A stretch of 64,000 nt of DNA. Origin: Planctomycetota bacterium (GTDB lineage Bacteria > Planctomycetota > B15-G4). Where the stretch lies: the NCBI GenBank assembly GCA_021604805.1, contig BQJR01000001.1, positions 720,925 to 784,924 on the forward strand. Reading direction: 5' to 3'. Within the stretch, counting starts at the first letter, position 1. Each line of letters starts with the position of its first letter. The notes beneath the pieces are model-generated. The model was not told the origin of the DNA, searched no databases, and saw nothing but the letters and a program-made list of their open reading frames with translations. The translations under genes and the position numbers were made by a program. This document shows, one piece after another, positions 1 to 64,000 of the stretch.

Positions 1-1471
1 GCTCTCGATCGCCTCCGCCGCCGACGACAGCTCCGCCGAAGACGAACCCAAGCAAGAGATCGAGGCCGGGCGACGCGCTGTGGCCGGCGGACCGAAGGCC
101 GCCGCCGAACGTCCCGAGAGCTTGCCCGACACGCCGCCCATCGCGCCGCCACTCGACAGCGACCTCGCGCTCGAGAGCGTGAACAAGACACTCGCCAACG
201 GGCTCAAGGTGGTCGTGATCGAGAACCACGAAGTGCCCTACGTGAGCCTCGGGCTGCAACTGCGCGCGGGCGCCTTCACCGACGACCCGTCGCGCCCGGG
301 CACGGCCTCGATGGCCACCTCGATGGTCACGCGCGGCACGCTCACGAAGGATGCCGAGAGTTTGGCCGCCGAACTCGAACGTCACGCGATCAGCTTGTCG
401 GCGAACGCCGGTCACGACAGCGCCAGCGTGTCGCTCAGCAGCACCGCCGACCAAGCGACGCGCGCCGCGCGCCTGCTCGCCGAGATCGTGATGCTGCCCG
501 CCTTCGACGACGACGAGTTCCGCACGCTGCGCGACCAGACGCTCACCGGCATGCAGATCAGCGAGAAGACGCCAGCCGTGATGGCCGAACGTCAGTTCGA
601 CGCGGCGCTCTGGGGCAGCAACCATCCCTACGGTCGCCCCGCCGAAGGCACGTCGAGCGATCTGCGCGAGCTCGACGTGGACGGCCTGCACGATTGGTGG
701 GACGCCTTCGTGCGCCCTGACACCGCCTCCCTGTACGTGGCCGGCGACATCCTCCCCGAAGACGCCTTCGCGCTCGCCGAACGCTACCTCGGCGACTGGG
801 AAGCCGACGGCGACGCCATCGACCGCCCGCTGCCCAAGTGGACCGCGCCCGACGCCACGCGCATCAAGCTGGTCGACAAGCGCGGCGCCATCCAGAGCGA
901 GATCCGCGCCGGTCACGAGGGCATCATGCGCAAGCATCCGCTCTACGCGACCTCGGCTGTGCTCACGCAGGTCTTCGGCGGCGCCTTCACCAGTCGTCTC
1001 AACGAGTCCTTGCGCATCGACAAGGGCCTCACCTACGGCGCCAGCGGCGGCTTGCAGAGCCGACGCTTCGGCGGACAGTTCGGCGTGCGCACCTTCACCA
1101 AGACCGCCAAGACCGCCGAGACCGTGCGCGCGCTCATCGAGGTCGTGAAGAACATGCACACCGAAGCGCCCAGCGACAGCGAGCTGGAGAACGCCGCGAG
1201 CTACCTCGCGGGCTCCTTCGCCGGCTCGCTGGAGACACCTCAGTCCGTGGCCGGGCGCCTCTGGAGCCTCGAGCTCAACGACCTGCCGAGCGACTACTGG
1301 AACGGCTACCTGCGTCGCATCGCCGCCACGACGTCCGAAGAAGTTCAGACGGCGGCGCAGCAGCTGCTCGATCCCGAGCGCATGCTGATCGTGGTCGTGG
1401 GCGATGCGGAGAAGGTGAAGGACGAGCTCGAAGAGATCGCCGAGGTCGACGTGCTCACCACCGACGGCTGA
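1..1471 (+). CDS. M16 family (pitrilysin/insulinase-like) zinc peptidase, C-terminal portion; 5'-truncated by the window edge
   Basis: Frame is open from the window start ([18 protein letters not shown]...). M16 features include [42 protein letters not shown] and a second M16_C lobe. This half has no HxxEH ([14 protein letters not shown]), as expected for the non-catalytic lobe. Confidence 0.85.
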
Positions 1472-1490
1472 GTCGGCCGGGCCGCTGGCG

Positions 1491-1520
1491 TTGATCGGAG
1501 ACGGGCCGCTCGAATACATT
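1491..1520 (+). promoter_or_regulatory. Putative sigma70 promoter of the aconitase gene, TTGATC-N18-TACATT, with an inverted repeat around the -10 box
   Basis: TTGATC at 1491-1496 and TACATT at 1515-1520, 36 nt before ATG 1557. CCGCTC (1506-1511) and GAGCGG (1521-1526) flank the -10. Confidence 0.5.
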
Positions 1521-1556
1521 GAGCGGTCTTCGCCCCGTCCCGCCGGTGCCACTCCC

Positions 1557-3824
1557 ATGACTGATCTCGCCCCGATTTCCGCGCTCTACGACCGCCTCGA
1601 ATCCCTCCACGCGAAGATTCGCGAGCGCCTCGGGCGCGGCCTCACGCTGGCTGAGAAGATCCTCTACGCGCACCTCGCCGACCCCGACGGCGAGCTCCCC
1701 GAGCGCGGCAAGACCTACGCCGACCTGCAGCCCGATCGCGTGGCCATGCAAGACGCCACCGCACAGATGGCGCTGCTGCAGTTCGCCATGACGGGTCGCA
1801 GCGAGGCGGCCGTGCCGAGCACCGTGCACTGCGACCACCTGATCCGCGCACGCCTCGGCGCCGACAAAGACCTTGCCGTGGCCAACGACGAGAACGCCGA
1901 GGTCTACGCGTTCCTCAAGAGCGCGTCGGCCAAGTACGGCCTCGGCTTCTGGGAGCCGGGCGCCGGGATCATCCACCAGGTCGTGCTCGAGAACTACGCC
2001 TTCCCCGGCGGCCTGATGATCGGCACCGACAGTCACACGCCGAACGCCGGCGGCCTCGGCATGCTCGCCATCGGTGTCGGCGGCGCCGACGCGATGGAAG
2101 TCATGGCTGGCCTGCCCTTCGGCGTGCGCTGGCCCAAGCTCATCGGCGTGAAGCTCACCGGCAAGCTCGACGGTTGGAGCTCCCCGAAGGACGTGATCCT
2201 CAAGGTCTGCGAGCTGCTCACGGTGAAGGGCGGCACGGGCGCCATCGTGGAGTACTTCGGCGAAGGCACGCAGAGCATCTCCTGCACCGGCAAGGGCACG
2301 ATCTGCAACATGGGCGCGGAGCACGGCGCCACCACCAGCACCTTCCCCTTCGACGAGTCGATGGCGCGCTACCTCGAAGCCACCGGGCGCAAGGATGTCG
2401 CCGAGCTGGCCCGCAAGCACGCCGCCGCCCTGCGCGCCGACGACGACGTGGACGCCGACCCGAGCAAGTACTTCGACCAAGTGCTCGAGATCGACCTCAA
2501 CACGCTGCCGCCGATGGTGGTGGGTCCGCACACGCCCGACCGCGCACGCAACCTCGACGCGCTCAAGGACGAAGCCGCCGACGAAGGCTGGCCCGCCGAG
2601 CTCAAAGCCGCGCTCATCGGCTCGTGCACGAACAGCTCCTACGAAGACATGGAGCGCGCGGCGAGCGTGGCGCGCCAGGCCAGCGCCAAGGGCCTCAAGG
2701 TGCGCACGCCGCTGATGGTCACGCCCGGCAGCACGCGCGTCGACGAGACGATCCGTCGCGACGGGCAGATGCAGGCGCTGCAGGAGATCAACGCCACGGT
2801 GCTCGCGAACGCCTGCGGCCCGTGCATCGGCCAGTGGCAGCGCGACGACATCAAGAAGGGCGACGTCAACTCGATCATCACCTCCTTCAACCGCAACTTC
2901 AGCGGTCGCAACGACGGCAACCACTCCACGCTCGCGTTCATCTCGAGCCCCGAAGTGGTGGTCGCCATGGCGCTCGCCGGACGCCTCGACTTCGACCCGC
3001 GCCGCGACACGCTCGACACACCCGACGGCCCGGTGAAGCTCGACCCGCCCACCGGCCTCGAGCTGCCGCAGATGGGTTTCGCCGCCACCGACCGCGGTTA
3101 CGTGGCCCCGCCGAGCGACCCGAGCAGCGTGGACCTCGACGTGACCGAAGGCAGCAAGCGCCTGCAGCTGCTCGAACCCTTCGACGCGCCGCGCAACGAA
3201 CAGTTCGTCGACATGCCGCTGTTGCTCAAGGTGGAAGGCAAGTGCACCACTGACCACATCTCGGCGGCCGGGCCGTGGCTGCGCTTCCGCGGTCACCTCG
3301 AGAACATCTCCGACAACATGTACATCGGCGCGACGAACGCGTTCACCGGCGAGCAAGGCAAGGTCACGGATGCGCTCGACGGCACGCCCAGCTTGGCGAT
3401 CCCCGATGTCGCGCGGCACTACAAGGCCGAGGGCCTCAACTGGGTGGTCGTCGGCGACGTGAACTACGGCGAGGGTTCCTCGCGCGAACACGCCGCCATG
3501 TCTCCGCGCTTCCTGGGTTGCCGCGCCGTCGTCGCGCGCAGCTTCGCGCGCATCGCCGAGACCAACCTCAAGAAGCAGGGCGTGTTGGCGCTGGTGTTCG
3601 CCGATCAGCGCGACTGGGACAAGATCCAGGAAGGCGACCGCTTCGCCATCGAAGGTCTCGACGAACTCGCACCCGGCTCCACCGTCACGCTGCAAGTCAC
3701 GCACGCCGGCGGCGGCAGCGACACGATCCCCACCACGCACACGCTCAGCGAGCTGCAGATCGCGTGGTTCCGCGCGGGCTCGGCGCTGAACTACCTGCGC
3801 AACGGCGAGGGCGTCACGGCCTGA
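1557..3824 (+). CDS. acnA: Aconitate hydratase (mitochondrial-type/AcnA-like, 755 aa)
   Basis: Motifs [32 protein letters not shown], the 4Fe-4S ligands IGSCTNSS and [21 protein letters not shown] and [12 protein letters not shown]. Start moved to ATG 1557. Confidence 0.96.
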
Positions 3825-3828
3825 GGCT

Positions 3829-6150
3829 TCAGCGCGCGGGGAACCGCTGACACCACGCGCAGTCGTCGTCGACGAAGAGGCTCGTGGTGCCGGCGTCGGG
3901 GTCGTGGTCCACGTAGCCGAGTTCCGCGAGTTGCTCGAGCAGCTCGGGGTCCTCGGTGGCGCCGCCGGCCAGACCACGCGCGGGCGCCAGCGCGAGCCAG
4001 TCGATGAGTCGCGCGCGCAGCTCGGCGGCCAGCTCGGGCTCGAGCTCCGCCAGGTCGTGCAGGCAGTCGGGGTCCGCCTGCACGTCGTAGAGCTCAACTT
4101 GGTGCAGCTCGCGACCGCGCACCGAGGGGCGCGGGTGGTGCGCCTTGAGCGCCATCACGAGCAGGTGACGACCGAAGCGCACGCTCGCGGCGCGACTGCT
4201 CGCGCCGAGTTGGAACAGCGGGCGTTGGCGTCCGCTGCGATCCAGTTCCTGGAGCAGGGACTCGCCGGGGAAGGGCAGGTCGGGCAAGCCTGCGAGATCG
4301 AGCAGGGTGCGCCCGAGGCCGAGCGGGCTGAGCGGGGTGTCGCTGCGCACCCCCACCGGCACGCCGGGCCCGGCCAGCATCAGCGGTACGTGCAAGCTGC
4401 CGGGCGTGAGGCCTGCGTGGTCGAAGAACACGTCTTGCTCGCCGAGTGCCTCGCCGTGATCGCCCACCAGGGCCACGATGGCTTCGTCGAAGCGCGAGTG
4501 TTGGAGCAGGCGTTCGAGTTGCGCGTCGAGGTAGCGCACTTCGGCGCGGTAGGCGGCGCGCGGGAACTCGAGGTCGCGCAGGCCTGCGATCTCGCGCGGG
4601 AGCACCGCGTCGCTGGGCGGCGCGGGGTCGCTCAGGAAGCGCTCGTCGAAGGGGTCGCGGTCGTCGGGGTACTCGCGCGCGGTCCAGTGATCGGGCGCGT
4701 CGTAGGGCCAGTGCGCATCGAAGGCGTGGAACCACACGAAGAGCGGACGGCCGTCGGCTTCGGGCAGCCACTCGAGCAACTGATCCACGCTCCGCTCGGC
4801 GCGCAGCGGTTTGTTCGGTGCCCAGATCATGCGGTCGAAACCTTGGCCGAGGCCGCTGCCTTCGTGCCCGAGGTGCTTGGTCGAGAGCACGGCGTAGGTG
4901 ACGTAGCCGGCTTCCGCGAAGCGCTCGGCGAGCGTGCTCGCTGTTTCGTTCAGCGGCCGACGGTTCACCACGATGCCGGTGTCGCGCGGGTGCATGCCGG
5001 TCATCAGCGCCACGTGCGCGGGGTTCGTGGAGTTCGTGGGCGACCAAGCTTGGCTGAACAACACGCCGCCTTCGGCCAGACGATCGAGCGCGGGCGTGGC
5101 CACCTGCACGCGTCCGTCTAGGGCGCCGACGTGATCCCCGCGGTGCGTGTCCGACGTGATCAACAACACCGGCGGCGGGCGCTGCCCCGGCACCACGATC
5201 GCGGCCTCAGCCAGCCCCCACGCCGCCTCCCCCTGCGAGCGGAGTGAAAAACGTAACCGGACGCGCCGCCCGGCGTAGGCATCGAGGCCGACCTCGAGCT
5301 GCTGCCAAGCCTCGCTCGGCTGCAGCTCGCCCGCCCACAACATCTCGGGCTCGCCGCCTTCGGTCGACAGCGACACGTCGAGACTCGCAGGCGCACTGGC
5401 CAACATCAGACTGCCCGGCTGCACGAGCGCGCAGCGCAGCTCGGCGCCTTCGGGCACGAGCACGTCGGCGAAGAGATCGCGACCGCTCACCAGGCCTTCG
5501 CCGCTGCGACCCTGCGCGCCCGCGATGATCATGGCGGGCGCACCCGCGGGGTCGGGCAAGCGATCGGCGAGCGGCGCCTGCTCCAGCTCCACGAAGAGCA
5601 GGCCCGCGTTGCGGTTCGCGCCGCGCAAGACCACGCGCAGTGTGTCGCCCACGGCGCCCGCTCCCAGCGCGCGCGGCGCGAGCAGATCGACCTCGGCGGC
5701 GTAGGGCTCGCTGGACTGCTCCAGGTGCACGACCTCGGAGTGCATGATCGCGCGGCCGTCGCGCAGCACCGAGGCCAGCAACCAGCCCGAGCCCTGGAAG
5801 CTCGTGACCAGTCGCAAACGGTTGATGCGGTCCACCGGGAACTCGCCCGCGCGCTCCAGGATCAGGTCTCCGTCGGCTTCCACGGCGCGCAGCTGCAGAC
5901 GCGGCGGACCACCCGAGCCCGCGGGACGCAACGAGGAGTTCGGCACCTGCAGCGACCACGCGGGCAGGTCGTGCGCGAACTCGAAGAGCGCCAAGCGTTG
6001 CGCGACGGGTTGTGGCGCGCCCGGTTCCGGTTGCAGGTCGAGGCGCAGGGTGCGCCCCGGGCGGTCGGGCTCGGTGCCGCAAGCCAGCGCGAGGCTGAGC
6101 AACGCCATCACGCTCACCGCGCGCGCTGTGTGTGTGCGAGCAGTCGTCAT
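3829..6150 (-). CDS. Sulfatase-fold (alkaline phosphatase superfamily) lipoprotein 1, T-N-P-A-H variant (773 aa)
   Basis: Lipobox LSLALAC, an N-terminal beta-rich region, then LLITSDTHRGDH, PTNSTNPAHVALMTG, WFHAFDAHWPY, LVGDHGE and C-terminal LAELGY...CAWCQR. The ATG overlaps the upstream stop (ATGA). Confidence 0.85.
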   Translation of the reverse strand: MTTARTHTARAVSVMALLSLALACGTEPDRPGRTLRLDLQPEPGAPQPVAQRLALFEFAHDLPAWSLQVPNSSLRPAGSGGPPRLQLRAVEADGDLILERAGEFPVDRINRLRLVTSFQGSGWLLASVLRDGRAIMHSEVVHLEQSSEPYAAEVDLLAPRALGAGAVGDTLRVVLRGANRNAGLLFVELEQAPLADRLPDPAGAPAMIIAGAQGRSGEGLVSGRDLFADVLVPEGAELRCALVQPGSLMLASAPASLDVSLSTEGGEPEMLWAGELQPSEAWQQLEVGLDAYAGRRVRLRFSLRSQGEAAWGLAEAAIVVPGQRPPPVLLITSDTHRGDHVGALDGRVQVATPALDRLAEGGVLFSQAWSPTNSTNPAHVALMTGMHPRDTGIVVNRRPLNETASTLAERFAEAGYVTYAVLSTKHLGHEGSGLGQGFDRMIWAPNKPLRAERSVDQLLEWLPEADGRPLFVWFHAFDAHWPYDAPDHWTAREYPDDRDPFDERFLSDPAPPSDAVLPREIAGLRDLEFPRAAYRAEVRYLDAQLERLLQHSRFDEAIVALVGDHGEALGEQDVFFDHAGLTPGSLHVPLMLAGPGVPVGVRSDTPLSPLGLGRTLLDLAGLPDLPFPGESLLQELDRSGRQRPLFQLGASSRAASVRFGRHLLVMALKAHHPRPSVRGRELHQVELYDVQADPDCLHDLAELEPELAAELRARLIDWLALAPARGLAGGATEDPELLEQLAELGYVDHDPDAGTTSLFVDDDCAWCQRFPAR

Positions 6151-8495
6151 CGGGTGTCGAAGCGGGCGCACCAGGCGCAGTCGTCGGGTTGCCACAGCGC
6201 GTCGGCATCGAGACCGCCGCCGACCGGCGCCACGTAGCCCAGCGCGGCGAGTTCTTCGAGCTGCGCTGCGTCGTGGTCGAGCGTGTCGCGCCAGGGCAGG
6301 GCGCGTCGCTGCGCCAACCAGTCGAGCACCAGGGCGCGCAGGCGCGCGGCGTCGTCGAAACGTTCGTCCACCAGGTTGTGCGCGGCCTCGGGGTCGGTCG
6401 AGAGGTCGTAGAGTTCGACCTCGTGCGCCACGTGTTGCAGCGCCATGTTCGGCAACGCGCGATCGACCAAACTTAGCACCAGGAACAAGTCCTCGTGCTG
6501 CACCGTGGCCGACGCGCCGAAGGACTCGATCGCGAAGCGCGGCGCGGCGCGGCCCGCGCGCGCGGCCGTCGGCAGCGCACGACCTGGGAACGCTTGCGCC
6601 GTCAGACCGCTCAGGTCGAGCAAGCTGCGACCGAGGTCGAGGTGGCTCACCGGGCTCGCCACGACCTCACCTGCCGACACCCCGGGTCCCGCGAGCACCA
6701 GCGGCACGTGCAGCGTCTTGGGGTAAGCCCCGATGTGATTGAAGTACACGCCGTTCTCGCCGAGCAGCTCGCCGTGATCCGACACGAAGGCGATCAGTGC
6801 GTCGGACAGACGCGGGTGCGCGAGGAAGGCGCCGAGGCGCGCGTCTTGCTCCTCGATCTCGGCGCGATACATCGCGCGCGCCCAGTCGAGTTCACGCAGC
6901 CCGGTCAGCTCGGGAGGCAACAGTTGGGTGGGCACGGGTTCGGGCAACGCGGGGTCGAAGGCGTCGCGCGCGGGATCCCACTGGCGCGCGGCGGCGGTGT
7001 CCGGCGGCGTGTACGGCGTGTGCGCGTCGAACACGTGCAGCCACACGAAGAGCGGGCGGTCGTGCAGCTCGTCGAGCCAAGTGCTGAGGATCGGGAGCGT
7101 TTCTGTGCTCGGACGCTGCGGCGTGTTCGTGGGCCAACTGATGCGATCGAAACCCTGTCCGAGCCCGCTGCCCGGCGGCCCCAGATGACGCGTACTGAGC
7201 GCCGCCACGCAGGTGTAGCCGGCGCTGGCGAAGGACTCGGCGAGCGTGGCGGCGGCGGCGCCCACGCCGTCGTAGTTGCTGAGCACGCCGGTGTCGCGCG
7301 GCGACGTGCCGGTCATCAGCGCCACGTGCGAAGGGTTCGTGTTGTTCACCGAGGTGTAAGCGTCGAGGTAGCGCGTGCCGCGCGCGGCGAGCGCGTCGAG
7401 CACCGGCGTGGAGAGCGACACGCCTTGTTCGGCGTAGCCCACGTGATCCGCGCGGTGCGTGTCACTCGTGATCAACACGGTCACCGGCGGACGCGCGCGC
7501 GGCACCCACACCTGCGGCGCGCTCACCAGGCAAGCCAACGAGGTGCCCGCCGCCGCGTGCGCCTCGCTCTGCAAGGAGAGTTCGAGTCGCTTCGGCGAGC
7601 TCGACGCGGGCAAGGTCAACTCGAGCGGCGTCCAGCGATCCACACTCGGCAGCAGTTCGTGTTCGACGAGCAACTCGCGGCCGCTGTCCGTGAGCAGCTC
7701 CACGCGCAGCACGGCGCCCTGCGGTGCCACGGCCGCCAGCTCGCTCGTCCACGCGACATCGAACTGCACGCGGGCGTCGTGCGGGAGCGCGAGCTCAGTT
7801 TGCAGCGCGCGCCCCTGCAACAGTCCCACGGCCGGTCGGGCTTGATCCCCCACCACCACGAGTTCGGCCTGCGCGGCGGGATCGGGCAGGCGGGCGGCGC
7901 GCGGTTCGTCCACGAGCGCCACGTCGCGCAGGGCGAAGCGTCGGTAACTGCCGAGGAAGCGCAGGCGCAGGGCGTCGAAGGGAGCGGCGGAACGTAGCGC
8001 GGCCGGCAGGTCCACCGACACGTTCACCAGACGATCGAGCGTGTCGATGCTCGGCGCACGCAAGCTGTTCACCACGGCGCCGTCGCGCAGCAGATCGACC
8101 ACCATGCCGAGCCCGCCGCCGCCGTCGGCTGACAACCAGACTTCCACGCGGTCGAAGGTCGCCGGGTCGTAGTGCCCGGCGCGCGTGAGTTGCACCACGC
8201 GTTCGCGACGCCCCGCGCCCACCACGAGCATCGGCCGGCTGCCCTGCGGCAACTCGGGCCCTTCGACCACGATGCGCTTCGAGGGCGACTCGACCTCCCA
8301 CTCGGTGCGCTGCTCGAGCAGATCGAAGCGCTCCACGACGCGCCGTTCGGGCGCGCTCGCGCCGCCCGCCGCCAGGTTCCAGCGGCCACGCTGCAGCTCG
8401 GGTGCGGACGCGCGCTCGCCGCACGCCCACAGGACGCACAGCGCGAAGGCCGCCCACGCGAGCTGCGGCGCGCGGCGCTTCAGCGTGCGCACCAC
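6147..8495 (-). CDS. Sulfatase-fold lipoprotein 2, T-N-P-S-H variant (782 aa)
   Basis: Lipobox LCVLWAC; LITSDTHRADH, NNTNPSHVALMTG, WLHVFDAHTPY, FVSDHGE, LAALGY...CAWCAR. Confidence 0.85.
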   Translation of the reverse strand: MVRTLKRRAPQLAWAAFALCVLWACGERASAPELQRGRWNLAAGGASAPERRVVERFDLLEQRTEWEVESPSKRIVVEGPELPQGSRPMLVVGAGRRERVVQLTRAGHYDPATFDRVEVWLSADGGGGLGMVVDLLRDGAVVNSLRAPSIDTLDRLVNVSVDLPAALRSAAPFDALRLRFLGSYRRFALRDVALVDEPRAARLPDPAAQAELVVVGDQARPAVGLLQGRALQTELALPHDARVQFDVAWTSELAAVAPQGAVLRVELLTDSGRELLVEHELLPSVDRWTPLELTLPASSSPKRLELSLQSEAHAAAGTSLACLVSAPQVWVPRARPPVTVLITSDTHRADHVGYAEQGVSLSTPVLDALAARGTRYLDAYTSVNNTNPSHVALMTGTSPRDTGVLSNYDGVGAAAATLAESFASAGYTCVAALSTRHLGPPGSGLGQGFDRISWPTNTPQRPSTETLPILSTWLDELHDRPLFVWLHVFDAHTPYTPPDTAAARQWDPARDAFDPALPEPVPTQLLPPELTGLRELDWARAMYRAEIEEQDARLGAFLAHPRLSDALIAFVSDHGELLGENGVYFNHIGAYPKTLHVPLVLAGPGVSAGEVVASPVSHLDLGRSLLDLSGLTAQAFPGRALPTAARAGRAAPRFAIESFGASATVQHEDLFLVLSLVDRALPNMALQHVAHEVELYDLSTDPEAAHNLVDERFDDAARLRALVLDWLAQRRALPWRDTLDHDAAQLEELAALGYVAPVGGGLDADALWQPDDCAWCARFDTR

Positions 8496-10855
8496 GGGCA
8501 GGCCTCTTCGTCGAGCAACCGCGTGAAGGGCGGCGGCAAGGGCCCCACGTAACCCAGGCTGAGGCGCTCACGCATGATGGAGTCGTCGAGCACGCCGAGT
8601 TCATCGAGACGCGTGTCGGGTTGCGCCGCGAGCCAGGCGGTGAGTTCCGCGCGCAGACCTTCGCCTTCGCTGTCGAGTGTCGAGGAGTCGAGCTCGTCGG
8701 CAGCCAGCGCGTGCAGCGCCTGCGGGTCGACCGACAAGTCGAAGAGCTCGGCGGTGAAGGCTTGGCGCCGTTCAGGGAGGTGCCCGAGTCGCCGCGGCCG
8801 CAACTGCACGACCAGGTGACGCTCGCCGCGCGTGATCGACGCCGACAGGCCGTCGCTCTCCACGGCGAAGCGCGGTTCCAGTTCATCGCGCGGTCGCAGC
8901 AAGGAGCGCCCGGGGAACGCTTGGTCGCCGAGTCCCGCGAGGTCGAGCAAGCTGCGCCCGAGGTCGAGCGTGCTCACCGGGTCGTTGCGTCGCGCGCCCT
9001 GTTCGAGCTGGGGCGAGGCCAGGATCAGCGGGACGTGCAACACGCCGGGATACAAGCCGAGGGACTTGAACCAGATCTGGTGCTCGCCGAGCGCGAGGCC
9101 GTGTGAGCCCACGAAGGCGCGCGGCGCGGCGCGCACGCGAGGGTGACTCAGGAGTGGAGCCAAGGCCGCGTCGAGTTCGCTGATCTCGCCCTTGTAGCGT
9201 GCGCGCAAGAAGTTGAGGTCGTGCTCGGCGCGATACGACTCCGGCATCGCCACCAGGATGCGACCGCGCGTCGGAAGTTGGTGCGCCCCGTCACGATCGA
9301 GCGGGTCGTAGTGCAGCGCGAGCGACTCGGGTGCCGGCTCGTGCGGCCAGCGCGCGTCGCTCAGGGCCAGCCACAGGAAGAGCGGCGTGTCCGCTTGCTC
9401 GGCGAGCTGCGCGCGGGCTTCGTCCACGACACGCTGCGCAGACCAGGCGGTGCTGTCCGCGGGCGCGACGACCTCGGCGAAGCCCTGACCGAGCCCGCTC
9501 GAGCCGGGCGTGAGGTGCTGCGAGCCCACCACGGCCACGCAGCGGTAACCGGCATGGGCGAAGGCCTCGGCGAGCGTGCGCGCCTCCGGCCGCAGATGCT
9601 GGCCCTCGTTCACCACGCCTGTGTCGCGCGCGCTGAGGCCGGTGTGGAGCGCGGCGAGCGCGGGCGCGGAGTGGTTCGTGGGCGCCCGCGCGTCGGCGAA
9701 GAACAGCCCCTCGGCGGCGAGTGCGTCGAGCTGCGGTGTGGGCATGTCGACGCCGCGGAAGGCCAGCCCGAGGTGGTCGCCCCGGTGCGCATCACTGCTC
9801 ACGAGCAGCACGAGTGGCGCGACGTCCGGCGCCGCAGGCAAGCTGAGCCTGGGTTCGGCGAGCAACACGGCGCGCGAACTCCCTGCGCGGAAACGCAACT
9901 CGACCTCGCGCGCCGTGTCGCTGACCGCGAGCGGGCTGAGCTGCCAGTCGTCGCCGGGATCCAGGGGCAAGACGTGGTCGATCCAGCTGTCGTCGCCCGC
10001 GCCGACGGGCCGCGTCCGCAACACGAGCTCGTTGCTCTCCGCCTGCGCGATCGAGTGCGGCGACGTGACGAGCGCGTAGGGCAACTCGAAGCCGTGCCCG
10101 GCAGGCAAGGGCGCGTCGAGGCGCGCGCTCGATTCCCCGAAGAGCACGCCGGCGCGCAACCAACGCGTGCCGCGCGCCACGAGCTCGGGCGCGCTGAGCG
10201 TCGGCAATCCGGCGCCGAGCTGACTCGTCTCCCAACTCAAGGCGGCGAGACCCAAGCGACGCGTGGAGCCGGTGCAGCTCATGACCACGCGATCATGCTC
10301 GGGGCGTTCGACCGGCAGCGGGATCCTGTGCGCCACGAGTTGCTCGGCTTGACGCATCACGACCGGCGCGCCCACCGCCACGCGTTCGTCGCCGCGCCAG
10401 AGTTCGAGGCTCGCGACCCCCGCGCCCTCGAAGGCTGCGGTGACGCGCAACACGTCGGCGCGCTCGGGTGCCGGGCCGGCGTGCACGAGCTCGAGTTCGT
10501 GACGGCCCTGCGGGGCGCGGATCACGATCGCGACCTCTTTCTTGGCCGGCAAGCGCTGACGTGCACTGCGCAGCGCGACGATCTCCCAACCCGGCATGAC
10601 CGCGCCGGACGCGGGCAGCTCGAACTGCGCCAAGGATTCGCCGGGCGGCACCTCCGCGAGACCGCTCACCAGCTGCCAGTGCAGCGCCGGCGCCGGCTGC
10701 GTGAGGTCGCTCAGCGGCAGGACGTGATCGTCGGGAGCTGTCGCCGACGAGTCCGTGCGTGACGGCGTGGTGCCCGACGTGCGTTCGCCCGCGTCGCCGC
10801 AAGCCCCGAGCACGCAGAGCGCCAAGCTCAATCCCAGCGTCGACAGCGCGCGCAT
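8480..10855 (-). CDS. Sulfatase-fold lipoprotein 3 with a degenerate active site (791 aa)
   Basis: The real start is MRALSTLGLSLALCVLGAC at ATG 10855; the longer ORF-track extension is shadow sequence overlapping the next gene. Motifs LVSSDAHRGDH, PTNHSAPALAALHTG, WLALSDARWPH, FVGSHG, LSLGY...CPWCAR. Confidence 0.8.
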   Translation of the reverse strand: MRALSTLGLSLALCVLGACGDAGERTSGTTPSRTDSSATAPDDHVLPLSDLTQPAPALHWQLVSGLAEVPPGESLAQFELPASGAVMPGWEIVALRSARQRLPAKKEVAIVIRAPQGRHELELVHAGPAPERADVLRVTAAFEGAGVASLELWRGDERVAVGAPVVMRQAEQLVAHRIPLPVERPEHDRVVMSCTGSTRRLGLAALSWETSQLGAGLPTLSAPELVARGTRWLRAGVLFGESSARLDAPLPAGHGFELPYALVTSPHSIAQAESNELVLRTRPVGAGDDSWIDHVLPLDPGDDWQLSPLAVSDTAREVELRFRAGSSRAVLLAEPRLSLPAAPDVAPLVLLVSSDAHRGDHLGLAFRGVDMPTPQLDALAAEGLFFADARAPTNHSAPALAALHTGLSARDTGVVNEGQHLRPEARTLAEAFAHAGYRCVAVVGSQHLTPGSSGLGQGFAEVVAPADSTAWSAQRVVDEARAQLAEQADTPLFLWLALSDARWPHEPAPESLALHYDPLDRDGAHQLPTRGRILVAMPESYRAEHDLNFLRARYKGEISELDAALAPLLSHPRVRAAPRAFVGSHGLALGEHQIWFKSLGLYPGVLHVPLILASPQLEQGARRNDPVSTLDLGRSLLDLAGLGDQAFPGRSLLRPRDELEPRFAVESDGLSASITRGERHLVVQLRPRRLGHLPERRQAFTAELFDLSVDPQALHALAADELDSSTLDSEGEGLRAELTAWLAAQPDTRLDELGVLDDSIMRERLSLGYVGPLPPPFTRLLDEEACPWCAR

Positions 10856-12681
10856 GCGTCGGGGATCCAGAGAGAGGAGGGAGTTTCGGAGGGTGCCAAG
10901 TAGCCGAGCTCGGCGAGACGATCCAAGCGTTCCTGATCCTCGCTTGCCGAGCCCGCGAGATCGAGACCTTGCGCGGCTTGCAACCAGGCGATCAGCCGCG
11001 CACGCAGCTGCCGCGCGTGTTCGGGTTGTTGTTCGGAGAGCTCGGTTTCGCAGCGCGGGTCGTCGCGCAGATCGTAGAGCCGCAGCTCGTGGGCGAGGAA
11101 GCGCTCCGACATCACGGGCTGTTGCTCGTCGCGCAGCTGGAGGATCAGGTGCCAGCCCTCGTACGTGAGCGAAGCCGAGAACCCGTGGGCCGAGAGCGCG
11201 AAGCGCGGCGCCGCGCGCGCGCTCACGGCAGACGTAGCAGGCTCGGCCAGACGGCGCAGATCGCGGCCGGGCCAGGTCACGTCGGACACAGCCCCCCACT
11301 TGAGCAAGGTCGCGCCCAGGTCGGCGTGGCTGACGGGTTCGCTCACACGCACACCGGCAGGCATCCCCGGCCCGACGAGCAGCAGCGGCACGTGCAGCGT
11401 GTCGGGGAACAGGCCGGCGTGACCGAAGTGGATGCCATGTGCGCCCAGCGATTCGCCGTGGTCGGCGGTGAGCGCCACGGCGGCGTCGCGCAGAGCCGGG
11501 TGCTCGAGGAGCGTGCCGAGTTCTTCGTCGAGGAAGGACACCTCGGCTTTGTAGAGCGCGCGCAGGTAGTCGAGGTCGCGCACCTTGCGATAGGGCTCGG
11601 GCAGCACCTCGGCGGACACGTCGAGCGGCGGCAGCGTCGGGTCGGCCGGGTCCCGCTCGGGTGACCAGTAGTGTTCGCGCCAACGCTGCGGCGCGCGGTA
11701 CGGGCGGTGCGCATCGAAGAGATGCACCCACACGAAGAGCGGCTCGTCGCCGACTTCCGTGAGCCAGTGTTGCGCGAGCGACAAGCTCGGCGGCGCCGCA
11801 CGCTCTCCTCTGGGCGTGGGCCAACTCATGCGCTCGAAGCCCTGCCCCAGCCCGCTCTCGGGATCACCGAGATGTCGCGCCGACACGAGCGCCAGCGTGC
11901 GGAAGCCCTGCGCCGCGAAGTGTTCGGCGAGCGTGTCGGCACGAGCGCTGAGCGGCACGCTGTTGTCGTCGATGCCGAGATCGCGCGGGTGCACGCCGGT
12001 GAACAAGCTCATGTGCGAGGGGTTGGTGACGTTCGTCGGCGCGAGGCAGTCTTCGAAGAGCACGCCGCGCGCGGCGAGCGTGTCGAGCGTGGGTGTGAGC
12101 GGCGCGTCGACCGCGCCCGACGCACCCAGGTGATCGGCGCGATGCGTGTCGCTCGTGATCAGCAGCACGCGGCGCGCGCGGCGGCCCGCGGCGAGCAGCG
12201 CGCTCTCGGCCACGAGCACCTGCTCGCCGTCGCGCCCACTCGGCAGATGCAGCTCCAACTCGAGCGAGCTGCCTGCGGGCGCAGCCAATTGCAGTCGCCG
12301 CGCGTACCAGCTCGGGTCGCCCGGCGCCACGGGGAGCAACACGCGGCGGCTCGTCCATTCACCTCCGGGGGCGCGCTCGCGCAGCTCGATCTCGAGGTCG
12401 GCGCCCGGCGGCAAAGCCTGCTCAGGACGCCCCAGCGCGAAACCCAGGCTGGCGGCTGGGGGCAGCTCGTGCAACGTGAGTCGCAGGCTCTGCCCCGCGC
12501 TCAGCGTGCTGGCTCGACGCACTTCGCCCGACGCCTCACCGAGGCTCAGCAGCGCCTGCTCGGCGTTCCAGTGCAGCGCCCGATAGCTGGCGGGACGCTC
12601 GAGCGCGGGATCGGAGCAGGCCTGCGCCAGCAGCGCGAGCACGAGCAACAGAGCTGGGAGGGCGCGCACCGCCAACTCCAT
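10828..12681 (-). CDS. Sulfatase-fold lipoprotein 4, T-N-P-S-H variant (about 617 aa)
   Basis: Lipobox LLAQAC; LITSDTHRADH, PTNVTNPSHMSLFTG, WVHLFDAHRPY, LTADHGE, LAELGY...CARCRR. Start is ATG 12681 or GTG 12696. Confidence 0.85.
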   Translation of the reverse strand: MELAVRALPALLLVLALLAQACSDPALERPASYRALHWNAEQALLSLGEASGEVRRASTLSAGQSLRLTLHELPPAASLGFALGRPEQALPPGADLEIELRERAPGGEWTSRRVLLPVAPGDPSWYARRLQLAAPAGSSLELELHLPSGRDGEQVLVAESALLAAGRRARRVLLITSDTHRADHLGASGAVDAPLTPTLDTLAARGVLFEDCLAPTNVTNPSHMSLFTGVHPRDLGIDDNSVPLSARADTLAEHFAAQGFRTLALVSARHLGDPESGLGQGFERMSWPTPRGERAAPPSLSLAQHWLTEVGDEPLFVWVHLFDAHRPYRAPQRWREHYWSPERDPADPTLPPLDVSAEVLPEPYRKVRDLDYLRALYKAEVSFLDEELGTLLEHPALRDAAVALTADHGESLGAHGIHFGHAGLFPDTLHVPLLLVGPGMPAGVRVSEPVSHADLGATLLKWGAVSDVTWPGRDLRRLAEPATSAVSARAAPRFALSAHGFSASLTYEGWHLILQLRDEQQPVMSERFLAHELRLYDLRDDPRCETELSEQQPEHARQLRARLIAWLQAAQGLDLAGSASEDQERLDRLAELGYLAPSETPSSLWIPDACARCRRWD

Positions 12682-12703
12682 CACGACCACGAGCACGAAC
12701 GAG

Positions 12704-12733
12704 TTGCGTCATCCTACCCCAGCGCACGACAAT
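12704..12733 (+). promoter_or_regulatory. Putative tRNA promoter TTGCGT-N18-GACAAT
   Basis: Hexamers at 12704-12709 and 12728-12733, 10 nt before the tRNA 5' end. Confidence 0.4.
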
Positions 12734-12743
12734 GGCCGCTGCT

Positions 12744-12827
12744 GCGAGGGTGGCGGAATGGCAGACGCGCCAGATTTAGGATCTGGTGGGGAAACCCGTG
12801 CGGGTTCGAGTCCCGCCCTTCGCACCA
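12744..12827 (+). tRNA. tRNA-Leu (anticodon TAG), CCA encoded
   Basis: Acceptor stem GCGAGGG/CCTTCGC, D-arm GCGGAATGGCAGACGC, anticodon arm CCAGA-TTTAGGA-TCTGG, long variable arm TGGGGAAACCC, T-arm GGTTCGAGTCC and 3' ACCA. Confidence 0.97.
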
Positions 12828-12830
12828 ACT

Positions 12831-13172
12831 TCAGCCCATCACGGCCTTGGTCGTGATCGCGTGCACGCCGACGACCGGCAGGTAGATCGTCACGGCCACC
12901 AGGGCAGCCACGCGCGCGTGCTGCAGCGGCGCGCGCTTGTTGATCCAGAGCAGGCACAGGCCCGTGAGGCCGATCTTGATCAGCGCGAAGAGCTGCGGGC
13001 CGGTGGTGTCGAGCAGCCAGCCCATGGCCGGATTCACTTCGCGTGCCACGGAGAGCCCCATGAGGCGCGTGGTCGCGAAGGCGTCGATGCAGACCAGGAA
13101 CAGCACGAACCAGCTCACGGTGGAGATCGGGGCGCCCAGCAGGCGCGGCGTCGTGGCACGTGAGATGGTCAT
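12831..13172 (-). CDS. DUF5658-like small membrane protein (113 aa)
   Basis: Pattern D-x-x-x-T...(R)EVNPAM...LF.LIK with three to four hydrophobic segments. Start taken at MTISRATT (ATG 13172). Confidence 0.7.
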   Translation of the reverse strand: MTISRATTPRLLGAPISTVSWFVLFLVCIDAFATTRLMGLSVAREVNPAMGWLLDTTGPQLFALIKIGLTGLCLLWINKRAPLQHARVAALVAVTIYLPVVGVHAITTKAVMG

Positions 13173-13346
13173 GGCAGCTCCAGCGGTGACGAGGGACAGC
13201 CTGCCCCATCGTCTGCGCAGCGGGACGACTTGACCGACTTCTGCCAAGCCGCGCAGCGCCGCCTGGAGCGGGCCTTCCGTACGGCAGCGCGCCGCCTGGG
13301 CCCCCCGCTTCTCGCCCGGCTCTCGTGGCCGAGCGGGGCCCTCGCC

Positions 13347-13760
13347 TCAGTGCCCTTCGCTGACCGCGTTGCGGTTCCAGGAGGGCACGCGCACGAGCAC
13401 CGGCTTGCTGCCGTCGGGCACGGCCTGGCAACCCAAGCGCGACTTGTCGGTGAGGCCCGGCGCGAGGTCGAGCATGTCTTCCTCGGCGTCGGTGGACTCG
13501 TTGCAACTGTCGCCGCCCGACTCCACGATCACGTGGCAGGTGCTGCAGGCGCACACGCCGCCGCAGGCGTGGTCGATGTCGATGCCGTTGCCGCAAGCGA
13601 TGTCGAGGATCGAGCCGGGCAGACCTTCGTGGCTGTAAGGCAGCTTGGCCGGGTCGACCTCCACCAGGCGTTCTTCGTCGCCCAACTGGAACACGATCTC
13701 GTAGGGCTTGCTGGGCAGCGGGGTTTCGGCGGAGTCGATGTAAGGGTTCTTGCCGGCCAT
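13347..13760 (-). CDS. fdx: 2Fe-2S ferredoxin, ISC/adrenodoxin type (137 aa)
   Basis: HACGGVCACSTCHV...EEDMLDLAPGLTDKSRLGCQ is the adrenodoxin-type C-x5-C-x2-C...C motif. Start is MAGKNPYI. Confidence 0.92.
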   Translation of the reverse strand: MAGKNPYIDSAETPLPSKPYEIVFQLGDEERLVEVDPAKLPYSHEGLPGSILDIACGNGIDIDHACGGVCACSTCHVIVESGGDSCNESTDAEEDMLDLAPGLTDKSRLGCQAVPDGSKPVLVRVPSWNRNAVSEGH

Positions 13761-13814
13761 GTGAGCTTCCGAGATCTGGGGGACGCGTACCTGCGCGCGG
13801 TCGACGAGTCTAGC

Positions 13815-13848
13815 CGGGGCGTGAGTCGCGCGCACGACTCACGCCCCG
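13815..13848. repeat. Perfect 14-bp inverted repeat upstream of fdx
   Basis: CGGGGCGTGAGTCG-cgcgca-CGACTCACGCCCCG. On the minus strand it is followed by TAGACT (13812-13807), a plausible -10 box for fdx. Confidence 0.75.
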
Positions 13849-13923
13849 TTGTCTCAGCGCGGGCCTCGGCTCGGGCTCCGGGGTCGGCTCGTCCTGCGGA
13901 CCCCGACGCCCAGCCGGGGCAGC

Positions 13924-16833
13924 TCAGCCGTCGACCCGAGCGGGCTCCACGAGCACCCAACTGGCGCGTTCACGCGCCAGGTACTCGGCGGCCAGGACGG
14001 AGAGCTGCGGCGCCGTGATGTCGAGGTAGTCACGCTCCAGGCGACGCATGTCGTCGAGCTGCTCGGGGCGGCTCTGACTCTGCTGCAGCGCTTGCACCCA
14101 GAAGCTGTTCTGGCGTTGGGCGTCGCGCACCTGCTTGAGCTGCGGCTCGCGCAGGCGGTCGAGTTCCTCTTGGGTGACGCCCTCCTTGGCGAGCGCATCG
14201 CCGATCGTGAGCGCGGCCTCGAGCACGGTGTCGGCGCTGGCCGGCTCGGCGTTGGCGTTGATCGTGAGCATGCCCACGCCGGGGAACACGGAGCTGGCCG
14301 TGCTGCCTGCGCCCGGCGAGTACGACTCACCGAGTTCTTCGCGGATCGTCTCGCGCACGCGGTCGCCCACGATCGCGCCGAGCATCGTGAGCTGACGACG
14401 CAGGCGCGCGTCGAAGCCGTCGGTGGTCGGGTAGTCCACGCGCACGAGCGTGCGCTCGTCGGCGGTCTCGATGCTGTGACGCTGATGCAAACCGGTGACG
14501 ACGTTGACCACGAGGTTCTCGGGGTGACTGCGCGCTTCACGACGCGCGGACAACTTGCCCACCGTGCGCGCCGCGGCGTCGAGCACAGCGTCCACCTCGA
14601 AGTCACCCACCACCGAGATCTCGAGCGGCGCGCTGGCGAACTGCGGCGCGGCCCAGGCCTTGATCATCGGCACGGTCACGGCTTCCACCGCATCCTGGTC
14701 GGGCAGTCCGAAGCGCATGTCGCCGCCGTGCAGCGCGGGCATGTACTCGCGCAGCATCGGGCCTTGCGCGGTGTGACTCAGCTGCTGGTAGATCAGCGGG
14801 ATGAACTGACGCACCTGGCCCATGCCGTCGTCGCGCCAACCGGGATCGCTGAGGAAGGCCGCGAGCAACTCGAACTGCAACAACAGGTCTTCGGGCGCGG
14901 TGCCGCCGACGAGGTTGAACGCGTCTTCGTCGGGCTGCAGGTTCACGCCCACCTGCTTACCTGCCGTGAGGCGACGCAGGTCGTCGGCGCTGTGCGCACC
15001 GAGGCCGATGTTGTTCATCTGGAAGCCGGCCACCATGGCGATCGCGACCAGCTCGGGGTCGAGCGCGAGCTGACCTTCGCCGAGGCGCGCACTGACGAGG
15101 ATCTGGCGCTCCTTGAAGTCGGTGACCTTCATGTTGAGCAGCACGCCGTTGGCGAAGCGCACTTGGTGGATGTCGAGGTCTTCGATGTGGCTGCGCGCGT
15201 CGATGGCGCCGGGTGCTTCGTCGGTGGACGCGTAGGCGAAGTCGAGGTGTTCGCGCTCGGCCAGCGGCTCGACCTCCACGACGCGGCTCTTGGCCAGCGC
15301 CTCTCGCAGCATGCCCGCGCCGTTCTCACCGAGGTCCAGGCCACCGGTGGACGTGAGCGAGGTGCGGCCGCGTTCCCAGGCCTTCACGAAGGCGTCGTGG
15401 GCGGCTTCGACGGTGACGGCCTCGTAGGCCGGGCGCAGCACATCGCGATCCGTGGCGGCGTCGGTGAGCACGAAGTCGCCGCGCACAGAGGCCACGATCT
15501 CGCTCGCCAGGCTGCCACTGCTGCGCGTCATCGCGCGCTCCACCGACTCATCGAGTGAGCGCAGACGATTGGCGCGCACTTCGTCGAGCTCCGCTTGCTG
15601 GAAGCCGTACTTCAGCGCGCGACGCAGCTCTTGCTCGGCAGCGGCCAAGGCGGGCTCCCAGTTCTCGGGGTCGGCGGTCACGTTGAGCGTTTCGCCGTCG
15701 ATGAGCTCGAGCGCGGACGCGGACCCCACGCCGGCGTTCACGAAGGGCGCGTCTTCTTTCTTGGCCAGTTCGCTGAAGCGCAGGTTGAGCATCGCGCGCG
15801 CCATGCTGAGCGGGAGGTCTTTGACCATGTTCGCGCGCGTGGGTTCTTCGGGGGTGTATTCGCGCTGCACGGAGAGGCTCAAGTTCACCACCGGCAACTC
15901 TGAGTCGTAGAGCGCGTAGAAGCGCTCCTTGAACGACGGCGTGCCGCGGTCGGGCAGCGGGCGCTTGGCCTGGGTGGGCGCGGGGATGCTGCCCATGATG
16001 TCTTCGAAGAGCGGCTCGGGGTTCAGGCCGTCGAGGTCACCGACGAGCACCAGCACCATGTTGTCGGGGCGGTACCAGCGCTCGTAGAAGGCGCGCACGC
16101 TGCCCGCGGTGAAGCCGTCGCGCACGGTCTGCACGCCGATCGGGATGCGCTTGGGGATGCGCGTGCCGTCGAACTGCTTGCTGAGCGCTTCGATGCCGAC
16201 GCGGAAGCTGGCGCTGTCGCGCTCGCGCTGCTCGCCGTCGATGACACCCTTTTCCTTCTCGACTTCCACGCTGTCGAGATCGAGCCCGACCGCGTAGTCG
16301 CGGAACACGGTGAGCGCCTCGCGCAGGTCTTGCTCACGCGAGTCGGGCAGGTTGAGCATGTAGATGGTCTCGTCGAAACCGGTGCTCGCGTTCACGTGCG
16401 CACCGAAGCTCATGCCCTTGCTCTGGAACCAAGTGATCAACTCGCCGGCCTTGAAGTTCTCGCTGCCGTTGAAGCCCATGTGTTCCAGGAAGTGCGCCAT
16501 GCCCTGCTCGCTCTCGAGCTCGGCCAACGACCCCACGTTCACGTGCAGGCGCAGGTAGCTGCGCTGGTCGGGCTCGGGATGGTCGAGCCACACGTAGCGC
16601 ATGCCGTTGTCGAGTTGGCCGAAGGTGAGGTCGGGGTTCGGGCGCAGGTCGGAGCGCACGTGGGCCCAGCTGTTGGGCTGCACGACGGGCGTCGCGGGCG
16701 TTTGATCTTGTGCGGTTTGCACGGGCGCAGGCGCCGGGGGCGCGTCGCTGCCGTCGTGGGTGGAACCGCAGGCGGTGAACGAGAACAGGAGGGCTGCGGA
16801 GAGCAGCTCGACGAGACGTCGCTGCAGGGCCAT
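13924..16833 (-). CDS. M16 family zinc protease lipoprotein, PqqL-like (969 aa)
   Basis: Lipobox FSFTAC; GQLDNGMRYV, the intact zinc motif AHFLEHMGFNGS, NASTGFDETIY and a four-lobe M16 architecture. Confidence 0.92.
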   Translation of the reverse strand: MALQRRLVELLSAALLFSFTACGSTHDGSDAPPAPAPVQTAQDQTPATPVVQPNSWAHVRSDLRPNPDLTFGQLDNGMRYVWLDHPEPDQRSYLRLHVNVGSLAELESEQGMAHFLEHMGFNGSENFKAGELITWFQSKGMSFGAHVNASTGFDETIYMLNLPDSREQDLREALTVFRDYAVGLDLDSVEVEKEKGVIDGEQRERDSASFRVGIEALSKQFDGTRIPKRIPIGVQTVRDGFTAGSVRAFYERWYRPDNMVLVLVGDLDGLNPEPLFEDIMGSIPAPTQAKRPLPDRGTPSFKERFYALYDSELPVVNLSLSVQREYTPEEPTRANMVKDLPLSMARAMLNLRFSELAKKEDAPFVNAGVGSASALELIDGETLNVTADPENWEPALAAAEQELRRALKYGFQQAELDEVRANRLRSLDESVERAMTRSSGSLASEIVASVRGDFVLTDAATDRDVLRPAYEAVTVEAAHDAFVKAWERGRTSLTSTGGLDLGENGAGMLREALAKSRVVEVEPLAEREHLDFAYASTDEAPGAIDARSHIEDLDIHQVRFANGVLLNMKVTDFKERQILVSARLGEGQLALDPELVAIAMVAGFQMNNIGLGAHSADDLRRLTAGKQVGVNLQPDEDAFNLVGGTAPEDLLLQFELLAAFLSDPGWRDDGMGQVRQFIPLIYQQLSHTAQGPMLREYMPALHGGDMRFGLPDQDAVEAVTVPMIKAWAAPQFASAPLEISVVGDFEVDAVLDAAARTVGKLSARREARSHPENLVVNVVTGLHQRHSIETADERTLVRVDYPTTDGFDARLRRQLTMLGAIVGDRVRETIREELGESYSPGAGSTASSVFPGVGMLTINANAEPASADTVLEAALTIGDALAKEGVTQEELDRLREPQLKQVRDAQRQNSFWVQALQQSQSRPEQLDDMRRLERDYLDITAPQLSVLAAEYLARERASWVLVEPARVDG

Positions 16834-17059
16834 GAGGGGGCTCGCGCTGAGGGGTGGAGGACGTCGACCGGAGGGGCCGTTCGCGAAGTCACAGCGCGGG
16901 GCGCGTGTGCGGGGTGCAAACAGAACCAAAGGTTTGGGGCTTCGACGCTGTCCACCAGCGAACCTACAATCGCCGAGTCGATCAAGCCCACGCCGATGTC
17001 GAGAGCGCGGCGTGCGGGCTCTGGACGATCCGACAGAGCCACGCCGAGAGGAGCGATCG

Positions 17060-17826
<767 letters not shown>

Positions 17827-17830
<4 letters not shown>

Positions 17831-19452
17831 GCGGGTTGCAAGGCACGGCGGCGCTGCTCGCACTGATCAGGCTGCGTATGCGCGGACGCCTGCGCCGTCT
17901 GCGCGCCAACCTCAAGCGACCGAAGACCTTGCTGCTCGCGCTGCTCGGACTCGGCTTCGTGGCGCTGATCGTGATCGCCCAAGCGCACAACGACCACGAC
18001 CCCGCGCGCGACGAACTGATCGCGTCCTTCCCCCGGGTGCCGCTGCTCTCCTTCTTCCTCACCGCGTTCATGGTCACCACCGTGATCGGCGGCGTACGTC
18101 AAGGCGTGATGGCCTTCACGCCGGCCGAGGTGCACTTCCTGCTGCCGGGCCCCATCGGTTCGCGTGCGCTGATCCTCGCGCACCTGATCAACGCCTCGCT
18201 GAAGGTCGTCTTCTCGGCGCTCCTCTTCGCGGCTCTCCTCACGCCGGGGAACACACCCTGGGCGCGCGCGCTGCTCGGCTACTCGATGATCTTCTTGGTG
18301 CTCGTGGCACTCGGGCTGGTCGTGGATCTGGCTCACGCCAAGCTCTCGAGCGCCGCGCGCAAGCGTCGCGCCAAGTGGATCGGCGTGGGACTGCTCGGCG
18401 TGGCGGCGCTCGTGGCCGCGCTGCGCTTGTGGCTGCTCCCCCACGACGCCCTCGCGGCCTTGGCGCCGCTGGGCTGGCCCGCCTGGCCCTTCGTGCAGCT
18501 CATCCTCGGCGACGACCCGCAGCAGATCGCGCTCGGCGCCGCACTCGCCGTGGGCGCGCTGCTGGCCCTGCTCAGCTGCGCGTTCGGGATGCCCGCCGAC
18601 GTGCGCGAAGCCGCGCGTGGCACGAGCGAAGTCGTGCAACGCAAGCTCAAGCAGATGGGCAAGGGCCAGTGGATGCGCGATCGCCCCGACGCCGGGCAGC
18701 AACGTCGCAGCGCGCTGCGCATGCTGCCCACGCTCGGCGGAGCCGGGCCGCACTTGTGGCGTCAACTCATCACGCTGAGTCGCACCCGCCGCGGCCTGGC
18801 CATGCTGCTGTGGATGACGAGCGTGATCCTCGGCACGATGCTCTTCACCGCGCGCGACACCTTGCCCGTGGAGGCGATCACCGCCATGGGCGTGCTCATG
18901 CCGATGTTCATGGGCAGCATGTTCCTGCAGTGCGACTTCCGCGGCGACTACGAGAGCTTGGCCTGGATGCGCTCGCTGCCGTGTTCGCCCACGGCGCTCG
19001 CGGCCGGTCAGCTGATCGCGGGCACCTTGGTGATCTTTGCGCTGCAGCTCGTGTTCATGGTGTGGGCCTTGTTCAACGTCGACGCCGCCGCGCGCCCGTG
19101 GGTCGCCGGCGCCGTGCCGATGTTGCCCGCGCTCGTGTTGCTGCAACTGTGCGTGGAGAACGGCGCGTACTTGCTCTCACCGCACGCCATGCCGGGGAGC
19201 AACGGCCAGCCACCCGGCGCGGGACAGTTGCTGCGCTTCTACGGGCTCAGCTTGGTGAAGATGCTCACGCTCGTGGCGGCGCTCGTGCCGCCGGGCCTCG
19301 CGGGTGCCTTGGTCGGCTACTGGTCGGAGCAACCCGCGCTCGGGCTGATCGTGGGCGGCGCCGTGCTGTGGCTCGAGACCGCGCTGGCGGTCGGGCTCGT
19401 CGGGCGCATCTACTTGCGCGTGGATCCCAGCGTGGACCTCACGAGCGACTGA
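17827..19452 (+). CDS. Putative ABC exporter permease (about 12 TM, 541 aa)
   Basis: GTGA overlap with the ATPase gene. Two hydrophobic halves are joined by a basic loop, with the motif FTPAEVHFLLPGPI. Confidence 0.75.
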
Positions 19453-19470
19453 GCCGCCGCGCCGAATCGC

Positions 19471-20487
19471 TCAGGCGAAGATCGTGGTCGCGGCTTGCAG
19501 CGTGGCCTGCAGGGCGTCGTCGCCGACATCGCGATGGAACACGAAACGCAGGCGTTTCTCGCCGAGCGCGATGGCCGCCACGCCCGCGCGCTCGAAGGCC
19601 TGCTGCGCCGCCGAGGCCGAGTCGCGCGTGTCGACGAAGACGATGTTCGTGTGCACGGCCTCGAGATCCACCGACGCGCCGGGCAGCGCATCGAGCGCTT
19701 CGGCGAGCGTGCGCGCACGACGGTGGTCGTCAGCCATCAGCGCGGGCCCTTCCGCCAACGCGATCGACGCCGCCGCCGCGATCACGCCCGCCTGTCGCAT
19801 GCCGCCACCGAGCGCCTTGCGCAGCTTGCGACAACGCTCCATCGGCTCGCGCTCGCCCACGACCACCGAGCCCACCGGCGCCCCCAAGCCCTTGCTCAAG
19901 CACACCGAAGCCAGGTCGACGCCCTGCAACAAGCGCGCCGGCGACAGCCCGCTCGCCACGGCGGCGTTCAGCAGGCGCGCGCCGTCCATGTGCACGGCGA
20001 GGCCGTGCTCGCGCGCCAACTCGATGAGCGCGTCGACCTCAGCTTGTGGGAGCACGGCGCCGCCCGCGAAGTTGTGCGTGTTCTCGAGGGACAGCAGCGC
20101 GGTGCGCGGGTAGTGGATGTCCTGCGCGCGGATCGTGGCGCGCACCTGCTCGGCGTCAAGCAGGCCGCGGCGACCGGGCAAGGCGCGGATCTGGCAGCTC
20201 CACAAGCGCGCCGCCGAGCCGACCTCGTTGAGCAGGATGTGCGCCTGGGCCTCGGCGATGATCTCGTCACCGGGAGACGTGAGCGCGCCCAGGCAGAGCT
20301 GATTGCCCATGGTGCCGCTGGGCACGAAGAGCGCGGCGGGCTTGCCGAACAGCTCGGCCGCCTGGGCCTCGAGCTGGTTCACCGACGGGTCTTCGCCGAA
20401 CACGTCGTCGCCCACGGGGGCCGCCGCCATCGCAGCGCGCATCGCGGGCGTGGGTTGCGTGACGGTGTCGCTACGCAGGTCGTGCAT
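19471..20487 (-). CDS. ltaE: Low-specificity L-threonine aldolase
   Basis: [44 protein letters not shown] and the PLP lysine in [11 protein letters not shown]. Confidence 0.95.
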
Positions 20488-20556
20488 CGTCGGCGCTCAC
20501 TCGCGGAAAAGCGGCGCAGTGTAGCAGCAGCCCGCGCACGCTAGACTCGGCGACTC

Positions 20557-22296
20557 ATGCTCGGCCCCGTCCCCCACTCTCTCGCCCGACACACGGGCCT
20601 GCTCGCCGTGCTGCTCGGAGCGCTGAGTTGTGGCGACACGCCGCGCGCCGTGTTCGAGAACGTCACCGACTCGGCGGGCCTCGACGTCGTGCTCACCTGC
20701 GGGGAGCCCGGCGCGAAAGCCACGATCCTCGAGGTGAACGGCAATGGCATCGCGCTGCTCGACGTGGACGGCGACGACGACCTCGATGTCTTCCTGGTCG
20801 ACGGCAGCACGCGCGCCCGCCTGCTCGCCGGCGAAGGCATCGCACATCACTTGTTCCTGAACGTGGGCGCAGCGCGTGGCCAGCTCCGCTTCGAACGCGC
20901 CGACGTGCAGCTGCCACTCTCGCGAGGTTGGCCCACCGGCGTGGCCGTGGCCGACGTGGACAGCGACGGCCGCCCCGACCTGCTGCTCGGTGGCCTCGGC
21001 GAAGACACCTTGTTGCTCAACCGCAGCAGCGAGGCCGGGCTGGCCTTCGAGTCACGCGCGCTGCCGCCCTCGCCGGGCAGCACGAGCTGGACCACCAGCG
21101 TGGCGCTCGCCGACGCCGACGGCGACGGCCTGCTCGACGCCTACCTCACGCGCTACCTCGACATCGACCCGGCCGATCCCCCGATCGGTGCGGTGGACGG
21201 CCTGCCTTGCCGCTTCAAGGAGCGCGGCGTGATGTGCGGCCCGCACGGTCTGCACCCACAACCCGACGTCTTCCTGCGCGGCGTCGCGTCGCCCGAGTTC
21301 TTCGTGCTCGACAGTGAGCGCAGCGACCTGCGCGTACCCACGCCGGCCTACGGACTCGGCGTGCTCTTCCAAGATCTCGACCTCGACGGCTGGCCCGACC
21401 TCTACGTGGCCAACGACTCGGTGGCCAACTTCTTGTTCCGCAACTTGGGCGACGGTCGCTTCGAGGAACGCGCGCGCGCCGCCGGCGCCGCGAACGACAG
21501 CGCGGGTCGTCCGCAAGCCGGCATGGGTGTCGACGCCGCCGATGCCGATGGCGACGGCGACCTCGACTTGATCGTGACCAACTTCTCCGAGGAGTCGAAC
21601 GCGCTCTATCGTCACGAGGGCAAGCTGCTCTACCGCGACCGCGCGATCCCCACCGGCTTGGCGGCCTCGAGTCGCGCGCTGCTCGGTTGGGGCGTGCACC
21701 TCGCCGAGCTCACCGGCGACGGCGTGGTGGACGTGTTGTTCTCGAACGGGCACGTGTACCCCGAAGCCGACGGCCCCGACACCGGCACGTCCTACGCGCA
21801 ACCGCTCGTGCTCCTGCCGGGCCTCGGTAAGGAACGCTTCGACCGCAATGCCTTCGGCGACGACAGCGCGCATCGCGGACGCGGCTCCGTGCTCGGCGAC
21901 CTCGATGGCGACGGCGACCTCGACCTGATCGCGCTCACCCTCGACGGTCGTCCGCGCGTGTACCGCAACACCACCGACGCCCCCGAGCGGCAACTGCTCG
22001 TGTCCTTGCAAGGCGCGGCCCCCGCGCATCCCGACGCACTGGGCGCGAGCCTGCGCGTGCGCACCGCGGCCGGATGGCAGGTCGTGAGTCGACGCTCGTC
22101 GTCGGGCTTCCAGAGCGTGTCCGACCCGCGCTTGCACATCGCTGGGCCGGCGCCGGTCCTCGAGGCGGAAGTCATCTGGCCGGGGGGCGCGCGCGAGTCG
22201 CTCCCTCCGGATGATCTGCGCTTCGGAAGCTGGTGTCGCGTGCGTCAGGGCGCTGGCGTGATCTCCCACGAACTCCTCGAGAAAACCACACGATGA
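20557..22296 (+). CDS. CRTAC1-like FG-GAP/ASPIC-UnbV domain lipoprotein
   Basis: Lipobox GALSC; repeated DxDGDGDxD motifs; GMGVDAADADGDGDLD; C-terminal GASLRV...GFQSVSDPRLH.G typical of ASPIC/UnbV. Confidence 0.88.
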   Translation: MLGPVPHSLARHTGLLAVLLGALSCGDTPRAVFENVTDSAGLDVVLTCGEPGAKATILEVNGNGIALLDVDGDDDLDVFLVDGSTRARLLAGEGIAHHLFLNVGAARGQLRFERADVQLPLSRGWPTGVAVADVDSDGRPDLLLGGLGEDTLLLNRSSEAGLAFESRALPPSPGSTSWTTSVALADADGDGLLDAYLTRYLDIDPADPPIGAVDGLPCRFKERGVMCGPHGLHPQPDVFLRGVASPEFFVLDSERSDLRVPTPAYGLGVLFQDLDLDGWPDLYVANDSVANFLFRNLGDGRFEERARAAGAANDSAGRPQAGMGVDAADADGDGDLDLIVTNFSEESNALYRHEGKLLYRDRAIPTGLAASSRALLGWGVHLAELTGDGVVDVLFSNGHVYPEADGPDTGTSYAQPLVLLPGLGKERFDRNAFGDDSAHRGRGSVLGDLDGDGDLDLIALTLDGRPRVYRNTTDAPERQLLVSLQGAAPAHPDALGASLRVRTAAGWQVVSRRSSSGFQSVSDPRLHIAGPAPVLEAEVIWPGGARESLPPDDLRFGSWCRVRQGAGVISHELLEKTTR

Positions 22297-23489
22297 GCAT
22301 GCCCCCCCGTCTCGCCTCACTGGCTGCGATCGCACTCGTGGGCGCTGCGCTCGCCTGCGGCGGGCCCGTGGATCCGATCAGCGTGGCGCGCTGGGATCCC
22401 TCGGAGACGGAGCATGCCTTCCCCGATGTGATCGCGGCGCTCACCGAAGGGAACGCCGCGCAAGCTGTCACACTTGCGCAGCAACGGCTCGCACGCACGT
22501 CGCCTCCCGACGGCCTGCAACACTATCTCGGCCTCGCGTTGCTCGAGACCGGCCGCGCCGAAGAAGCACGCGACGCCTTGTTGCTCGCGGTGGAACGTCA
22601 TCCCGGGAATGCCGACGCGCATCTGTTCCTCGCCGAGGCGTACTTGGAACTCGGGCAACCCGCCGACGCCGAGTCGCACCTCGACGCAGCGACCTTCCAC
22701 CTCTCCGACCTGCCGTACCTGTACCTCGTGCGCGCTCGCCTCGACTTCGACCAAGGTCGATCGAAGGAAGCGCAACTCGCTTTCGGCACGTACCTCAGCG
22801 CGGAACCGATCGGCGTGCGCGCAGCGGAAGCGCACACGAAGCTCGCGCAGCTCGCCGCAGAAGGCGGCTACGAAGACGCCCGCGCGCAACACGAAGCCAC
22901 CGCGGCGCGGCTCGTGCAATCGCACCAGTTCCTGAATGCGTACCGCGCGCGCCTCGAGCAAGACGGCAACGACGCCGACGCCTTGTTGGGCCTCGCGATG
23001 GTTCAGATCTCGTTCTACGAGAACCACGACAACCCGCTGCGCTTGCCCGAAGACATCGAGCTCAAGCTGCTCGAGTTCGCCGGTGCGGCGCTCACGCGTG
23101 CGCTCGAGATCGACCCGAGCGCCGTGAAGGCCTGGCTCAACTTGGGCTACGTCCACACGCGGCTCAAGCAGTACGACGCCGCAGCCGAGGCCTACGCGCG
23201 CCTGCTCGAGTTGCAACCCGACCACGTACCCGCCGCGCTCAACGACGCCATGCTCGCGCGCGGCAGCGGAGACCTCGAGCGCGCCCGCCAGCGCCTCGAA
23301 TCGGCGCGCCCGCACGCCACGGATCCCGAGGATCAGCTCCGCCTGCACGGCGAAGCGGCCCTGCTCGCCGAGGCCGAAGGACAGCACGCAGAGGCTCTCG
23401 CCGAGTGGCACGCGGCCCTGGGACTCGACCCAGAGGATTCGCGCATTCAGGCCGAAATCAGCCGTTTGGAAGCGTTTTCAGCGAAATGA
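22293..23489 (+). CDS. Tetratricopeptide-repeat lipoprotein (398 aa)
   Basis: ATGA overlap with the ASPIC gene; lipobox AALAC; TPR-like helices such as AHLFLAEAYLELG and AWLNLGYVHTRLKQYDAAAEAYARLLELQPDH. Confidence 0.82.
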   Translation: MSMPPRLASLAAIALVGAALACGGPVDPISVARWDPSETEHAFPDVIAALTEGNAAQAVTLAQQRLARTSPPDGLQHYLGLALLETGRAEEARDALLLAVERHPGNADAHLFLAEAYLELGQPADAESHLDAATFHLSDLPYLYLVRARLDFDQGRSKEAQLAFGTYLSAEPIGVRAAEAHTKLAQLAAEGGYEDARAQHEATAARLVQSHQFLNAYRARLEQDGNDADALLGLAMVQISFYENHDNPLRLPEDIELKLLEFAGAALTRALEIDPSAVKAWLNLGYVHTRLKQYDAAAEAYARLLELQPDHVPAALNDAMLARGSGDLERARQRLESARPHATDPEDQLRLHGEAALLAEAEGQHAEALAEWHAALGLDPEDSRIQAEISRLEAFSAK

Positions 23490-23675
23490 CGGCTCAAGGC
23501 TGAGCCGCCGGCGGGTCGAAGAGAGAGGTCACTGAATCCTGACGGGATTCGCGCACGGACCTCGGATTTCGATGATGGATCTGCCACTCTGGTCGAATCG
23601 CGGGGGCGCGGATAGACTTAGGGGCCGAAGTGGCACCACCCCGATACTTGCCACCTCATTCTCAGAGCTTGAATC

Positions 23676-25538
23676 ATGAACGCACTTGGTCTTCTTGTGC
23701 GCAGCCTCGTCCTCCTCGGACTCGGCACCGGGTTGTGCGCCCAAACCATCTCCCAGAACCGCGTCCCCATTGGGTCCATCCTCAATGCTGAGGACGAGGC
23801 GCACCGTCAGGCCCGCATTGCGATCACCGGCGATCTCGGCTTCCCGCCGCTGCCCCCGTTGCGCGCCGACAGCCCTCTGAACACGATCCTGTTCGCCGAC
23901 CGGCAACCGGTGAGTGATGCGACCGCCGGCAGCGCGTTCTCCGCGATGGGCGAGGACGAAGGTCCCGAGATGGTGAACGGCTTCCTGCCCATGGGCCCCA
24001 GCGGCACGGGCACGAGCTTCCCCGAGATCTTCAAGTACCAGCTGCCGACCTCCTACGACAGCCGCGAGCCGCCAGTGCCGCTCGTGGTCGCGTACCACGG
24101 CTTCGGGGGTTCGGCCAACTCAGTCGCCGCGTCGAGCCTGCTCGAAGAAGAGTGCGAAGCGCGTGGCTGGATCTACATGGCCCCCACTGGGATCGACGAT
24201 CAGCTCTTCGGTTCCCCGGTGTCGCAACAGAACACCGAAGCCGCGATCCAGTTCATGATCGACAGCTTCACCGTGGACCCCGAGCGCATCTACGCCGTGG
24301 GTTTCTCGATGGGCGCTGGCGTGCTCACCAACTTCGCCGCGCGCCGTCGCGACCCCGACGGTGTGATGATCGCCGCGCTGGGTCTCGTGAGCGGCACCTA
24401 CGACTGGACCTTCTCGCACGCCGACGGCACCTCGGTGCTGCAAGAGTGGCTCGAGAACCAATACAACTTCAGCGGTCCGCCCAGCACGCACGCGTTCAAC
24501 TACAACCAATCGAGCGGTGTGCACTTCGACCCGCTGACCTACCCGCCGTCCTCGTACTTGGCTGTCCCCGAGCTGTCGATGGCCGCCAACCTGGCGGACC
24601 TCCCGGTCTACATGACCTACGACAGCGGCGACACGATCCCGCACGTGCCGGGCCAGAACGACTCGCTCGAGACCTTCCTGATCGCACAGGGCGCCAGCGT
24701 CACGAAGACCGTCGTGAGCGGCAGCCCGGTCACGCACTCCTGGGGAATCCTCGACGAGGTCGACCTGCTCGACTTCTTCGACGGCAAGACTGCGGTGCGT
24801 GAGCCGGCCGACTTCGAAGCCTTGCAAGACCTGGGCGGCGGCGTGTCTTGGGCCACGAGCACGCAACGCAACTCGGGCGCCTTCACCGTGCTCGAAGGCA
24901 GCGCCGACACGCTCACCGACTCGATCGCCGTCACCGACGTGGAGAACGCGACCTCGGTCGTCATCGACGTGAGCGCCGCTGCTGTGGGCGACAGTTTCCC
25001 GCTGCGCCTCGACCTCAGCTCGGCCGACATCGACGGCTTCCAAGTCACGCTCACCGGCTTCGACGAGCGCCCCTCGTACATCGTCGAGGCGGGCACGAAC
25101 ACCGTGCTGCCGGGCGTCGACTCCGACCCCTTCAACAATGCGCTGATCTTCGATGTCGACGGCAACGAGACGCTCTCGCTCGATGTGCTGCGCAACGCCG
25201 ACTGGACGACCACGTTGAGCAGCGCGCCGAACCCGGCCCCGCTGCCCGGCGCGACCACGATCACGATCGACGCCCCGGACACCACGGGCTACGCCTTCAT
25301 GATCCTGGCGATCTCCGAGCAGGTCTACACGGCCAAGGGCGTCACGCTCGTGGCGCTCGCGATGCCGCCCGCGATCATCCTCCAGTTCACGCTCAACGCT
25401 TCGGGCGATCGGGCCTTCAGCGCGAGTGTCCCCAACGACCCGATGCTGAGCGGCCTGCGCATGCCCACCCAGGTGATCGCGCTCAACGGCTCGCTCGCTG
25501 AATCGGTGAGCAACGTGTGGGGCTTCCGCATCCAGTAA
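23676..25538 (+). CDS. Secreted alpha/beta-hydrolase (PHB-depolymerase/LpqC-like esterase) with a C-terminal beta domain, paralog A
   Basis: Signal peptide; PLVVAYHGFGGS; nucleophile elbow IYAVGFSMGAG; DSGD and HSW as candidate Asp and His. Confidence 0.78.
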   Translation: MNALGLLVRSLVLLGLGTGLCAQTISQNRVPIGSILNAEDEAHRQARIAITGDLGFPPLPPLRADSPLNTILFADRQPVSDATAGSAFSAMGEDEGPEMVNGFLPMGPSGTGTSFPEIFKYQLPTSYDSREPPVPLVVAYHGFGGSANSVAASSLLEEECEARGWIYMAPTGIDDQLFGSPVSQQNTEAAIQFMIDSFTVDPERIYAVGFSMGAGVLTNFAARRRDPDGVMIAALGLVSGTYDWTFSHADGTSVLQEWLENQYNFSGPPSTHAFNYNQSSGVHFDPLTYPPSSYLAVPELSMAANLADLPVYMTYDSGDTIPHVPGQNDSLETFLIAQGASVTKTVVSGSPVTHSWGILDEVDLLDFFDGKTAVREPADFEALQDLGGGVSWATSTQRNSGAFTVLEGSADTLTDSIAVTDVENATSVVIDVSAAAVGDSFPLRLDLSSADIDGFQVTLTGFDERPSYIVEAGTNTVLPGVDSDPFNNALIFDVDGNETLSLDVLRNADWTTTLSSAPNPAPLPGATTITIDAPDTTGYAFMILAISEQVYTAKGVTLVALAMPPAIILQFTLNASGDRAFSASVPNDPMLSGLRMPTQVIALNGSLAESVSNVWGFRIQ

Positions 25539-25580
25539 GCTGGACGACCGCAGCACGAACAGCACCGGTCGAGTTCCAGC

Positions 25581-25594
25581 GCCCCTTCGGGGGT
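25581..25594 (+). promoter_or_regulatory. Small C(UUCG)G tetraloop hairpin upstream of the RluA-family ribosome-binding site
   Basis: GCCCC-TTCG-GGGGT immediately 5' of AGAAAGG and TTG 25613. Confidence 0.3.
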
Positions 25595-25612
25595 CAGAAA
25601 GGCGAGCTTCCG

Positions 25613-26638
25613 TTGAAGCCCAAGCAGCGCCCTACGTCACCCGCTGGAGATCCTCCCGCGGGTGACGACGCGTCCTTCGACGATCTCGACTTCGAGATCG
25701 TGGAGGCCAGCCACGAAGTCGGTCGCGAGCACAACGGCAGCTCGCTGCTCGATGCGCTCGACGCGATCTGGGGCCCCGTCGACCGGCAACGTGTCCACGC
25801 CGCCACGCGCCAAGCCAAGCTGCGGCTGAACGGCGAGACGGCGGGCCCGTCGGTCACGCTGCGCAGCGGTGACCTCATCGAGCTGCTCTTGCCGGCCGAC
25901 CAACTCCAGCGTCGCGCCAGCGAACGGACCCCGATCCTGTTCCAGAACGACGAGCTGCTCGTGGCGGCGAAACCCGCTGGCCTCCCCTTCGATGCAGGTC
26001 GCGCCCGTTCTGGCAGCTCGGCTGTGGAACGCCTGGCCAGCAAGCTGCCCAAGGAGCGTCGCCCGCACGCTGTGCATCGCCTCGACAAGGAGACCTCGGG
26101 CGTGGTCGTGCTCGCCTTGGGCCGTCAAGCCGAACGCGATTTGCAGGCTGCACTCCAGGCGAGCGAAGCCTGGATCGAGTACTTGGCCGTGATTCGTTGG
26201 CCGCCGCCCGAGGACGAAGGCGTCATCGACGTTCCCCTGCTCCACGGCCGGCGCAGCGACCAGCGCCTCAGCCCCGACCCGGACCACGGCCGCCCCGCCT
26301 GCACACACTGGACGATCACCGAGCGGCTCGGGGACTTCGCGGTGTTGAACGTCCGCCCCGAGGGTGGGCGCAGTCGACAGGTGCGCGCGCACCTGGCCGC
26401 CCTGGGTCATCCCGTTGTGGGAGACTTCACCCACGGCGAAGACTCGCGCGTGATGCTCAGCCAGCTCAAGGTGGGCTACAAGGCCAAGCGCGGGCGACCT
26501 GAACGCCCGCTGCTCGAGCGCCCCGCCTTGCACGCGGCCCGGTTCGTCGATCCGCGCAACGACCGCGTGGTCGAGGCGCCGCTTCCGCGTGACCTCGAGG
26601 TCTTGCTGGCTCAACTGCGCCGGCTTGCCCCGACCTGA
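25613..26638 (+). CDS. RluA/RluD-family RNA pseudouridine synthase with an S4-like N-terminus (341 aa)
   Basis: LVAAKPAGL, catalytic VHRLDKETSG, GRSRQVRAHL..LGHPVVGD and PALHA. TTG start after AGAAAGG. Confidence 0.9.
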   Translation: MKPKQRPTSPAGDPPAGDDASFDDLDFEIVEASHEVGREHNGSSLLDALDAIWGPVDRQRVHAATRQAKLRLNGETAGPSVTLRSGDLIELLLPADQLQRRASERTPILFQNDELLVAAKPAGLPFDAGRARSGSSAVERLASKLPKERRPHAVHRLDKETSGVVVLALGRQAERDLQAALQASEAWIEYLAVIRWPPPEDEGVIDVPLLHGRRSDQRLSPDPDHGRPACTHWTITERLGDFAVLNVRPEGGRSRQVRAHLAALGHPVVGDFTHGEDSRVMLSQLKVGYKAKRGRPERPLLERPALHAARFVDPRNDRVVEAPLPRDLEVLLAQLRRLAPT

Positions 26639-26789
26639 GGGTCGCGCGGGAAGTCGCACGTTCGATGAAGCTCGGATACACTTTCGCCGAGCTGTCGAGG
26701 CTTCGTGCCCGCTGCGGAATGCGAGCGTCTCCCGAAAAGAGGCTCGCGGCCGACGTCCACCACTGACGACCCACCAGGGAACCATCCTG

Positions 26790-28661
26790 ATGCTTCGCAC
26801 CACCTTTGTGACGCTGTGCGCTGCGCTGCTCTGCGCGCCGAGCTTCGGTCAGACCACACCCCGCTTCGAGGGTGTTCGCGTACTCCAGCTCAGCCCGGAG
26901 GAGCGCGCGGCGCTCGATCGTGAGCGCGCGCAGGACAACGCGCTCGGCACGGCCGCCCTGCCGGAGGCAACACTCGACAGCCCGCGCGACTCGATCCTCT
27001 TCGCCGACCGCCTCCCGTTCACGCCCGACAGCCCGGTGCACGCGAGCGCTGCGGGCGCCACGCCCACCCTGAACACCGTGCTCATGCCGGCAGGCCCCGG
27101 CGGCACCGGCACCGCCAAGACCGAGCTGTTCCACTACCAGATTCCCTCGAGTTACGACCCTGAAGGCGCGCCGGTCCCGCTCGTGATGGGCTACCACGGC
27201 TTCGGCGCCTCGGCCAACAGCGTGCTCGTGCAGAGCCAACTCGAAGAGGAGTGCGAAGCGCGCGGCTGGTTGTTCGTCACGCCCACGGGCTACGACGACA
27301 AGCTCTTCGCCTCGCTCATCTCCCAGCAACACGTGGAAGCCGTATTCGACTGGATGATCGATCAGCACAACATCGACGAAGAACGCATCTACATGGTGGG
27401 CTTCTCGATGGGCGGCGGCTACGTCACCAACTTTGCCGCGCGCCACCGCGATCCCGAAGGCTTGATGATCGCGGCCGTGGGCACCGTGTCGGCCGCGCTC
27501 GACTGGACGCTGCTCTACGCCACGAGCGGGCAAACGGTGAAGCTGCTGATGAACCTGCCTGAGAACTTCGGCGGTTCCCCCACACAGAACTCCTTCGGCT
27601 ACCTGCAATCGAGCGGGCTGCATTACATGCCGATGTCCTACCCGCCCCTGCCGGGTGACATCTTCGAGCTCTACTCGATGGCGCGGAACAACACGCACCT
27701 GCCCGTCTACCAGACCTACGACAGCGGCGACACGCTGCCGTTGATCGTGCCGGAGAACGAGGACCTCTTCCCGCTGCTCAATGCGCAAGCGCCGATGGTC
27801 GTGCAAACCGTGGTGAGTGGAACGGTCGACGGCGAGGGCCTGCCCGCCGAGCACAGCTGGAACGTGCTCGACGAAGTCGCGCTCTTCGACTTCTTCGCGC
27901 CGCACAGCGCCGAGCGCTTCCCGCAAGACTTTCACGCGATGATCGACACGAACACCGACGTGTCGTGGCTCAGTGTCGTCCGTCGCGGGCCGAACAAGTT
28001 CGTGCACGTCGTGGCGGAGGCCGACGAGCTGGCGCGGACCCTCAGCCTCGACCAGCTCTACGGAGCCGCCGAAGTCACCATCGACGCCGGGCACGCCGGG
28101 CTCAGCGGTAGCGACCCGATCCGGGTCGACCTCTCGGTGGGCGACGTCGGCGCCCAGCGCTTCATCCTGCGCGGCTTCGACACCCGTCCGAGTTACCTGC
28201 TCGACGCCGTGTCCGCCGAGTTGATCGAGGACGTGGCGAGCAACCCGCTCGACGACAGCCTGGTCCTCACGATCACCGGCCCCGTCGATCTCAGCTTCGA
28301 CGTGATCCAGGACCCCGACTGGGTCGACACGCTCACCAGCAGCCCGAACCCGGTGCAGATCGACAATGTGGCCACCGTGGACATCGACGGCCCCGAGACC
28401 GCCACGTCGATCTTCCTGATCATCGCCTTCGAGGAGCAGCTCTACAGCGCCAAGGGCGTGAAGCTCGGCGCGCTCGCGGTGCCGCCCGCCACGATCAAGC
28501 TGTTCAGCAATCCCGGCCCGGGCGGCGACCTGAGCCTTCCGGCCGCCATCCCGAACGACGTGAACCTCCAAGGCCTGCGCCTCCCGCTGCAGAGCGGATC
28601 CCTGGGGGCTGGTGGCGAAGTCTTGGGGGTGAGCAACCTCTGGGGCGTGCTGATCAAGTAA
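26790..28661 (+). CDS. Secreted alpha/beta-hydrolase (esterase), paralog B (623 aa)
   Basis: Signal peptide MLRTTFVTLCAALLCAPSFG; PLVMGYHGFGAS, IYMVGFSMGGG, DSGD and HSW. Colinear with 23676-25538. Confidence 0.78.
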   Translation: MLRTTFVTLCAALLCAPSFGQTTPRFEGVRVLQLSPEERAALDRERAQDNALGTAALPEATLDSPRDSILFADRLPFTPDSPVHASAAGATPTLNTVLMPAGPGGTGTAKTELFHYQIPSSYDPEGAPVPLVMGYHGFGASANSVLVQSQLEEECEARGWLFVTPTGYDDKLFASLISQQHVEAVFDWMIDQHNIDEERIYMVGFSMGGGYVTNFAARHRDPEGLMIAAVGTVSAALDWTLLYATSGQTVKLLMNLPENFGGSPTQNSFGYLQSSGLHYMPMSYPPLPGDIFELYSMARNNTHLPVYQTYDSGDTLPLIVPENEDLFPLLNAQAPMVVQTVVSGTVDGEGLPAEHSWNVLDEVALFDFFAPHSAERFPQDFHAMIDTNTDVSWLSVVRRGPNKFVHVVAEADELARTLSLDQLYGAAEVTIDAGHAGLSGSDPIRVDLSVGDVGAQRFILRGFDTRPSYLLDAVSAELIEDVASNPLDDSLVLTITGPVDLSFDVIQDPDWVDTLTSSPNPVQIDNVATVDIDGPETATSIFLIIAFEEQLYSAKGVKLGALAVPPATIKLFSNPGPGGDLSLPAAIPNDVNLQGLRLPLQSGSLGAGGEVLGVSNLWGVLIK

Positions 28662-28700
28662 CCACCGCTCGAGTCACCACGGCTCGAGCTCAGCTGCGGG

Positions 28701-28730
28701 TTGCGCCGGCAGGGCGCAGCTCGCTAACAT
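28701..28730 (+). promoter_or_regulatory. Putative sigma70 promoter of rpmH-ygiQ, TTGCGC-N18-TAACAT
   Basis: Hexamers at 28701-28706 and 28725-28730, 60 nt before the rpmH ATG. Confidence 0.5.
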
Positions 28731-28790
28731 GCTCCGTTCCATCGTGGCCTGCAGGCCCGGCGTCACCGTTCGTCTCCGAAAGACCTTGTC

Positions 28791-28916
28791 ATGAAGATCA
28801 GAACGCGCAACAGCAACGTGAAGCGCTCGCGCAAGACGGGCTTCCGCACGCGCATGAAGACCGCCAGCGGCCGCAACATCATCCGCCGCCGTCGTGCGCG
28901 GGGTCGCAGCCTCTAA
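28791..28916 (+). CDS. rpmH: 50S ribosomal protein L34 (41 aa; absent from the ORF track)
   Basis: Manual translation [41 protein letters not shown] contains the L34 signature KR.R..GFR.RM.T..GR.I..RRR..GR. Confidence 0.93.
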
Positions 28917-28929
28917 GACCCCTGCTCTC

Positions 28930-30999
28930 ATGAGCACCCCCACGCCGCTGCCCATGACGCGCGCCGAGTTGCGCGCCCGCGGCTGGGATGAAGTCGACGT
29001 CATCCTGATCTCGGGTGACGCGTACGTGGACCACGCGTCCTTCGCCGCGGCTCTGATCGGCCGCGCGCTCGAGTCGGCCGGCTTCCGCGTGGCGATCCTG
29101 GCGCAGCCCGACTGGCGCAGCGTCGACGCGTTCCGCTCGCTGGGGCGCCCGCGCCTGTGTTTCGGCGTCACCGCCGGCAACATGGACTCGATGCTCAACC
29201 ACTACACGGCCAATCGTCGGCCGCGAAGTGACGACGCCTACTCACCCGACGGCGCCGCCGGTCATCGCCCCGACCGCGCCACGAACGTGTACGCGCAGCG
29301 CTGCCGCGAGGCCTTCCGAGGCGTGCCCGTGATCGCGGGTGGCGTGGAAGCCTCGCTGCGCCGCGTGGCGCACTACGACTACTGGTCCGACATGGTGCGC
29401 CCGTCGATCCTGGTGTCGAGCAAGGCCGACCTCGTGGTCTTCGGCATGGGCGAGCGCGCCATCGTGGAGATCTGCAACCGCTTGCGCGACGGGGAATCAC
29501 CGCGTGAGTTGCGCGACATCCGCGGCACCGCCTACCTGCTCGGCAAGAACGACGCGCTGCCCGCCTTCGCCGAGCGCATGCGCGCCGAGGGCACTCCCGA
29601 CCCGAGCGCGAGTTCCGACGACGGCCCCGACGCAGCCACCGTGGAACTCCCCAGCTTCGAGACCGTGCGCGACGACAAGTGCGCCTTCTCCATCGCCACC
29701 CGCTGGATCCACCGCGAGACGAACCCTTTCAACGCACGCCGCCTCGTGCAGCGTCACGGCGAGCGGCTCGTGGTGCAGAACCCACCGAGCCTGCCGCTCG
29801 ACACCGAACAGATGGACGCGCTCTACGACGCCGCCTTCACGCGCGCGCGTCATCCGAGCTACGGCGAGCGACGCATCCCCGCCGAGGACATGATCGCCAA
29901 CAGCGTCACGATCATGCGCGGCTGCTTCGGCGGCTGCAGCTTCTGCTCGATCACCACGCACCAAGGTCGCGTGATCCAGTCGCGCAGCCAGGAGTCGGTG
30001 ATCAAAGAGGTCGACGCCGTGGCCGCCGACGAGCGCTTCTCCGGCGTGGTCAGCGACCTCGGCGGCCCCACGGCGAACATGTACAAGATGCGCTGCACGT
30101 CGCCGGACACCGAGGCCAAGTGCCGGCGCTTGTCCTGCGTGCACCCGAGCATCTGCAAGCACCTCGGCACCGATCACGCGCCCACCATCGACCTGTTGAA
30201 AGCCGCGCGCGAACGCCCTGGCATCCGTCACGTGCACGTGGCGTCCGGCGTGCGCATGGACCTCGCCGAGCGCTCGCCCGAGTACCTGGCCGAGATGGCG
30301 GCGCATCACGTGAGCGGTCATCTCAAGGTGGCGCCGGAACACGTGTCGGAGCGCGTGCTCAAGGTGATGAAGAAGCCCGAGCAGGCCAGCTTCGAGCGCT
30401 TCGCGGAAGCCTTCGGCAAGGCCAGCGAAGCCGCGGGCAAGGAACAGTACCTCGTGCCCTACTTCATCGCCGGACACCCGGGCAGCGATCTCGACGCGAT
30501 GATCGAGTTGGCCGAGTTCCTCAAAGGCGCCGGCTACAAGCCGCGTCAGGTGCAAGACTTCGTGCCCGCGCCGATGGACCTGGCCACGAGCATCTTCCAC
30601 ACCGGCCTCGACCCGCACACGCTGCAGCCCACGCCCGTGGCGCGCAAGCTGCGTGACCGCAAACAGCAGCGCGCGCTCATGCAGTTCTTCAAGCCCGAGA
30701 ACTGGTTCGAGGTGCACGACGCGCTGGTCAAAGCCAAGCGTCGCGACCTGATCGGACACGGTCCGCAATGCCTGATCCGCCCCGAGCCTCCCAAGCAGGC
30801 GCTCGCCGCACGCGCCGCCAAGCGCAGCGGCGAACTCGATCGCTATGTGCACGAGGAGGACGCGCTGGGACCGCGCGCGTCGCGGGGCAAAGCCGGCTCG
30901 CGCGGCAGCTCCGGTCCCCGGGGCCACGCTGGCGCGCACGGCACGACGAGCCCACGCCCCAAGAAGGCTTCGCGCCGACGGGGTGGGCCACGGCGCTAG
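28930..30999 (+). CDS. ygiQ: YgiQ family (UPF0313) radical SAM protein (689 aa)
   Basis: [37 protein letters not shown], CxxxCxxC in [22 protein letters not shown] and PYFIAGHPG. Confidence 0.93.
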
Positions 31000-31091
31000 A
31001 CGCTCCCCCGCGTCTCCGACTAGTCTGTGAAGTCGACCCGCAGATCGCCGTCACCCACACCGTGGCGCGCAACCTTTCCGGAGCACGCACG

Positions 31092-33404
31092 ATGTCGAGC
31101 ATCTCCTCGCGCCGCCGCTTGGCGTGCGTGCTCGCGCTCACCGCGCTCGCCTCGCTGGGCGGACTCGGCATCGCTTGCGGCGACGACGCACCCGCCGAGC
31201 CCGACACGACGGCGCGCCTCGCCGTGCTGCAGCGCGACCTGAGCCTGGAACGTGATCCCAGCGCCCCCGCCCCGCAGCCCTTCTCCTATCACTGGGACGC
31301 CGCCAGCCTGCGCACCAACTGGCTCCCCGGCGAAGGCACCCTGCGCAAGCTCCAGACGCAGGAGCTGCAAGTGCGCGGCACGCCGAACGCCGAGCTCGTG
31401 AGCCCGGCCAGCGCCACGCTCGACGCCGAGATCCATCACCACCTCGTGGTGCATCTGCGCAGTGCGCGCGCGCTCGACGTCACGGTGTACTGGCGTGCGC
31501 GCGAAGCGCAGCCCTTTGCCGAGAGCCGTCGCACCGTGGCCGAAACACTGCCCGCGAGCGAGGCCACGCAGATCTGGTCGCTGCCGCTGGCGAACCTGCG
31601 CGGCTGGAAGCACCAGCGCGAAGGCGGACCGGGTGCCGGCTGGACCAAGGGCGCCGACGCCGCCGAGGGCCTGCAAGCCCTGAGGCTCGTGTTCGTCGAC
31701 GCGGAGAACCCCGGCAGCACCCCGGCCGACGTGTTCATCGAGTCGATCGCGCTCACGTCGAGCTTCGATCGCGAATCCGACCAGGAACTGAGCCTCGCGC
31801 GCATGGGTCGCGAGCACGTGTTCCAGCGCGGCGTCGCGTTGTCGGTGCCCGACGCCGCCAGCCTCAGCTTGATGCCCGGGCCGCAGGACCGGCTGCGCTT
31901 CTCACTCGCCGTGGCGGGCGCGCGCGAGCCCGTCACCCTGAGTTTGCGCGACGAGGCCGGCAAGCTCGCGCCGCAGTCGTGGGAGTTGCAGCCGCGTGCC
32001 CCGTGGCTGAACGTGGCGCTCGAGTTGGGCGCGCTGGCCGGCGAGAACGCACGACTGCACTTCGAGACGAGCGGCGCGCAGAGCGGCGGCGCAGTGATGA
32101 TCGGTCAACTGATGCACCTCGCGCCGCCGACCACGCCACGACCGAACGTGGTGCTCTACGTGGAAGACACCTTGCGCGCGGACCGGCTGCCGAGCTACGG
32201 CTACGCGCTGCCCACCGCGCCGCACTTGAGTCGCATGGCCGACGCGGGTGTGGTCTTCGAGGACCTCTTCGCGGCCTCGAACTGGACGCGACCGTCGACG
32301 ACCTCCTTGCTGACCGCGCTCGACCCCGTCACGCACGGCAATCACGACGACTACGACCGCATCGCCGAGAGCCTCGTGACCTTGCCCGAGTTGCTGGCCG
32401 AGGCCGGCTACGTGACCGCGTCGCTCGTGACGAACTACCACGCCGGCGCGTGGTCCGGGCTCGACCAAGGTTTCGACGTGGTGCACGAGCCGCCGGCCGG
32501 CGGCGCGTCCACGCTGAACTCCACGCTCACCTCCGGTGTCGTCGGCGACGCGCTCGAAGCGCTGCTCGAGGAACACCAGGGCGAGCAACTGTTCGTGTAC
32601 GCGCACAGCCTCGATCCGCACCAGCCCTACACGCCCACCGCCGAAGACCTGCGCGTCTTCCACGATCCGCCCGAAGGCGCCGCCGGCACGCACAAGCAGG
32701 CCAGCCCTTCGGTGCGCTACGACGCCGAGATCCTGTTCAACGACCACCAACTCGCGCGCCTCGACGCGCAACTCGAGAGCCACGGGCTGCTCGAGGACAC
32801 GCTCTTCGTGTTCACCTCCGACCACGGCGAGGGTTTCATGGAGCACGGTCAGCGTTCACACCGCACCGACATGTTCCAAGAGGAGTTGCACGTGCCGTGG
32901 ATCCTGCGTTGGCCGGCCCAGCTCCGCGCGGGTCAACGCGTGAGCGCGCCCGCAGGTCACGTGGACATCGCCCCCACGCTCGCCGGCTTGCTCGGGCTGG
33001 ACGCGCCGTCGAACTGGCGCGGCCGGGATCTCTCGCAGCTTGCGCGCAGCCCGAACGCGCGCGTCGATGCCACGCCGCTGATGAGCTTCACCACCTACGG
33101 CACGCGCCCCGAGGGTGGCCACAAGCAAGCGCTCGCCGTGCGCCAGGGCGCCTACAAACTCACCGCCTGGGTGAATGAGCGCGACGAGATCCTGCCGCGC
33201 GCGCTCTACCGCCTCGACCTCGATCCGGGTGAGCACACGAATCTGCTCGAAGCGTCCGAGCACGCCGAGCAGCGTGATCGCATGCTCAGCTGGGCCCGCG
33301 ACGACCTCGCCCGCGGACGTGCCAGCGTGGAAGCGCGTCCGGCCAATCACATGGACCCGGCCATGCGCGCCTGGCTGCAGGAGATGGGTTACCTAGGCAA
33401 ATGA
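31092..33404 (+). CDS. Sulfatase-fold lipoprotein 5, T-R-P-S-T variant (770 aa)
   Basis: Lipobox GLGIAC; VVLYVEDTLRADRL, ASNWTRPSTTSLLT, YAHSLDPHQPY, FTSDHGE and C-terminal LQEMGY. It has no CxxC tail. Confidence 0.85.
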   Translation: MSSISSRRRLACVLALTALASLGGLGIACGDDAPAEPDTTARLAVLQRDLSLERDPSAPAPQPFSYHWDAASLRTNWLPGEGTLRKLQTQELQVRGTPNAELVSPASATLDAEIHHHLVVHLRSARALDVTVYWRAREAQPFAESRRTVAETLPASEATQIWSLPLANLRGWKHQREGGPGAGWTKGADAAEGLQALRLVFVDAENPGSTPADVFIESIALTSSFDRESDQELSLARMGREHVFQRGVALSVPDAASLSLMPGPQDRLRFSLAVAGAREPVTLSLRDEAGKLAPQSWELQPRAPWLNVALELGALAGENARLHFETSGAQSGGAVMIGQLMHLAPPTTPRPNVVLYVEDTLRADRLPSYGYALPTAPHLSRMADAGVVFEDLFAASNWTRPSTTSLLTALDPVTHGNHDDYDRIAESLVTLPELLAEAGYVTASLVTNYHAGAWSGLDQGFDVVHEPPAGGASTLNSTLTSGVVGDALEALLEEHQGEQLFVYAHSLDPHQPYTPTAEDLRVFHDPPEGAAGTHKQASPSVRYDAEILFNDHQLARLDAQLESHGLLEDTLFVFTSDHGEGFMEHGQRSHRTDMFQEELHVPWILRWPAQLRAGQRVSAPAGHVDIAPTLAGLLGLDAPSNWRGRDLSQLARSPNARVDATPLMSFTTYGTRPEGGHKQALAVRQGAYKLTAWVNERDEILPRALYRLDLDPGEHTNLLEASEHAEQRDRMLSWARDDLARGRASVEARPANHMDPAMRAWLQEMGYLGK

Positions 33405-33468
33405 ACCGCGGGCAAGTGAGCCGCGGGCACCAGTAAGCCGCGCCCTCTTACACGCGGCCTTCGCGCAG

Positions 33469-34221
33469 TCAGTTGCGGGCGTGGGCCTCGCGCGTCTTGG
33501 CGTCTTTCAGGAAGGCGTACCAGGAACCCAGCGCGCAGACGACGAGGCCGCGCCAACCGTCGAGCACACCGCGCTGCAGCAAGTACATGCGCGCGAAGCG
33601 GAACGGCGGCCCGAGCAGCAGCTTGCCGAAACCCACGCGCTTGCCGGCGGCCACGCGCCGCTCAGCGATCGTGGTCGTGTAGGCGTTGATCTTGCTGAGG
33701 TGCTCGGCCAGGTCCACATAGGGTTCGTGCAGCAGGCGTCCGGCGAGGCGACCGGTGCTGCCGGTGACTTCCATGTGGTCGTGGGGTTCCACGCCACCCG
33801 AACGCCCGGCGCCGCGACGCAACAGGCGCAGGCGCCATTCGGGGCTCCAGCCGCAGTGGTCGATCCAGCCGCCGAGGTAGCGGCTGCGGCGGTTGAGTTC
33901 GAAGCCGGCGTGGCCTTGGTCGGCGCCGGCGAGCACGCGGGCCAGCGCGGCGGCCAACTCGCCGTCGAGCCATTCGTCGGCGTCGAGGCAGAGCACCCAG
34001 TCTTGGGTCGCGTGGTCGAGCGCGATCTGGCGCTGCCCCACGAAGCCCGTCCAAGGGTGCTCGACGATCTCGGCGCCAGCCTTGCGGGCCAGTTCCAAGG
34101 TGGCGTCGGTGCTGCCCGAGTCGATCACCAGCAGCTGGTCGGCGAGCTCCGCCACCGAGGCGAGGCAGCGCGGCAGGTCGCGCTCCTCGTTGCAGGTCAA
34201 GATCGTGACGCTGAGTCCCAT
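33469..34221 (-). CDS. Glycosyltransferase family 2 (WaaE/KdtX-like beta-glucosyltransferase, 250 aa)
   Basis: LSVTILTCNEE, VIDSGSTDAT, DWVLCLDADE and LLH...HLSKINAYTT. Confidence 0.92.
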   Translation of the reverse strand: MGLSVTILTCNEERDLPRCLASVAELADQLLVIDSGSTDATLELARKAGAEIVEHPWTGFVGQRQIALDHATQDWVLCLDADEWLDGELAAALARVLAGADQGHAGFELNRRSRYLGGWIDHCGWSPEWRLRLLRRGAGRSGGVEPHDHMEVTGSTGRLAGRLLHEPYVDLAEHLSKINAYTTTIAERRVAAGKRVGFGKLLLGPPFRFARMYLLQRGVLDGWRGLVVCALGSWYAFLKDAKTREAHARN

Positions 34222-34289
34222 CGGCGCATGATCCAGCGCGCCGGGTCGCAGATGCAAGCGCTGCGCGTCGGGAGGCGGCCGCATGGTCT

Positions 34290-34317
34290 TTGCCGCCAGA
34301 CGACTCGACGGTAGGAT
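34290..34317 (+). promoter_or_regulatory. Putative promoter of the GlmL-like operon, TTGCCG-N16-TAGGAT
   Basis: Lies in the divergent gap between GT2 and the operon; SD GGGAG at 34338-34342 precedes ATG 34349. Confidence 0.45.
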
Positions 34318-34348
34318 GGGCGATCTGCGTGCCCCCCGGGAGAATCCG

Positions 34349-35038
34349 ATGAGCGATGCCGGCCTCGAGGCCCTTGCGGCCCCTGAGTCGGTGTCTTCAG
34401 CCGGAGGGTCGGCGTCTCTAGCCGGAGGGTCGGTGTCTCCAGCCGGAGGCGGAGGCCGTCGGAACTCGACGCTCCCCGCCGCCCCGAGTCGCGCCCAGAA
34501 CGAGGCCGCCCAGGCTCCTGCGGCCGCCGAACAAACCCCCAGTCCGTCGGGCCACGCCAGCTCAGTCGAGAACGAGCCCGTTCAGGAGCTGCGCTGGACC
34601 GTCCACCCCGCCGCCCAGTCCCCGGCGCGCGCCGCCTTGGTCGGCGGCCTGATCCTCGGGGTGAGCCTGCTCGCCGCGCAACTCTCAGCCGCACCGCAGT
34701 TCGGCGTCCTCGCGCTGCTCTTCCTGGCGTTCAGCCTGCGCGCCTTCTTCCTTCCGCGGCACTATGCGTTCGACGCCGCCGGCGCCCGCGAGTCCGGCCC
34801 CCTGGGCGCCACCCGCCGCGTGGCCTGGCCCGACGTGAAACAGGTGCGCGCCGTGCGCTTCGGCGTGTGGCTGGGCGAGCGTCACAACAGCTCGCGCATG
34901 CTGCCGGCCCACGGGCTCTTCGTGCGCACGAGCGGCAATCGCAGCGAGGTGCTGGCCGCAGCGCAACGGGCGGCACCGGAGGCCAGCGCCCCGGCCGCGC
35001 CCCAGGACTCCGCGAACCGCCAGGACCCCGCGAACTGA
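34349..35038 (+). CDS. Operon gene 1: two-TM membrane protein with a PH-like cytoplasmic C-terminal domain (229 aa)
   Basis: Low-complexity N-terminus, then LRWTVHPA, two TM helices and LP..YAFD..G......VAW.DV..VR, a pattern typical of bacterial PH-like domains. The stop overlaps the next ATG (TGATG). Confidence 0.65.
   Translation: MSDAGLEALAAPESVSSAGGSASLAGGSVSPAGGGGRRNSTLPAAPSRAQNEAAQAPAAAEQTPSPSGHASSVENEPVQELRWTVHPAAQSPARAALVGGLILGVSLLAAQLSAAPQFGVLALLFLAFSLRAFFLPRHYAFDAAGARESGPLGATRRVAWPDVKQVRAVRFGVWLGERHNSSRMLPAHGLFVRTSGNRSEVLAAAQRAAPEASAPAAPQDSANRQDPAN
34387..34449 (+). repeat. In-frame 21-bp tandem repeat, 3 copies
   Basis: gtcggtgtcttcagccggagg / gtcggcgtctctagccggagg / gtcggtgtctccagccggagg, encoding SVSSAGG-SASLAGG-SVSPAGG. 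Confidence 0.85.
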
Positions 35039-35466
35039 TGGGCAAGCCGGCCGTCACCGAAAGCCTGGAGCCGCACGAGCAAGAGCTGCTCGACGAGGTC
35101 GCCGAGGGCGTGGTGCGACGCCGGCTCTCCACGCCCGCGATGATGTTCCTGGAGATGAGCACGCCGCTCAACATGCTCGGCAGCTCCACGCTGCACATGG
35201 CCTCGCCGTTGTGGCGCGCGGTCGTGCCCGTGTCGCGCATCGACCAAGTGGCGAAGCTGCTCGAGAAGCGCATCGCCATCCCCGCGCTGATCCAAGCCAT
35301 CGACGACGCGGAACACGAGCGTCGCCGGGCAGCGAAGTCCAAGTCGGACGCGCCGCCGACCAACGCCGCACCGCTGACCCCCACCGCGCTGGCGACCGGG
35401 GCCACCCCACCGACCGATCCCGATTCACCGTCCGCCCCTCACGCGCCTGACGAGACGAGCTCTTGA
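35038..35466 (+). CDS. Operon gene 2: small helical conserved hypothetical protein (142 aa)
   Basis: Core LLDEVAEGVVRRRLSTPAMMFLEMSTPLNMLGS...LLEKR. Coupled on both sides (TGATG, TTGA). Confidence 0.7.
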   Translation: MGKPAVTESLEPHEQELLDEVAEGVVRRRLSTPAMMFLEMSTPLNMLGSSTLHMASPLWRAVVPVSRIDQVAKLLEKRIAIPALIQAIDDAEHERRRAAKSKSDAPPTNAAPLTPTALATGATPPTDPDSPSAPHAPDETSS

Positions 35467-37271
35467 GCGAAACGATCCGATCCATCCTCGCCACCGATTG
35501 TGGAAGCACCACGACCAAGGCGATCCTCATCGAGCTCACCAGCGACGGCTATCGCCTCAAGGTGCGCGGCGAAGCACCCACCACCGTGGAGAAGCCTTTC
35601 GACGACGTGACCGTGGGCGTGATCAACGCCGTCACCGAAGTGCAGGAGCTCGCGGGCCGCACGATCGTCGGCGAGGACGGCCGCATCATCACGCCGCAGA
35701 CCGACGAAGCCGGCGTGGACCTCTACCTCTCCACGAGCAGCGCGGGCGGCGGCTTGCAGATGCTCGTGGCCGGCGTGGTGCGCAGCATGACGGCCGAGTC
35801 GGCCGAACGCGCGGCGCTCGGCGCGGGCGCCATCGTGATGGACGTGTTGTGCAGCAACGACCAGCGTCAGCCGCACGAGCAGATCACGCGCATCCGACAT
35901 CTGCGGCCCGACATGATCCTGCTCAGCGGTGGCGTCGACGGCGGCACCACGAGTCACGTGGCCGAGCTCGCCGAGTTGATCTCCGCCGCCGACCCGAAGC
36001 CGCGTCTCGGCGCGGGCTACGAGCTGCCGGTGGTGTTCGCCGGCAACGTGGAAGCGCGCGGCGCCGTCAACGACGCGCTCGAGGAGAAGACGGCGCTGTC
36101 CGTCGTGGACAACCTGCGCCCCACGCTCGACGAAGAGAACCTCGACCCCGCGCGCGACCAGATCCACGACCTGTTCATGGAACACGTCATGGCGCAGGCG
36201 CCGGGTTACGACAAGCTCAAGAGCTGGACGTCGGCGCCCGTGATGCCCACGCCCGGCGCCGTGGGCGCGATCATCACCACCGTGGCCGAGCAGCGGAAGT
36301 TGCAAGTGATCGGCGTGGACATCGGCGGCGCGACCACCGACGTGTTCTCGGTCTTCCAGCACAAGTTCAACCGCACCGTGTCCGCCAACCTCGGCATGAG
36401 TTACTCGATCTCGAACGTGATGGCCACGGCCGGGCTCGACAACGTGCTGCGCTGGGTGCCCTTCGACATCGACGAGAGCGAGCTGCGCAACCGCATCAAG
36501 AACAAGATGGTGCGCCCCACCACCATCCCGAGCCTGGTGCGCGACCTCCAAGTGGAACAAGCGCTGGCGCGCGAGGCGCTGCGTCTCTCACTGATCCAAC
36601 ACAAGGAGTTCGCCACGGAGCTCAAGGGCGTGCGCAAGTCGCGCGACATCTCCGAGGCCTTCGACCAGAGCGGCTCGGGCAACACACTCGTGAACATGAT
36701 GACGTGTGACTTGGTGGTCGGCAGCGGCGGCGTGCTGAGTCACGCGCCACGCCGCGTGCAGTCGGCGCTCATGCTCATCGACAGTTTCGAGCCCATGGGC
36801 GTGACCAAGCTGGCCGTGGACTCGATCTTCATGATGCCGCAGCTGGGCGTGCTCTCCACGGTGCACGAAGCCGCGGCCACCGAAGTGTTCGAGCGCGACT
36901 GCTTGGTTCCGCTGGGCACCTGCATCGCGCCCGTCGGCAAGACCAAGGGCGGCAAGCCGCTCGCGAAGATCACACTCGAGTTGCCCGACGGCAAGGTCGA
37001 GCGCACGCTCGCCGTGGGCGACCTCGACCTGATCAAGTTGCCCACCGGCAGCAGCGCGCGCTGCACGATCGAACCCGCCAAGGGTGTGGACGTGGGCGCG
37101 GGACCGGGGCAAGTGCTCAACACCGAGATCGAAGGCGGCGAGGCGGGCATCTTCCTCGACGGCCGCGGTCGCCCCGTGCAAGTGCCTGCCGACGCGCAGC
37201 AACGCGTCGCCGCCATCGAAACCTGGATCGAGAACCTCGATCTCTACCCGCGTGAGGGAGCCCACTCGTGA
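35463..37271 (+). CDS. Operon gene 3: glutamate mutase L (GlmL/MutL)-like ASKHA-fold ATPase (602 aa)
   Basis: Phosphate-1 ILATDCGSTTTKA, SSAGGGL, LLSGGVDGG, VMPTPGAV, phosphate-2 VIGVDIGGATTDVFS, NLGMSYS and GSGGVLSHAP match the GlmL/MutL pattern. Confidence 0.85.
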   Translation: MSETIRSILATDCGSTTTKAILIELTSDGYRLKVRGEAPTTVEKPFDDVTVGVINAVTEVQELAGRTIVGEDGRIITPQTDEAGVDLYLSTSSAGGGLQMLVAGVVRSMTAESAERAALGAGAIVMDVLCSNDQRQPHEQITRIRHLRPDMILLSGGVDGGTTSHVAELAELISAADPKPRLGAGYELPVVFAGNVEARGAVNDALEEKTALSVVDNLRPTLDEENLDPARDQIHDLFMEHVMAQAPGYDKLKSWTSAPVMPTPGAVGAIITTVAEQRKLQVIGVDIGGATTDVFSVFQHKFNRTVSANLGMSYSISNVMATAGLDNVLRWVPFDIDESELRNRIKNKMVRPTTIPSLVRDLQVEQALAREALRLSLIQHKEFATELKGVRKSRDISEAFDQSGSGNTLVNMMTCDLVVGSGGVLSHAPRRVQSALMLIDSFEPMGVTKLAVDSIFMMPQLGVLSTVHEAAATEVFERDCLVPLGTCIAPVGKTKGGKPLAKITLELPDGKVERTLAVGDLDLIKLPTGSSARCTIEPAKGVDVGAGPGQVLNTEIEGGEAGIFLDGRGRPVQVPADAQQRVAAIETWIENLDLYPREGAHS

Positions 37272-38392
37272 GTCATGCCTACACCCCAGGCCTGAAGGTC
37301 TCCGACGCCGCCGAGTTCGTGCGCGCGCGCAGCCTGCCGATCCCCGGCGAGGTGCTCGTGAAGCAGGGCGACAGCGTGGAGCCCGACACTGTCGTGGCGC
37401 GCGCCTTGTTGCCCGGCAACGTGGTCACGGCGAACTTTGCGCGTCAACTCGGCGTGGCCGCCGCCGACCTCGGCGAGCTGCTGCTCGTGAAGCCCGGCGA
37501 GACCGTGAAGGAAGGTCAGCCGATCGCGCAGAGCAAGGGCATCTTCGGCATGTTCAAGCAGGCCGTGAACGCGCCCACCACCGGCGAGTTCGAATCGGTG
37601 TCGGCCGTGTCCGGTCAGGCGATCTTCCGCGAAGCGCCGATCCCCGTGGAAGTGCGCGCTTACGTGGGCGGCAAGGTGACCAGCGTCACCGACACGTTCG
37701 GGGTCGACGTGACGGCGCGCGGCATCATGGTGCAAGGCATCTTCGGCATCGGCCCCGAGGTGGCCGGGCCGATCACCTTGGCCGGTCCCGACCCGGCCAA
37801 GCGCCTCGAGCCCGCCGACATCAAGGCCGAACACAAGGGCAGCGTGCTCGTGGGCGGCTCCTTCGCGAGCTTGGCCACGTTGCGCGCGTGCATCGAGAAG
37901 GGTGTCACGGCGCTGGTCGTCGGGGGCATCGACGCGGCCGACCTCAAAGAACTGCTCGGCTTCGACCTGGGCGTGGCGATCACGGGCAACGAAACCGTGG
38001 GGCTCACGCTGGTCGTCACCGAGGGCTTCGGCGAGCTGGCCATGGCCGGCAAGACGCACCGACTGCTGAGCAACGCCGTGGGCCAAGTGGCGTCGGTGAG
38101 CGGCGCCACACAGATCCGCGCGGGCGTGATGCGCCCCGAGGTGCTCGTGCCGCGCGAGATCGAAGCGATCGAACAGACCGAAGTCGACACGGGCTTCATG
38201 CACGAAGGCAGCGTGGTGCGCATCATCCGCGACCCACATTTCGGCTCGCTGGGTAAAGTCACGGCGCTACCGCCCGAGCCGGCAGCCTTGGAGACCGAGG
38301 CCAAGGTGCGTATTCTCACGGTCGCCCTGGCTGATGGCACTCCGGTCACGCTCCCGCGGGCCAACGTCGAACTCGTGGACGAGAGCCTGTGA
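37268..38392 (+). CDS. Operon gene 4: soluble protein with barrel-sandwich hybrid (RnfC/NqrA-N or biotinyl-lipoyl-like) repeats and a C-terminal KOW/SH3-like domain (374 aa)
   Basis: VLVKQGDSVEPDTVVA and LLVKPGETVKEGQPIA...VNAPTTG; C-terminal GSVVRIIRDPHFGSLGKVT...VTLPRANVELV. Confidence 0.7.
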   Translation: MSHAYTPGLKVSDAAEFVRARSLPIPGEVLVKQGDSVEPDTVVARALLPGNVVTANFARQLGVAAADLGELLLVKPGETVKEGQPIAQSKGIFGMFKQAVNAPTTGEFESVSAVSGQAIFREAPIPVEVRAYVGGKVTSVTDTFGVDVTARGIMVQGIFGIGPEVAGPITLAGPDPAKRLEPADIKAEHKGSVLVGGSFASLATLRACIEKGVTALVVGGIDAADLKELLGFDLGVAITGNETVGLTLVVTEGFGELAMAGKTHRLLSNAVGQVASVSGATQIRAGVMRPEVLVPREIEAIEQTEVDTGFMHEGSVVRIIRDPHFGSLGKVTALPPEPAALETEAKVRILTVALADGTPVTLPRANVELVDESL

Positions 38393-39330
38393 TCCAACCA
38401 CTGCTCGCGCTGCAAGACGCGGTGACTCCCTGGTGGGTCGACCTCAACCTCTGGCTCAGCGGCATGGGTCGCGGCACCGATGCCGACGGCTCAGTGCTCG
38501 CGCCCGGCATCGGCACTCCCGGTGGCCTCGACGATTGGATCGACACGGGCAAGCTGCCCACGCTCATCGCGATCCTGATCTACGCCTTCTTGATGTTGCG
38601 CAGCCAGGCCAAGGCCAAGGCCGGCGCCGAGATCCCGATCCGTCGCATCGCCGGCCTGGATGCGCTCGACGAAGCCATCGGGCGCTCCACCGAGATGGGC
38701 CGCCCGGTGCTCTACGTGCCCGGCATCGACGAGATCAAAGAGATCCAAACGATCTACTCGATGATGATCCTGCGGCACGTGGCGCGCAAAACCGCTGAGT
38801 ACGGCACGCCGCTCATCGTGCCCGTGAAAGACTCGGTCGTGATGACCTTCGCCGAGGAAGCCTGCAAGCAAGGTTGCCTCGACGCCGGCCGCCCCGACGC
38901 GTTCATCGCCGACAACGTGCGCTACCTGTCGAACGAGCAGTTCGCCTACTGCGCGGGCGTGGCCGGCATCATGAACCGCGAGAAGCCGGCCGCGAACATC
39001 ATGCTCGGCATGTTCTTCGCCGAGTCGCTGATCCTCGCAGAGACCGGCTACGCGAGCGGCGCGATCCAGGTGGCGGGCACAGCCAAGCAGCACCAGCTGC
39101 CCTTCTTCGTGGCCGCCTGCGACTACACGATCATCGGCGAGGAGTACTTCGCCGTCACCGCGTACCTCACGCGTGAGCCGGGCTTGCTCGGCACGATCCG
39201 CGCCGCCGACATCATCAAGGTGATCGTGATCATCCTGTTCGTGCTCGGCGTGATCCTGGCCACGGCCACGGGCAACGGCACCGAAACCTCACCTTCTCTC
39301 TTCGACGTCTACGGACGTCTCTTCGGCTGA
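38389..39330 (+). CDS. Operon gene 5: DUF6754-like membrane protein (313 aa)
   Basis: TM helix, then IRRIAGLDALDEAIGRSTEMGRPVLYVPG...FAESLILAETG...QLPFFVAACDYTIIGEEYFA..AYL, then a C-terminal TM. Matches my recollection of DUF6754. Confidence 0.75.
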   Translation: MIQPLLALQDAVTPWWVDLNLWLSGMGRGTDADGSVLAPGIGTPGGLDDWIDTGKLPTLIAILIYAFLMLRSQAKAKAGAEIPIRRIAGLDALDEAIGRSTEMGRPVLYVPGIDEIKEIQTIYSMMILRHVARKTAEYGTPLIVPVKDSVVMTFAEEACKQGCLDAGRPDAFIADNVRYLSNEQFAYCAGVAGIMNREKPAANIMLGMFFAESLILAETGYASGAIQVAGTAKQHQLPFFVAACDYTIIGEEYFAVTAYLTREPGLLGTIRAADIIKVIVIILFVLGVILATATGNGTETSPSLFDVYGRLFG

Positions 39331-39337
39331 GTTCACG

Positions 39338-39985
39338 ATGAAACGCGAGATCCCCATCGCCCTCACCGTGATCTGCGGTCTGCTGATCACCTGGGCCTTC
39401 TTCAGCCCGTCGGAGCTGAGCCAAGCGGTCAACGTGGAGCTCACGGCCTGGGCGTCGATCTTCTTCGCCGTGGCCTTCCTGCTCGGCATCGGCAACTTGG
39501 TGCGCATCAGCCTGAAGCAGATCAGTGCGCGCCATCCCGACTGGCCCTACAAGGCGCTGTTGATGCTGATGCTCTTCGGCTACCTCAGCATCGGCCTGCT
39601 CGAGATCCACGGCGTGATCGAGAGCGAGTACGGCGACAAGGCTTACCAAGACTGGATCTACGAGCGGATCTTCAAACCGCTGCAGTCCACCATGTTCGCG
39701 CTGCTCGCTTTCTACATCGCGTCGGCAGCCTTCCGCGCCTTCCGCGCGCGCTCGATGGAAGCCACGCTGCTGCTCACTGCTGGCGCGCTCGTGATGCTCG
39801 GCCAGGTGCCGCTGCCGATCGCGCCGCCTGAAGTCGGCGCCTTCTTCGCGCGCGTGCAGGGCTTCCTGATGGCCTACGTGAACGCCGCGGGCCAGAGCGC
39901 CATCATCATGGGTGCCGCGCTCGGCACCCTCGCCACGGGCCTGCGCATCGTGCTCGGTCTCGAACGCAGCTACCTTTCGGAGTAA
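39338..39985 (+). CDS. Operon gene 6: integral membrane protein (about 5-6 TM, 215 aa)
   Basis: Hydrophobic throughout; conserved-looking PLQSTMFALLAFYIASAAFRAFRARS.EA.LL and C-terminal LRIVLGLER. Confidence 0.75.
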   Translation: MKREIPIALTVICGLLITWAFFSPSELSQAVNVELTAWASIFFAVAFLLGIGNLVRISLKQISARHPDWPYKALLMLMLFGYLSIGLLEIHGVIESEYGDKAYQDWIYERIFKPLQSTMFALLAFYIASAAFRAFRARSMEATLLLTAGALVMLGQVPLPIAPPEVGAFFARVQGFLMAYVNAAGQSAIIMGAALGTLATGLRIVLGLERSYLSE

Positions 39986-39989
39986 GGCC

Positions 39990-40865
39990 GTGGCGCAAGC
40001 AACAGATCTCGATCGACGCTGGATCTTCCTGGCCATGGGTGTGCTCGTGGTCGGGTTGTTCGCGTCCGGCGTGTCCTCACCGATGCCGGTGAGCAGGTAC
40101 GTCAGCGATTACTACGACACCATCGAGGCGCTGCCCGAGGGTTCCGTGGTGATGCTCTCGGCCGACTTCGACCCGGCCTCCGCCGCCGAACTCTTCCCCA
40201 CCTACCAAGCCACGATCCATCACCTGATGCGACGCGGCATCCGCGTGGTCAACGTGGCCACCTGGCCGGCGGCGCCGCCCTACACGCGCAAGGCCTTCGA
40301 CGCCATCGCCCCCGCCTACGGCCGCGAGTACGGCACCGACTGGGTCGAGCTGGGCTTCAAGCCGGGCGACGACGTGGCCATGGCTCAGATCGGCCAGTCG
40401 ATCCGCACGACCTACCCGCGCGACGACCGCGACGGCACCGCCATCGACCAGCTCCCGCTGATGTCCGAGGTGGGCGACTCCTTCGAGGGCATCGAGCTGC
40501 TGCTCACGATGAGCGCCGGCTACCCCGGCATCCTCGAGTGGATCGCCCAAGCCGGCGGCCGCTACGACATGACGATGCTGGCGGCCACCACCGCCGTGCA
40601 GACGCCCGACCTCTTCGCGTACTACCCCACGCAACTCGCGGGCTTCTGCGGCGGCGCCACGGGGGCCACCCAGTACCTGCAGCTCGTGGCCAACTCAGCG
40701 GGCACGGCCACGATCATGGACCAAGCGCCGCTCGACGAGCTGCTCGCCGTGAAGGAGAAGAACCAGAAGCGCATGGTGATCCAGATGTGGGGTCACCTGT
40801 TGATCATCGCGCTGATCGTCCTCGGTAACGTGCTCTACTTCCGCGGTCGAAAGGCGGTGGCCTGA
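39990..40865 (+). CDS. Operon gene 7: TM-soluble alpha/beta domain-TM protein, probable DUF6754 paralog (291 aa)
   Basis: GTG 39990; DRRWIFLAM TM, central YDTIEALPEGSVVMLSADFDP...YGTDWVELGFKPG and C-terminal TM HLLIIALIVLGNVLYF. Confidence 0.72.
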   Translation: MAQATDLDRRWIFLAMGVLVVGLFASGVSSPMPVSRYVSDYYDTIEALPEGSVVMLSADFDPASAAELFPTYQATIHHLMRRGIRVVNVATWPAAPPYTRKAFDAIAPAYGREYGTDWVELGFKPGDDVAMAQIGQSIRTTYPRDDRDGTAIDQLPLMSEVGDSFEGIELLLTMSAGYPGILEWIAQAGGRYDMTMLAATTAVQTPDLFAYYPTQLAGFCGGATGATQYLQLVANSAGTATIMDQAPLDELLAVKEKNQKRMVIQMWGHLLIIALIVLGNVLYFRGRKAVA

Positions 40866-41764
40866 TGTCCTCGATGCTCGCGCTGCAAGACGCAGCCACA
40901 CCCTTCGTCAGCCTGGACCCCAATGGCCCGGTGGACATCATCGGCGCGTGGCTGATGTGCTTCCTCACGCTCTCGGTGTTCAGCTTCCTGTACAAGGACA
41001 ACCCCTTCTACAAGGTCGCTGAGCACGTGTTCGTGGGTGTGGGCACCGCGTACTTCGCGCTGCAGTACTACAAGGAAGGCATCCTCGAGCCCGTCCGCGA
41101 CCACATGTACGACATCGCCGAGGTGATGGGCGAACCGGGTGCGAGCTTCTCGCTCGGCGGCTACGACGCCGACCCCACGATCGCCTTCATCCTGCGCGCG
41201 GTCGCAGCGATCTTCGGCCTCATGTTGCTCACACGCCTGTTCTCGCCGAACTCCTGGGCGCCGCGCTGGCCGCTGGCCGTGATGGTCGGTGTGTACTCCG
41301 CGCTGAAGCTCACCGGCGAGACGCAGAGCAAGCTCGTGCTGCAGACCAAGGGTTTGATGAAGCCGCTCGTGCCCGAGAACGTGGGCGAGGTGGGCTGGTT
41401 CCCGGACGGCGTGGCCCTCGAGTCCACGCCGCTGTTCCTCACCATCGCGAACGCCATCGTGGTCATCGGCGTGATCTGCGCGTTGAGCCACTTCCTGTTC
41501 ACCTGGAAGCGCGGCCGCACGCTGGGCGCCGTGTCGCGCGTGGGCATCATCGTGCTGATGATCACCTTCGGCTCGATGTTCGGCTTCACGGTGCTGGGAC
41601 GCATCGCGCTGCTCATCGAACGCGTCAACGAGCTCTTCGACCTCTCGGAACCGGACTACGCCTTCGGCACTCCGTTCCTGTCGCCGCCGGTGATCCTCAC
41701 CGTGCTGATTGCTGGCACGCTCACGCTCTTCGCCTTGCAACGCAAGGAAGGCACCGACAGCTGA
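40865..41764 (+). CDS. Operon gene 8: integral membrane protein (about 6-7 TM, 299 aa)
   Basis: TGATG coupling; LTL.VFSFLYKDNPFYKVAEHVFVG...MITFGSMFGFTVLGRIALLIER. Confidence 0.75.
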   Translation: MSSMLALQDAATPFVSLDPNGPVDIIGAWLMCFLTLSVFSFLYKDNPFYKVAEHVFVGVGTAYFALQYYKEGILEPVRDHMYDIAEVMGEPGASFSLGGYDADPTIAFILRAVAAIFGLMLLTRLFSPNSWAPRWPLAVMVGVYSALKLTGETQSKLVLQTKGLMKPLVPENVGEVGWFPDGVALESTPLFLTIANAIVVIGVICALSHFLFTWKRGRTLGAVSRVGIIVLMITFGSMFGFTVLGRIALLIERVNELFDLSEPDYAFGTPFLSPPVILTVLIAGTLTLFALQRKEGTDS

Positions 41765-41837
41765 TCGCGCGCTGAACCGCGGGCTGTTCGACGAGCGCCT
41801 GCGCTGGCCGAAGGTTCATGCCGCAGAGCGTGAGCGC

Positions 41838-41873
41838 GTGAATCCGTGTGAATCCGCGGGCGCTGTGAATCAG
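41838..41873. repeat. Short direct repeats GTGAATCCG x2 plus GTGAATCAG between convergent operons
   Basis: Copies at 41838-41846, 41848-41856 and 41865-41873. Confidence 0.55.
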
Positions 41874-42697
41874 TGGGCGCTCGGGGGCGACGCGTCGGCC
41901 CAGAGTTCGCGGGCACTGTTCGCGGTCCAGGCCGTCACCCAACTCACCAGCGCGTCGCGGGCGGCGGGCACGCGCGCTGCGCCTTGCACACCATCGAGCG
42001 CGGCGCGTACGAGCGCGATCATCGGGCGCATGTCCATCAACCGCTCCACGGCCTTGCGCGGCTCGTCGCCCGTGATCTTGGAGAACACGGCCTGCGCCAT
42101 GTCGCGGGAGGCCATGGCGGCTCCGAAGGCGCGCATCGACATCTGGCTCTTGTGCGCGGCGACGGCTTGGGTCTTGGCCTTGCGCAGCGCCGTGACGTCG
42201 ATCTCGAACACGCCGGGCGCGGCGGGGAGCGCGTCCCAGGCGCCGTAGCCCCACCAATCGGCGGCCGGGTTCATCCACGCGGCGTCGGCGGCGGCGAGCA
42301 CGCCAGCCAGCAGGCTCGCGCGGTGCGTGGGGTGACGCTCCAAGGGCCAGGGCGCGAGCACGGCGTCGAAGGGACCGCTGTCGCTCACGAGCTCAGCGAG
42401 GCGCAGCGCAGCCGCCAGCGGATCGCCGCGCAGCTCGCTCGACGGCACGTCGAGGAACAGCGGCGCGTCGGTGCCGAGGATCTCGCAGCAGCGCAGCGAC
42501 TCCTCGCGACGCTGTTCGGGCGGCACCTGACCTTGCACGCCCGCGCTGCGCGCCAGGATCACGGGCAGAACACGGGCGCCGGCGCGCGTGAGACAGGCCA
42601 CGCTGCCGCCGGGCCCCAAGGCCTCGTCGTCGGAGTGCGGCGCGAGCAGCAGCACCCGCCGCCCGGCCGCGCTCTGACCGGGGTCCAAGGACTCCAC
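41870..42697 (-). CDS. PIG-L/LmbE family deacetylase (275 aa)
   Basis: VLLLAPHSDDEALGPGG, RREES..CCEILG, second motif HPTH and K..AVAAHKSQ. GTG 42697 is 4 nt after the upstream stop. Confidence 0.85.
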   Translation of the reverse strand: MESLDPGQSAAGRRVLLLAPHSDDEALGPGGSVACLTRAGARVLPVILARSAGVQGQVPPEQRREESLRCCEILGTDAPLFLDVPSSELRGDPLAAALRLAELVSDSGPFDAVLAPWPLERHPTHRASLLAGVLAAADAAWMNPAADWWGYGAWDALPAAPGVFEIDVTALRKAKTQAVAAHKSQMSMRAFGAAMASRDMAQAVFSKITGDEPRKAVERLMDMRPMIALVRAALDGVQGAARVPAARDALVSWVTAWTANSARELWADASPPSAH

Positions 42698-42701
42698 GAA
42701 C

Positions 42702-45700
42702 TCAGTTCCCCGACGTGGGCAGCGAGGTGGCGTCCACCGAAGGACCGGCGCTCGTGAGGTAGAGCCGCGAGCCGGCACCCAGACCGTCGGCGCTGAGCAG
42801 CGGCAGCACGATCGGATCGGGCTGCAGCACGGGGTTCGAGATGTTGCGCATCGGCACGAAGAAGGCCTCGGTGTCGGAGGCCACGCCGAGCTCGCCGGCT
42901 TCCATCCCGAACACGAAGGCCAGCGCTTCGGAGGCCTGCCCCGTGGGCGCGATGAAGTGGAAGCTCCCGCTTTGGACGCGCCCGAAAGGCATGCCCATCA
43001 TCTCTGCCGACGACGCGAGGTCGCGCTCGAACAGGAAGTTGTCGAGGTCCACCACGAAGGGGTGCTGCGTGGCGCCGAAGGGATCGGAGTCCCCGGTGCG
43101 CGCGTAGGCCAGCTTGCCTGAGAACGGGCTGGGCGTGAGGTCGCTCACCTGACTGCCGTCGGCGCCGCTGTAGGTCGCTTGGAAGCCCTGGTTCGGCGAC
43201 GTCTCACGGAAGCTGAAGACCTGCTGCGTGGCGGTCTCGTCTTGCGCGTCGGTGCTCGCGAACCACATCACGTTCGCTTGGGCGCCGCGGCCTCGCGTGA
43301 AGTGCATGCGCGAGGGTGTCTCGTACACCGGGACGAACTGCTCGTCGTCGAAGAACAAGTTGGGCAGGTTGGCGGAGTCGGTGAACTCGTCGCCGCTCAC
43401 GTCGATCAGTTGCAGCGTTTCGCGATCGAGCGCGATCAGGTTCGTGACCGGCGTGCCCGGTGGCAGCACGGTGTTGCCCGCCTTGATCGGACCGTTGCGC
43501 AGGATGTAGAGCAGCCTCTCGTCGTCGGACATCCAGCTCGCGATGGGCTGGAGCGTGCCCATCGTGTCGAACTCGCCGCCGCCGCCGCTGCGCGTGAGGT
43601 TCGTCATCAGGTCGGTGGTCCTGTCGTACATGAACAGGTCGGTGGCCGGGATGATCCCTGAGAACAGCGAGAGCGGGTCGAAGAGCGAGGTCTCGCCCAT
43701 GAAGTACACGATGCGATCTTCGTCGAGCCAGTGCAGTTGAAGGATCTCGTGATCGGCCTGGTAGGGCCCCGACTCGCGGAAGGTCGGTGTGGTGCCCACG
43801 ATGTCCTTGTAGATGCCGCTCACGTTGCCGTAGTCGAGCCCGTTCGTGCGCGCCGTGTGGAGCCAGTCGCGGCGCGCGCTCTGCAGATCGAGCAGCGCGA
43901 GTTGCGTGCCCTCGGGCGAGAACACCAGGCGACGCGAGCTGCCTGCGCCACCATTGGGCATGGGCGAGCGGATCTCGACCTTGGCCTCTCCGCTGCCGGT
44001 CGGCAGGCCGAAGCCCGTGACGTTCAGCAGCAAGCGACTCACGACACCCTGCTGGTTCACCGACACGGCGGCGATCACATAGAGGTCTTCGCGCTTGGCT
44101 TCGTTGCCGGCCGCGATGGCCAGCTGGTCGCCCTTGGGTGACTTGGCGAAGATCGGATCGAAGCGCCGGATCTCGAGCGCGTTGCCGATCTTGGGGAACT
44201 CATCGGTGATCCACGGGCGCGGCATGCTGGGTGGCGACTTGGTGGAGCCGGGCGGCACCAGCGCGACCTCGATCAGGTCGCGCACCAGCACGTCCTCGCG
44301 AGCGTAGGCGCTCTCGTACCCGATCACGAAGCCGTCGGACATGGAGGTCTCGCCACCGGTGCTCGTGGTGGCGAACTTGAAGCCCAGGCCCACGTAGGCC
44401 ACGTACTTCTCGGGATCGGTGTTGACGATCGCGAAGGACTGCGGGAGCAGGCGCCGCGAGCGCGTGAACTTGGAGCTGACGGTGGGATCGTTGGCCAGTT
44501 GGTAGGTGATCTCCCAGACCGGCGAGCCGCTCGCGGGCCAGTCGAGCCCATCGAGGCGAATCGCGAAGAGCCGGTCGGGATCGCTCGCGAAGGTCGGCGT
44601 GACGCCCGTGCTCACGTGCAGCGCCGCCAAGAAGGATCGGTTGTCGGGTGCCAGGGTGATGATCGGATCCCAAGCCAAGCCCTCGGAAGTCAACATCTCG
44701 GTGCCCTCGAGCAGCGAGAACTCGTGCGTGCGATGGTCGAGGACGGCGAAACCCTCGCCGCCCGTGGCCTCCACGCGGTAGCGCAGCAGGTCGAGCTCAC
44801 GCGTGACCAGCTGGGTGTCACCCTCGGCGCCGCCGCCTTCGACCTCCGGCTCCACGGGCTCCTCGAAGGTGAAAGCCGGGATCGTGACGCGCGGCACATC
44901 CATGTTGCGCGCGTCGAGGCCCACGCGGTCACGCGAGAAGGCGCCCGGCGTGGTGGCCATCGTGAAGTCGCCCAGCACGATGTTGCCAGCTTGGTGAGGG
45001 TAGGCCGAGGAACCCTCGGAGCCGTGCATCGCGCGCGTGAGCCCGGTGAAGCTCGTGGGCGTGAGGCCGGTGTAGCCCACGATCTCGATGTTGGGCGAGT
45101 TCGTCTCCACGCTGGTCTTGTTGCCCCACGGGTTGTCGGAACCGAACTGAACCAGCAGCTGACCCTCGGGCGGGAAGCCCGTGGTGTCCTCGACGAGCAA
45201 CTCCACCGTGTTGCCCGCGTTGATCGGATCGGACACGAGAGTGGACGGTCGCGCCAAGGGCAGCACGGGCCCCTCGATCCCAGTGGGCACGATCGGCACG
45301 AAGCGAATCCCTTCCGGGAAGACCTCGTTGGTCGTGCTGTCCGGCGGCTCGCCGCCGCCCAAGGGCGCGAAGGTGTTGAGCTGATCGATGCCGAGATCGC
45401 GGCTGCCCACGCCTTCCACCACGCGGTCGTCGAAGGGGGCTGTGGCGCGCACGAAGCTGAAAGCGGCGTTGTAGCGCGGCAGGCTGAGCGTGACGGCGAC
45501 ACCGTTGCTCAGCTTCACGTTCGGCAGCGAGTCGACGTCGCGCACGATCGCCTGCAAGAAGGCGGTGCCGCTGGTGAGGCTCGGCGGGATCACAGTGAAG
45601 AAGCTCGCCGTGCCGTTCGCGCCGAGGAACAAACCCGGCGGGAAGATCACCTTGAAGGGCGGCATGGTGTAGAGCGGCGGCGGCTGCTGATCGAGCGGGA

Positions 45701-45977
45701 GGCCGCTCATCTGCGACGACAAGAGCATCGCCCACGGCACGCTGTCGTTGGACGGGCCCTCACTCAGGTAGCTGAGCTCGAGCGCCATCGAGGTGCCGCC
45801 CGTGACGGTGAGCACGCCGCTGTTGTCGAAGGGGTCCCCGACGGCGGGCGCCTGCCCCGCGGCATCGGAGATCGTGAGCCGCGGGAAATCGCCCGGCATC
45901 TGCGCCTGAGCGACGAGCGGGGTGGCCAAGCTCGTCGAACTGACGAGCACCAACAGGATCGATACGAACGTCCGCAT
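42702..45977 (-). CDS. Large secreted beta-rich hypothetical protein (1091 aa)
   Basis: Signal peptide MRTFVSILLVLVSSTSLA...AQA; codon usage like neighbouring genes; TolB/WD-like strands (TLAPDNRSF, KSPKGDQLA, VFSPEGTQLA). Confidence 0.8.
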   Translation of the reverse strand: MRTFVSILLVLVSSTSLATPLVAQAQMPGDFPRLTISDAAGQAPAVGDPFDNSGVLTVTGGTSMALELSYLSEGPSNDSVPWAMLLSSQMSGLPLDQQPPPLYTMPPFKVIFPPGLFLGANGTASFFTVIPPSLTSGTAFLQAIVRDVDSLPNVKLSNGVAVTLSLPRYNAAFSFVRATAPFDDRVVEGVGSRDLGIDQLNTFAPLGGGEPPDSTTNEVFPEGIRFVPIVPTGIEGPVLPLARPSTLVSDPINAGNTVELLVEDTTGFPPEGQLLVQFGSDNPWGNKTSVETNSPNIEIVGYTGLTPTSFTGLTRAMHGSEGSSAYPHQAGNIVLGDFTMATTPGAFSRDRVGLDARNMDVPRVTIPAFTFEEPVEPEVEGGGAEGDTQLVTRELDLLRYRVEATGGEGFAVLDHRTHEFSLLEGTEMLTSEGLAWDPIITLAPDNRSFLAALHVSTGVTPTFASDPDRLFAIRLDGLDWPASGSPVWEITYQLANDPTVSSKFTRSRRLLPQSFAIVNTDPEKYVAYVGLGFKFATTSTGGETSMSDGFVIGYESAYAREDVLVRDLIEVALVPPGSTKSPPSMPRPWITDEFPKIGNALEIRRFDPIFAKSPKGDQLAIAAGNEAKREDLYVIAAVSVNQQGVVSRLLLNVTGFGLPTGSGEAKVEIRSPMPNGGAGSSRRLVFSPEGTQLALLDLQSARRDWLHTARTNGLDYGNVSGIYKDIVGTTPTFRESGPYQADHEILQLHWLDEDRIVYFMGETSLFDPLSLFSGIIPATDLFMYDRTTDLMTNLTRSGGGGEFDTMGTLQPIASWMSDDERLLYILRNGPIKAGNTVLPPGTPVTNLIALDRETLQLIDVSGDEFTDSANLPNLFFDDEQFVPVYETPSRMHFTRGRGAQANVMWFASTDAQDETATQQVFSFRETSPNQGFQATYSGADGSQVSDLTPSPFSGKLAYARTGDSDPFGATQHPFVVDLDNFLFERDLASSAEMMGMPFGRVQSGSFHFIAPTGQASEALAFVFGMEAGELGVASDTEAFFVPMRNISNPVLQPDPIVLPLLSADGLGAGSRLYLTSAGPSVDATSLPTSGN

Positions 45978-46145
45978 GCGCAGCCTCGGGGTTGCGGCCT
46001 GAAAATCATCGCGGGGCTTCGGGGGCCCCTGCTGCGGGACGACGTGAAGCCACAGCAAACGACACTCAGAAGTCTACCAGCCGAGCGCGCCCCAGTCGGG
46101 GCTCTGCAGCAGCGAAGCGAAGTCCGCCCCGAGCCGGAGGGTCGA

Positions 46146-48056
46146 TCAGCCGCTCAGCGCGCCACCGACGCGGCTCTCCATGCCTTCCAGAATGCGCTCA
46201 GCCAAGCCCGCAGGCGTGAAGCCGAGCTTCTCCAGCAGGCGCTTGCGCGTGCCGTGCTCCACGAAGCGGTCTGGCACGCCGATCATCAGCGTGGGAGGCA
46301 AGCAGTGCCCTTCATCGCTGAGCGCTTCGCAGATCGCGGAGCCCACGCCCCCCGCCACGCTGTGTTCTTCGAGCGTGACGAGCAGCCGACTGCCTTCGAG
46401 GCGCGGCGCGAGCGTGGCCGTGTCGACCGGCTTGGCGAAGCGCATGTTGATCACCGTGGCGTCGACGCCTTGTTCGGCGAGCTCGAGCGCGGCGGCCTCG
46501 GCCAGCGGCACCATCGTGCCGTAGGCGGCGAGCACCACGTCGCTGCCTTCGCGCAGCACCTCGGCCTTGCCCAGCTCGATCGGTTGCAGCGGGCGCGTGG
46601 AGGGCTCGGCGCTGTCACGCGGGTAGCGCACGGACACCACCGCCGGGTACTCCACGGCGAAGGCCAGCATGGCGCGCAACTCGTCGGCGTTGGCGGGCGC
46701 CATGAGCACGGTGTTCGGGAAGGTGCGCAAGTAGGCGATGTCGAACAGGCCGTGGTGCGTGCAGCCGTCGTCGACCAGCCCGGCGCGGTCGAGCGCGAGC
46801 ACGCAGTTCGCATCCTGGATGCAGAGTTCCTGGAAGACTTGGTCGTAGCCGCGCTGCAGGAAGGTGGAGTAGATCGCCATCACGGGACGCGAGCCCCCCT
46901 TGGCCAGACCGCCACCCAGCGCCACGGCGTGCTGCTCGCAGATGCCCACGTCGACGACGCGATCGGGGAGCTGCTTCTGCAGCTGCACCAAGCCGGTGCC
47001 GTCGGGCATGGCTGCGGTGACGCCGATCAAGGACTCGTCGGACTTGCACAGCTCGATGAACTTGTCGGCGAAGACCTGCGTGTAAGCGGGAAGCTTCGGT
47101 GCGGGCGCGCCCTCGGGCGGTTGCGCTTCGCCGTCGGTCGTGGACACGGCGGGCTTGGGCTTCACGCCGTGCAGCTTCTGCGGGTCGTCGGCGGCCAGCT
47201 CGCAGCCGGCGCCCTTCTTCGTGAGCAGGTGCAGGAAGTTGAGGCCGCCACGCTCCTGCAGGTCGGAGAGCGTGTGCACCAGGCGCGGCATGTCGTGGCC
47301 TTCCATCGGGCCGAAGTACGTGAAGCCGTACTCCTCGAACATGTGGCCGGGCACCATCACGGAGCGCAGCACGCCCACGGTTTCGTCGATGGTCTTGTCG
47401 ACCTTCTCACCGATGAAGGGCAGGTGCTTGATGAGCTCCTGCATCTCGCGCTTGGCGCCGGTGTAGAGCGGGCCCGTGCGCAGACGCGTGAAGTAACGAC
47501 TCAGCGCACCCACCGTCGGGGAGATGGACATCTCGTTGTCGTTGAGGATCACGAGCAGGTCCACGCCCAGGTCGCTGGCGTGGTTCATGGCTTCGAAGGC
47601 CACGCCGGCGCCGTAGCTGGCGTCGCCCACGATGGCCACGGTGCGGCGGTTGTTGCCGGCGCGCTTGTCGGCCAGGGCGAGTCCGAGCGCGAGCGAGATC
47701 GACGTGCCCGCGTGCCCGGTGTGGAACTGGTCGAACTCGCTCTCGTTGGGGTGCGGGAAGCCGCACAGCCCGTCGTCCATGCGCATGGTGTTCATGCGCT
47801 CGCGACGCCCGGTGAGCATCTTGTGCGGGTAGCACTGATGGCCCACGTCGAACACGATGCGGTCGTGGCGGAAGTCGTAGAGGTGGTGCAGCGCGAGCGT
47901 GAGTTCGAGCACGCCCAGACCCGAGCCGAGGTGGCCGCCGGTCTTGGTGATCGTGTCGATCAGCTCGGTGCGCATCTCGCCGGCCAAGGTGCTCAGCTCT
48001 CCCACGGAGAGACGGGCGAGGTCCTCGGGACCACGAACAGCGTCGAACAGACTCAT
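46146..48056 (-). CDS. dxs: 1-deoxy-D-xylulose-5-phosphate synthase (636 aa)
   Basis: GGHLGSGLGVLELT, FDVGHQCYPHKMLTGR, GHAGTSIS, TPP motif GDAS...NDNEMSISPTVG, DVGICEQHAV and YSTFLQRGYDQ. Confidence 0.97.
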   Translation of the reverse strand: MSLFDAVRGPEDLARLSVGELSTLAGEMRTELIDTITKTGGHLGSGLGVLELTLALHHLYDFRHDRIVFDVGHQCYPHKMLTGRRERMNTMRMDDGLCGFPHPNESEFDQFHTGHAGTSISLALGLALADKRAGNNRRTVAIVGDASYGAGVAFEAMNHASDLGVDLLVILNDNEMSISPTVGALSRYFTRLRTGPLYTGAKREMQELIKHLPFIGEKVDKTIDETVGVLRSVMVPGHMFEEYGFTYFGPMEGHDMPRLVHTLSDLQERGGLNFLHLLTKKGAGCELAADDPQKLHGVKPKPAVSTTDGEAQPPEGAPAPKLPAYTQVFADKFIELCKSDESLIGVTAAMPDGTGLVQLQKQLPDRVVDVGICEQHAVALGGGLAKGGSRPVMAIYSTFLQRGYDQVFQELCIQDANCVLALDRAGLVDDGCTHHGLFDIAYLRTFPNTVLMAPANADELRAMLAFAVEYPAVVSVRYPRDSAEPSTRPLQPIELGKAEVLREGSDVVLAAYGTMVPLAEAAALELAEQGVDATVINMRFAKPVDTATLAPRLEGSRLLVTLEEHSVAGGVGSAICEALSDEGHCLPPTLMIGVPDRFVEHGTRKRLLEKLGFTPAGLAERILEGMESRVGGALSG

Positions 48057-48267
48057 GCCAACGGGCTCAGCGGGGCGCGAATGAAGCGCATTAGGGTAGC
48101 AGAGCGCAGCGCCTCCCGGAGCCCCTGAGCTGCTGCCGCTCGGGACGCCGCCGCCCGAGACGAGCGCTCGGAGGGCGTCCGCGAGCCAGGAAACGGAGGT
48201 GGGGCCAGCGCCCAGCAGGATGGGCGCAGCCCTCGGGATACGCTGCGCGACCTCCCGGGAGCCTTTC

Positions 48268-51200
48268 ATGATGCTGCGCACCCCCATGGTGATCACCCTG
48301 CTGGCCGGCGTCGTGGCGGCGTTCGGCCCCGAGCCCTCAGCGCTGGAGGAGCCCGTCAGCGGCGGCTCGATGCGGCCCAACGCGGCACCGGCTGTGGCGG
48401 CTGCGATTGCGCCGGGTGTGGCAGCTGCCGTCGCGCCCGGTGTCGCAGCTGCGGTCTCGCCGGGGGTGGCGGCTGCGGTCGCGCCGGGTGTCGCGTCCGA
48501 CTCGTCGCCCGAGGCCGCGCTCGGCCAGCACTTCGACCTCCCCGAAGGCCTGAGCGCCACGCTCTGGGCCGAGTCGCCGCAACTGTTCAACCCCACGGCT
48601 ATGGACGTCGACGCGCAAGGCCGCCTGTGGGTCACCGAAGCCGTGAACTACCGCACCTGGGACGGGCGCAACCCGGGGCGTCGACACCCCGAAGGCGATC
48701 GGGTGGTCGTGCTCGAGGATCGCGATGGCGACGGCCAGGCCGAGACCTCCACCGTGTTCGTGCAGGACCCCGAGCTCGTGGCGCCGCTCGGCATCGCGGT
48801 GATCGGCGACGCGGTGTACGTGTCCTGCTCGCCCAACCTGTTCGTGTACCGCGACACCGATGGCGACCTGCGCGCCGACGAACGCGAGACGCTGCTCACC
48901 GGCTTCGGCGGCTTCGATCACGACCACGGCCTGCACTCGCTCGTGGCCGGGCCCGACGGACGCTTCACGCTCGCGGTCGGCAACGCGGGCCCCCACCGCG
49001 TGCTCGACGCCAGCCTGCGTCGCGCGCACGAAACCGCCGTGGCCGCGGCGGAACCGGACGCCGCACCGCGCGCCCCCGCCTTCACGCTCGACTCGGGCAG
49101 CGTCTACAACGGCGGCGGCCCCGAGCTCGCCGACAACCATCCCGGCCTGCGCAGCGCCGACGGTCGCGCGTACACCGGCGGCCTGATCGTGCGCAGCAAC
49201 GCGCAGGGCGACGACCTCACCGTGCTCGCCCACAACTTCCGCAACAACTACGAAGTCGCCGTCGACGCCTTCGGCAATCTCTGGCAGAGCGACAACGACG
49301 ACGACGGCAACGCCAGCTGCCGCACGCTGTGGTGCATGGAAGGCGGCGACCACGGCTACTTCTCCGCCGACGGCACGCGCTACTGGGGCAGCGATCGTCG
49401 TCCGGGGCAGAGCACCGAGCGCGCACATTGGCACCAGGATGATCCGGGCGTCGTCCCCGCCGGCACGATCAACGGCGGCGGCGGACCCACGGGCGTGGCC
49501 GTCTACGAAGGCAAGCTGCTCGCCGAGTGGATCGACGGCGCCGTGCTGAATGCCGACGCCGGCGCGGGCGTGGTCTACGCGCACCGCCCGCGCGCGGTCG
49601 GCGCCGGCTTCGAACTCGACAAGACCGACCTGATCCGCGCGACCGCTGGCGACGGCGACGACGCAGACCGCGCCGACTGGTTCCGCCCCAGCGATGTCGT
49701 CGTCGGTGTCGACGGCAGCGTGTTCGTGGCCGACTGGTTCGACCCCGGCGTGGGCGGTCACGCCATGGGCGATCGCAAAGCCTACGGCCGCATCCTGCGC
49801 ATCGCGCCCACGGAGCCGAGTGACATCGTCGAGCCCGGCGCGAGCGGCCCGCTCGACACGATCGACGCGCAGATCGCAGCGCTCGCGAACGCTGCCATGC
49901 ATCGGCGTGCGGTCGCGCGCGACTTGCTGGCCGCCGGCGGCAAAGACGCGTTCTTGGACCTGTACTCGACCTTCAAAGAGAGCGACGACCGCCGCCTGCG
50001 TGCGCGCTGTTTGTGGCTCTTGCTCGGCCCCGAGCTCGAGCACGTCTCGCCGGAACGCGGCCACCCGCTCAGCCTCGGACTCCGCGACGCGGATCCCGAG
50101 ATCAACGTCACGGCGCTGCGAGCGTGGGCACAGAACAGCGGCGACCGCCTCTTCGAACAGTACGCGCGCTCGCTCGTCTCCTACGACCTCGAGTCGCCGG
50201 CGATGCGCCGCGAAGTCGCGCTGCGCCTGCGCCCCGACGCCTCGCTCGAAATGCTGCAGCAGCTCGCGCTGCGCCTCGACCCGCAGGACCGCTGGGAGCT
50301 CGAAGCCTTCGGACTGGCCGCGGAGGCCCACGGTGCAGAACTGATCGAGGCGTTGCGTCCGCAAGGCCTCGCCCGCGACTGGGACGAACGCTTCACCGCG
50401 CTCGCCTGGCGTCTGCATCCCGAGTTCCTCGTGCCCGCATGGAAAGAGCGCGCGCTCGACGAGCAACTCGACGAAGCCCAACGCCTGCAATCTCTCGACG
50501 CGCTCGCCTTCACCTCCGGCCGCGCAGCTGGCGAGGCGATGCTCGACCTCGCGCTGCAACTCGACGCGGGCTCGGTCGCCGAACGCGCGCACTGGTGGCT
50601 GCGTCATCGCGACAGCAACGATTGGCGCGAGTACGGCTTGCTCGCCGCGCTCGGCGACGACGACCTCGAGCACGCGCAGTTGTTGCACGAGACCGACCTG
50701 CTGCGCGCCGGCCTGCACGAAGTCGACGTCGCGCTCGAAAGCCCGACCACGCTCTGGCTCGAGGTCGACGACGGCGGGAACGGCAACGGCTGCGACTGGG
50801 CCGCCTGGATCGAGCCGCGCGTCACCCTCGCCGACGGCAGCGAGCTCAAGCTGCACGATCAACCGTGGGTCTCGGCCGAGTCGGCCTGGGGCAGCGTGCA
50901 TCGCGGCAACAACTGCTTCGGCGGCCCGCTGCAAGTCGGCGAACAAGCCTTCGAGGAAGGCCTGGGCACGCACGCTTACTCACTCATCCGCTTCGCGCTC
51001 CCCGAAGGCGCGCAACGCTTCCACGCGCGCGTCGGCCCGGATCTCGGCGGCACCTCGCAGAACAACGGCAGTGTGACGAGTCTGCGCTTCCGCGTGCTCG
51101 CCGCCACCGAACGCGACGCCGCGTGGTACGCGCAACGCCTCGCGCTCGTGCGCGTGCCGGGCGCGCCGGATGCGAGCAGCAGGGTAAGACCACAGACTGA

Positions 51201-52509
51201 CGACCTCGCCGCGAGCGCACGCGACCACGCGCGCGCCACCGCCGGCACTGCCACCGCCGGCACCGCCACCGCTGACGACGACGCCCGCGAAACCGCCGCG
51301 CTCGAGCTCGCCGCCGACCCGCAAGGCGGCCTCGCGCTGCTCGCCGCCGCCGCCGACAACACGCTCGATCCTGGACTCCGCGAGCTCGTCGCCGAAGAGT
51401 TGTTCCGCAACCCCGACCTCGCCGTGCGCGCGCTGGCCAGCGAACACTTCACGCGTCCCGGCGAGAGCGCGCGACGCTTCCCGCCCGTGCCCGAGTTGCT
51501 CGCCATGTCCGGCGATCCCGCGCGCGGCCGCGACGTGTTCCTCGACGAAGCCACCAGCGGCTGCCTGCGCTGTCACGCCTACACGCTGGGCGAACGCACG
51601 GTCGGCAGCTCGCTCGGCCCCGAGCTCACCGGGCTGCACGAGAAGCTCGACCGCGCGCAGATCCTCGACTCGATCCTGAACCCCAGCGCCGCGCTCTCGA
51701 TGGGTTACGAAGCCTCGCTCGTGGAGCTGGTCGACGGGCGCTTGCTCACCGGCTTCGTGCGCGCCGACGGCCCCACGCTCGTGCTCGACGACACGCTCGG
51801 CAAGCGCCACGTGATCCCCGCGGAACAGGTCGCGTCACGCCGCGCGCAACGCCTCTCGGTGATGCCCGACGGCATCGCCACCGCGCTGCAGCCGCAGCAA
51901 CTCGTCGACCTGGTGGCCTTCTTGTCGGTGCCGGGCACGCACGAGTACCGGCGCGGCGCAACGCGCGCACTCTTCGACGGCGACACGCTGAACGGCTGGC
52001 AAGTGATCGGCGACCCCGAGAGCTGGAGCGCCGCCGACGGCGTGCTCAGCACGAACGGCTCCCCCGCCGGCTACCTGCGCACCGAAGAACTCTTCACGGA
52101 CTTCGAACTCGAACTCGAGTGGCGCTTCGAAGCCGGCGTGCCCGGCAACTCCGGCGTGTTGCTGCGCGTGAACGGCCCCGACACCGTCTGGCCGCGCTCC
52201 CTCGAAGCGCAACTCCACGCGGGCAACGCCGGCGACATCTGGAACATCGGCGAGTTCGGCGCGCGCACCGATCCCGCGCGCCTCAGCGGACGTCGCACAC
52301 GCAAGCTCGGGCCGTCGGCGGAGAAGCCGTTGGGCGAGTGGAACCACTACCGCATCCGTCTCGCCGGCCCGCTGCTCGAACTGTGGGTCAACGGCGTGCT
52401 GATGAACACCGCGAGTTGGTGCGAGGAGACGCCCGGCGCGATCGCCGTGCAAGCCGAGGGCGTGCCGGTTCAGTTCCGCAACATCCGGCTCACGCCGCTG
52501 CTGCGCTGA
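48268..52509 (+). CDS. PVC-type heme-binding CxxCH protein: membrane-bound dehydrogenase-like beta-propeller, HEAT repeats, NPCBM/NEW2-like module, cytochrome c and DUF1080 (1413 aa)
   Basis: LFNPTAMDVDAQGRLWVTEAVNY, NFRNNYE, GLGTHAYSLIRF (NPCBM-like), heme motif CLRCH with GPELT and SVMP, and DUF1080 LFDG.TL.GW...NSGV...EWNHYRI. SD GGGAG before ATG 48268. Confidence 0.88.
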   Translation: MMLRTPMVITLLAGVVAAFGPEPSALEEPVSGGSMRPNAAPAVAAAIAPGVAAAVAPGVAAAVSPGVAAAVAPGVASDSSPEAALGQHFDLPEGLSATLWAESPQLFNPTAMDVDAQGRLWVTEAVNYRTWDGRNPGRRHPEGDRVVVLEDRDGDGQAETSTVFVQDPELVAPLGIAVIGDAVYVSCSPNLFVYRDTDGDLRADERETLLTGFGGFDHDHGLHSLVAGPDGRFTLAVGNAGPHRVLDASLRRAHETAVAAAEPDAAPRAPAFTLDSGSVYNGGGPELADNHPGLRSADGRAYTGGLIVRSNAQGDDLTVLAHNFRNNYEVAVDAFGNLWQSDNDDDGNASCRTLWCMEGGDHGYFSADGTRYWGSDRRPGQSTERAHWHQDDPGVVPAGTINGGGGPTGVAVYEGKLLAEWIDGAVLNADAGAGVVYAHRPRAVGAGFELDKTDLIRATAGDGDDADRADWFRPSDVVVGVDGSVFVADWFDPGVGGHAMGDRKAYGRILRIAPTEPSDIVEPGASGPLDTIDAQIAALANAAMHRRAVARDLLAAGGKDAFLDLYSTFKESDDRRLRARCLWLLLGPELEHVSPERGHPLSLGLRDADPEINVTALRAWAQNSGDRLFEQYARSLVSYDLESPAMRREVALRLRPDASLEMLQQLALRLDPQDRWELEAFGLAAEAHGAELIEALRPQGLARDWDERFTALAWRLHPEFLVPAWKERALDEQLDEAQRLQSLDALAFTSGRAAGEAMLDLALQLDAGSVAERAHWWLRHRDSNDWREYGLLAALGDDDLEHAQLLHETDLLRAGLHEVDVALESPTTLWLEVDDGGNGNGCDWAAWIEPRVTLADGSELKLHDQPWVSAESAWGSVHRGNNCFGGPLQVGEQAFEEGLGTHAYSLIRFALPEGAQRFHARVGPDLGGTSQNNGSVTSLRFRVLAATERDAAWYAQRLALVRVPGAPDASSRVRPQTDDLAASARDHARATAGTATAGTATADDDARETAALELAADPQGGLALLAAAADNTLDPGLRELVAEELFRNPDLAVRALASEHFTRPGESARRFPPVPELLAMSGDPARGRDVFLDEATSGCLRCHAYTLGERTVGSSLGPELTGLHEKLDRAQILDSILNPSAALSMGYEASLVELVDGRLLTGFVRADGPTLVLDDTLGKRHVIPAEQVASRRAQRLSVMPDGIATALQPQQLVDLVAFLSVPGTHEYRRGATRALFDGDTLNGWQVIGDPESWSAADGVLSTNGSPAGYLRTEELFTDFELELEWRFEAGVPGNSGVLLRVNGPDTVWPRSLEAQLHAGNAGDIWNIGEFGARTDPARLSGRRTRKLGPSAEKPLGEWNHYRIRLAGPLLELWVNGVLMNTASWCEETPGAIAVQAEGVPVQFRNIRLTPLLR
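48385..48495 (+). repeat. In-frame 24-bp degenerate tandem repeat (about 4.5 copies) encoding APGVAAAV
   Basis: Protein APAVAAAI-APGVAAAV-APGVAAAV-SPGVAAAV-APGVAS directly after the signal region. Confidence 0.8.
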
Positions 52510-52520
52510 GCGAACGGCGA

Positions 52521-52547
52521 CGCCTCGCGCGTTGCACGCGTGAGGCG
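52521..52547. terminator. GC-rich hairpin between convergent genes, possible terminator or pause site
   Basis: CGCCTCGCGCGT-tgc-ACGCGTGAGGCG, a 12-bp stem with one G-U; no U-tract. Confidence 0.35.
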
Positions 52548-52597
52548 CGAGGCAGACACTCTCGCGGGCACCGCGCACACACCGCACGCCCCTCGCT

Positions 52598-53473
52598 TCA
52601 GCTGCGCCGCGCGAGGATCTTGGCGCCGAGCGCGGCGATGAGCCCTTCGGCCGCGCCGCCGCGCGAGCGTTGCAGCGCGTCGCTGACGAGTTGTTCGGCG
52701 TCGCTGCGGGCTTGGGCGGCGCCCACGACGGCGGGCCAGGTGAGTTTGCCGGCTTCGGCGTCGGCACCGGCGGCCTTGCCGAGATCGGCGCTCTCGCCTT
52801 CGACGTCGAGCAAGTCGTCCACGATCTGGAAGGCCAAGCCGAGGTCGAGGCCCACGCCGCCCAGGCGCTCCACGTGCGCGGGGTCGCCGCCGCCGGCCAG
52901 CGCGCCAAGCTGCAAGCAGGCCGCGAGCAGCGCCGCGGTCTTGCCTTCGTGGATGCGACGCACGTGTTCGAGGTCGGGTTCGGCGCCCTCGGCGGCCAGG
53001 TCGTCGCACTGCCCGCCGACCATGCCGGCCCAGCCCGTGTGACGCGCGAGCACGGCACACATCTCGCCCACGGGTGCGTCGGCGGGTGTGCCGCGCGCGA
53101 GCACTTCGAAGCTCAGCGTGAGCAGCGCGTCGCCGGCGAGCACGCCCATGGCGTCGCCCCAGAGCACGTGCACACAGGGCTTTCCGCGACGCTGCTGCGC
53201 GTCGTCCATGGCGGGCAGGTCGTCGTGCACGAGCGAGTAGGCGTGCATGAGTTCCACGGCCGCGGCCGCGCCTCTCGCGCGCGACAACTCGCCGCCCACG
53301 TCGAGCGCGCCGAGCTCCACCAGCGCGGGGCGCAAGCGCTTGCCGCCCGAGAACACGATGTGACGCATGGCCTCGGCGAGCTCGCCGCGCTCCGCGACGC
53401 TGGGCAGGCACTCGTCGAGCGCGGTGTCCACGCGCGCGCAGGCTTCGGCCATGAAGGCGGTGAAGTCGTTCAA
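52598..53473 (-). CDS. ispA: Farnesyl/geranylgeranyl diphosphate synthase (291 aa)
   Basis: SGGKRLRP, FARM SLVHDDLPAMDD..QRRG, GMVGGQ, KTA and SARM FQIVDDLLD. TTG start overlaps the upstream stop (TTGA). Confidence 0.95.
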   Translation of the reverse strand: MNDFTAFMAEACARVDTALDECLPSVAERGELAEAMRHIVFSGGKRLRPALVELGALDVGGELSRARGAAAAVELMHAYSLVHDDLPAMDDAQQRRGKPCVHVLWGDAMGVLAGDALLTLSFEVLARGTPADAPVGEMCAVLARHTGWAGMVGGQCDDLAAEGAEPDLEHVRRIHEGKTAALLAACLQLGALAGGGDPAHVERLGGVGLDLGLAFQIVDDLLDVEGESADLGKAAGADAEAGKLTWPAVVGAAQARSDAEQLVSDALQRSRGGAAEGLIAALGAKILARRS

Positions 53474-54837
53474 GGCAAGCTCTCCAGCGCACGCGTCCAA
53501 GCGTCGAAGTCGGCACCCGGCAACGGGCGACGCCACTCGTCGCGCCAGAACGGGCGCGTGACACCTTCACGCGTGAGCGTGCCTTCGCGCAAGAGCAGGC
53601 TGGGGCCATCTTTCAACACGCTGCCGCGCGCGGCGTCGAGCAAGCCGGGGAGTTCGGCGCTGCTCCCCAGCGCGCGCAACTGCACGCCGATGAGTTCGCC
53701 GTCGATCACATCCTCGAGGCTCACTAGCTCGAGGCCGCGCCCCGTGAGCAGCACCTCGAGCGCACGCCGCGCACGCGCCCGACGCACGATGCGCGCCGGC
53801 ACTTCGAGCGGTGTGCGCTGGAAGACTTCGGGATGCTCGGCGCTGAGCGGCAGCAACAACTCGGCGTCGGGGTCGGCGTCTTGTCCGTGCAGGCGCAGCG
53901 CGAGGCCTTGTTCGAACTCCACCAACTCGGCGCGCAACCAGAACTCCACGAACTCGCGAGCCAGCTCGGGGTCGAAGCGATTGACCATCAGCGCGTCGAT
54001 GCCGCCTTCACTGCTGGCGCCGATCTCGAGCACGCGGATCAAGTCCATCTCCAGCGTTTCGAAGGCGGCGTTCAGCGCGAGCAGCTCACGGGGGCCTTCG
54101 CGTTCGGTGGTGCGCTGGGTGACGGGCGCGCTCGGCGGCGGCGCGGGCGGTTTGCCGAAGCCGGCCTCGTGCAGGCTGGCGAAGCGTTGCTCGGCGCGCA
54201 CCAAGTCGGCGCGCAAGCTCGCGGCCTCGCCGATGTAGTCGTTGCGCTCTTTGCGCAACTTGTCGAGTTGTGCGTTCTGCTTCGCGGCGCGCTCGTCGCT
54301 GAGGCGGGAGAACTCGGCGAGGCGTCGCGCGGCTTCGTCGCGCTCGGCGAGCGCGGCTTGGAGTTGCGTGGGGTTTGAGTGGGCCGCGTCGCTCGTGGGA
54401 TCGCTGCTGCCCTCGACGAGTGCGGCGTTGCCGACAGCGCGCGTCTGCGCAGACTCAGGTGCGCCTGCGCCAACGAGCCCTGCTGCGCTCGCGCCGTTGC
54501 GCGGAGCTGCGTGACCGCTCGGACCCGAGTTGTCGATCCACCACCAAGCCCCGAAACCCACGGCACCCAGCAGCACGAGCGCCACCAACAAGCGTTGACT
54601 CGCGAGCAGTCGTCGGCGCGTGGCGCCGAGCTCTTCGGTGAGGCGCTCCTGGCCCTGCGAGAGTTCGCTGAGCACGACATCCAAGCGCGTGAGACCCGCG
54701 CGCAACTCGCGACCCTGCGCGAGCTCGGCGGCCAGGTCGGCCTGTGAGCGACGCAAGCTCTCGAGCGCGCGCGCGTGGATCAGCAGCGCGGCCTCCTGGC
54801 CTTCATCGCGACCTGCTTCGCGATCGTTGTCCGTCAC
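53470..54837 (-). CDS. Hypothetical single-TM coiled-coil protein with a beta-rich C-terminus (455 aa)
   Basis: Heptad-rich N-terminus, TM LLVALVLLGAVGFGAWWWI, second coiled coil and beta-rich C-terminal region. Coupled to both neighbours. Confidence 0.7.
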   Translation of the reverse strand: MTDNDREAGRDEGQEAALLIHARALESLRRSQADLAAELAQGRELRAGLTRLDVVLSELSQGQERLTEELGATRRRLLASQRLLVALVLLGAVGFGAWWWIDNSGPSGHAAPRNGASAAGLVGAGAPESAQTRAVGNAALVEGSSDPTSDAAHSNPTQLQAALAERDEAARRLAEFSRLSDERAAKQNAQLDKLRKERNDYIGEAASLRADLVRAEQRFASLHEAGFGKPPAPPPSAPVTQRTTEREGPRELLALNAAFETLEMDLIRVLEIGASSEGGIDALMVNRFDPELAREFVEFWLRAELVEFEQGLALRLHGQDADPDAELLLPLSAEHPEVFQRTPLEVPARIVRRARARRALEVLLTGRGLELVSLEDVIDGELIGVQLRALGSSAELPGLLDAARGSVLKDGPSLLLREGTLTREGVTRPFWRDEWRRPLPGADFDAWTRALESLP

Positions 54838-55385
54838 GGCGAGCTGCCTCCAGAGGATTCCTCAGCTGGACGTGCGCCAGCTGCCGGGGCGTCCCGCTTG
54901 CGCCGCGCTTGGGCGCGTCGAGCCGCGCTGAACAACAGGTAGTAGGTCGGGACGGCCACCAGACTCGCGATCACGATCGAGCCCACGACCATCGGCCAGA
55001 AGATCTCGTGCCCGAGTCCGAGCATCGTGTCGACGAGGCCGGTCTCGCCGCTGGCGAAGGCGTCGAGCCGGGCCACGAGCAGCTCACGGAACTCGTCCCA
55101 ACCCGAATGTCCTTGGCCGAGCAGCAAGGCGCCGAGCAGATAGAAGGCGAAGTAGAGCGGCACGACGGTGAAGGGATTGCTGATCCAGACCATCGCCAAA
55201 CTCACCGGCAAGTTCGCGCGCAACGGGACCGCGAGCGCCGTGACGATCAACATCTGCGCGCCGACCGTGGGCGTGAGTCCGACCCAGATGCCGAGCGCCC
55301 CACCGCGCGCGATGGAAGGCGGACTGCCTTGCGCCTTGCGCAGTGGTGTGATCAGCCGCTCGCGCAGCAGCGCGCCGAGCTTCAC
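54834..55385 (-). CDS. DUF2062 family membrane protein (183 aa)
   Basis: SP.SIARGGALGIWVGLTP..G.Q...LRANLPVSLAMVWISNPFT..PLY. Confidence 0.88.
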   Translation of the reverse strand: MKLGALLRERLITPLRKAQGSPPSIARGGALGIWVGLTPTVGAQMLIVTALAVPLRANLPVSLAMVWISNPFTVVPLYFAFYLLGALLLGQGHSGWDEFRELLVARLDAFASGETGLVDTMLGLGHEIFWPMVVGSIVIASLVAVPTYYLLFSAARRAQARRKRDAPAAGARPAEESSGGSSP

Positions 55386-56149
55386 CAAGCATCCCCTTTG
55401 CCGGTCTCGGCGAACCACTCGCGCAGCGCGTCGAGGTCACTCTGACGGCGCCGCGTGATGTCGCCGGCCGCTTCGATCAGCGCGGGTTCCACTTGGTCGA
55501 GGAACTCGCGCGCCTCGCTGCCCTTCTCGCGACGCTCGTTCTTCTCGGCGGTCTCGACCAGGGCTTCCCAGCCGTCGATGAGTTCTTCGATGGCCTCGCG
55601 CCGCACGTCGACATCTTGATCGCTGTAGATCGCGAGGCTGCCGGCCGCGGTGGCCACGAGGTAGGCGTCGGGTTCGGCGAGGCCTTTGGCGATGAGCGAG
55701 ATGTCGTCGGGGTCCAAGCTCAGCGCGATGCCTTCGTAGAGCAGGCCGCGCACGTCGTACCACTCTTTGAGGTGCTTGCTCTTGAGCGCCTTGCGCAGGA
55801 TCTCCACGCCGCCGGGCTTGTCGTGCAGGATGCCGATGGCGCCGGCGTAACTCGGCGAGAGCAGCTGCTCGGGACTCTGGCCGTCTTCGCCGATGGTCTG
55901 GCGCGGCTTGCTCGTGAGCATCCCGGCGAGTGCCTTATTGAGCTTCTTGCGCGTCTTGTCGGAGACCTTCTCGTAGACCAGATCGATGTCTTGCACCGCT
56001 TCCTGAAGCTGGTCGACGTAGCCCTTGTCGAGCGCCAGGTCGAAGCGCTCGAGCACCTCGGCGGCGAAGTCGTCGGGCTCGCCTTGGGCAGGCAACCACG
56101 ACGCCGTCAACCCGACGAACAGAAGCGAAATCAGCCAGTTCACGCGCAT
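55382..56149 (-). CDS. Exported HEAT-repeat-like hypothetical protein (255 aa)
   Basis: Signal peptide MRVNWLISLLFVGLTASWLPA; helical repeats such as LAEPDAYLVATAAGSLA and DVDVRREAIEEL. Confidence 0.65.
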   Translation of the reverse strand: MRVNWLISLLFVGLTASWLPAQGEPDDFAAEVLERFDLALDKGYVDQLQEAVQDIDLVYEKVSDKTRKKLNKALAGMLTSKPRQTIGEDGQSPEQLLSPSYAGAIGILHDKPGGVEILRKALKSKHLKEWYDVRGLLYEGIALSLDPDDISLIAKGLAEPDAYLVATAAGSLAIYSDQDVDVRREAIEELIDGWEALVETAEKNERREKGSEAREFLDQVEPALIEAAGDITRRRQSDLDALREWFAETGKGDAW

Positions 56150-56155
56150 GCGGCC

Positions 56156-56184
56156 ATAGTAGGCCGCGCACGGGCGAGCTGCAA
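56156..56184 (-). promoter_or_regulatory. sigma70 promoter TTGCAG-N17-TACTAT, placing +1 at or next to the ATG (leaderless) of the HEAT-DUF2062-coiled coil-ispA operon
   Basis: Minus strand: -35 at 56184-56179, -10 at 56161-56156, 6 nt to ATG 56149, no SD. Confidence 0.65.
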
Positions 56185-56192
56185 TCGGCGCT

Positions 56193-57053
56193 CTAGAAGC
56201 GCACCGAGCCTGCGGGCAGTGCGCAGTGTTGCTCGACCGAGCGGGCCAGCGCGTCGGCGAGGGCGAGGCTGTGTGGGCGCTCGGTGGGCAGTGTGCGGCC
56301 GGCGAGCACGTCGAGGTCCACGAGGCCCTTGCCCGAGCCGGTGAGGAAGGCCTCGCTGGCGGTGGGCAGCTCGTCGCGGTGGACGCGGCGTTCGCGGACC
56401 GGCAACTCCAGGCGCTGCGCCAGTTCGAGCACGTGCGCGCGCGTGACGCCCGGCAGGATCGAGCCTTCGAGCGCGGGCGTGACGAGCTCGCCGTCGAACA
56501 CGAAGAACACGTTCGCCACGGTGGCCTCGGTGATGCCGCCCTCGGGTTCCACCATGAGATCGTCGAGACGACCGGCGGCCTCGGCGGCTTCGCGCAGCAT
56601 GTAATGGATCAGGTAATTGGTGCTCTTCACGCCGGCGAGCGGCGAGCGCAGGTCGTGCGCGAAGTCGACCAGGCCGACTTCCATGCGGCGGCTGCCACGC
56701 GGCTCGGGCGCGGCACGCAACTGCGCGATCACGTGCATGTCGTTCACGCCGGCGCCGGCGTCGCCCGCGGTGACCGTGATGCGACACAGCGCGTTCGGCT
56801 GTTGCGCGCGCTCGGCCAAGTCGGCGAGCTGCTGCGCGAGGTCGTTCACGAACGGCGGCACCGCCAACCCCACCGCGCCGAGCGACGCGTGCAAGCGTTC
56901 CACGTGACGGTCGAGCAGGAACGCGCGGCCCTCGAAGAGTCGCACGGTTTCGAAGGCGCCCAAGCCGTAGAGCAAGGTGCGGTCGAAGGCCGAGACGCGC
57001 GCTTCGGCGGCGGGCACGACCTGGCCGTCGAAGAGAGCCCATTGTTCGCTCAT
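56193..57053 (-). CDS. pabC: Class IV PLP aminotransferase, probably 4-amino-4-deoxychorismate lyase
   Basis: YGLGAFETVR, HVERL, PLP lysine VKSTNY, EATVANVFFV, LEGSILPGVTR and EAFLTGS. Coupled (ATGA) to pabB. Confidence 0.8.
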   Translation of the reverse strand: MSEQWALFDGQVVPAAEARVSAFDRTLLYGLGAFETVRLFEGRAFLLDRHVERLHASLGAVGLAVPPFVNDLAQQLADLAERAQQPNALCRITVTAGDAGAGVNDMHVIAQLRAAPEPRGSRRMEVGLVDFAHDLRSPLAGVKSTNYLIHYMLREAAEAAGRLDDLMVEPEGGITEATVANVFFVFDGELVTPALEGSILPGVTRAHVLELAQRLELPVRERRVHRDELPTASEAFLTGSGKGLVDLDVLAGRTLPTERPHSLALADALARSVEQHCALPAGSVRF

Positions 57054-58531
57054 GAGGTTGCCTCGGCGTGGAGTTGATCGTCGAGCTGCACGCCGAGCAC
57101 CTCGAAGAAAGCGCGGCCCTTGTGCAACGTTTCCTGGAACTCGGCCTCGGCCTCGCTGGCCAGCGTGATGCCGCCGCCGACGGGCACGAGCAGTCGCTCA
57201 GCGTGCAGCGTGGCGATGCGGATCGCCACCGAGAGATCCATGTCGCCGTCGGGCGCGATCCAGCCGAGCGCGCCGGTGTACACGTGGCGACGCACGCGTT
57301 CGAGTCGCTCGATGTGCGCCAGTGCCGAGAGCTTCGGTGTGCCCGTGACCGAAGCGGGCGGGAAGGTCGCTTCGAGTAAGTCTGCCAGGTCGACGTCGCG
57401 CGGCAACTCGGCGTGCACGCCGACCACGCGATGGAACACCGTGGGCCAGGCGTCGGTCTCGAAGGGCAGCTGCACGCTCACGCCGCCCATGCGCGCCACG
57501 CGTCCGAGGTCGTTGCGCGCGAGGTCCACGATCATCGCCAGCTCGGCGTTCTCTTTCGGCGACGCTTCCAGTTCGGCGCGCAGCCGGGAGTCGAGTTCGG
57601 GGGTGTCGCCGCGCGGTCGCGTGCCTTTGATCGGACGACTCAGCAGGCTCGCGCCACGGCGTCGCAAGAAGAGCTCGGGCGAGTTGCTCACCACGCTGCC
57701 CTGTTCGCTGCGCAACAAGGCCCCGAAGGGCGACGGGTGATGCGCGCGCAGGCGTTCGGCCAGCGCCGCCGCGCCGCCGCGCCAACCCAGCTCGAAGCGC
57801 TGCGAGAGATTCACCTGGTAGATGTCGCCGTCGAGGATGGCTTCGCGTGCGGCGTTCACGGCGGCGAGGTAGTCGGCGTGCGGCAGCGTGGTGCGCAGCG
57901 CGCCGAAGGGGCCGGCGCGGCTGTGATCCGCGGGCGGCAGCGCGAGCAGTTCGTCGTAGAGCGCGGCGCCGCGGGCGAGGCCCGGTTCGCCGTCGACACT
58001 CAGCAGGAAGCGCGGGCCGCCCCCCACGCGCTCCGCGATCACGAATCCGTAGAGCCCCACAAGCAGGTCGGGCAGCGGCGCGTCGGCGGGCAGCTCGGCG
58101 GGCAGCGCCTCGAGTTCGCGCCCGAGGTCGTAGGCGAACCAGCCGACGGCGCCGCCGGCGAAAGGCGGAGTGTCGTCGAGCGCGCAGGTGGCCTGCGACA
58201 AGGAGTCGGGCGGGCGCTGCGCGCTGCCGGCGGCGATCGGATCCGGCGCGATGTCGCGATTCGCGTCGCGCGTCGCGTCGGGCCAGCGCGCCGCCATCGC
58301 TGCGGCCAACTTCGGGAAGGCGCGCAGCTCGCGCGCGACCGGCGTGTCCGAGGCGCGATGCGTGAGGCGTTCGAGCGGATCGAATACGAGCAGGCGCCAG
58401 CGGCCGTAGCGCTCGTCGTCGCCGGCACCATCGAGCAGCATCGGCCAACGTTCGTCGGGCAAGCGCGCAGCCAGCTCAGCGAGTGGCGGTTCGCTTTTCA
58501 TCTCGAGCGACGCATGGACACGGGGGCTCAT
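57050..58531 (-). CDS. pabB: Aminodeoxychorismate synthase component I (anthranilate synthase I family)
   Basis: PFAGGAVGWFAYDLG, GDIYQVNLSQR, SPELFL, PIKGTRPR, KENAELAMIVDLARNDLGRV, FPPASVTGTPK and YTGALG. Confidence 0.92.
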   Translation of the reverse strand: MSPRVHASLEMKSEPPLAELAARLPDERWPMLLDGAGDDERYGRWRLLVFDPLERLTHRASDTPVARELRAFPKLAAAMAARWPDATRDANRDIAPDPIAAGSAQRPPDSLSQATCALDDTPPFAGGAVGWFAYDLGRELEALPAELPADAPLPDLLVGLYGFVIAERVGGGPRFLLSVDGEPGLARGAALYDELLALPPADHSRAGPFGALRTTLPHADYLAAVNAAREAILDGDIYQVNLSQRFELGWRGGAAALAERLRAHHPSPFGALLRSEQGSVVSNSPELFLRRRGASLLSRPIKGTRPRGDTPELDSRLRAELEASPKENAELAMIVDLARNDLGRVARMGGVSVQLPFETDAWPTVFHRVVGVHAELPRDVDLADLLEATFPPASVTGTPKLSALAHIERLERVRRHVYTGALGWIAPDGDMDLSVAIRIATLHAERLLVPVGGGITLASEAEAEFQETLHKGRAFFEVLGVQLDDQLHAEATS

Positions 58532-58590
58532 GGCGCGCAGTGTAGCGGCCCTCCCCTTCAGTTCTGCCGCAGCGCTCCGAGCAAAGAAAC

Positions 58591-59478
58591 ATGGACCTCG
58601 TCGAGACCTACCTCCAAGAGCGCCGAGCCGTGGAGCAGAGTTCCTCGCACACGCTGCGCGCCTACCGCGGCGACCTGCGCGCGCTGCTCGACTTCGCCTC
58701 CGAGCAAGGTGTAGACGATCCGCTGCAGGTCGACACGCTGCTGCTGCGCGAATGGCTGGCGAGCCTCGAGAACCCGAGCCGCGCCACGCTGGCGCGCAAG
58801 CAGGCCTCGCTGCGCGGCTTCTATGCGTGGTTGGCGCGCACGGGTCGTCAGCCCGAAGACCCCACCGTGCCGCTGCGCGCGCCGCGCAAGGCGCGTCCGC
58901 TGCCCAAGACCCTCGACATGGAGTCGATCGAGAAGCTGCTCGCGACCCCCGCCAGCGACGAACCCGCCGACGTGCGCGACCGCGCGATCCTCGAGCTGCT
59001 CTACTCCACCGGCCTGCGCGTGGCCGAATGCGCCGGCCTGCGCCTCGGCGACCTCGACGGTCGCGGCCGCTCCGTGCGCGTGATCGGGAAGCGCAACAAG
59101 GAACGCCTCGGGCTGCTCGGCGCCCCCGCCCGTGAAGCGCTCGAAGCCTGGTGGCCGGTGCGCACCGCGCTGCTCAAAGAACGTCGCCGCGTGCCGCACG
59201 ACGCGATCTTCCTGAACCTGCGCGACGGCGGCCCGCTCACGCAACGCTCCATGCACCGCTTGGTCGTGGCGCACGCGCGCACGGCGGGGCTGCCACCGGG
59301 CACGTCGCCGCACACGCTGCGGCACTCCTTCGCCACGCACCTGCTCGACAACGGCGCCGACCTGCGCGTGGTGCAAGAGCTGCTGGGACACGAGAGCTTG
59401 TCGACCACGCAGGTGTACACGCACGTGTCGATCACTCGACTGCGAGAGATCTACGCCAAGACGCATCCGCGCGCCTGA
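58591..59478 (+). CDS. xerC: Tyrosine recombinase XerC/XerD
   Basis: HTLRAYRGDL, LPKTL, RDRAILELLYSTGLRVAE, GKRNKER, SPHTLRHSFATHLLDNGADLRVVQELLGH..LSTTQVYTH; catalytic R-K-H-R-H-Y residues are intact. Confidence 0.93.
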   Translation: MDLVETYLQERRAVEQSSSHTLRAYRGDLRALLDFASEQGVDDPLQVDTLLLREWLASLENPSRATLARKQASLRGFYAWLARTGRQPEDPTVPLRAPRKARPLPKTLDMESIEKLLATPASDEPADVRDRAILELLYSTGLRVAECAGLRLGDLDGRGRSVRVIGKRNKERLGLLGAPAREALEAWWPVRTALLKERRRVPHDAIFLNLRDGGPLTQRSMHRLVVAHARTAGLPPGTSPHTLRHSFATHLLDNGADLRVVQELLGHESLSTTQVYTHVSITRLREIYAKTHPRA

Positions 59479-59499
59479 GCTGCGCTCACCGACCGCTGA

Positions 59500-59991
59500 C
59501 TACTGCGTGAGGATGTAGTAGTAGCGCGCCGTGCCGAGCTTCTGGAAGCCGCCCGACTCGAGGTCGCCGTCGTCGACGAGCTCGTCGACTTCGAGCATGT
59601 AGCTGTCGTCTTTGGCTTGGCCGGCGCCGGTAAGGAAGTGCACGCCGAAGGCCGAGGTCACGCCGAGGTCGTCGTCGGTGTCGTAGACACCTTCCACCGG
59701 GGTGCGACGCTCGAAGGAATCGCGATCGATGAAGCCCTCGAGGTCGGGGTGCCAAGTGCCCGACGAAGTGTCCGGCACCTCCTCGCCCGTCTTGAGTTTG
59801 TAGCGCACACAACCGTCGAGGAAGCTGCGCAGATTCTTCGCGACCTGCTTCTTCTTGGCGTCTTCCGACACGTTCTTGAACTGCGGGATCGCGGCCGCGG
59901 CGAGGATCGCGAGGATCAAGATCACGATCATCATCTCCACCAGGGTCAGGCCCTGCTGGCGCGATCGCATGAGCTCTTTGACGGTCCGCAT
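59500..59991 (-). CDS. Prepilin-type N-terminal cleavage/methylation protein (type IV pilin or pseudopilin, about 163 aa)
   Basis: Class III signal RQQG/LTLVEMMIVILILAILAAAAIPQF. Start is ATG 59991 or 59970. Confidence 0.88.
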   Translation of the reverse strand: MRTVKELMRSRQQGLTLVEMMIVILILAILAAAAIPQFKNVSEDAKKKQVAKNLRSFLDGCVRYKLKTGEEVPDTSSGTWHPDLEGFIDRDSFERRTPVEGVYDTDDDLGVTSAFGVHFLTGAGQAKDDSYMLEVDELVDDGDLESGGFQKLGTARYYYILTQ

Positions 59992-60147
59992 GGAGCAGTC
60001 TCTTCGGCTTGGCCCACTGCCGCCGACCGCTCCTTGGTCGAAACTCACCGCAGGCCTCGCTGCTTCTATCGACAAGCCAGTCCCCTTTCTTGAGATCGGC
60101 CGAACCAGGGGTTTCGGCGGCCGTGCCACGCTCGTAGGGTGCGCGGC

Positions 60148-61974
60148 ATGAGCCGCCGACGTCTGCGCCACAGCCTGCATCGCCGCATCCTGCGCGGCGC
60201 CGAGCGAGCGCAGCGCGTGCTGGGCGGCGAATCCACGGCCATGGTGGTGCTCGGAGCGCTCACGGGCGTGGTCTCTGGCCTTGCGGCCGTAGGCTTCGTG
60301 GAGCTCGTCCACCTGCTCAACAGCTTGGCCTGGGCCGGACGACCCGACCTGCGCGGCGTGGTCCCCGAAGACGTCATGGGCCAGGCGGGCGGGCCGCCCA
60401 TGGTGCAGGTGCTGGCGCTGCTCGCGGGCGGGCTGGTGCTCGTGGCCTTCCTCACGCGCAAGCTGGCCCCCGAAGCCGAGGGCCACGGTGTCCCCGACGT
60501 GATGGAGGCCGTGGCGCGACGGCGCGGGATCATGCGCGGGCGTGTGGGCTTCGTGAAGCTGCTCACGTCGTCCCTCACCATCGGCCTGGGCGGCTCGGTC
60601 GGTAAGGAAGGCCCGATCGTGCAGGCGGGCGCGGCCTTCGGATCGCGGCTCGGACGCTATCTCGGCGTGCGCGGACCGAGCCTGCGCACGCTCGTGGGTT
60701 GCGGCGCGGCGGGCGGCATCGCAGCCGTGTTCAACGCGCCCATCGGCGGTGTGCTCTTCGCGCTCGAGATCATCATCGGCGCGTACTCGGTGAGCGCCTT
60801 CGCGCCGGTGCTCATCGCGTCGGTGGCGGGCGCCGTCACCGCGCAACGCTTCCTCGGCGACAACCCCGCCTTCGCGATCCCCGAAGCGCTGAAGGAAGGA
60901 CTCACGCTCACGAGTTCGTGGGAGATGGGCGCTTACGTCGGGCTCGGTCTGCTCTTCGGTGTGCTCTCGGTGGGCTTCACGCGCGGCACGACGCTGATCG
61001 AAGACCTGGCCCACAAGCTGCGCGCGCACTGGACGCTCAAGGCCGCGCTCGCCGGCATCGTGGTCGGCCTGCTCGGCTGGTTGCTGCCCGAGATCATGGG
61101 CGAGGGTCATCACACGGTGACCGAGTTGCTCATCGGCGACTCCACACACCTCACGTGGAAGCTGCTGCTCGCGCTCGCGCTGGTGAAGACGCTCGCCACC
61201 GCGGTCACGCTCGGCGGCGGCGGCTCGGGCGGCATGTTCGCGCCCTCACTCTTCGTGGGCGCCATGCTCGGCGGCGCCTTCGGCCAAGGCCTCGAGTTCC
61301 TGTTCCCCGGACAGGTCGGCAGCAGCGGCGCCTACGCGCTCGCTGGCATGGCCGCGCTGCTCGCCGGCACCGCGCACGCACCGCTCACCGCTTTCTTGCT
61401 GCTCTTCGAGATGAGCGACAACTACCTGCTCATCCTGCCGCTGATGACGGTGTCCGTGTTGAGCAGCGTGATCGCCGGCCGCCTGATGCCCGACTCGATC
61501 TACACGCTGCCCTTGTCGCGTCGCGGCATCGTGCTGCGCGACCGCGAAGACACGGCGCTGCTCAAACAGCTCAAGGTCGCCGACGCGATGAGCGCGCCCG
61601 TGGCGGCGATCCCCGACACGACCACCTTCGATCGCATCGTGCGTCGCCTGCTCGAGAGCAAGCTGCACGACATCCCGGTGGTGGATCAGAACGGCCGTCT
61701 CACCGGCGCGATCTCCCTCGACGACGTGCGCGAGTTCCTGCGCGAGGCGCAACTCGATCACCTGCTGCTCGCCCGCGAGTGCCAACGCAAGGTGACGACC
61801 ATCGCGCCGCACGCGTCGCTGCTCGACGCGATGGAGTTGTTCGAGGAGCACAGCGGCTACGAGGTGCCGGTGGTGCTCACGGGGCGACTCGTCGGCAGCT
61901 TGAAGCGCGCGGACGTGTTGCGGGTCTATCGGCGCACGCTGGTCGAGCAGTCTAGGCGCGCATCACGCGCCTAG
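60148..61974 (+). CDS. CLC-family chloride channel/antiporter with tandem CBS domains (608 aa)
   Basis: GHGVP, GGSVGKEGP (gating Glu), FNAPIGG.LFALE, GGMFAPSL and IY; C-terminal CBS pair (IPVVDQNGRLTGAIS, VPVV..GRLVGSL). Confidence 0.93.
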   Translation: MSRRRLRHSLHRRILRGAERAQRVLGGESTAMVVLGALTGVVSGLAAVGFVELVHLLNSLAWAGRPDLRGVVPEDVMGQAGGPPMVQVLALLAGGLVLVAFLTRKLAPEAEGHGVPDVMEAVARRRGIMRGRVGFVKLLTSSLTIGLGGSVGKEGPIVQAGAAFGSRLGRYLGVRGPSLRTLVGCGAAGGIAAVFNAPIGGVLFALEIIIGAYSVSAFAPVLIASVAGAVTAQRFLGDNPAFAIPEALKEGLTLTSSWEMGAYVGLGLLFGVLSVGFTRGTTLIEDLAHKLRAHWTLKAALAGIVVGLLGWLLPEIMGEGHHTVTELLIGDSTHLTWKLLLALALVKTLATAVTLGGGGSGGMFAPSLFVGAMLGGAFGQGLEFLFPGQVGSSGAYALAGMAALLAGTAHAPLTAFLLLFEMSDNYLLILPLMTVSVLSSVIAGRLMPDSIYTLPLSRRGIVLRDREDTALLKQLKVADAMSAPVAAIPDTTTFDRIVRRLLESKLHDIPVVDQNGRLTGAISLDDVREFLREAQLDHLLLARECQRKVTTIAPHASLLDAMELFEEHSGYEVPVVLTGRLVGSLKRADVLRVYRRTLVEQSRRASRA

Positions 61975-62132
61975 TCGCCGCGCCGGTCCACCGCAGTTCC
62001 CAGCACGAACAAGACCGCGCCGATGCCCAGCCCGCCGAACTGGAAGGCCATGTCGGACACGGCGTAGCTGCGGATCATCACGAAGGTGACGATCACGAGG
62101 CCGATGAATTGCAGGAAGCGTCCGCCAGTCAT
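61971..62132 (-). CDS. Small two-TM membrane protein (53 aa; absent from the ORF track)
   Basis: Manual translation MTGGRFLQFIGLVIVTFVMIRSYAVSDMAFQFGGLGIGAVLFVLGTAVDRRGD. GC3-rich codons; TAGAGT -10-like box 6 nt before the ATG. Confidence 0.7.
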   Translation of the reverse strand: MTGGRFLQFIGLVIVTFVMIRSYAVSDMAFQFGGLGIGAVLFVLGTAVDRRGD

Positions 62133-62148
62133 GCGGGCACTCTAGCAA

Positions 62149-63612
62149 TCAGCGCTCGCGAGCGTTGCGCGCCGATGCCAGTTGGCGCACGAGTTTCTCG
62201 CGCGTGGCCAGGGCCTTGCGCGCTTCGGGGCCTTCGGCAGTCAGCAAGGTGAGCGCTTCGTCCACGGCTTGCACGGCGCCGTCGAGTTCACCGCCGGCCA
62301 CGCGCGCTTCGGCGAGCAGCAACCAGGTGCTCGGGTGGCCCGCGAGCGCGTCGCTGGTGAGTTCTTCGAGGCGCTCGGCGGCAGCCTCGGTGTCGCGCAC
62401 CATCGGCAGCGTGGAACGCAGGCGCAGGCGGGCGGCGAGCAGTGCCGCCTCGGGATCGTCGCGCGGGATGATCAGCAACTTGCTGGCCAGGGTGTGGGCG
62501 CGTTGCACGTCGCCGAACTGCTCTTCCAGACGACAGAGTTCGTAGAGCGCGGAACGGGACAGCGCGTCGTGATCCGCGGCGGGACCCAGCACGCGGCGCG
62601 CCTCACGTTGCTCCCCCATGTCGGCCAGCAGCAGGCCGAGTTCTTCGGCGAGGCCTTGCAGTTCGGGGAGCACGGCGTGCGCGGCTTCGAGCGCGTCGCG
62701 GGCCTTGAGCGGTCGCCCGAGTGCGAGGTAGACCTGGCCCAGCGAGTGGTCGATCGAGGGTTCGGTCCAGCCGATGGCGGCGAAACCGCGGCGCGCCTCG
62801 AGGAAGTGATCGCGTGCGTCGCGCAACGCGTGCAGTTCGTGACACACGGCGCCGAGGTTCGCGGCGATCCAGGGGTTGTCCGGGTCGAGCGCGTCGGCGA
62901 CTTCATAAGACGCCAGGGCTTGGCGCGGCATGCCGAAGTCTCGCAGGGCGTGACCGAGCTCCACGCGCAGGCCGGGATCTTCGGGCGCGATCTCCACGGC
63001 TCGCTCCAGCGCGACCACCGAGGCTTCGTCGAGACCAGCGAGTGAATAGAGTTGCGCCAGGCCGTGATGCGCGACTTGCAGGCTCGGGTCGAGTTCGAGC
63101 GCGCTGCTGAAGGCGGCGTGGGCCGGCTCCCAGAGTTGCAACTCCAGGCACACGAGGCCGAGGCTGCCGTAGTGCTGCGCCTCGTCGGGGGCGCGATGCA
63201 CGGCTTGTTCGAAGGCTTCGCGCGCGCCTTCGAGCTGTTGCAACTCGTAGCGGGCGCGACCCAGGAGCGCCCAGCTGCCGGCGTCGCGGGGGTCCAGGCG
63301 CACGACCTCGAGCAGCTCCAGGGCGGCTTCGGCCGGGCGTTGTTGGTCGAGATGCGCCATGGCGGCGAGCAGGTGCCAGGTGGCGTCGGGCCTGTCGAGC
63401 TCGGCGGCGAAAGCCAGCTCGCGCAGGCAGTCTTGAGGACGACCGGCGCTCAGCGCGCGGGCCGCAGCGTTCAGGAACTCGGTGGCGCGCGCGGTCTGCT
63501 GCGCCTGCGTCCGCAGACTCTCAGCATTGCCCGACGGCGCGACACCGGGGCTGGGCTCGGTCAGCGCGCAGCCGACACAAAGCGGAACGAGGATCAGGAG
63601 GCGGAGCATCAT
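62149..63612 (-). CDS. Tetratricopeptide-repeat lipoprotein (487 aa)
   Basis: Lipobox-like LCVGC; many TPR units such as SWALLGRARYELQQLEGAREAFEQAVHRAPDE. Confidence 0.85.
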   Translation of the reverse strand: MMLRLLILVPLCVGCALTEPSPGVAPSGNAESLRTQAQQTARATEFLNAAARALSAGRPQDCLRELAFAAELDRPDATWHLLAAMAHLDQQRPAEAALELLEVVRLDPRDAGSWALLGRARYELQQLEGAREAFEQAVHRAPDEAQHYGSLGLVCLELQLWEPAHAAFSSALELDPSLQVAHHGLAQLYSLAGLDEASVVALERAVEIAPEDPGLRVELGHALRDFGMPRQALASYEVADALDPDNPWIAANLGAVCHELHALRDARDHFLEARRGFAAIGWTEPSIDHSLGQVYLALGRPLKARDALEAAHAVLPELQGLAEELGLLLADMGEQREARRVLGPAADHDALSRSALYELCRLEEQFGDVQRAHTLASKLLIIPRDDPEAALLAARLRLRSTLPMVRDTEAAAERLEELTSDALAGHPSTWLLLAEARVAGGELDGAVQAVDEALTLLTAEGPEARKALATREKLVRQLASARNARER

Positions 63613-63833
63613 GGTGGTCTCGAGCTGACTGCCTCCTCGGCCGACGCAGGACTCGGGGTGAAGCTCAATTGCCGCAAGCGTCGAGAAGTGCGGGGCCGAC
63701 GCGCGCCCCACCGGCGCAGCTCCTCGAGGTCACCGGCCTCGGGCGGACGCGACGCGGCGGCGCTCCTTCGTCTTCAACTCGCAACGGCAGAGCCGCCGTC
63801 GCGCCGCCCGCCCTCGCTGCCTACACTGCGCCC

Positions 63834-64000
63834 GTGAACTCTCGCTCCCTTGTCCTTCTCGCCGTGGCCGTGTTGCTCGCGGTCTTCGCGGTCTGGTTGC
63901 TGCTCGACGAGACCCCCACGCCCAACGGGGGCAGCGCGCCGCTCGCGCACGAGACGGCAGACAGCGAGCTCGACCCGCGCTTGCCCGCGGAGCTCGGCAG
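63834..64000 (+). CDS. Start of a membrane-anchored or exported protein, 3'-truncated by the window edge
   Basis: GTG 63834 gives MNSRSLVLLAVAVLLAVFAVWLLLDETPTPNGGS..., open to the window end. TACACT lies 6 nt upstream. Confidence 0.6.
   Translation, partial: MNSRSLVLLAVAVLLAVFAVWLLLDETPTPNGGSAPLAHETADSELDPRLPAELG

Follow-up and report, generated by a model that had tools for sequence, protein, structure and literature searches.

A lipoprotein gene array of Planctomycetota with threonine in the place of formylglycine on a sulfatase-like scaffold

The window that we analyzed is a stretch of 64,000 nt from a Planctomycetota bacterium (assembly GCA_021604805.1, contig BQJR01000001.1, positions 720,925–784,924 of the forward strand), and all gene positions are given in its numbering. 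It contains four paralogous genes, g1 to g4, on the minus strand between 3829 and 12696 (Table 1), whose products show pairwise identities of 36–41% and each carry a PF00884 domain behind a lipoprotein-type signal and an N-terminal region rich in beta structure. An earlier note on this DNA had described such overlapping paralogs with lipobox, beta-rich N-terminus and an alkaline-phosphatase-superfamily domain, and the open reading frames, the profile search and AF2 modelling confirmed this description. The coding regions overlap by 4 nt (g1/g2), 16 nt (g2/g3) and 28 nt (g3/g4), pointing to translational coupling, and in an ATGA the start codon of g1 overlaps the stop codon of g2. As part of the joint explanation developed below, we consider it somewhat probable that g1–g4 form a single operon of envelope-anchored lipoproteins. 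The likely start of g4 is the ATG at 12681, where the earlier note had ended the array, rather than the GTG at 12696. A promoter and terminator scan of the array was uninformative; the DNA has 70% GC.

Table 1. Positions of the array genes, their motifs and the modelled N-terminal module (window numbering)
Feature	Position	Strand	Description
g1	3829..6150	-	773-aa lipoprotein; two CBM-like beta-sandwiches and a Thr-type sulfatase-fold domain
g1 motifs	TNPAH 5014–5028; DHGE 4450–4461; C-terminal CxxC 3850–3861	-	
g2	6147..8495	-	782-aa lipoprotein, architecture as g1; modelled protein
g2 motifs	TNPSH 7326–7340; DHGE 6768–6779; CxxC 6168–6179	-	
g2 N-terminal module	7485..8408	-	residues ~30–337; two tandem beta-sandwich, CBM-like domains
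g3	8480..10855	-	791-aa paralog, catalytically dead as judged from its residues; architecture as g1/g2
g3 motif positions	SAPAL 9656–9670; SHGL (ex-DHGE) 9095–9106; CxxC retained 8489–8500	-	
g4	10828..12696	-	622 aa counted from GTG; without first beta-sandwich
g4 motifs	TNPSH 12013–12027; DHGE 11452–11463; CxxC 10843–10854	-	

All four products start with lipobox-like signals (g1 LALAC-G, g2 VLWAC-G, g3 VLGAC-G, g4 LAQAC-S), and lipoprotein signals are conserved across the family. The Trp at position -2 of the g2 lipobox is atypical, and for g4 a signal peptidase I cut at AQA is an alternative possibility. In the AF2 model of the N-terminal part of g2 (pLDDT 89.5) two beta-sandwiches are seen, for which Foldseek found tandem CBM22 (4xup), reelin repeats, CBM51 and SGBP-B at E values of 1e-8 to 1e-6. 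W288 of g2 (W259 in the numbering of the N-terminal alignment A3) is invariant in the family, and only the second sandwich is retained in g4. CBM-like folds double as protein-binding modules, as in reelin or the Cry/Vip toxins, which counts against a glycan reading of these domains.

The nearest relatives of the catalytic domain, by sequence and by fold, are the S1 sulfatases and the phosphonate monoester hydrolases (PMHs). PF00884 matches all four proteins with 72.5–110.9 bits (E 5e-20 to 1e-31, profile positions 1–300 of 301), above its gathering threshold of 25 bits, and in g1 the match covers residues 328–621 with an E value of 9.5e-32. Matches to SGSH_C were also found, and the fold is alkaline-phosphatase-like with two subdomains, the C-terminal one being that of sulfatases. 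With the full-length AF2 model of g2 (pLDDT 91.5, pTM 0.92) as query, the best 50 Foldseek matches were exclusively S1 sulfatases or PMHs (E about 1e-21, target-normalised TM 0.55–0.68), and hhalign gave an E value of 2e-28 over 371 columns against a sulfatase compared to 3e-8 for NPP and 7e-7 for EptA. Among the Foldseek and PDB sequence matches there was no solved Thr-type structure from the clade of the array.

A comparison with choline sulfatase (6g5z/6fny), S1_16 (9fo1), PMHs (2vqr/2w8s/4uph) and human ARSA (1auk) revealed what has been kept in the active site and what has been replaced. The first metal Asp, the His residues of K-x-H and H-x-P, the D-H-G motif and the C-terminal LYDL..DP subdomain are common to the array proteins and these enzymes, and H437 and H492 of g2, the counterparts of the sulfatase active-site histidines, are retained. 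In contrast, the S1 signature C/S-x-P/A-x-R is absent, as g1, g2 and g4 show T-x-P-[SA]-H and g3 shows SAPAL without the Arg; the four strings TNPAH, TNPSH, SAPAL and TNPSH had been read correctly before. In phmmer and hmmsearch alignments to solved sulfatases, and likewise in alignments to sulfatases of the same genome, Thr falls on the Cys/Ser that becomes FGly and His on the Arg of the signature, in agreement with the earlier assignment of Thr to the nucleophile position, and both residues are invariant across the family. Of 124 sequences, comprising the four window proteins and 120 database matches, 123 contain the motif T-x-P-[SA]-H. Sulfate-binding Lys has been exchanged as well: the sulfate-binding lysines of ARSA are K123 and K302, and H587 stands at the K302 position in all 112 sequences, while the Lys of K-x-H is replaced by Ala or Thr. 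Moreover, the second Asp of the 'DD' Ca site has become an invariant Thr (T346), H347, H487 and D490 are additional invariant residues, and ~300 aa of CBM-like N-terminal modules, a lipid anchor and a C-terminal CxxC tail have been added. In 112 sequences, each 33–46% identical to g2, D345, T346, H347, R348, T386, P388, H390, N407, W485, H487, D490, H492, D573, H574, G575, E576 and H587 (g2 numbering) are 100% invariant, and we regard this invariance of 17 catalytic-site columns as a signature of selection on catalysis. As far as sequence and fold can tell, the array represents a nucleophile switch on an S1 scaffold. EfAS, a Mn-dependent arylsulfatase suggested by a match to NCBIfam NF052527, was dismissed as a precedent because its nucleophile is Cys/FGly.

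The likeness to NPP, EptA and LtaS that the earlier note had drawn holds for parts of the active site and not for family membership. PF01663 matches only g1, g2 and g4 (25.9–29.8 bits) and only at profile positions 1–66 of 342, and hhalign against a canonical NPP from the same genome gave 95% probability and 31% identity over about 80 columns. Here D345, T-x-P-x-H and N407 of g2 align to LDGVR...TFPNH...GIVGN of NPP, the common pattern being D...T-x-P-x-H-x-x-L-x-T-G-x-x-P-x-x-x-G-I-x-x-N with the Asn 21 residues past the Thr. The array proteins match nothing of the remaining NPP domain, in which the D-x-x-x-H and distal His metal ligands lie, and they possess the sulfatase C-terminal subdomain that NPP lacks. 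The second half of the site resembles EptA. Against E. coli EptA (hhalign, 92% probability, 263 columns) LH487..DAH492.P aligns to LHtigsHgP and DHGE..H587 to DHGESLGENGIYL-H, and the Thr nucleophile, L-H-x-x-x-x-H-x-P and D-H-G-E-x-L-G-x-x-G-x-x-x-H are common to the array proteins and EptA/MCR-1. In MCR-1 the Zn1 ligands are Glu246, Thr285, Asp465 and His466 and the Zn2 ligands His395 and His478 (PMC5175174). Counterparts of all six, including both Zn2 histidines, are invariant and aligned by hhalign, at the sequence level only and with the EptA nucleophile segment out of register, and the first ligand is Asp instead of the Glu of MCR-1. The nucleophile motif itself is of the NPP/sulfatase type (T-x-P). 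The array proteins further differ from EptA/MCR-1/LtaS in their sulfatase-type C-terminal subdomain, and instead of the N-terminal polytopic membrane domain of EptA/LtaS they carry a lipoprotein signal followed by beta-sandwiches. The NCBIfam phosphoethanolamine transferase model NF028537 matched only g2, with 17.8 bits compared to a cut-off of 500, and in PMC3693508 we found no mapping of the sulfatase Lys/His onto the second metal site. PDB fragment searches with the nucleophile and DHGE segments listed sulfatases first, EptA/MCR only at E values of about 3e-3 and no NPP. Therefore membership in NPP (also without a full-length PF01663 match) and in EptA/LtaS (also without membrane domain and far below the NCBIfam cut-off) was dropped, and the idea that the proteins work like these enzymes was kept. 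The Pfam/SulfAtlas classification proposed earlier supports PF00884 and neither an S1 signature nor full-length PF01663.

That all four genes encode Thr-type enzymes, as previously assumed, is wrong for g3. This protein has lost seven invariant catalytic residues, with T-x-P-[SA]-H changed to SAPAL, DHGE to SHGL and H487, H492 and H587 among the losses (key-column string DHRSPLEHADRSHLS versus DHRTPHNHHDHDHEH). Its fold, N-terminal modules and C-terminal CxxC tail are preserved. In the tree it groups with the dead copies L008:5363-7900 and L009:4321-7776, orthologs from two other MAGs that occupy the same array position, so that gene order is conserved in three genomes; loss of invariant catalytic residues is confined to this clade. 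Orthologs of g1 (L003:9983-12319 and L012) and of g4 (L003:5215-7551 with 769 aa, L008:3000-5417 and L009:3854-6304) were found as well. From its residue pattern g3 is a conserved dead paralog and not an enzyme of the array's type; it is probably a non-catalytic binding or scaffolding partner, and its conservation suggests a heteromeric arrangement.

For g1, g2 and g4 we lean towards glycan-directed Thr/metal phosphoesterases rather than sulfatases. In these proteins one or two CBM-like beta-sandwiches would be joined to an S1/PMH-type two-subdomain catalytic domain whose active site has been converted from a formylglycine/Ca type to a threonine/zinc type. We infer two metals, the first bound by D345, T386, D573 and H574 of g2 with the Thr as nucleophile, the second by H492 and H587 with D490 and H487 nearby, resembling the phosphoethanolamine transferases, and N407 may take the role of the phosphoryl-binding Asn of NPP. 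A phospho-threonine intermediate could be formed at such a site, which is why we read the proteins as phosphoesterases. Acting in the periplasm or at the cell surface, they might cleave glycans that bear phosphate, or other organophosphates, as diesterases or monoesterases. The products of g1–g4 may act jointly, for which the translational coupling and the conserved gene order in three genomes are the sole evidence. Against the phosphoesterase reading, the overall sequence is much closer to true sulfatases than to NPP/EptA, and a sulfate substrate would fit the ecology of Planctomycetota, a phylum known to degrade sulfated glycans.

Less likely than phosphoesterases, and on the whole unlikely, are phospho-group transferases like EptA, OpgB or LtaS, which would take phosphoethanolamine, phosphoglycerol or a comparable head group off a lipid or glycan donor and attach it to an envelope glycan held by the CBM-like modules. 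The active-site set matches EptA/MCR-1 residue for residue, Zn2 His pair included, a lipid anchor would hold the enzyme at the membrane, and in other genomes family members adjoin glycosyltransferases (GT9 at L089, GT1 at L090). However, known phosphoethanolamine transferases and LtaS possess the polytopic membrane domain that is missing here, the transferase models score about 18 bits, and glycan-synthesis genes are absent beside the array in the window. Clearly more doubtful are genuine FGly-independent sulfatases that attack sulfated polysaccharides, held by the CBM-like modules, with a metal-activated Thr. Although only sulfatases and PMHs are found among the nearest relatives by sequence and fold, both active-site histidines and the C-terminal subdomain with its LYDL..DP motif are retained and the modules suit polysaccharides, the three positive sulfate/FGly-binding residues that we tested are all replaced (Arg by His390, Lys by His587, the K-x-H Lys by Ala/Thr), and the genome already holds about nine CxPxR sulfatases and FGE genes. 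A sulfatase with a Thr nucleophile is not known, and in the bimetallo Thr/Ser enzymes of the superfamily sulfatase activity does not exceed traces. Still more improbable is the extended version in which desulfation is kept on the S1 scaffold by a lipid-anchored multi-paralog complex organised by the dead subunit and the CBM-like modules; if true, such a lineage would provide Planctomycetota with maturation-independent sulfatases. It is very improbable that the whole array consists of non-catalytic lipoproteins that bind glycans or proteins and merely retain an enzyme fold. Pseudoenzymes are common in expanded families and g3 clearly is one, but the 17 columns stay invariant and catalytic residues are lost in the g3 clade alone.

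The family comprises 490 loci in species-representative genomes, nearly all of them Planctomycetota MAGs. Its members are named sulfatase or arylsulfatase throughout the public records, and with Cys/Ser, Arg and Lys replaced the suspected mis-annotation is supported. 'Sulfatase' counts in Planctomycetota and other glycan-degrading phyla often rest on PF00884 matches. As the host genome has about 50 PF00884-like ORFs with Thr at the nucleophile position compared to about nine with CxPxR, such counts and the ecological inferences from them can be badly inflated. It has already been published that PF00884 proteins of the Thr type are, in general, not sulfatases: Thr cannot yield formylglycine and PF00884 mislabels such proteins, according to the SulfAtlas authors (PMC5066984). 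In the literature we found no studied family member and nothing relevant on the motif strings TNPSH, TLPSH and TxPxH. A formylglycine-generating enzyme is indeed missing from the window (no PF03781 match in 64,000 nt), but as an argument this is weightless because 10 matches lie elsewhere in the genome. The family offers a natural experiment, a switch of nucleophile and metal site within the sulfatase/PMH branch of the alkaline phosphatase superfamily, and should the proteins be phospho-glycan esterases, they would point to an unstudied way in which uncultured Planctomycetota of marine and fresh waters process organic phosphorus or glycans.

Nothing among the window neighbours (aconitase, ferredoxin, DUF5658, M16 peptidases, ABC exporter) hints at phosphorus or glycan metabolism. 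When the ORFs flanking 80 loci were clustered, no general conserved functional partner emerged, the synteny with aconitase, Fer2, DUF5658 and the ABC exporter being limited to close relatives. Directly downstream in 13 other loci lies an HExxH protein of ~350 aa, which has two homologs in the host genome, both unlinked to the array.

The window has a G+C content of 70%, and four long open reading frames whose third-position G+C is as high as in real genes (g1–g4, Table) follow each other on its minus strand from 3829 to 12696. Neighbouring coding regions overlap (ATGA, 16 nt and 28 nt), suggesting that g1–g4 form a single translationally coupled operon. With a pairwise identity of only 36–41% the four proteins are old paralogs and not recent duplicates. 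Their signal peptides end in a lipobox-like Cys (LALAC-G, VLWAC-G, VLGAC-G and LAQAC-S). One flank of the array is formed by a convergent aconitase gene, the stop codons of this gene and g1 being 4 nt apart with no terminator-like hairpin between them, and the other by genes for DUF5658, a 2Fe-2S ferredoxin, an M16 peptidase, an ABC exporter and a beta-eliminating lyase, a neighbourhood that is common to close relatives only. Directly upstream, the strand of the array also encodes the small ferredoxin and then the DUF5658 membrane protein (12831-13835, minus); this pair is also found upstream in related MAGs (L003:3949-4966 and L088:7526-8385) and could be co-transcribed with the array.

Table. 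Features of the sulfatase-fold array and related genes in window coordinates.
Feature	Position	Strand	Remarks
Aconitase gene	1491-3824	+	convergent with g1 (3829, -)
g1	3829-6150	-	773 aa
g2	6147-8495	-	782 aa
g3	8480-10855	-	791 aa
g4	10828-12696	-	622 aa; probable ATG at 12681
C-terminal CxxC motif, g1	3850-3861	-	sequence
C-terminal CxxC motif, g2	6168-6179	-	sequence
C-terminal CxxC motif, g3	8489-8500	-	sequence
C-terminal CxxC motif, g4	10843-10854	-	sequence
More distant Thr-type sulfatase-fold lipoprotein	30657-33404	+	signal GLGIAC-G, nucleophile motif T-R-P-S-T, SDHGE

All four proteins match PF00884 over the entire profile, and g1, g2 and g4 also match the first 66 positions of PF01663, the family of nucleotide pyrophosphatases/phosphodiesterases (NPP). 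Among PDB sequences, phmmer and profile searches found only S1 sulfatases and phosphonate monoester hydrolases (PMHs), with T-N-P-S-H aligned onto their C/S-T-P-A-R. The same register of Thr on formylglycine was obtained against a CxPxR sulfatase from the same genome (hhalign, 99.8% probability, E 2e-28, 371 columns), so that these alignments bear out the proposal of the earlier note that Thr occupies the nucleophile position; the motifs it had quoted at the formylglycine site are also all present exactly as given. For g2, AF2 gave a confident model from 112 homologs (pLDDT 91.5, pTM 0.92), and as its 50 best PDB matches in Foldseek are all S1 sulfatases or PMHs (E about 1e-21), the predicted scaffold is of the formylglycine-sulfatase type, including the C-terminal subdomain with its LYDL..DP motif. 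Literature as well as PDB sequence and structure searches turned up neither a solved structure nor a studied member of the Thr-type clade.

Relative to sulfatases, the active site on this scaffold has been remodelled, and the remodelling is conserved. T-x-P-[SA]-H is present in 123 of 124 sequences (the four window proteins and 120 database matches), the sole exception being g3. Across 112 family sequences that are 33–46% identical to g2, D345-T346-H347-R348, T386, P388, H390, N407, W485, H487, D490, H492, D573-H574-G575-E576 and H587 are invariant (g2 numbering). Compared to sulfatases, Thr replaces the formylglycine residue, His the Arg holding it, Thr the second Asp of the Ca site, Ala or Thr the Lys of K-x-H and His587 the distal sulfate-binding Lys. 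In profile–profile alignments D345, T-x-P-x-H and N407 fall onto LDGVR...TFPNH...GIVGN of a canonical NPP encoded elsewhere in the genome, over only 80 columns, while in the phosphoethanolamine transferase EptA from E. coli LHtigsHgP aligns with L-H487-x-x-D-A-H492-x-P and DHGESLGENGIYL-H with D-H-G-E...H587. The related transferase MCR-1 binds Zn1 via Glu246, Thr285, Asp465 and His466 and Zn2 via His395 and His478 (PMC5175174), and these ligands correspond to the EptA-aligned residues of the family. By these comparisons, the family combines a sulfatase scaffold with an NPP-type nucleophile segment and a second-site His pair of the phosphoethanolamine transferase type, and its active site may bind two metals.

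Thr is not convertible to formylglycine (PMC5066984). Judging the possible activities from the invariant Thr/His/Asp constellation, we lean slightly towards phosphoryl transfer via a phospho-Thr intermediate, most likely as extracytoplasmic hydrolysis of glycan-bound phosphate esters or of other organophosphates. That the proteins are instead head-group transferases is rather unlikely, since they have no membrane domain. Sulfatases working independently of formylglycine would be the most exciting reading but also the least likely one, improbable in its broad form and still more so in a more specific form. That no gene for the formylglycine-generating enzyme lies in the window, as noted earlier, is correct but uninformative, because the genome has ten matches to this family (PF03781) elsewhere.

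In the paralog g3, fold, N-terminal modules and CxxC tail are all retained, and the residues T386 (now Ser), H390 (now Leu), H487, H492, D573 (now Ser), E576 and H587 are gone. A tree built from 102 catalytic domains places g3 on long branches with L008:5363-7900 (PRPAL, SQGL) and L009:4321-7776 (PRAAA, LQGM), proteins from two other genomes, as sister to the g2-type clade. The gene order g4-type, dead copy, g2-type is found in all three genomes. Such a clade and the shared array order indicate that a catalytically dead member is kept across species, and this retention suggests a non-catalytic role in the array, for example in binding or scaffolding.

The N-terminal part of g2 (residues about 30–337), modelled separately with 89 homologs, consists of two beta-sandwiches (AF2, pLDDT 89.5). 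Among their Foldseek matches (E 1e-8 to 1e-6) are a xylanase with tandem CBM22, subdomains of reelin repeats, paired CBM51 domains, a surface glycan-binding protein from Bacteroides and the CBM-like domains found in Cry/Vip proteins; the TM-scores are low at about 0.3, as expected where two domains differ in relative orientation. In this region Trp288 (W259 in our N-terminal alignment A3) is invariant, and another Trp and one Arg are nearly so. The first sandwich is missing from g4 and present in its ortholog from the MAG locus L003 (769 aa); g4 falls short of this ortholog, as of its paralogs, by about 150 aa. Since just 134 nt separate g4 from the upstream DUF5658 gene, the shortening reflects a genuine deletion rather than a frameshift. 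At the other end the tail D-x-C-x-x-C-x-R-[FW] is conserved in g1–g4. All four array proteins, the dead g3 included, carry the longer motif L-W-x-x-D-D-C-x-W-C-x-R-F at their extreme C-terminus, as do 98 of the 112 sequences of the family. Of these 112, 102 also have a third Cys, within D-P-x-C, that g2 and g3 lack. Such a tail might bind a metal or form a disulfide.

A HMMER search of 1.84 billion cluster representatives gave 4114 proteins at E ≤ 1e-30 (the best 150 all below 1e-104), and scanning a single genome for each prokaryotic species gave 490 encoding loci, of which 80 were kept, nearly all from MAGs named 'Planctomycetota bacterium'. Of 301 genomes sampled evenly across the phylum, 15 encode a member, and these include six of the eight genera in the taxonomic family to which the window belongs. 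At least a dozen loci have arrays with two to four strong members, such as L068 with four active copies, and the window's genome encodes a fifth member at C2:452853-455276 (C1 and C2 denote positions outside the window). In other genomes members adjoin GT9 or GT1 glycosyltransferases. At least 13 other loci (among them L068:10124-11377, L032, L033, L037, L040, L053, L059, L060, L070, L071 and L083) encode directly downstream on the same strand a predicted lipoprotein of about 350 aa, uncharacterised and without significant Pfam match, that carries a HELVHA (HExxH) motif; in L089 and L090 an unannotated gene of comparable size (349 and 356 aa) occupies this position. Its homologs in the window's genome (C2:1148654-1149724 and C1:1083029-1083991) are both unlinked to the array.

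Publicly, family members are named 'sulfatase', 'arylsulfatase', 'arylsulfatase A-like enzyme', 'sulfatase-like hydrolase/transferase' or 'hypothetical protein'. The principle that Thr-bearing PF00884 proteins are mislabelled as sulfatases is already known, the SulfAtlas authors having warned of it (PMC5066984); particular to this case are the S1-type scaffold with an EptA-like His pair, the CBM-like modules in tandem and a conserved dead paralog whose place in the array is fixed. In an alignment to the family HMM, some 50 PF00884-like ORFs of the window's genome have Thr at the nucleophile position, mostly together with H487, H492 and DHGE, and only about nine have CxPxR. A PF00884-based 'sulfatase' count for this organism would be roughly five-fold too high. 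The more distant Thr-type lipoprotein in the window carries a beta-rich N-terminal region of its own, about 490 aa long, and its gene is flanked by one for a YgiQ-like radical SAM protein (28858-30999) and one for a GT2 glycosyltransferase (33469-34581, minus strand).

Follow-up and report, generated by a model that had tools for sequence, protein, structure and literature searches.

The locus described here raises the question of what a MutL-family ATPase does in a gene cluster shared with a DUF6754 protein and further membrane proteins. Within the window, the 64,000-nucleotide stretch of DNA that was analysed, all eight open reading frames of the cluster (g1 to g8) are present on the plus strand between positions 34349 and 41764 (Table 1).

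Table 1. Features of the cluster, with their positions in the window.
Feature	Position	Strand	Description
Promoter-like TTGCCG-N16-TAGGAT	34290..34317	+	Read from sequence; 8/12 consensus positions
g1	34349..35038	+	Variable membrane protein; low-complexity N-terminus, two TM helices, PH-like C-terminal part
g2	35038..35466	+	Small soluble helical protein; conserved accessory subunit
g3	35463..37271	+	ASKHA (actin/Hsp70/sugar-kinase fold) ATPase, MutL family 'long' subfamily
g4	37268..38392	+	Soluble 374-aa partner of g3
g5	38389..39330	+	DUF6754; N-terminus predicted outside, TM, highly conserved alpha/beta domain (parallel, predicted cytoplasmic), C-terminal TM
g6	39338..39985	+	Polytopic, ~5 TM helices; invariant LAFxIASAAFRAFR
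g7	39990..40865	+	N-terminus predicted inside, TM, ~230-aa alpha/beta domain (predicted periplasmic), TM, C-terminus predicted inside
g8	40865..41764	+	Polytopic, ~5 TM helices; motifs SFLYKDNPFYKFAEH, FGAxFGYTVMxRxSLLIGR

The eight genes are tightly packed. The g1/g2 junction is TGATG with a 1-nt overlap at 35038, the g2/g3 junction is TTGA at 35463-35466, the g3/g4 and g4/g5 junctions are both GTGA (37268-37271 and 38389-38392), and the g7/g8 junction is TGATG at 40865; 7 nt separate g5 from g6, and 4 nt lie between g6 and g7, which starts with a GTG codon at 39990. Each of these junctions had been listed in an earlier note on this DNA, and all were found again in the sequence. Tight packing is a conserved trait of the orthologous loci, in which the median gaps at g2/g3, g3/g4, g5/g6, g6/g7 and g7/g8 range from -4 to 9 nt. 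The promoter proposed in the same note fared less well. Its hexamers are present at the proposed spacing, but they agree with the consensus at 8 of 12 positions only, and a scan over 33300-42900 returned no promoter-like (sigma-70-like) site. A Shine-Dalgarno-like GGGAG lies 7 nt 5′ of the g1 ATG at 34349. The neighbours of the module in the window encode a GT2 protein, a PIG-L deacetylase, a sulfatase and one protein of unknown type.

The assignment of g3 to the MutL family was confirmed by PF13941, which matches at 421 bits over profile positions 1-450 of 450, above the gathering score. The protein also matches PF01968, and on sequence grounds its closest relatives are hydantoinase/GlmL-type enzymes, outside the polymerising actin branch. 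GlmL/MutL (NF040745, TIGR01319) and Or-4 (NF040744) belong to the same PF13941 family and have the same ASKHA fold and hydantoinase-A-like core, and their alignment to g3 covers residues 8-480. However, g3 scores 217.4 bits against the GlmL model (cutoff 475), 210.8 bits against Or-4 (cutoff 600) and 149 against TIGR01319 (cutoff 204). Judged by these scores g3 is not GlmL, and the earlier label 'GlmL-type' overstates the relation because g3 falls below both the GlmL and the Or-4 equivalog cutoffs. In addition, GlmL is a single domain of ~460 aa, whereas g3 has 602 aa (600-631 aa in orthologues) and carries an extra, conserved C-terminal domain of ~120 aa with invariant P538, D543, D566, R568 and W588. 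Two further differences from GlmL and Or-4 are the obligate 374-aa partner of g3, which in some cases is fused with it, and a co-occurring four-protein membrane cassette. Across 26 orthologues, the phosphate-1, phosphate-2 and adenosine motifs of g3 are intact and invariant, with DCGSTTTK, DIGGATTD and GSGGVLSHA unchanged throughout, and the mean column identity is 67%. The median identity across phyla is 63% for g3 and 33-54% for g5-g8; g3 is the most conserved component. Its profile found no match in the PDB.

GlmL and Or-4 are regarded as reactivating enzymes' partners, as reactivases rather than motors, and annotated PF13941 members presumably sit only beside B12 mutases with a small Rossmann-like cofactor domain. 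No glmS/glmE or other B12 mutase gene adjoins the module in the window, and glutamate mutase (PF06368, Met_asp_mut_E) is above cutoff in none of 16 carrier genomes, the window's own included. The absence of a mutase claimed at the outset extends, for glutamate mutase, to all 16 genomes, and a B12 link was rejected on this count.

The partner protein g4 is ordered as a barrel-sandwich hybrid, a beta domain, a small alpha/beta domain and a KOW domain, as seen in the alignment and in an AlphaFold2 model (pLDDT 87). The small alpha/beta domain holds the invariant Gly-rich loops LGVAITGxE, TEGFG and GATQIRAGVxRPE. The window's g4 gives weak RnfC_N, Biotin_lipoyl and KOW matches, and among 30 orthologues compared with Pfam, Biotin_lipoyl was matched by 22, RnfC_N by 18, KOW by 11 and NQRA_N by 9. 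Foldseek returned domain-level matches only (the KOW domain of NusG/Spt5 and the biotinyl domain of pyruvate carboxylase) and no solved fold that matches the whole protein; the best match of the g4 profile in the PDB has E = 0.18. The alignment has no conserved lipoyl/biotinyl Lys at the barrel-sandwich hairpin and no conserved Cys. The g4 family comprises 1188 representatives at E <= 1e-30, and natural g3-g4 fusions exist, such as P0142 (995 aa), which shares 57% identity with g3 along 598 aa and continues into a full g4. Together with the conserved 4-nt start/stop overlaps, the fusions suggest that g3 and g4 are physically linked. Fusion paralogues in two Cloacimonadota genomes have no consistent partner gene beside them, their neighbours being a GT4 glycosyltransferase in one genome and an FGE-sulfatase and TsaD in the other.

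The first two genes are less uniform. With tblastn, homologues of g1 were found in 9 of 80 loci, and with clustering in 19, making it the least conserved member, so that the core consists of seven genes preceded by a variable first gene. Two hydrophobic segments lie within g1 residues 95-136, and its match to bPH_6 in Pfam reaches 17.8 bits, below the cutoff of 22. The g2 protein matches no Pfam or NCBIfam family. Its orthologues adjoin g3 in 16-28 loci, overlapping it by 4 nt in most loci, and usually accompany both g3-g4 and g5-g8; in Marinimicrobia they are placed between g4 and g5.

The remaining four genes form a membrane cassette. As proposed earlier, g5 is a DUF6754 protein (PF20539, 356 bits, profile positions 4-251 of 257, above the gathering score), a family to which, to our knowledge, no function is assigned. 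A 19-residue hydropathy scan of g5 flags the C-terminal helix only, and the N-terminal membrane helix is formed by residues 53-77 in the AlphaFold2 model (pLDDT 86). Paralogues of g5 carry an FN3-like ectodomain at the N-terminus, and these signal/FN3-like N-termini, with the K/R-rich stretch after TM1, point to an outside N-terminus and a cytoplasmic domain. The alignment and the model place invariant residues of g5 at the C-terminal ends of strands. Fold comparison of g5 with the PDB returned generic Rossmann, TIM and SIS folds only (E > 0.009, TM < 0.35), and its generic Rossmann/SIS-like domain could equally belong to an enzyme or to a ligand sensor. The g5 profile had no match in the PDB, nor did g4-g8 match PDB sequences. 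The number of TM helices in g1 and g7 (two each) and in g6 and g8 (about five each) derives from hydropathy. The g6 gene always lies 3′ of g5; no Pfam family was assigned across 31 g6 orthologues, one of which was matched by PF02508 at E = 0.066. For g7, the alignment and the K/R distribution argue for both ends inside and a periplasmic domain. Neither g7 nor g8 has a Pfam family, and g6 and g8 resemble no transporter family in Pfam. An A-B-A′-B′ duplication within the cassette was rejected, as g5 and g7 (hhalign probability 2%) and g6 and g8 (0.2%) have no profile similarity.

Comparison across genomes indicates that these genes belong together. In a synteny sample of 80 fetched loci, g5-g6-g7-g8 are contiguous and in this order in 65, from ~15 phyla. 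The g3-g4 pair lies directly 5′ of g5-g8 in 26 loci of many phyla and apart from it in about half of the loci. Where the two are not adjacent, g3 was present elsewhere in 10 of 12 genomes checked and g4 in 11 of those 12. Poribacteria have g3, g4 and g5-g8 at three separate places, and operon coupling is therefore not universal. Across the window's phylum (301 genomes), the joint distribution of g4 and DUF6754 is 75/4/2/220 (75 with both, 6 with one only, 220 with neither; p = 3e-63). The gene set is a real, conserved system, and the co-occurrence and synteny expected of it were borne out. Carriers in the window's phylum are confined to certain families, and the module is present in all 9 genomes sampled from the window's own family, a pattern suggestive of vertical inheritance there. 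At 90% identity, DUF6754 falls into at least 8000 protein clusters, and a single scan found it in at least 585 species. The system is concentrated in Eisenbacteria, Fermentibacterota, Cloacimonadota, Marinimicrobia, Zixibacteria, WOR-3, Poribacteria and parts of Planctomycetota, and the carriers are hundreds of species of mostly uncultured bacteria. The earlier statement that similar gene sets occur in poorly characterised phyla was correct, given the phyla of the orthologous loci.

Some loci have two or three tandem cassettes behind a single g3-g4 pair. The cassettes within one locus belong to different deep clades, and these clades are common to several phyla, so the number of anciently diverged membrane cassettes that one g3-g4 pair can serve is apparently one to three. 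The earlier description of the set as self-contained accordingly calls for qualification: the module does co-occur as a set, but one ATPase pair can serve up to three cassettes, and in some phyla the module is embedded among glycine-cleavage and lipoylation genes.

Our best explanation, held tentatively and at somewhat less than even confidence, is that the eight genes specify a single conserved inner-membrane machine of several subunits, in which the ASKHA ATPase would drive work across the inner membrane. In this mechanism, g3-g4 would dock on g5 at its cytoplasmic alpha/beta domain, where invariant acidic residues line the C-terminal edge of the parallel sheet. On the g4 side, contact is probably made by the flexible loops, which are invariant and bear Arg. 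Binding and hydrolysis of ATP by g3 would then be relayed by way of the g5 TM helices and the polytopic proteins g6 and g8 to g7 and its periplasmic domain, with the outcome that a substrate is moved across the inner membrane or mechanical work is done in the periplasm. The presence of up to three cassette types per g3-g4 pair suggests that the cassettes are specificity modules with one common motor. That the machine is ATP-driven, and a transporter or translocation device, we infer only from the intact, invariant ASKHA nucleotide motifs; Pfam and NCBIfam searches revealed no P-loop, P-type or F/V-type ATPase family in any of the eight proteins. We know of no ASKHA ATPase that powers membrane transport. 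Possibly, though this is the more doubtful claim, the module is the first primary-active membrane machine to use an ASKHA ATPase in place of a P-loop, P-type or rotary one, with a g3-g4(-g2) motor docked on the DUF6754 domain and interchangeable, anciently diverged four-protein cassettes working across the inner membrane.

Known systems resemble this arrangement in part. In mechanotransmitting type VII ABC systems (MacB, LolCDE, FtsEX), a cytoplasmic ATPase works by way of TM helices on a domain in the periplasm that is flanked by a TM helix on either side, as in g7, and in ECF transporters one energising module is common to several membrane modules, as g3-g4 is to the cassettes. In both cases the likeness is an analogy only, as the ATPase here is ASKHA rather than P-loop and no subunit is related by sequence or profile. 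RnfC and NqrA have a barrel-sandwich domain like the g4 N-terminus and are likewise soluble subunits of membrane complexes, but the module lacks the membrane subunits (PF02508), FMN and Fe-S domains and conserved Cys of Rnf/Na+-NQR. A role of g4 as an NqrA/RnfC-like subunit was rejected, as neither is among the 50 best Foldseek matches and none of the matches spans the whole protein. Likewise, no conserved biotinyl Lys (in g4), carboxyltransferase or OadB family of the biotin-dependent Na+-pumping decarboxylases was found, and PADLOC matched 0 of 8 proteins, leaving anti-phage defence without support. Taken together, Pfam, NCBIfam and PADLOC gave nothing for the eight proteins besides MutL and the DUF, and a literature search under DUF6754, PF13941 and PF20539 found no paper, broader terms giving irrelevant papers only. 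With no match from the PDB profile searches and no whole-protein match from Foldseek, the earlier view that no characterised complex corresponds to the set holds. As no described system matches it, the set is likely to be a membrane machine of a new kind. Overall, the original reading is supported in part: the conserved linkage, the missing mutase and the lack of a known counterpart stand, whereas the GlmL-type label goes too far and the self-contained character has to be qualified.

A different and rather unlikely reading is that g5, perhaps with g6-g8, is a membrane-anchored, cofactor-bearing enzyme with its own reactivase, in which g3-g4, a split chaperone like GlmL or DdrAB, would open the catalytic unit to swap a damaged cofactor or to activate the unit. 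The PF13941 membership of g3, with its annotated relatives beside B12 mutases, fits this reading, as does the parallel alpha/beta domain of g5, whose invariant residues occupy the usual ligand site, and conservation this extreme would suit a core enzyme. The g4 alpha/beta domain, whose loops are mobile and invariant, also resembles the swivelling domains of reactivases. In the diol/glycerol dehydratase reactivase DdrAB and in EutA, an actin-fold ATPase is combined with a second polypeptide, a mobile alpha/beta domain and a Rossmann-like target, although no sequence or fold match to g3-g4 was found. Here, however, the presumed target g5 is membrane-anchored and free of a cofactor motif, with neither the B12 motif DxHxxG nor an invariant His. 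Searches gave no redox or cofactor family (neither an Fe-S nor a flavin family came up, and the alignments of g3-g6 and g8 contain no conserved Cys/His cluster), and no conserved substrate-pathway genes lie nearby. Moreover, accessory chaperones are not usually better conserved than their targets, as g3 is relative to g5-g8, the up to three diverged cassettes per g3-g4 pair argue against this reading, and the periplasmic domain of g7 is left without a role.

Less probable still is that the machine serves lipoyl-protein/glycine-cleavage metabolism, by importing lipoate/octanoate or glycine or by handling products (CO2/HCO3-, NH4+). This proposal concerns the identity of the substrate and is compatible with the inner-membrane machine favoured above. 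The embedding among glycine-cleavage and lipoylation genes in some phyla is the only hint to a substrate: gcvT-gcvH-gcvPA-gcvPB lies directly 5′ on the same strand in 14-16 loci, an LplA/LipB-family ligase (lipoate-protein ligase) directly 3′ of the module in 17, and a TonB-dependent receptor after that ligase in 10 of the 17. The gcv-linked loci come from Eisenbacteria, Fermentibacterota and several further lineages. The lipoyl/biotinyl-like barrel-sandwich domain at the start of g4 points the same way, but g4 has no conserved lipoyl/biotinyl Lys. The window shows no gcv/ligase link, nor do the loci of Planctomycetota, Marinimicrobia, Sumerlaeota and Poribacteria, and the linked loci may share the association by descent. 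Within the window's phylum, LipA (TIGR00510) was found in every one of 35 carriers and 30 non-carriers, so the carriers are not lipoate auxotrophs, and lipoate import for auxotrophs, which predicts carriers lacking lipoyl synthase, finds no support. The gcvP profile is uninformative because the gene is near-universal (288 of the 301 genomes).

It is improbable that the module is a membrane-attached cytoskeleton or scaffold in which g3 polymerises and the membrane proteins anchor it for envelope organisation or division. The actin/Hsp70 fold of g3 and the restriction of carriers to certain families of the phylum would fit, and the known membrane-linked ASKHA proteins FtsA, MreB and PilM are scaffolds. 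However, the PF01968 match places g3 nearest to hydantoinase/GlmL-type enzymes, and cassette multiplicity and the g4 partner go unexplained. Finally, a chance adjacency of two or more unrelated units, which might be suggested by Poribacteria and by the roughly half of loci in which g3-g4 lies apart from g5-g8, is effectively refuted by the co-occurrence across 301 genomes, and the adjoining units in 26 loci and the conserved start/stop overlaps also speak against it.

The known ways of spending ATP at membranes are few, namely ABC, P-type, rotary and AAA+/SecA-type motors. If our reading of an inner-membrane machine is true, a widespread actin-fold ATPase machine would be an additional one. 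Public annotation is also likely to mislead where, as the family and model names suggest, g3-type proteins are called after glutamate mutase. The carrier phyla are known almost only from metagenomes, and the function of the module probably bears on their basic physiology.

The genes analysed here form a conserved, co-inherited set that comprises an ASKHA ATPase with intact motifs (g3), a partner protein sometimes fused to it (g4), a small accessory protein (g2) and a cassette of four membrane proteins (g5-g8). A search with g5, the DUF6754 protein, returned at least 8000 protein clusters, many of them 50-88% identical to it, and, with one genome scanned per species, it is encoded in at least 585 species. 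The best 80 loci come from Planctomycetota, Eisenbacteria, Fermentibacterota, Ignavibacteria, Calditrichota, Zixibacteria, Cloacimonadota, Poribacteria, WOR-3, Stahlbacteria, Marinimicrobia, Sumerlaeota, Edwardsbacteria, Rifleibacteria, a Sandaracinaceae MAG and others. When the eight window proteins were compared with these loci by tblastn, 71 of the 80 had all of g5-g8, and in 65 these genes kept their order without interruption; of the nine loci without a full cassette, eight end at a contig end. Both g3 and g4 were present in 31/80 loci, directly upstream of the cassette in 26, while g2 was found in 16 and g1, a variable membrane protein, in 9. Relative to the window proteins, g3 orthologues have a median identity of 63%, those of g5 54%, of g4 49% and of g6-g8 33-38%. 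Lengths are nearly constant among orthologues of g4 (371-377 aa) and g3 (600-631 aa), and the tight junctions are kept, with median intergenic gaps of -4 to 9 nt.

Separation of the genes along the genome usually does not entail their loss. In 12 sampled genomes with no g3 or g4 within 8 kb of the cassette, profile searches located a g3 orthologue scoring above 1000 bits elsewhere in 10 and a g4 orthologue in 11; the g4 profile also finds g4 in the window's own genome. One Poribacteria genome carries g3, g4 and g5-g8 at three separate places. Across 301 genomes of the window's phylum, DUF6754 occurs in 79 and g4 in 77 (both, 75; DUF6754 only, 4, all fragmented MAGs; g4 only, 2; neither, 220; Fisher test p = 3e-63). 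The module (g3-g4 plus cassette) is carried by all nine genomes of the window's family and by none of nine from two sister families, and DUF6754 was absent from 14 model organisms. The contiguity in 65/80 loci and the co-occurrence in the phylum uphold the synteny and co-inheritance on which the earlier note had staked its proposal.

The window has a G+C content of about 70%, and the eight ORFs at 34349-41764 all lie on the plus strand, with junctions exactly as first read (see table). The start proposed for g1 at 34349 is favoured because GGGAG precedes the ATG at 7-nt spacing. Residues 1 to ~95 of g1 are low-complexity, rich in Ala, Gly, Ser and Pro, and are absent from the 117-175-aa orthologues of other phyla; either the stretch is an extension particular to this lineage or g1 really starts further downstream. 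A promoter-like TTGCCG-N16-TAGGAT had also been proposed, and the sequence is present, but it matches the consensus at just 8 of 12 positions and a scan of the cluster region called no promoter. No convincing terminator was called within the cluster. As had been claimed, no mutase, B12 or redox gene is found among the flanking genes. The N-terminus of the 1118-aa downstream protein resembles a signal peptide. Glycosyltransferases recur in or beside the module, with a GT2 between g4 and g5 in one locus (L081) and a GT4 adjoining a g3-g4 fusion paralogue in another (L097), which may be coincidence.

Coordinates of the cluster, its flanks and related features in other loci
Feature	Locus	Position	Strand	Remark
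g1 low-complexity N-terminus	window	34349-34630	+	
promoter-like sequence	window	34290-34317		
g1/g2 junction	window	35038	+	TGATG
g2/g3 junction	window	35463	+	TTGA
g3/g4 junction	window	37268	+	GTGA
g4/g5 junction	window	38389	+	GTGA
g5/g6 junction	window	g6 from 39338	+	7-nt gap
g6/g7 junction	window	g7 from 39990	+	4-nt gap, GTG start
g7/g8 junction	window	40865	+	TGATG
sulfatase-family gene	window	31092-33404		upstream of operon
GT2 glycosyltransferase	window	33469-34284	-	divergent, upstream of operon
PIG-L deacetylase	window			flanking, convergent with operon
1118-aa protein	window	42702-46058	-	convergent, just downstream; no Pfam family
GT2 glycosyltransferase	L100 (related complete genome)	5013-5822		divergently upstream of operon, as in window
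1074-aa counterpart of 1118-aa protein	L100	14238-17462		same position; no Pfam family
g3-g4 fusion paralogue (965-993 aa)	L096 (Cloacimonadota)	10292-13189		diverged
g3-g4 fusion paralogue (965-993 aa)	L097 (Cloacimonadota)	11843-14824	-	diverged

Pfam and NCBIfam searches of the window proteins matched g3 to MutL (PF13941, 421 bits, full length) and g5 to DUF6754 (PF20539, 356 bits), the two families named in the earlier note. Weak RnfC_N, Biotin_lipoyl and KOW matches were obtained for g4 and a bPH_6 match below threshold for g1, and g2, g6, g7 and g8 gave no family. As a candidate GlmL or Or-4, g3 falls far under both equivalog cutoffs and has the wrong length; unlike GlmL, it carries a conserved extension of ~120 aa. 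Glutamate mutase, which was expected not to accompany the module, was found in none of 16 carrier genomes. Family searches ruled out an Rnf/Nqr, biotin decarboxylase pump, ABC, P-type or rotary system, and a known defence system was likewise rejected. Our searches found no solved structure related to g3, g4 or g5 and no mention of DUF6754, PF13941 or PF20539 in the literature searched. Of the described kinds of membrane machine compared with it here, none accommodates the system, and no characterised complex among them matches its genes. An undescribed ATP-driven membrane machine agrees with the synteny, the missing mutase and the lack of a characterised counterpart, while the functional part of that proposal stays conjectural.

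The ATPase pair is strongly constrained. The g3 nucleotide motifs ATDCGSTTTK, GVDIGGATTD and GSGGVLSHAP are invariant among 26 orthologues. An exhaustive profile search gave 1188 g4-family representatives at E <= 1e-30, natural g3-g4 fusions among them; one of 995 aa (P0142) is 57% identical to window g3 across 598 residues, the C-terminal extension included, and continues into a complete g4. Fusion paralogues that are more diverged (~37-41% identical to g3, 26-31% to g4) are present in Cloacimonadota genomes that also keep the canonical split pair, and no DUF6754 cassette lies beside them in L096 or L097. The g4 model (pLDDT 87) orders a barrel-sandwich hybrid with no conserved carrier lysine, a second beta domain, a small alpha/beta domain and a KOW barrel. 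Within the alpha/beta domain, the invariant stretches (LGVAITGxE, TEGFG, SGATQIRAGVxRPE) are located in loops that are probably mobile, since they are partly modelled at low confidence. Foldseek returned domain-level relatives only, namely NusG/Spt5 KOW and the pyruvate carboxylase biotinyl domain.

The g5 model (pLDDT 86), which resembles no PDB structure, places a five- or six-stranded parallel alpha/beta domain between a TM helix and a C-terminal TM helix. Invariant G112, T121, G207, E212, T231 and G250-E251-E252 sit at strand C-ends and the starts of the following helices, an edge that in such folds is usually the crevice for a ligand or partner and may be so here; E218 and D245 are likewise invariant. 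Some paralogues and orthologues of g5 have, ahead of TM1, a signal-like N-terminus and a weak FN3-like domain (100-150 aa), and K/R residues are abundant just after that helix; both features place the conserved g5 domain in the cytoplasm. The topology of g7 mirrors that of g5: a DRR motif precedes TM1, K/R residues follow TM2, and ~230 aa between them form an alpha/beta domain on the outside, so the cassette has one conserved domain per membrane side. Motifs are strongly conserved in the polytopic g6 and g8, for which no family could be detected. No duplication relating g5 to g7 or g6 to g8 was detectable, and Cys/His clusters are conserved in none of the subunits.

The membrane cassette is modular. 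Two tandem cassettes follow one g3-g4 pair in L022, L027 and L083, and three do so in L007 (Ignavibacteria) and L013 (Zixibacteria). Within the window's phylum, many genomes combine a single g4 with two or three DUF6754 genes. In a FastTree phylogeny of DUF6754, each of the three cassettes in L007 and L013 clusters with its positional counterparts from other loci. The cassette types appear to be ancient paralogues, because they group by position across loci and not within a locus. This multiplicity bears on the main rival, a membrane-anchored enzyme that g3-g4 would service like a reactivase. Such a role agrees with the family history of g3, but it fits poorly with g3 as the most conserved part, with several cassettes and with a periplasmic domain, and we regard it as rather doubtful.

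Clustering of all neighbouring ORFs identified a recurrent metabolic context. In 14-16 loci, from Eisenbacteria, Fermentibacterota and several further lineages, gcvT-gcvH-gcvPA-gcvPB lies directly upstream of the module on the same strand, and in 17 an LplA/LipB-family lipoate-protein ligase lies directly downstream. A TonB-dependent receptor comes next after the ligase in 10 loci (L004, L006, L008, L010, L021, L022, L024, L026, L027 and L033; ~11-14.9 kb in most) and has a CarboxypepD_reg N-terminal domain. These neighbours suggest a role in lipoyl or glycine metabolism, which would specify the substrate and not the mechanism, but neither the window nor its close relative L100 shows this arrangement, nor do the Marinimicrobia, Sumerlaeota and Poribacteria loci. 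Neither of two predictions in the window's phylum lends support: lipoyl synthase occurs in 35/35 carriers and 30/30 non-carriers, and gcvP is nearly universal. We consider such a role unlikely. A cytoskeletal role is very unlikely, and chance adjacency of genes that stay together across these phyla is extremely improbable.

Our preferred reading, held tentatively and at somewhat less than an even chance, is that g3-g4 would dock on the cytoplasmic domain of g5 and spend ATP on conformational work that passes through the cassette, resulting in transport or periplasmic mechanotransmission. The tandem cassettes may then serve this ATPase pair as specificity modules.

Follow-up and report, generated by a model that had tools for sequence, protein, structure and literature searches.

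The g4 gene and its neighbours

The window, i.e., the whole 64,000-nt stretch of Planctomycetota DNA that was analysed, carries on its plus strand the genes designated g1 to g8 (Table 1). The gene of interest, g4, encodes a soluble protein with three domains. Its GTG start overlaps the stop codon of the upstream ATPase gene g3 within a 4-nt GTGA, and its stop codon overlaps the GTG start of the downstream DUF6754 gene, again in a 4-nt GTGA. A hydropathy scan displays no hydrophobic or transmembrane (TM) segment in g4, and the protein is thus soluble. The source genome has a single copy. More than 8000 homologues were found, none of them characterised; nearly all are 370-380 aa in length, and identity between phyla is ~50%. 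With this level of cross-phylum identity and a fixed length, g4 is a real gene under very strong constraint. Neither a Pfam entry for the whole family nor a solved relative exists.

Table 1. Genes of the g4 locus and domains of the g4 protein, with positions counted from the first nucleotide of the window.
Feature	Position	Strand	Basis
g1, membrane protein	34349-35038 (start uncertain, 34283-34433)	+	weak bacterial PH match, hydropathy
g2, 142-aa soluble protein	35038-35466	+	TGATG junction with g1
g3, long GlmL/MutL-family ASKHA ATPase, 602 aa	35463-37271	+	PF13941, E=6.6e-126
g4, soluble three-domain protein, 374 aa	37268-38392	+	ORF with >8000 homologues
g4 N-terminal tail M-x-H/F-A-Y-T-P-G-L, residues 1-10	37268-37297	+	predicted flexible
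g4 barrel-sandwich hybrid (biotinyl/lipoyl-like), residues ~11-124	37298-37639	+	Pfam, Foldseek, PDB profiles
g4 middle domain, residues ~125-296	37640-38155	+	DSSP of models, Foldseek
g4 KOW/SH3-like barrel, residues ~314-370	38207-38377	+	Pfam KOW, profile, Foldseek
g5, DUF6754 protein	38389-39330	+	PF20539, E=1.3e-106
g6, polytopic membrane protein	39338-39985	+	hydropathy; syntenic in 35/80 loci
g7, membrane protein: TM, ~230-aa domain, second TM	39990-40865	+	syntenic in 34/80 loci
g8, polytopic membrane protein	40865-41764	+	hydropathy; syntenic in 34/80 loci

Upstream of g3, tblastn finds ORFs similar to g2 in 24 of 80 loci, and ORF clustering finds them in 35. Downstream, g5 displays a C-terminal TM segment in a Kyte-Doolittle scan, preceded by a soluble domain of ~200 aa; a hydrophobic stretch near its N-terminus (residues ~56-70) was seen by eye and is below the threshold of the scan. 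Alignment of g6 sequences shows the near-invariant motif FxLLAFxIASAAFRAFRARS. The likely start of g7 is the GTG at 39990, 4 nt past the g6 stop codon and behind a GGAG, whereas the ORF lister places it at 39912; an orthologue at another locus (L118) is 285 aa long. From the positive-inside rule, the soluble domains of both g5 and g7 are read as cytoplasmic. No Pfam family was detected in 30 g6 and 25 g8 orthologues at E values up to 1, the few matches being scattered noise, PDB sequence and profile searches with g5 and g7 gave no match, and an hhalign comparison for paralogy of g6 and g8 was negative. PADLOC and PHROG scans found no match for g4 or the membrane genes, and for g3 only a weak match to actin-fold, ParM-like proteins. 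Thus the module belongs to neither defence nor phage systems.

Structure model and conservation of g4

The AlphaFold2 model of the full g4 chain has a pLDDT of 94.3 and a pTM of 0.87. A Foldseek search with the whole model did not reveal a full-length relative in the PDB, only matches to individual domains, and PDB sequence and profile searches yielded nothing beyond the KOW and carrier-domain matches described below. An earlier note on this DNA, made from the nucleotide sequence, had proposed three folds for g4: a barrel-sandwich hybrid, a swivelling beta/beta/alpha domain and a KOW/SH3 C-terminus. All three are borne out by the AlphaFold2, Foldseek and HMM results. The segments quoted in that note are all present in the translated sequence, with VLVKQGDSVEPDTVVA at residues 29-44, LLVKPGETVKEGQPIA at 71-86 and VNAPTTG at 100-106; VLVGG, ALVVGGID and LTLVVTEGFG are found in the middle, and GSVVRIIRDPHFGSLGKV...PRANVELV at the C-terminal end.

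Forty-seven positions of g4 are at least 90% conserved, 27 of them in the middle domain, and in an alignment of 118 sequences no column is at least 80% Lys, His or Cys. The N-terminal tail, which has a pLDDT of 67, shows invariant Y5, T6, P7, G8 and L9 in 22 sequences.

The N-terminal barrel-sandwich domain

Residues 72-118 of g4 score 25.2 bits with Pfam RnfC_N (cut-off 25.6) and 21.5 bits with Biotin_lipoyl (cut-off 22.1), and other family members exceed Pfam cut-offs, i.e., P0215 with 37 bits for RnfC_N and P0201 with 34.3 bits for Biotin_lipoyl_2. Foldseek matches of the model to biotin carboxyl carrier domains have probabilities of 0.95-1.0, with a TM score, normalised to the target, of 0.52 for 2ejf_C. 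PDB profile matches to the N-terminal domain are 1dcz, 1o78, 1z6h and 2k7v. The barrel-sandwich fold suggested previously is thereby confirmed, but the idea that the two segments are repeats is not. Whole carrier domains of 69-77 residues align over 88-102 query columns, and the segments therefore seem to be halves of a single, interrupted domain and not two repeated ones.

A helical hairpin (residues 57-71) is inserted in the domain. At the place of the carriers' lysine, the tip of the g4 hairpin displays a conserved hydrophobic motif, [LF]-F-G-[LF]-[FL]. The lysines of the hairpin vary, K90 being Lys in 46% and K97 in 39% of the 118 sequences. The check for conserved Lys and His residues agrees with the note's observation that the carrier motifs are missing. 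However the note also allowed for a swinging role, and an arm that bears a prosthetic group is ruled out; a function as cofactor carrier is excluded because Lys, His and Cys are not conserved. An identity as RnfC/NqrA was considered and rejected: the downstream domains are missing, the TIGR01945 score of 14.2 bits is far below the cut-off of 245.95, and there is no conserved Cys.

The middle domain

Modelled alone, the middle domain, which has three layers, reaches a pLDDT of 90 and a pTM of 0.87. DSSP shows a five-stranded antiparallel sheet (residues 125-171) and a beta-alpha-beta-alpha-beta-alpha-beta unit (193-296). The most conserved motifs of the family, QGIFGxGxE, GVAxTGxE, TEGFG and GATQIRAGVxRPE, are situated in this domain. 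The best PDB match is RraAS2 (5x15_C; probability 1.0, TM 0.44, 170 columns), and RraA-like and PA/apical domains align over 145-170 columns with probabilities of 0.9-1.0 and TM scores of 0.3-0.44. We take these matches to represent the SCOP c.8 swivelling beta/beta/alpha fold. The models support assignment of the g4 middle domain to this fold class, as a likeness at the level of the fold only. The note had compared the region with the swivelling domain of dehydratase reactivases. The fold class is upheld by the RraA-like and PA matches, but a specific similarity to the reactivase swivel is not, as the reactivase chains 1NBW and 2D0O are not among the best 50 Foldseek matches.

No Pfam family was found in the middle domain across 81 members at E values up to 1, only scattered noise, and PF00391 was weakly matched in only 2 of the 81. 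Profiles for RraA-like proteins and for the PEP-utiliser swivel were built from the genomes of relatives and compared by hhalign; they gave 0.2% and 0.05%, respectively, in a test that cannot bridge c.8 superfamilies, since a control between two c.8 families also failed (8%). Membership in the RraA-like/HMG-CHA aldolase family (PF03737) was rejected from the absence of a Pfam match and the hhalign value. The phosphohistidine swivel of PEP-utilisers (PF00391) was likewise rejected, as there is no conserved His of the G-G-x-T-S-H type and hhalign gave the lower of the two values. Judging from the alignment, the invariant polar residues T239, E242, T251, E252, T281, Q282, R284, R289 and E291 resemble an active or ligand site as much as they do a hinge.

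The C-terminal KOW/SH3-like barrel

The C-terminal barrel scores 16.2 bits with Pfam KOW (cut-off 22.3), and its counterpart in the relative P0215 scores above the cut-off with 23.1 bits. A profile search with g4 finds the Spt5 KOW domain (E=0.0014), and Foldseek aligns the barrel with an Spt5 KOW domain (8p4e_Z) over 58 columns at an rmsd of 1.4 A and a target-normalised TM score of 0.80; further Foldseek matches are NusG, uL24 and eS4. Conserved residues are R318, R321, F325, G326, P335, P363, R364, N366 and E368. The proposed KOW/SH3-like nature of the C-terminus is thus well founded. An identity as NusG was rejected, the defining NGN domain being missing.

The partner ATPase and natural fusions

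Compared with NCBIfam models, g3 scores 217 bits with GlmL proper (cut-off 475) and 211 bits with Or-4 (cut-off 600), and a Pfam scan adds a weak Hydantoinase_A match of 23.1 bits. PDB sequence and profile searches did not reveal a solved close relative of g3. In 49 of 80 loci g3 is immediately upstream of g4 and adjacent to it.

Two protein clusters (P0137 and P0205, with proteins of 995 and 1003 aa) are natural fusions of the ATPase and g4, with the MutL part N-terminal and the g4-type part C-terminal. The two clusters are 43% identical and their linkers are unrelated; one fusion, the 995-aa protein, is represented by eight distinct sequences from several assemblies. Both types retain a Y/F-x-P-G-L motif after the linker, which corresponds to the g4 tail. 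The fusion proteins are annotated as ‘glutamate mutase L’. The 4-nt gene overlap, the two fusion clusters and the frequent adjacency together substantiate the functional link between g4 and the ATPase that the earlier note had assumed.

Co-inheritance with a membrane unit

Among 151 Planctomycetota genomes, g4 and DUF6754 are both present in 38 and both absent from 109, with g4 only in one genome and DUF6754 only in three (Fisher p = 5e-31). The genes g5-g8 are syntenic in ~35 of the 80 g4 loci. In eight genomes g4 is solitary; all eight nevertheless have DUF6754, and seven have a MutL gene of 609-637 aa. The postulated tie to a membrane module is thus retained even where the genes are dispersed. 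In many lineages g4 adjoins neither the ATPase nor the DUF6754 gene, and the operon is therefore not obligatory. DUF6754 units can outnumber g4: three genomes (G023, G059 and G110) have two units and one g4, and a further one (G003) has three DUF6754 matches.

In ~21 of 80 loci a glycine-cleavage (gcv) operon immediately precedes the module, and a functional connection between the two was considered. However this arrangement is confined to Fermentibacteria, Eisenbacteria and further relatives, and thus the neighbourhood may be inherited synteny.

In total, g4 and its partners are found in at least 560 species-level genomes of Planctomycetota, Poribacteria, WOR-3, Fermentibacteria, Eisenbacteria, Zixibacteria and other mostly uncultured phyla. 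A literature search on DUF6754, PF20539 and PF13941/GlmL in a membrane or barrel-sandwich context found no relevant paper. The module of long GlmL, g4 and DUF6754 has no published name, and g4 has never been studied.

Possible functions of g4

The g4 gene is co-inherited with the ATPase and the four-protein DUF6754 membrane unit. Because it is kept with, and in some cases joined in one chain to, an actin-fold ATPase and is accompanied by membrane proteins, g4 probably belongs to the core of a membrane system that is powered by ATP and has yet to be described. The explanation towards which we lean, by a modest measure, is that g4 is the obligate cytoplasmic partner of the long GlmL/MutL-type ASKHA ATPase and couples nucleotide turnover to the membrane unit. 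The natural fusions suggest that g3 and g4 form one complex. When ATP is bound and hydrolysed in the ASKHA cleft, the g4 middle domain, where almost all invariant Gly, Thr, Glu and Arg motifs are situated, would change its position. The barrel-sandwich hairpin with its hydrophobic tip and the KOW barrel would serve as protein-protein docking modules, with the DUF6754 domain of g5, and possibly the domain of g7, as their putative target. Nucleotide turnover would in this way be coupled to the work of the membrane unit, either transport or the assembly or resetting of a complex. We thus infer an adaptor role for g4, in line with the coupling function proposed in the earlier note. A bolder and rather speculative extension is that g3 and g4 together serve as motor for a primary-active membrane machine of a class not recognised before, driven by an actin-fold (ASKHA) ATPase, not by a P-loop, P-type or rotary one. 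In it g4 would be the transmission element: the swivel-type domain would turn nucleotide-dependent closure of the cleft into movement, and the hydrophobic hairpin and the KOW barrel would hold on to the cytoplasmic domains of DUF6754 in four-protein membrane units that are interchangeable.

An enzymatic function should also be considered. Here g4 would be the catalytic or substrate-binding subunit and, with g3, would form an ATP-dependent small-molecule enzyme comparable to the ASKHA-type hydantoinase, oxoprolinase and acetone-carboxylase systems or to a kinase; the active site would consist of the invariant Thr, Glu and Arg motifs in the middle domain, and the membrane unit would serve for import of the substrate or export of the product. 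We regard this as possible, though clearly less probable than the coupling function. The concentration of conserved positions in the middle domain, including the polar residues named above, fits it, as does the RraA-like fold of the best structural match; the RraA-like family includes metal-dependent aldolases and oxaloacetate decarboxylases. The weak Hydantoinase_A match of g3, the cross-phylum identity of g4, which is typical for core enzymes, and the upstream gcv operon point the same way. However the middle domain shows no hhalign similarity to the RraA-like profile and no Pfam enzyme family in the 81 members, conserved His, Cys, Asp and Lys, the commonest residues in metal or covalent catalysis, are absent, and a consistent metabolic neighbour was not found outside two related candidate phyla. 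Improbable, by comparison, is that g3 is a genuine reactivase or chaperone, g4 being its client or exchangeable ‘beta-like’ subunit, with ATP hydrolysis releasing g4 or swapping it into the membrane complex for repair or assembly. For the GlmL, EutA and DdrA lineage, a role as reactivating chaperones that work through subunit swapping is known or has been proposed (PMC7674605). The excess of DUF6754 units over g4 copies in several genomes also agrees with one soluble factor being shared among a number of membrane units, but g3 and g4 also exist as stable covalent fusions, which speaks against a cycle of release and swap, and the module has no cofactor-dependent enzyme or cofactor-binding motif.

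Two further readings follow from single domains. That g4 is a nucleic-acid-binding, transcription or translation factor of the NusG/Spt5/uL24 type is very improbable. The KOW barrel matches such proteins, and Thermotoga maritima NusG (2xhc) is the top whole-model Foldseek match (E=2.9e-5), but the whole-chain TM score to 2xhc is 0.14, the N-terminus is a barrel-sandwich hybrid in place of an NGN domain, and in its gene context and co-occurrence g4 goes with an ATPase and membrane proteins and not with the machinery of transcription or translation. A biotinyl or lipoyl swinging-arm carrier, as implied by the label ‘biotin carboxyl carrier protein’ given to several g4 homologues by JGI, has the matches of the barrel-sandwich domain in its favour; yet the hairpin lysines are not conserved, the tip is L-F-G-L-F, and Pfam and NCBIfam scans did not detect a biotin or lipoate ligase or a carboxylase within the module. 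From the alignments, this reading is effectively refuted at the level of the family. The g4 protein is neither a carrier protein, RnfC/NqrA, NusG nor a reactivase, and the database labels ‘biotin carboxyl carrier protein’ and ‘glutamate mutase L’ are misleading for g4 and its partners.

If the ATPase and g4 do drive the membrane unit, they would represent a new way to couple ATP to membrane work. Even if g4 is an enzyme, the module would provide many candidate phyla with a core function that present annotation fails to show. With a confident g4 model, natural fusions and few invariant residues, the question is directly testable.

Comparison with known systems

Residues ~11-124 of g4 share the fold, and the motifs G-D-x-V-x-x-G and A-P-x-x-G, with BCCP, GcvH and the E2 lipoyl domains, and resemble the N-termini of RnfC and NqrA, for which the g4 score is borderline. 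They differ from the biotinyl and lipoyl carriers in the helical insertion and in that the hairpin lysine of E-A/V-M-K-M or D-K-A is not conserved, and from RnfC/NqrA in that the NuoF-like Rossmann, SLBB and Fe-S (4Fe-4S cysteine) domains are absent by Pfam. Similar to g4, T. maritima NusG pairs a hybrid-motif element, the domain II insertion in 2xhc, with a KOW domain. In contrast to NusG and Spt5, however, g4 has no NGN domain by Pfam, its domain order is different, and its context is that of a membrane complex and an ATPase. The conserved motifs of the middle domain are unrelated to those of the RraA-like and PA proteins, with which no profile-profile homology was found.

The ATPase g3 shares PF13941 with the GlmL/MutL of glutamate mutase and with the Or-4 homologue of the ornithine pathway (NF040745, NF040744). 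It differs from canonical GlmL in being ~140 aa longer, in the absence of mutase genes nearby and in always being accompanied by g4; to our knowledge, canonical GlmL systems have no g4 partner. The alpha subunit of the reactivases, in turn, consists of an ATPase domain and a swivelling three-layer domain; ATP hydrolysis sets the latter in motion, and this controls the binding of a partner (PMC7674605). The combination of an ASKHA ATPase with a swivel-type domain is also found here, as in DdrA/GdrA (PDB 2D0O, 1NBW), with the two parts encoded by adjacent genes and fused in some species. Unlike DdrA/GdrA, g4 has no ATPase domain, and the swivel-type domain is on a separate chain, flanked by the barrel-sandwich and KOW domains. 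No B12 enzyme or DdrB-like subunit is encoded near g4, and by analogy the partner that is controlled would be a membrane complex.

Identity and distribution of g4

The G+C content of the window, about 69%, produces long shadow ORFs on both strands; the true gene, g4, is the plus-strand ORF listed in the table. Its GTG start overlaps the stop codon of the upstream gene (GTGA), and its TGA stop shares bases in the same manner with the GTG start codon of the next gene (GTGA). A hydropathy scan found no hydrophobic segment. Database searches yielded more than 8000 homologues in total, the best of which are exactly 374 aa long (66-78% identity), while those from other phyla measure 371-378 aa at about 50% identity; with a library clustered at 50% identity, 2169 cluster representatives were obtained at E values up to 1e-3. 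The gene is present once in the 4.47-Mb source genome, and relatives are found in at least 560 species-level genomes of the genome collection. Taxa among the 80 best loci include Planctomycetota, Eisenbacteria, Fermentibacteria, WOR-3, Poribacteria, Zixibacteria, Stahlbacteria, Cloacimonadota, Calditrichota, Sumerlaeota and Riflebacteria. g4 is a real, soluble and strongly constrained protein of three domains.

Genes of the g4 module and its upstream region in the window
Gene	Position	Product	Remarks
Two ORFs	28894-34284	701 aa (+), 271 aa (-)	similar in size to the pair in L118, at the corresponding place
Sulfatase-fold gene	30768-33404		seemingly inserted between the two ORFs
g1	start probably 34349 or later		listed ORF start (region 34283-35466) probably too early
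g2	start ATG 35038, region 34283-35466		TGATG junction with g1
g3	35463-37271	602-aa PF13941 'MutL' protein	E=6.6e-126
g4	37268-38392 (+)	374-aa three-domain soluble protein	
g5	downstream of g4	DUF6754 protein	PF20539, E=1.3e-106
g6	39338-39985	polytopic membrane protein	motif M-F-x-L-L-A-F-x-I-A-S-A-A-F-R-A-F-R-A-R-S
g7	listed 39912-40865; start most likely GTG 39990		GGAG upstream, 4 nt past g6 stop, orthologue 285 aa

Domain structure

An AlphaFold2 model of g4 based on a 118-sequence alignment (A2) has a mean pLDDT of 94.3 and a pTM of 0.87. A Foldseek search with the whole model found domain-level matches only and no full-length relative in the PDB. Residues ~11-124 resemble biotin carboxyl carrier domains (prob 0.95-1.0; TM 0.52 to 2ejf_C, normalised to 2ejf_C), and carriers of 69-77 residues align whole across 88-102 g4 columns. 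This agrees with a single barrel-sandwich hybrid domain into which a helical hairpin is inserted (DSSP helices 57-61 and 65-71). The HMM scores of g4 itself are borderline (RnfC_N 25.2 bits, cut-off 25.6; Biotin_lipoyl 21.5, cut-off 22.1), and relatives pass the cut-offs (RnfC_N 37 bits, Biotin_lipoyl_2 34.3 bits). The earlier note was right about this fold but probably not about two repeats of it, since the flagged segments look like two halves of one domain. Its KOW-like C-terminus is borne out: residues ~314-370 form a KOW/SH3 barrel that matches the Spt5 KOW domain 8p4e_Z (TMt 0.80, rmsd 1.4 A) and also NusG, uL24 and eS4 in Foldseek, and Spt5 KOW is matched by the g4 profile search at E=0.0014. 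Linkers 172-192 and 297-313 are variable in the 118-sequence alignment, as expected of separately folding modules.

For the middle domain (residues 120-304), a separate model (pLDDT 90, pTM 0.87) was built from an alignment (A3) of 81 orthologues translated from fetched loci. It opens with an antiparallel sheet of five strands and continues as a beta-alpha-beta-alpha-beta-alpha-beta unit. The top PDB match is Streptomyces RraAS2 (5x15_C, E=3e-3, prob 1.0, TM 0.44, 170 columns), and the next Foldseek matches are PA domains of bacterial aminopeptidases, apical domains of the transferrin receptor and GCPII, and the TRiC apical domain. SCOP fold c.8, 'the swivelling beta/beta/alpha domain', includes the RraA-like, PA and GroEL-apical-like superfamilies, and its other members include the phosphohistidine domain and the swivel domain of reactivases. 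The matched families are all c.8, and thus the swivelling domain that had been guessed from the sequence is correct at the level of fold and no further, with TM values of 0.3-0.44. Reactivase chains are absent among the 50 listed Foldseek matches, and no Pfam family recurs across the 81 members. An hhalign comparison with profiles built from relatives of the source organism gave 0.2% for RraA-like and 0.05% for the PEP-utiliser swivel, a weak test, since the control comparison of these two families with each other, both genuinely c.8, also fails (8%).

Conserved residues

The 118-sequence alignment has 47 positions at least 90% conserved, mostly Gly. The middle domain holds 27 of the 47, with the motifs QGIFGxGxE, GVAxTGxE, TEGFG and GATQIRAGVxRPE. 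Besides Gly, residues at this level include T239, E242, T251, E252, T281, Q282, R284, R289, E291, Q156 and E164, and further R318, R321, R364, N366 and E368; PRANVE is another invariant motif. No column reaches 80% Lys, His, Cys, Asp or Tyr; the hairpin lysines K90 and K97 are Lys in 46% and 39% of the sequences, and at the hairpin tip a hydrophobic [LF]-F-G-[LF]-[FL] is conserved. The missing carrier motif that the earlier note had pointed out is therefore a property of the family. The lack of a conserved Lys, His or Cys excludes a role as biotin or lipoate carrier or as phosphohistidine relay, and likewise an Fe-S or Cys-metal site. The name 'biotin carboxyl carrier protein', given by JGI to several homologues, is a misannotation, as the family has no conserved lysine. 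Misleading public labels concern the homologues P0024, P0034, P0041 and P0061 and also P0285; the g3-g4 fusion goes under the name 'glutamate mutase L'.

Linkage to the ATPase and the membrane unit

The ATPase gene g3 lies directly upstream of g4 in 49 of the 80 best loci. Its product scores well under the thresholds that NCBIfam sets for GlmL proper and Or-4, and a PDB search found no close solved structure. There are two natural fusion clusters, P0137 (995 aa) and P0205 (1003 aa; from Candidatus Ozemobacteraceae, annotated 'glutamate mutase L'), both with MutL N-terminal and a full g4 C-terminal. The two are 43% identical and have unrelated linkers. The 995-aa fusion was found in several assemblies, as eight distinct sequences and on contigs as long as 97 kb, and thus is not an assembly artefact. 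g4 and a long GlmL-type ASKHA ATPase are inherited together, their translation is coupled, and they are fused in some cases. In Zixibacteria and Ignavibacteria-like loci (L042, L029, L066, L067, L071, L078) a gap of ~0.7-0.9 kb separates g3 and g4, which in L042 has a 156-aa ORF (L042:6108-6578).

Genes g5-g8 follow g4 in conserved order in ~35 of the 80 best loci. Pfam and NCBIfam scans gave no family match for g6-g8, three more membrane proteins, and paralogy between g6 and g8 is undetectable (hhalign 0.3%). The g6 motif is near-invariant across phyla, the rest of g6 being 40% identical, and may mark a functional site of the membrane unit.

g4 co-occurs with this DUF6754-centred unit. Among 151 evenly drawn Planctomycetota genomes, g4 is found in 39 and DUF6754 in 41 (both 38, g4 only 1, DUF6754 only 3, neither 109; Fisher p = 5e-31), and all four one-only genomes are fragmented assemblies of 320-660 contigs. 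Fourteen well-known control genomes contain neither DUF6754 (0/14) nor a MutL hit that passes the family cut-off (0/14). In Poribacteria, WOR-3, Stahlbacteria, Sumerlaeota and Calditrichota, g4 stands alone among unrelated genes; of eight such genomes tested, all have DUF6754 and seven a 609-637-aa MutL gene. On the complete 6.49-Mb chromosome of G001 the positions of these three genes are about 1.87, 2.01 and 3.35 Mb. Thus the system survives without operon organisation. One solitary g4 (L012:7001-8134) follows an Rce1-like CAAX protease gene at a distance of 4 nt.

Several genomes carry two or three DUF6754 genes (Planctomycetota G023, G059 and G110; also G003 and G007), and g4 is single in G023, G059 and G110. 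In G023, G059, G100 and G110 the DUF6754 copies share a contig, at a spacing of 3-4 kb. Multiple DUF6754 genes per g4 would fit a single soluble ATPase pair that serves more than one membrane unit. A divergent paralogous subfamily of 448-475 aa (P0170, P0198, P0201, P0215, P0218, P0254, P0268) has an N-terminal extension of ~78 aa, which in the members scanned contains an additional hybrid-motif element of barrel-sandwich or EIIA-like type. In some Planctomycetota (G022, G035, G067, G086, G111, G157) second, weaker g4-like matches cover only residues ~55-303. These partial matches and long paralogues suggest that a second version of the module exists.

Genomic surroundings

For ~21 of the 80 loci, the majority from Fermentibacteria and Eisenbacteria, gcvT-gcvH-gcvPA-gcvPB are directly upstream of g1-g8. 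The glycine-cleavage operon is complete, e.g. in L009:63-4305, with Pfam confirmation; other adjoining loci are L006, L007, L013, L014, L016, L018, L023, L026, L030, L037, L038, L040, L041, L044, L057, L076 and L081. This adjacency may reflect inherited synteny or hint at a function; GcvH too is a lipoyl barrel-sandwich protein. A TonB-dependent receptor gene follows the module in Fermentibacteria loci and a few Eisenbacteria or unlabelled loci. In L118, a 78%-identical relative, the module is preceded (L118:125-2946) by a YgiQ-type radical SAM gene (Radical_SAM_N, Radical_SAM, DUF3362) and a divergently oriented family-2 glycosyltransferase gene.

Possible role of g4

We favour, with modest confidence, g4 as a coupling partner of g3. 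The two proteins would form one complex, in which g4 would couple the membrane unit to the turnover of ATP. The reading of the earlier note is supported in part: fusions and gene overlaps tie g4 to the ATPase, and co-occurrence ties it to DUF6754. The adaptor role that the note proposed between ATPase and membrane module is putative. If g4 is such a partner, physical association of g3 and g4 is predicted and very likely, and a specifically mechanical swivel mechanism is doubtful.

The main rival is that g3 and g4 make up an enzyme that depends on ATP, with the membrane unit in its service. The argument for it is the group of conserved Thr, Glu and Arg residues in the middle domain, which would be the active or ligand-binding site; we regard this enzyme reading as rather unlikely. 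That g4 is a client or swap subunit appears quite improbable. A nucleic-acid-binding protein is highly improbable, and a carrier, for all the barrel-sandwich fold, has the slightest chance of all, given the lack of a conserved lysine.

Scans with PADLOC and PHROG gave no match of the module to defence and phage families, and literature searches on DUF6754, PF20539, PF13941 and GlmL found no paper on it. g4 belongs to no described family and its module to no described system. The nearest mechanistic analogy to g3-g4 as coupling partners is the alpha subunit of the B12-dehydratase reactivase, whose single chain combines an ASKHA ATPase with a swivelling domain and in which ATP hydrolysis alters partner binding (PMC7674605). 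The g3-g4 module, in contrast, splits the equivalent parts over two genes and has no B12 enzyme.
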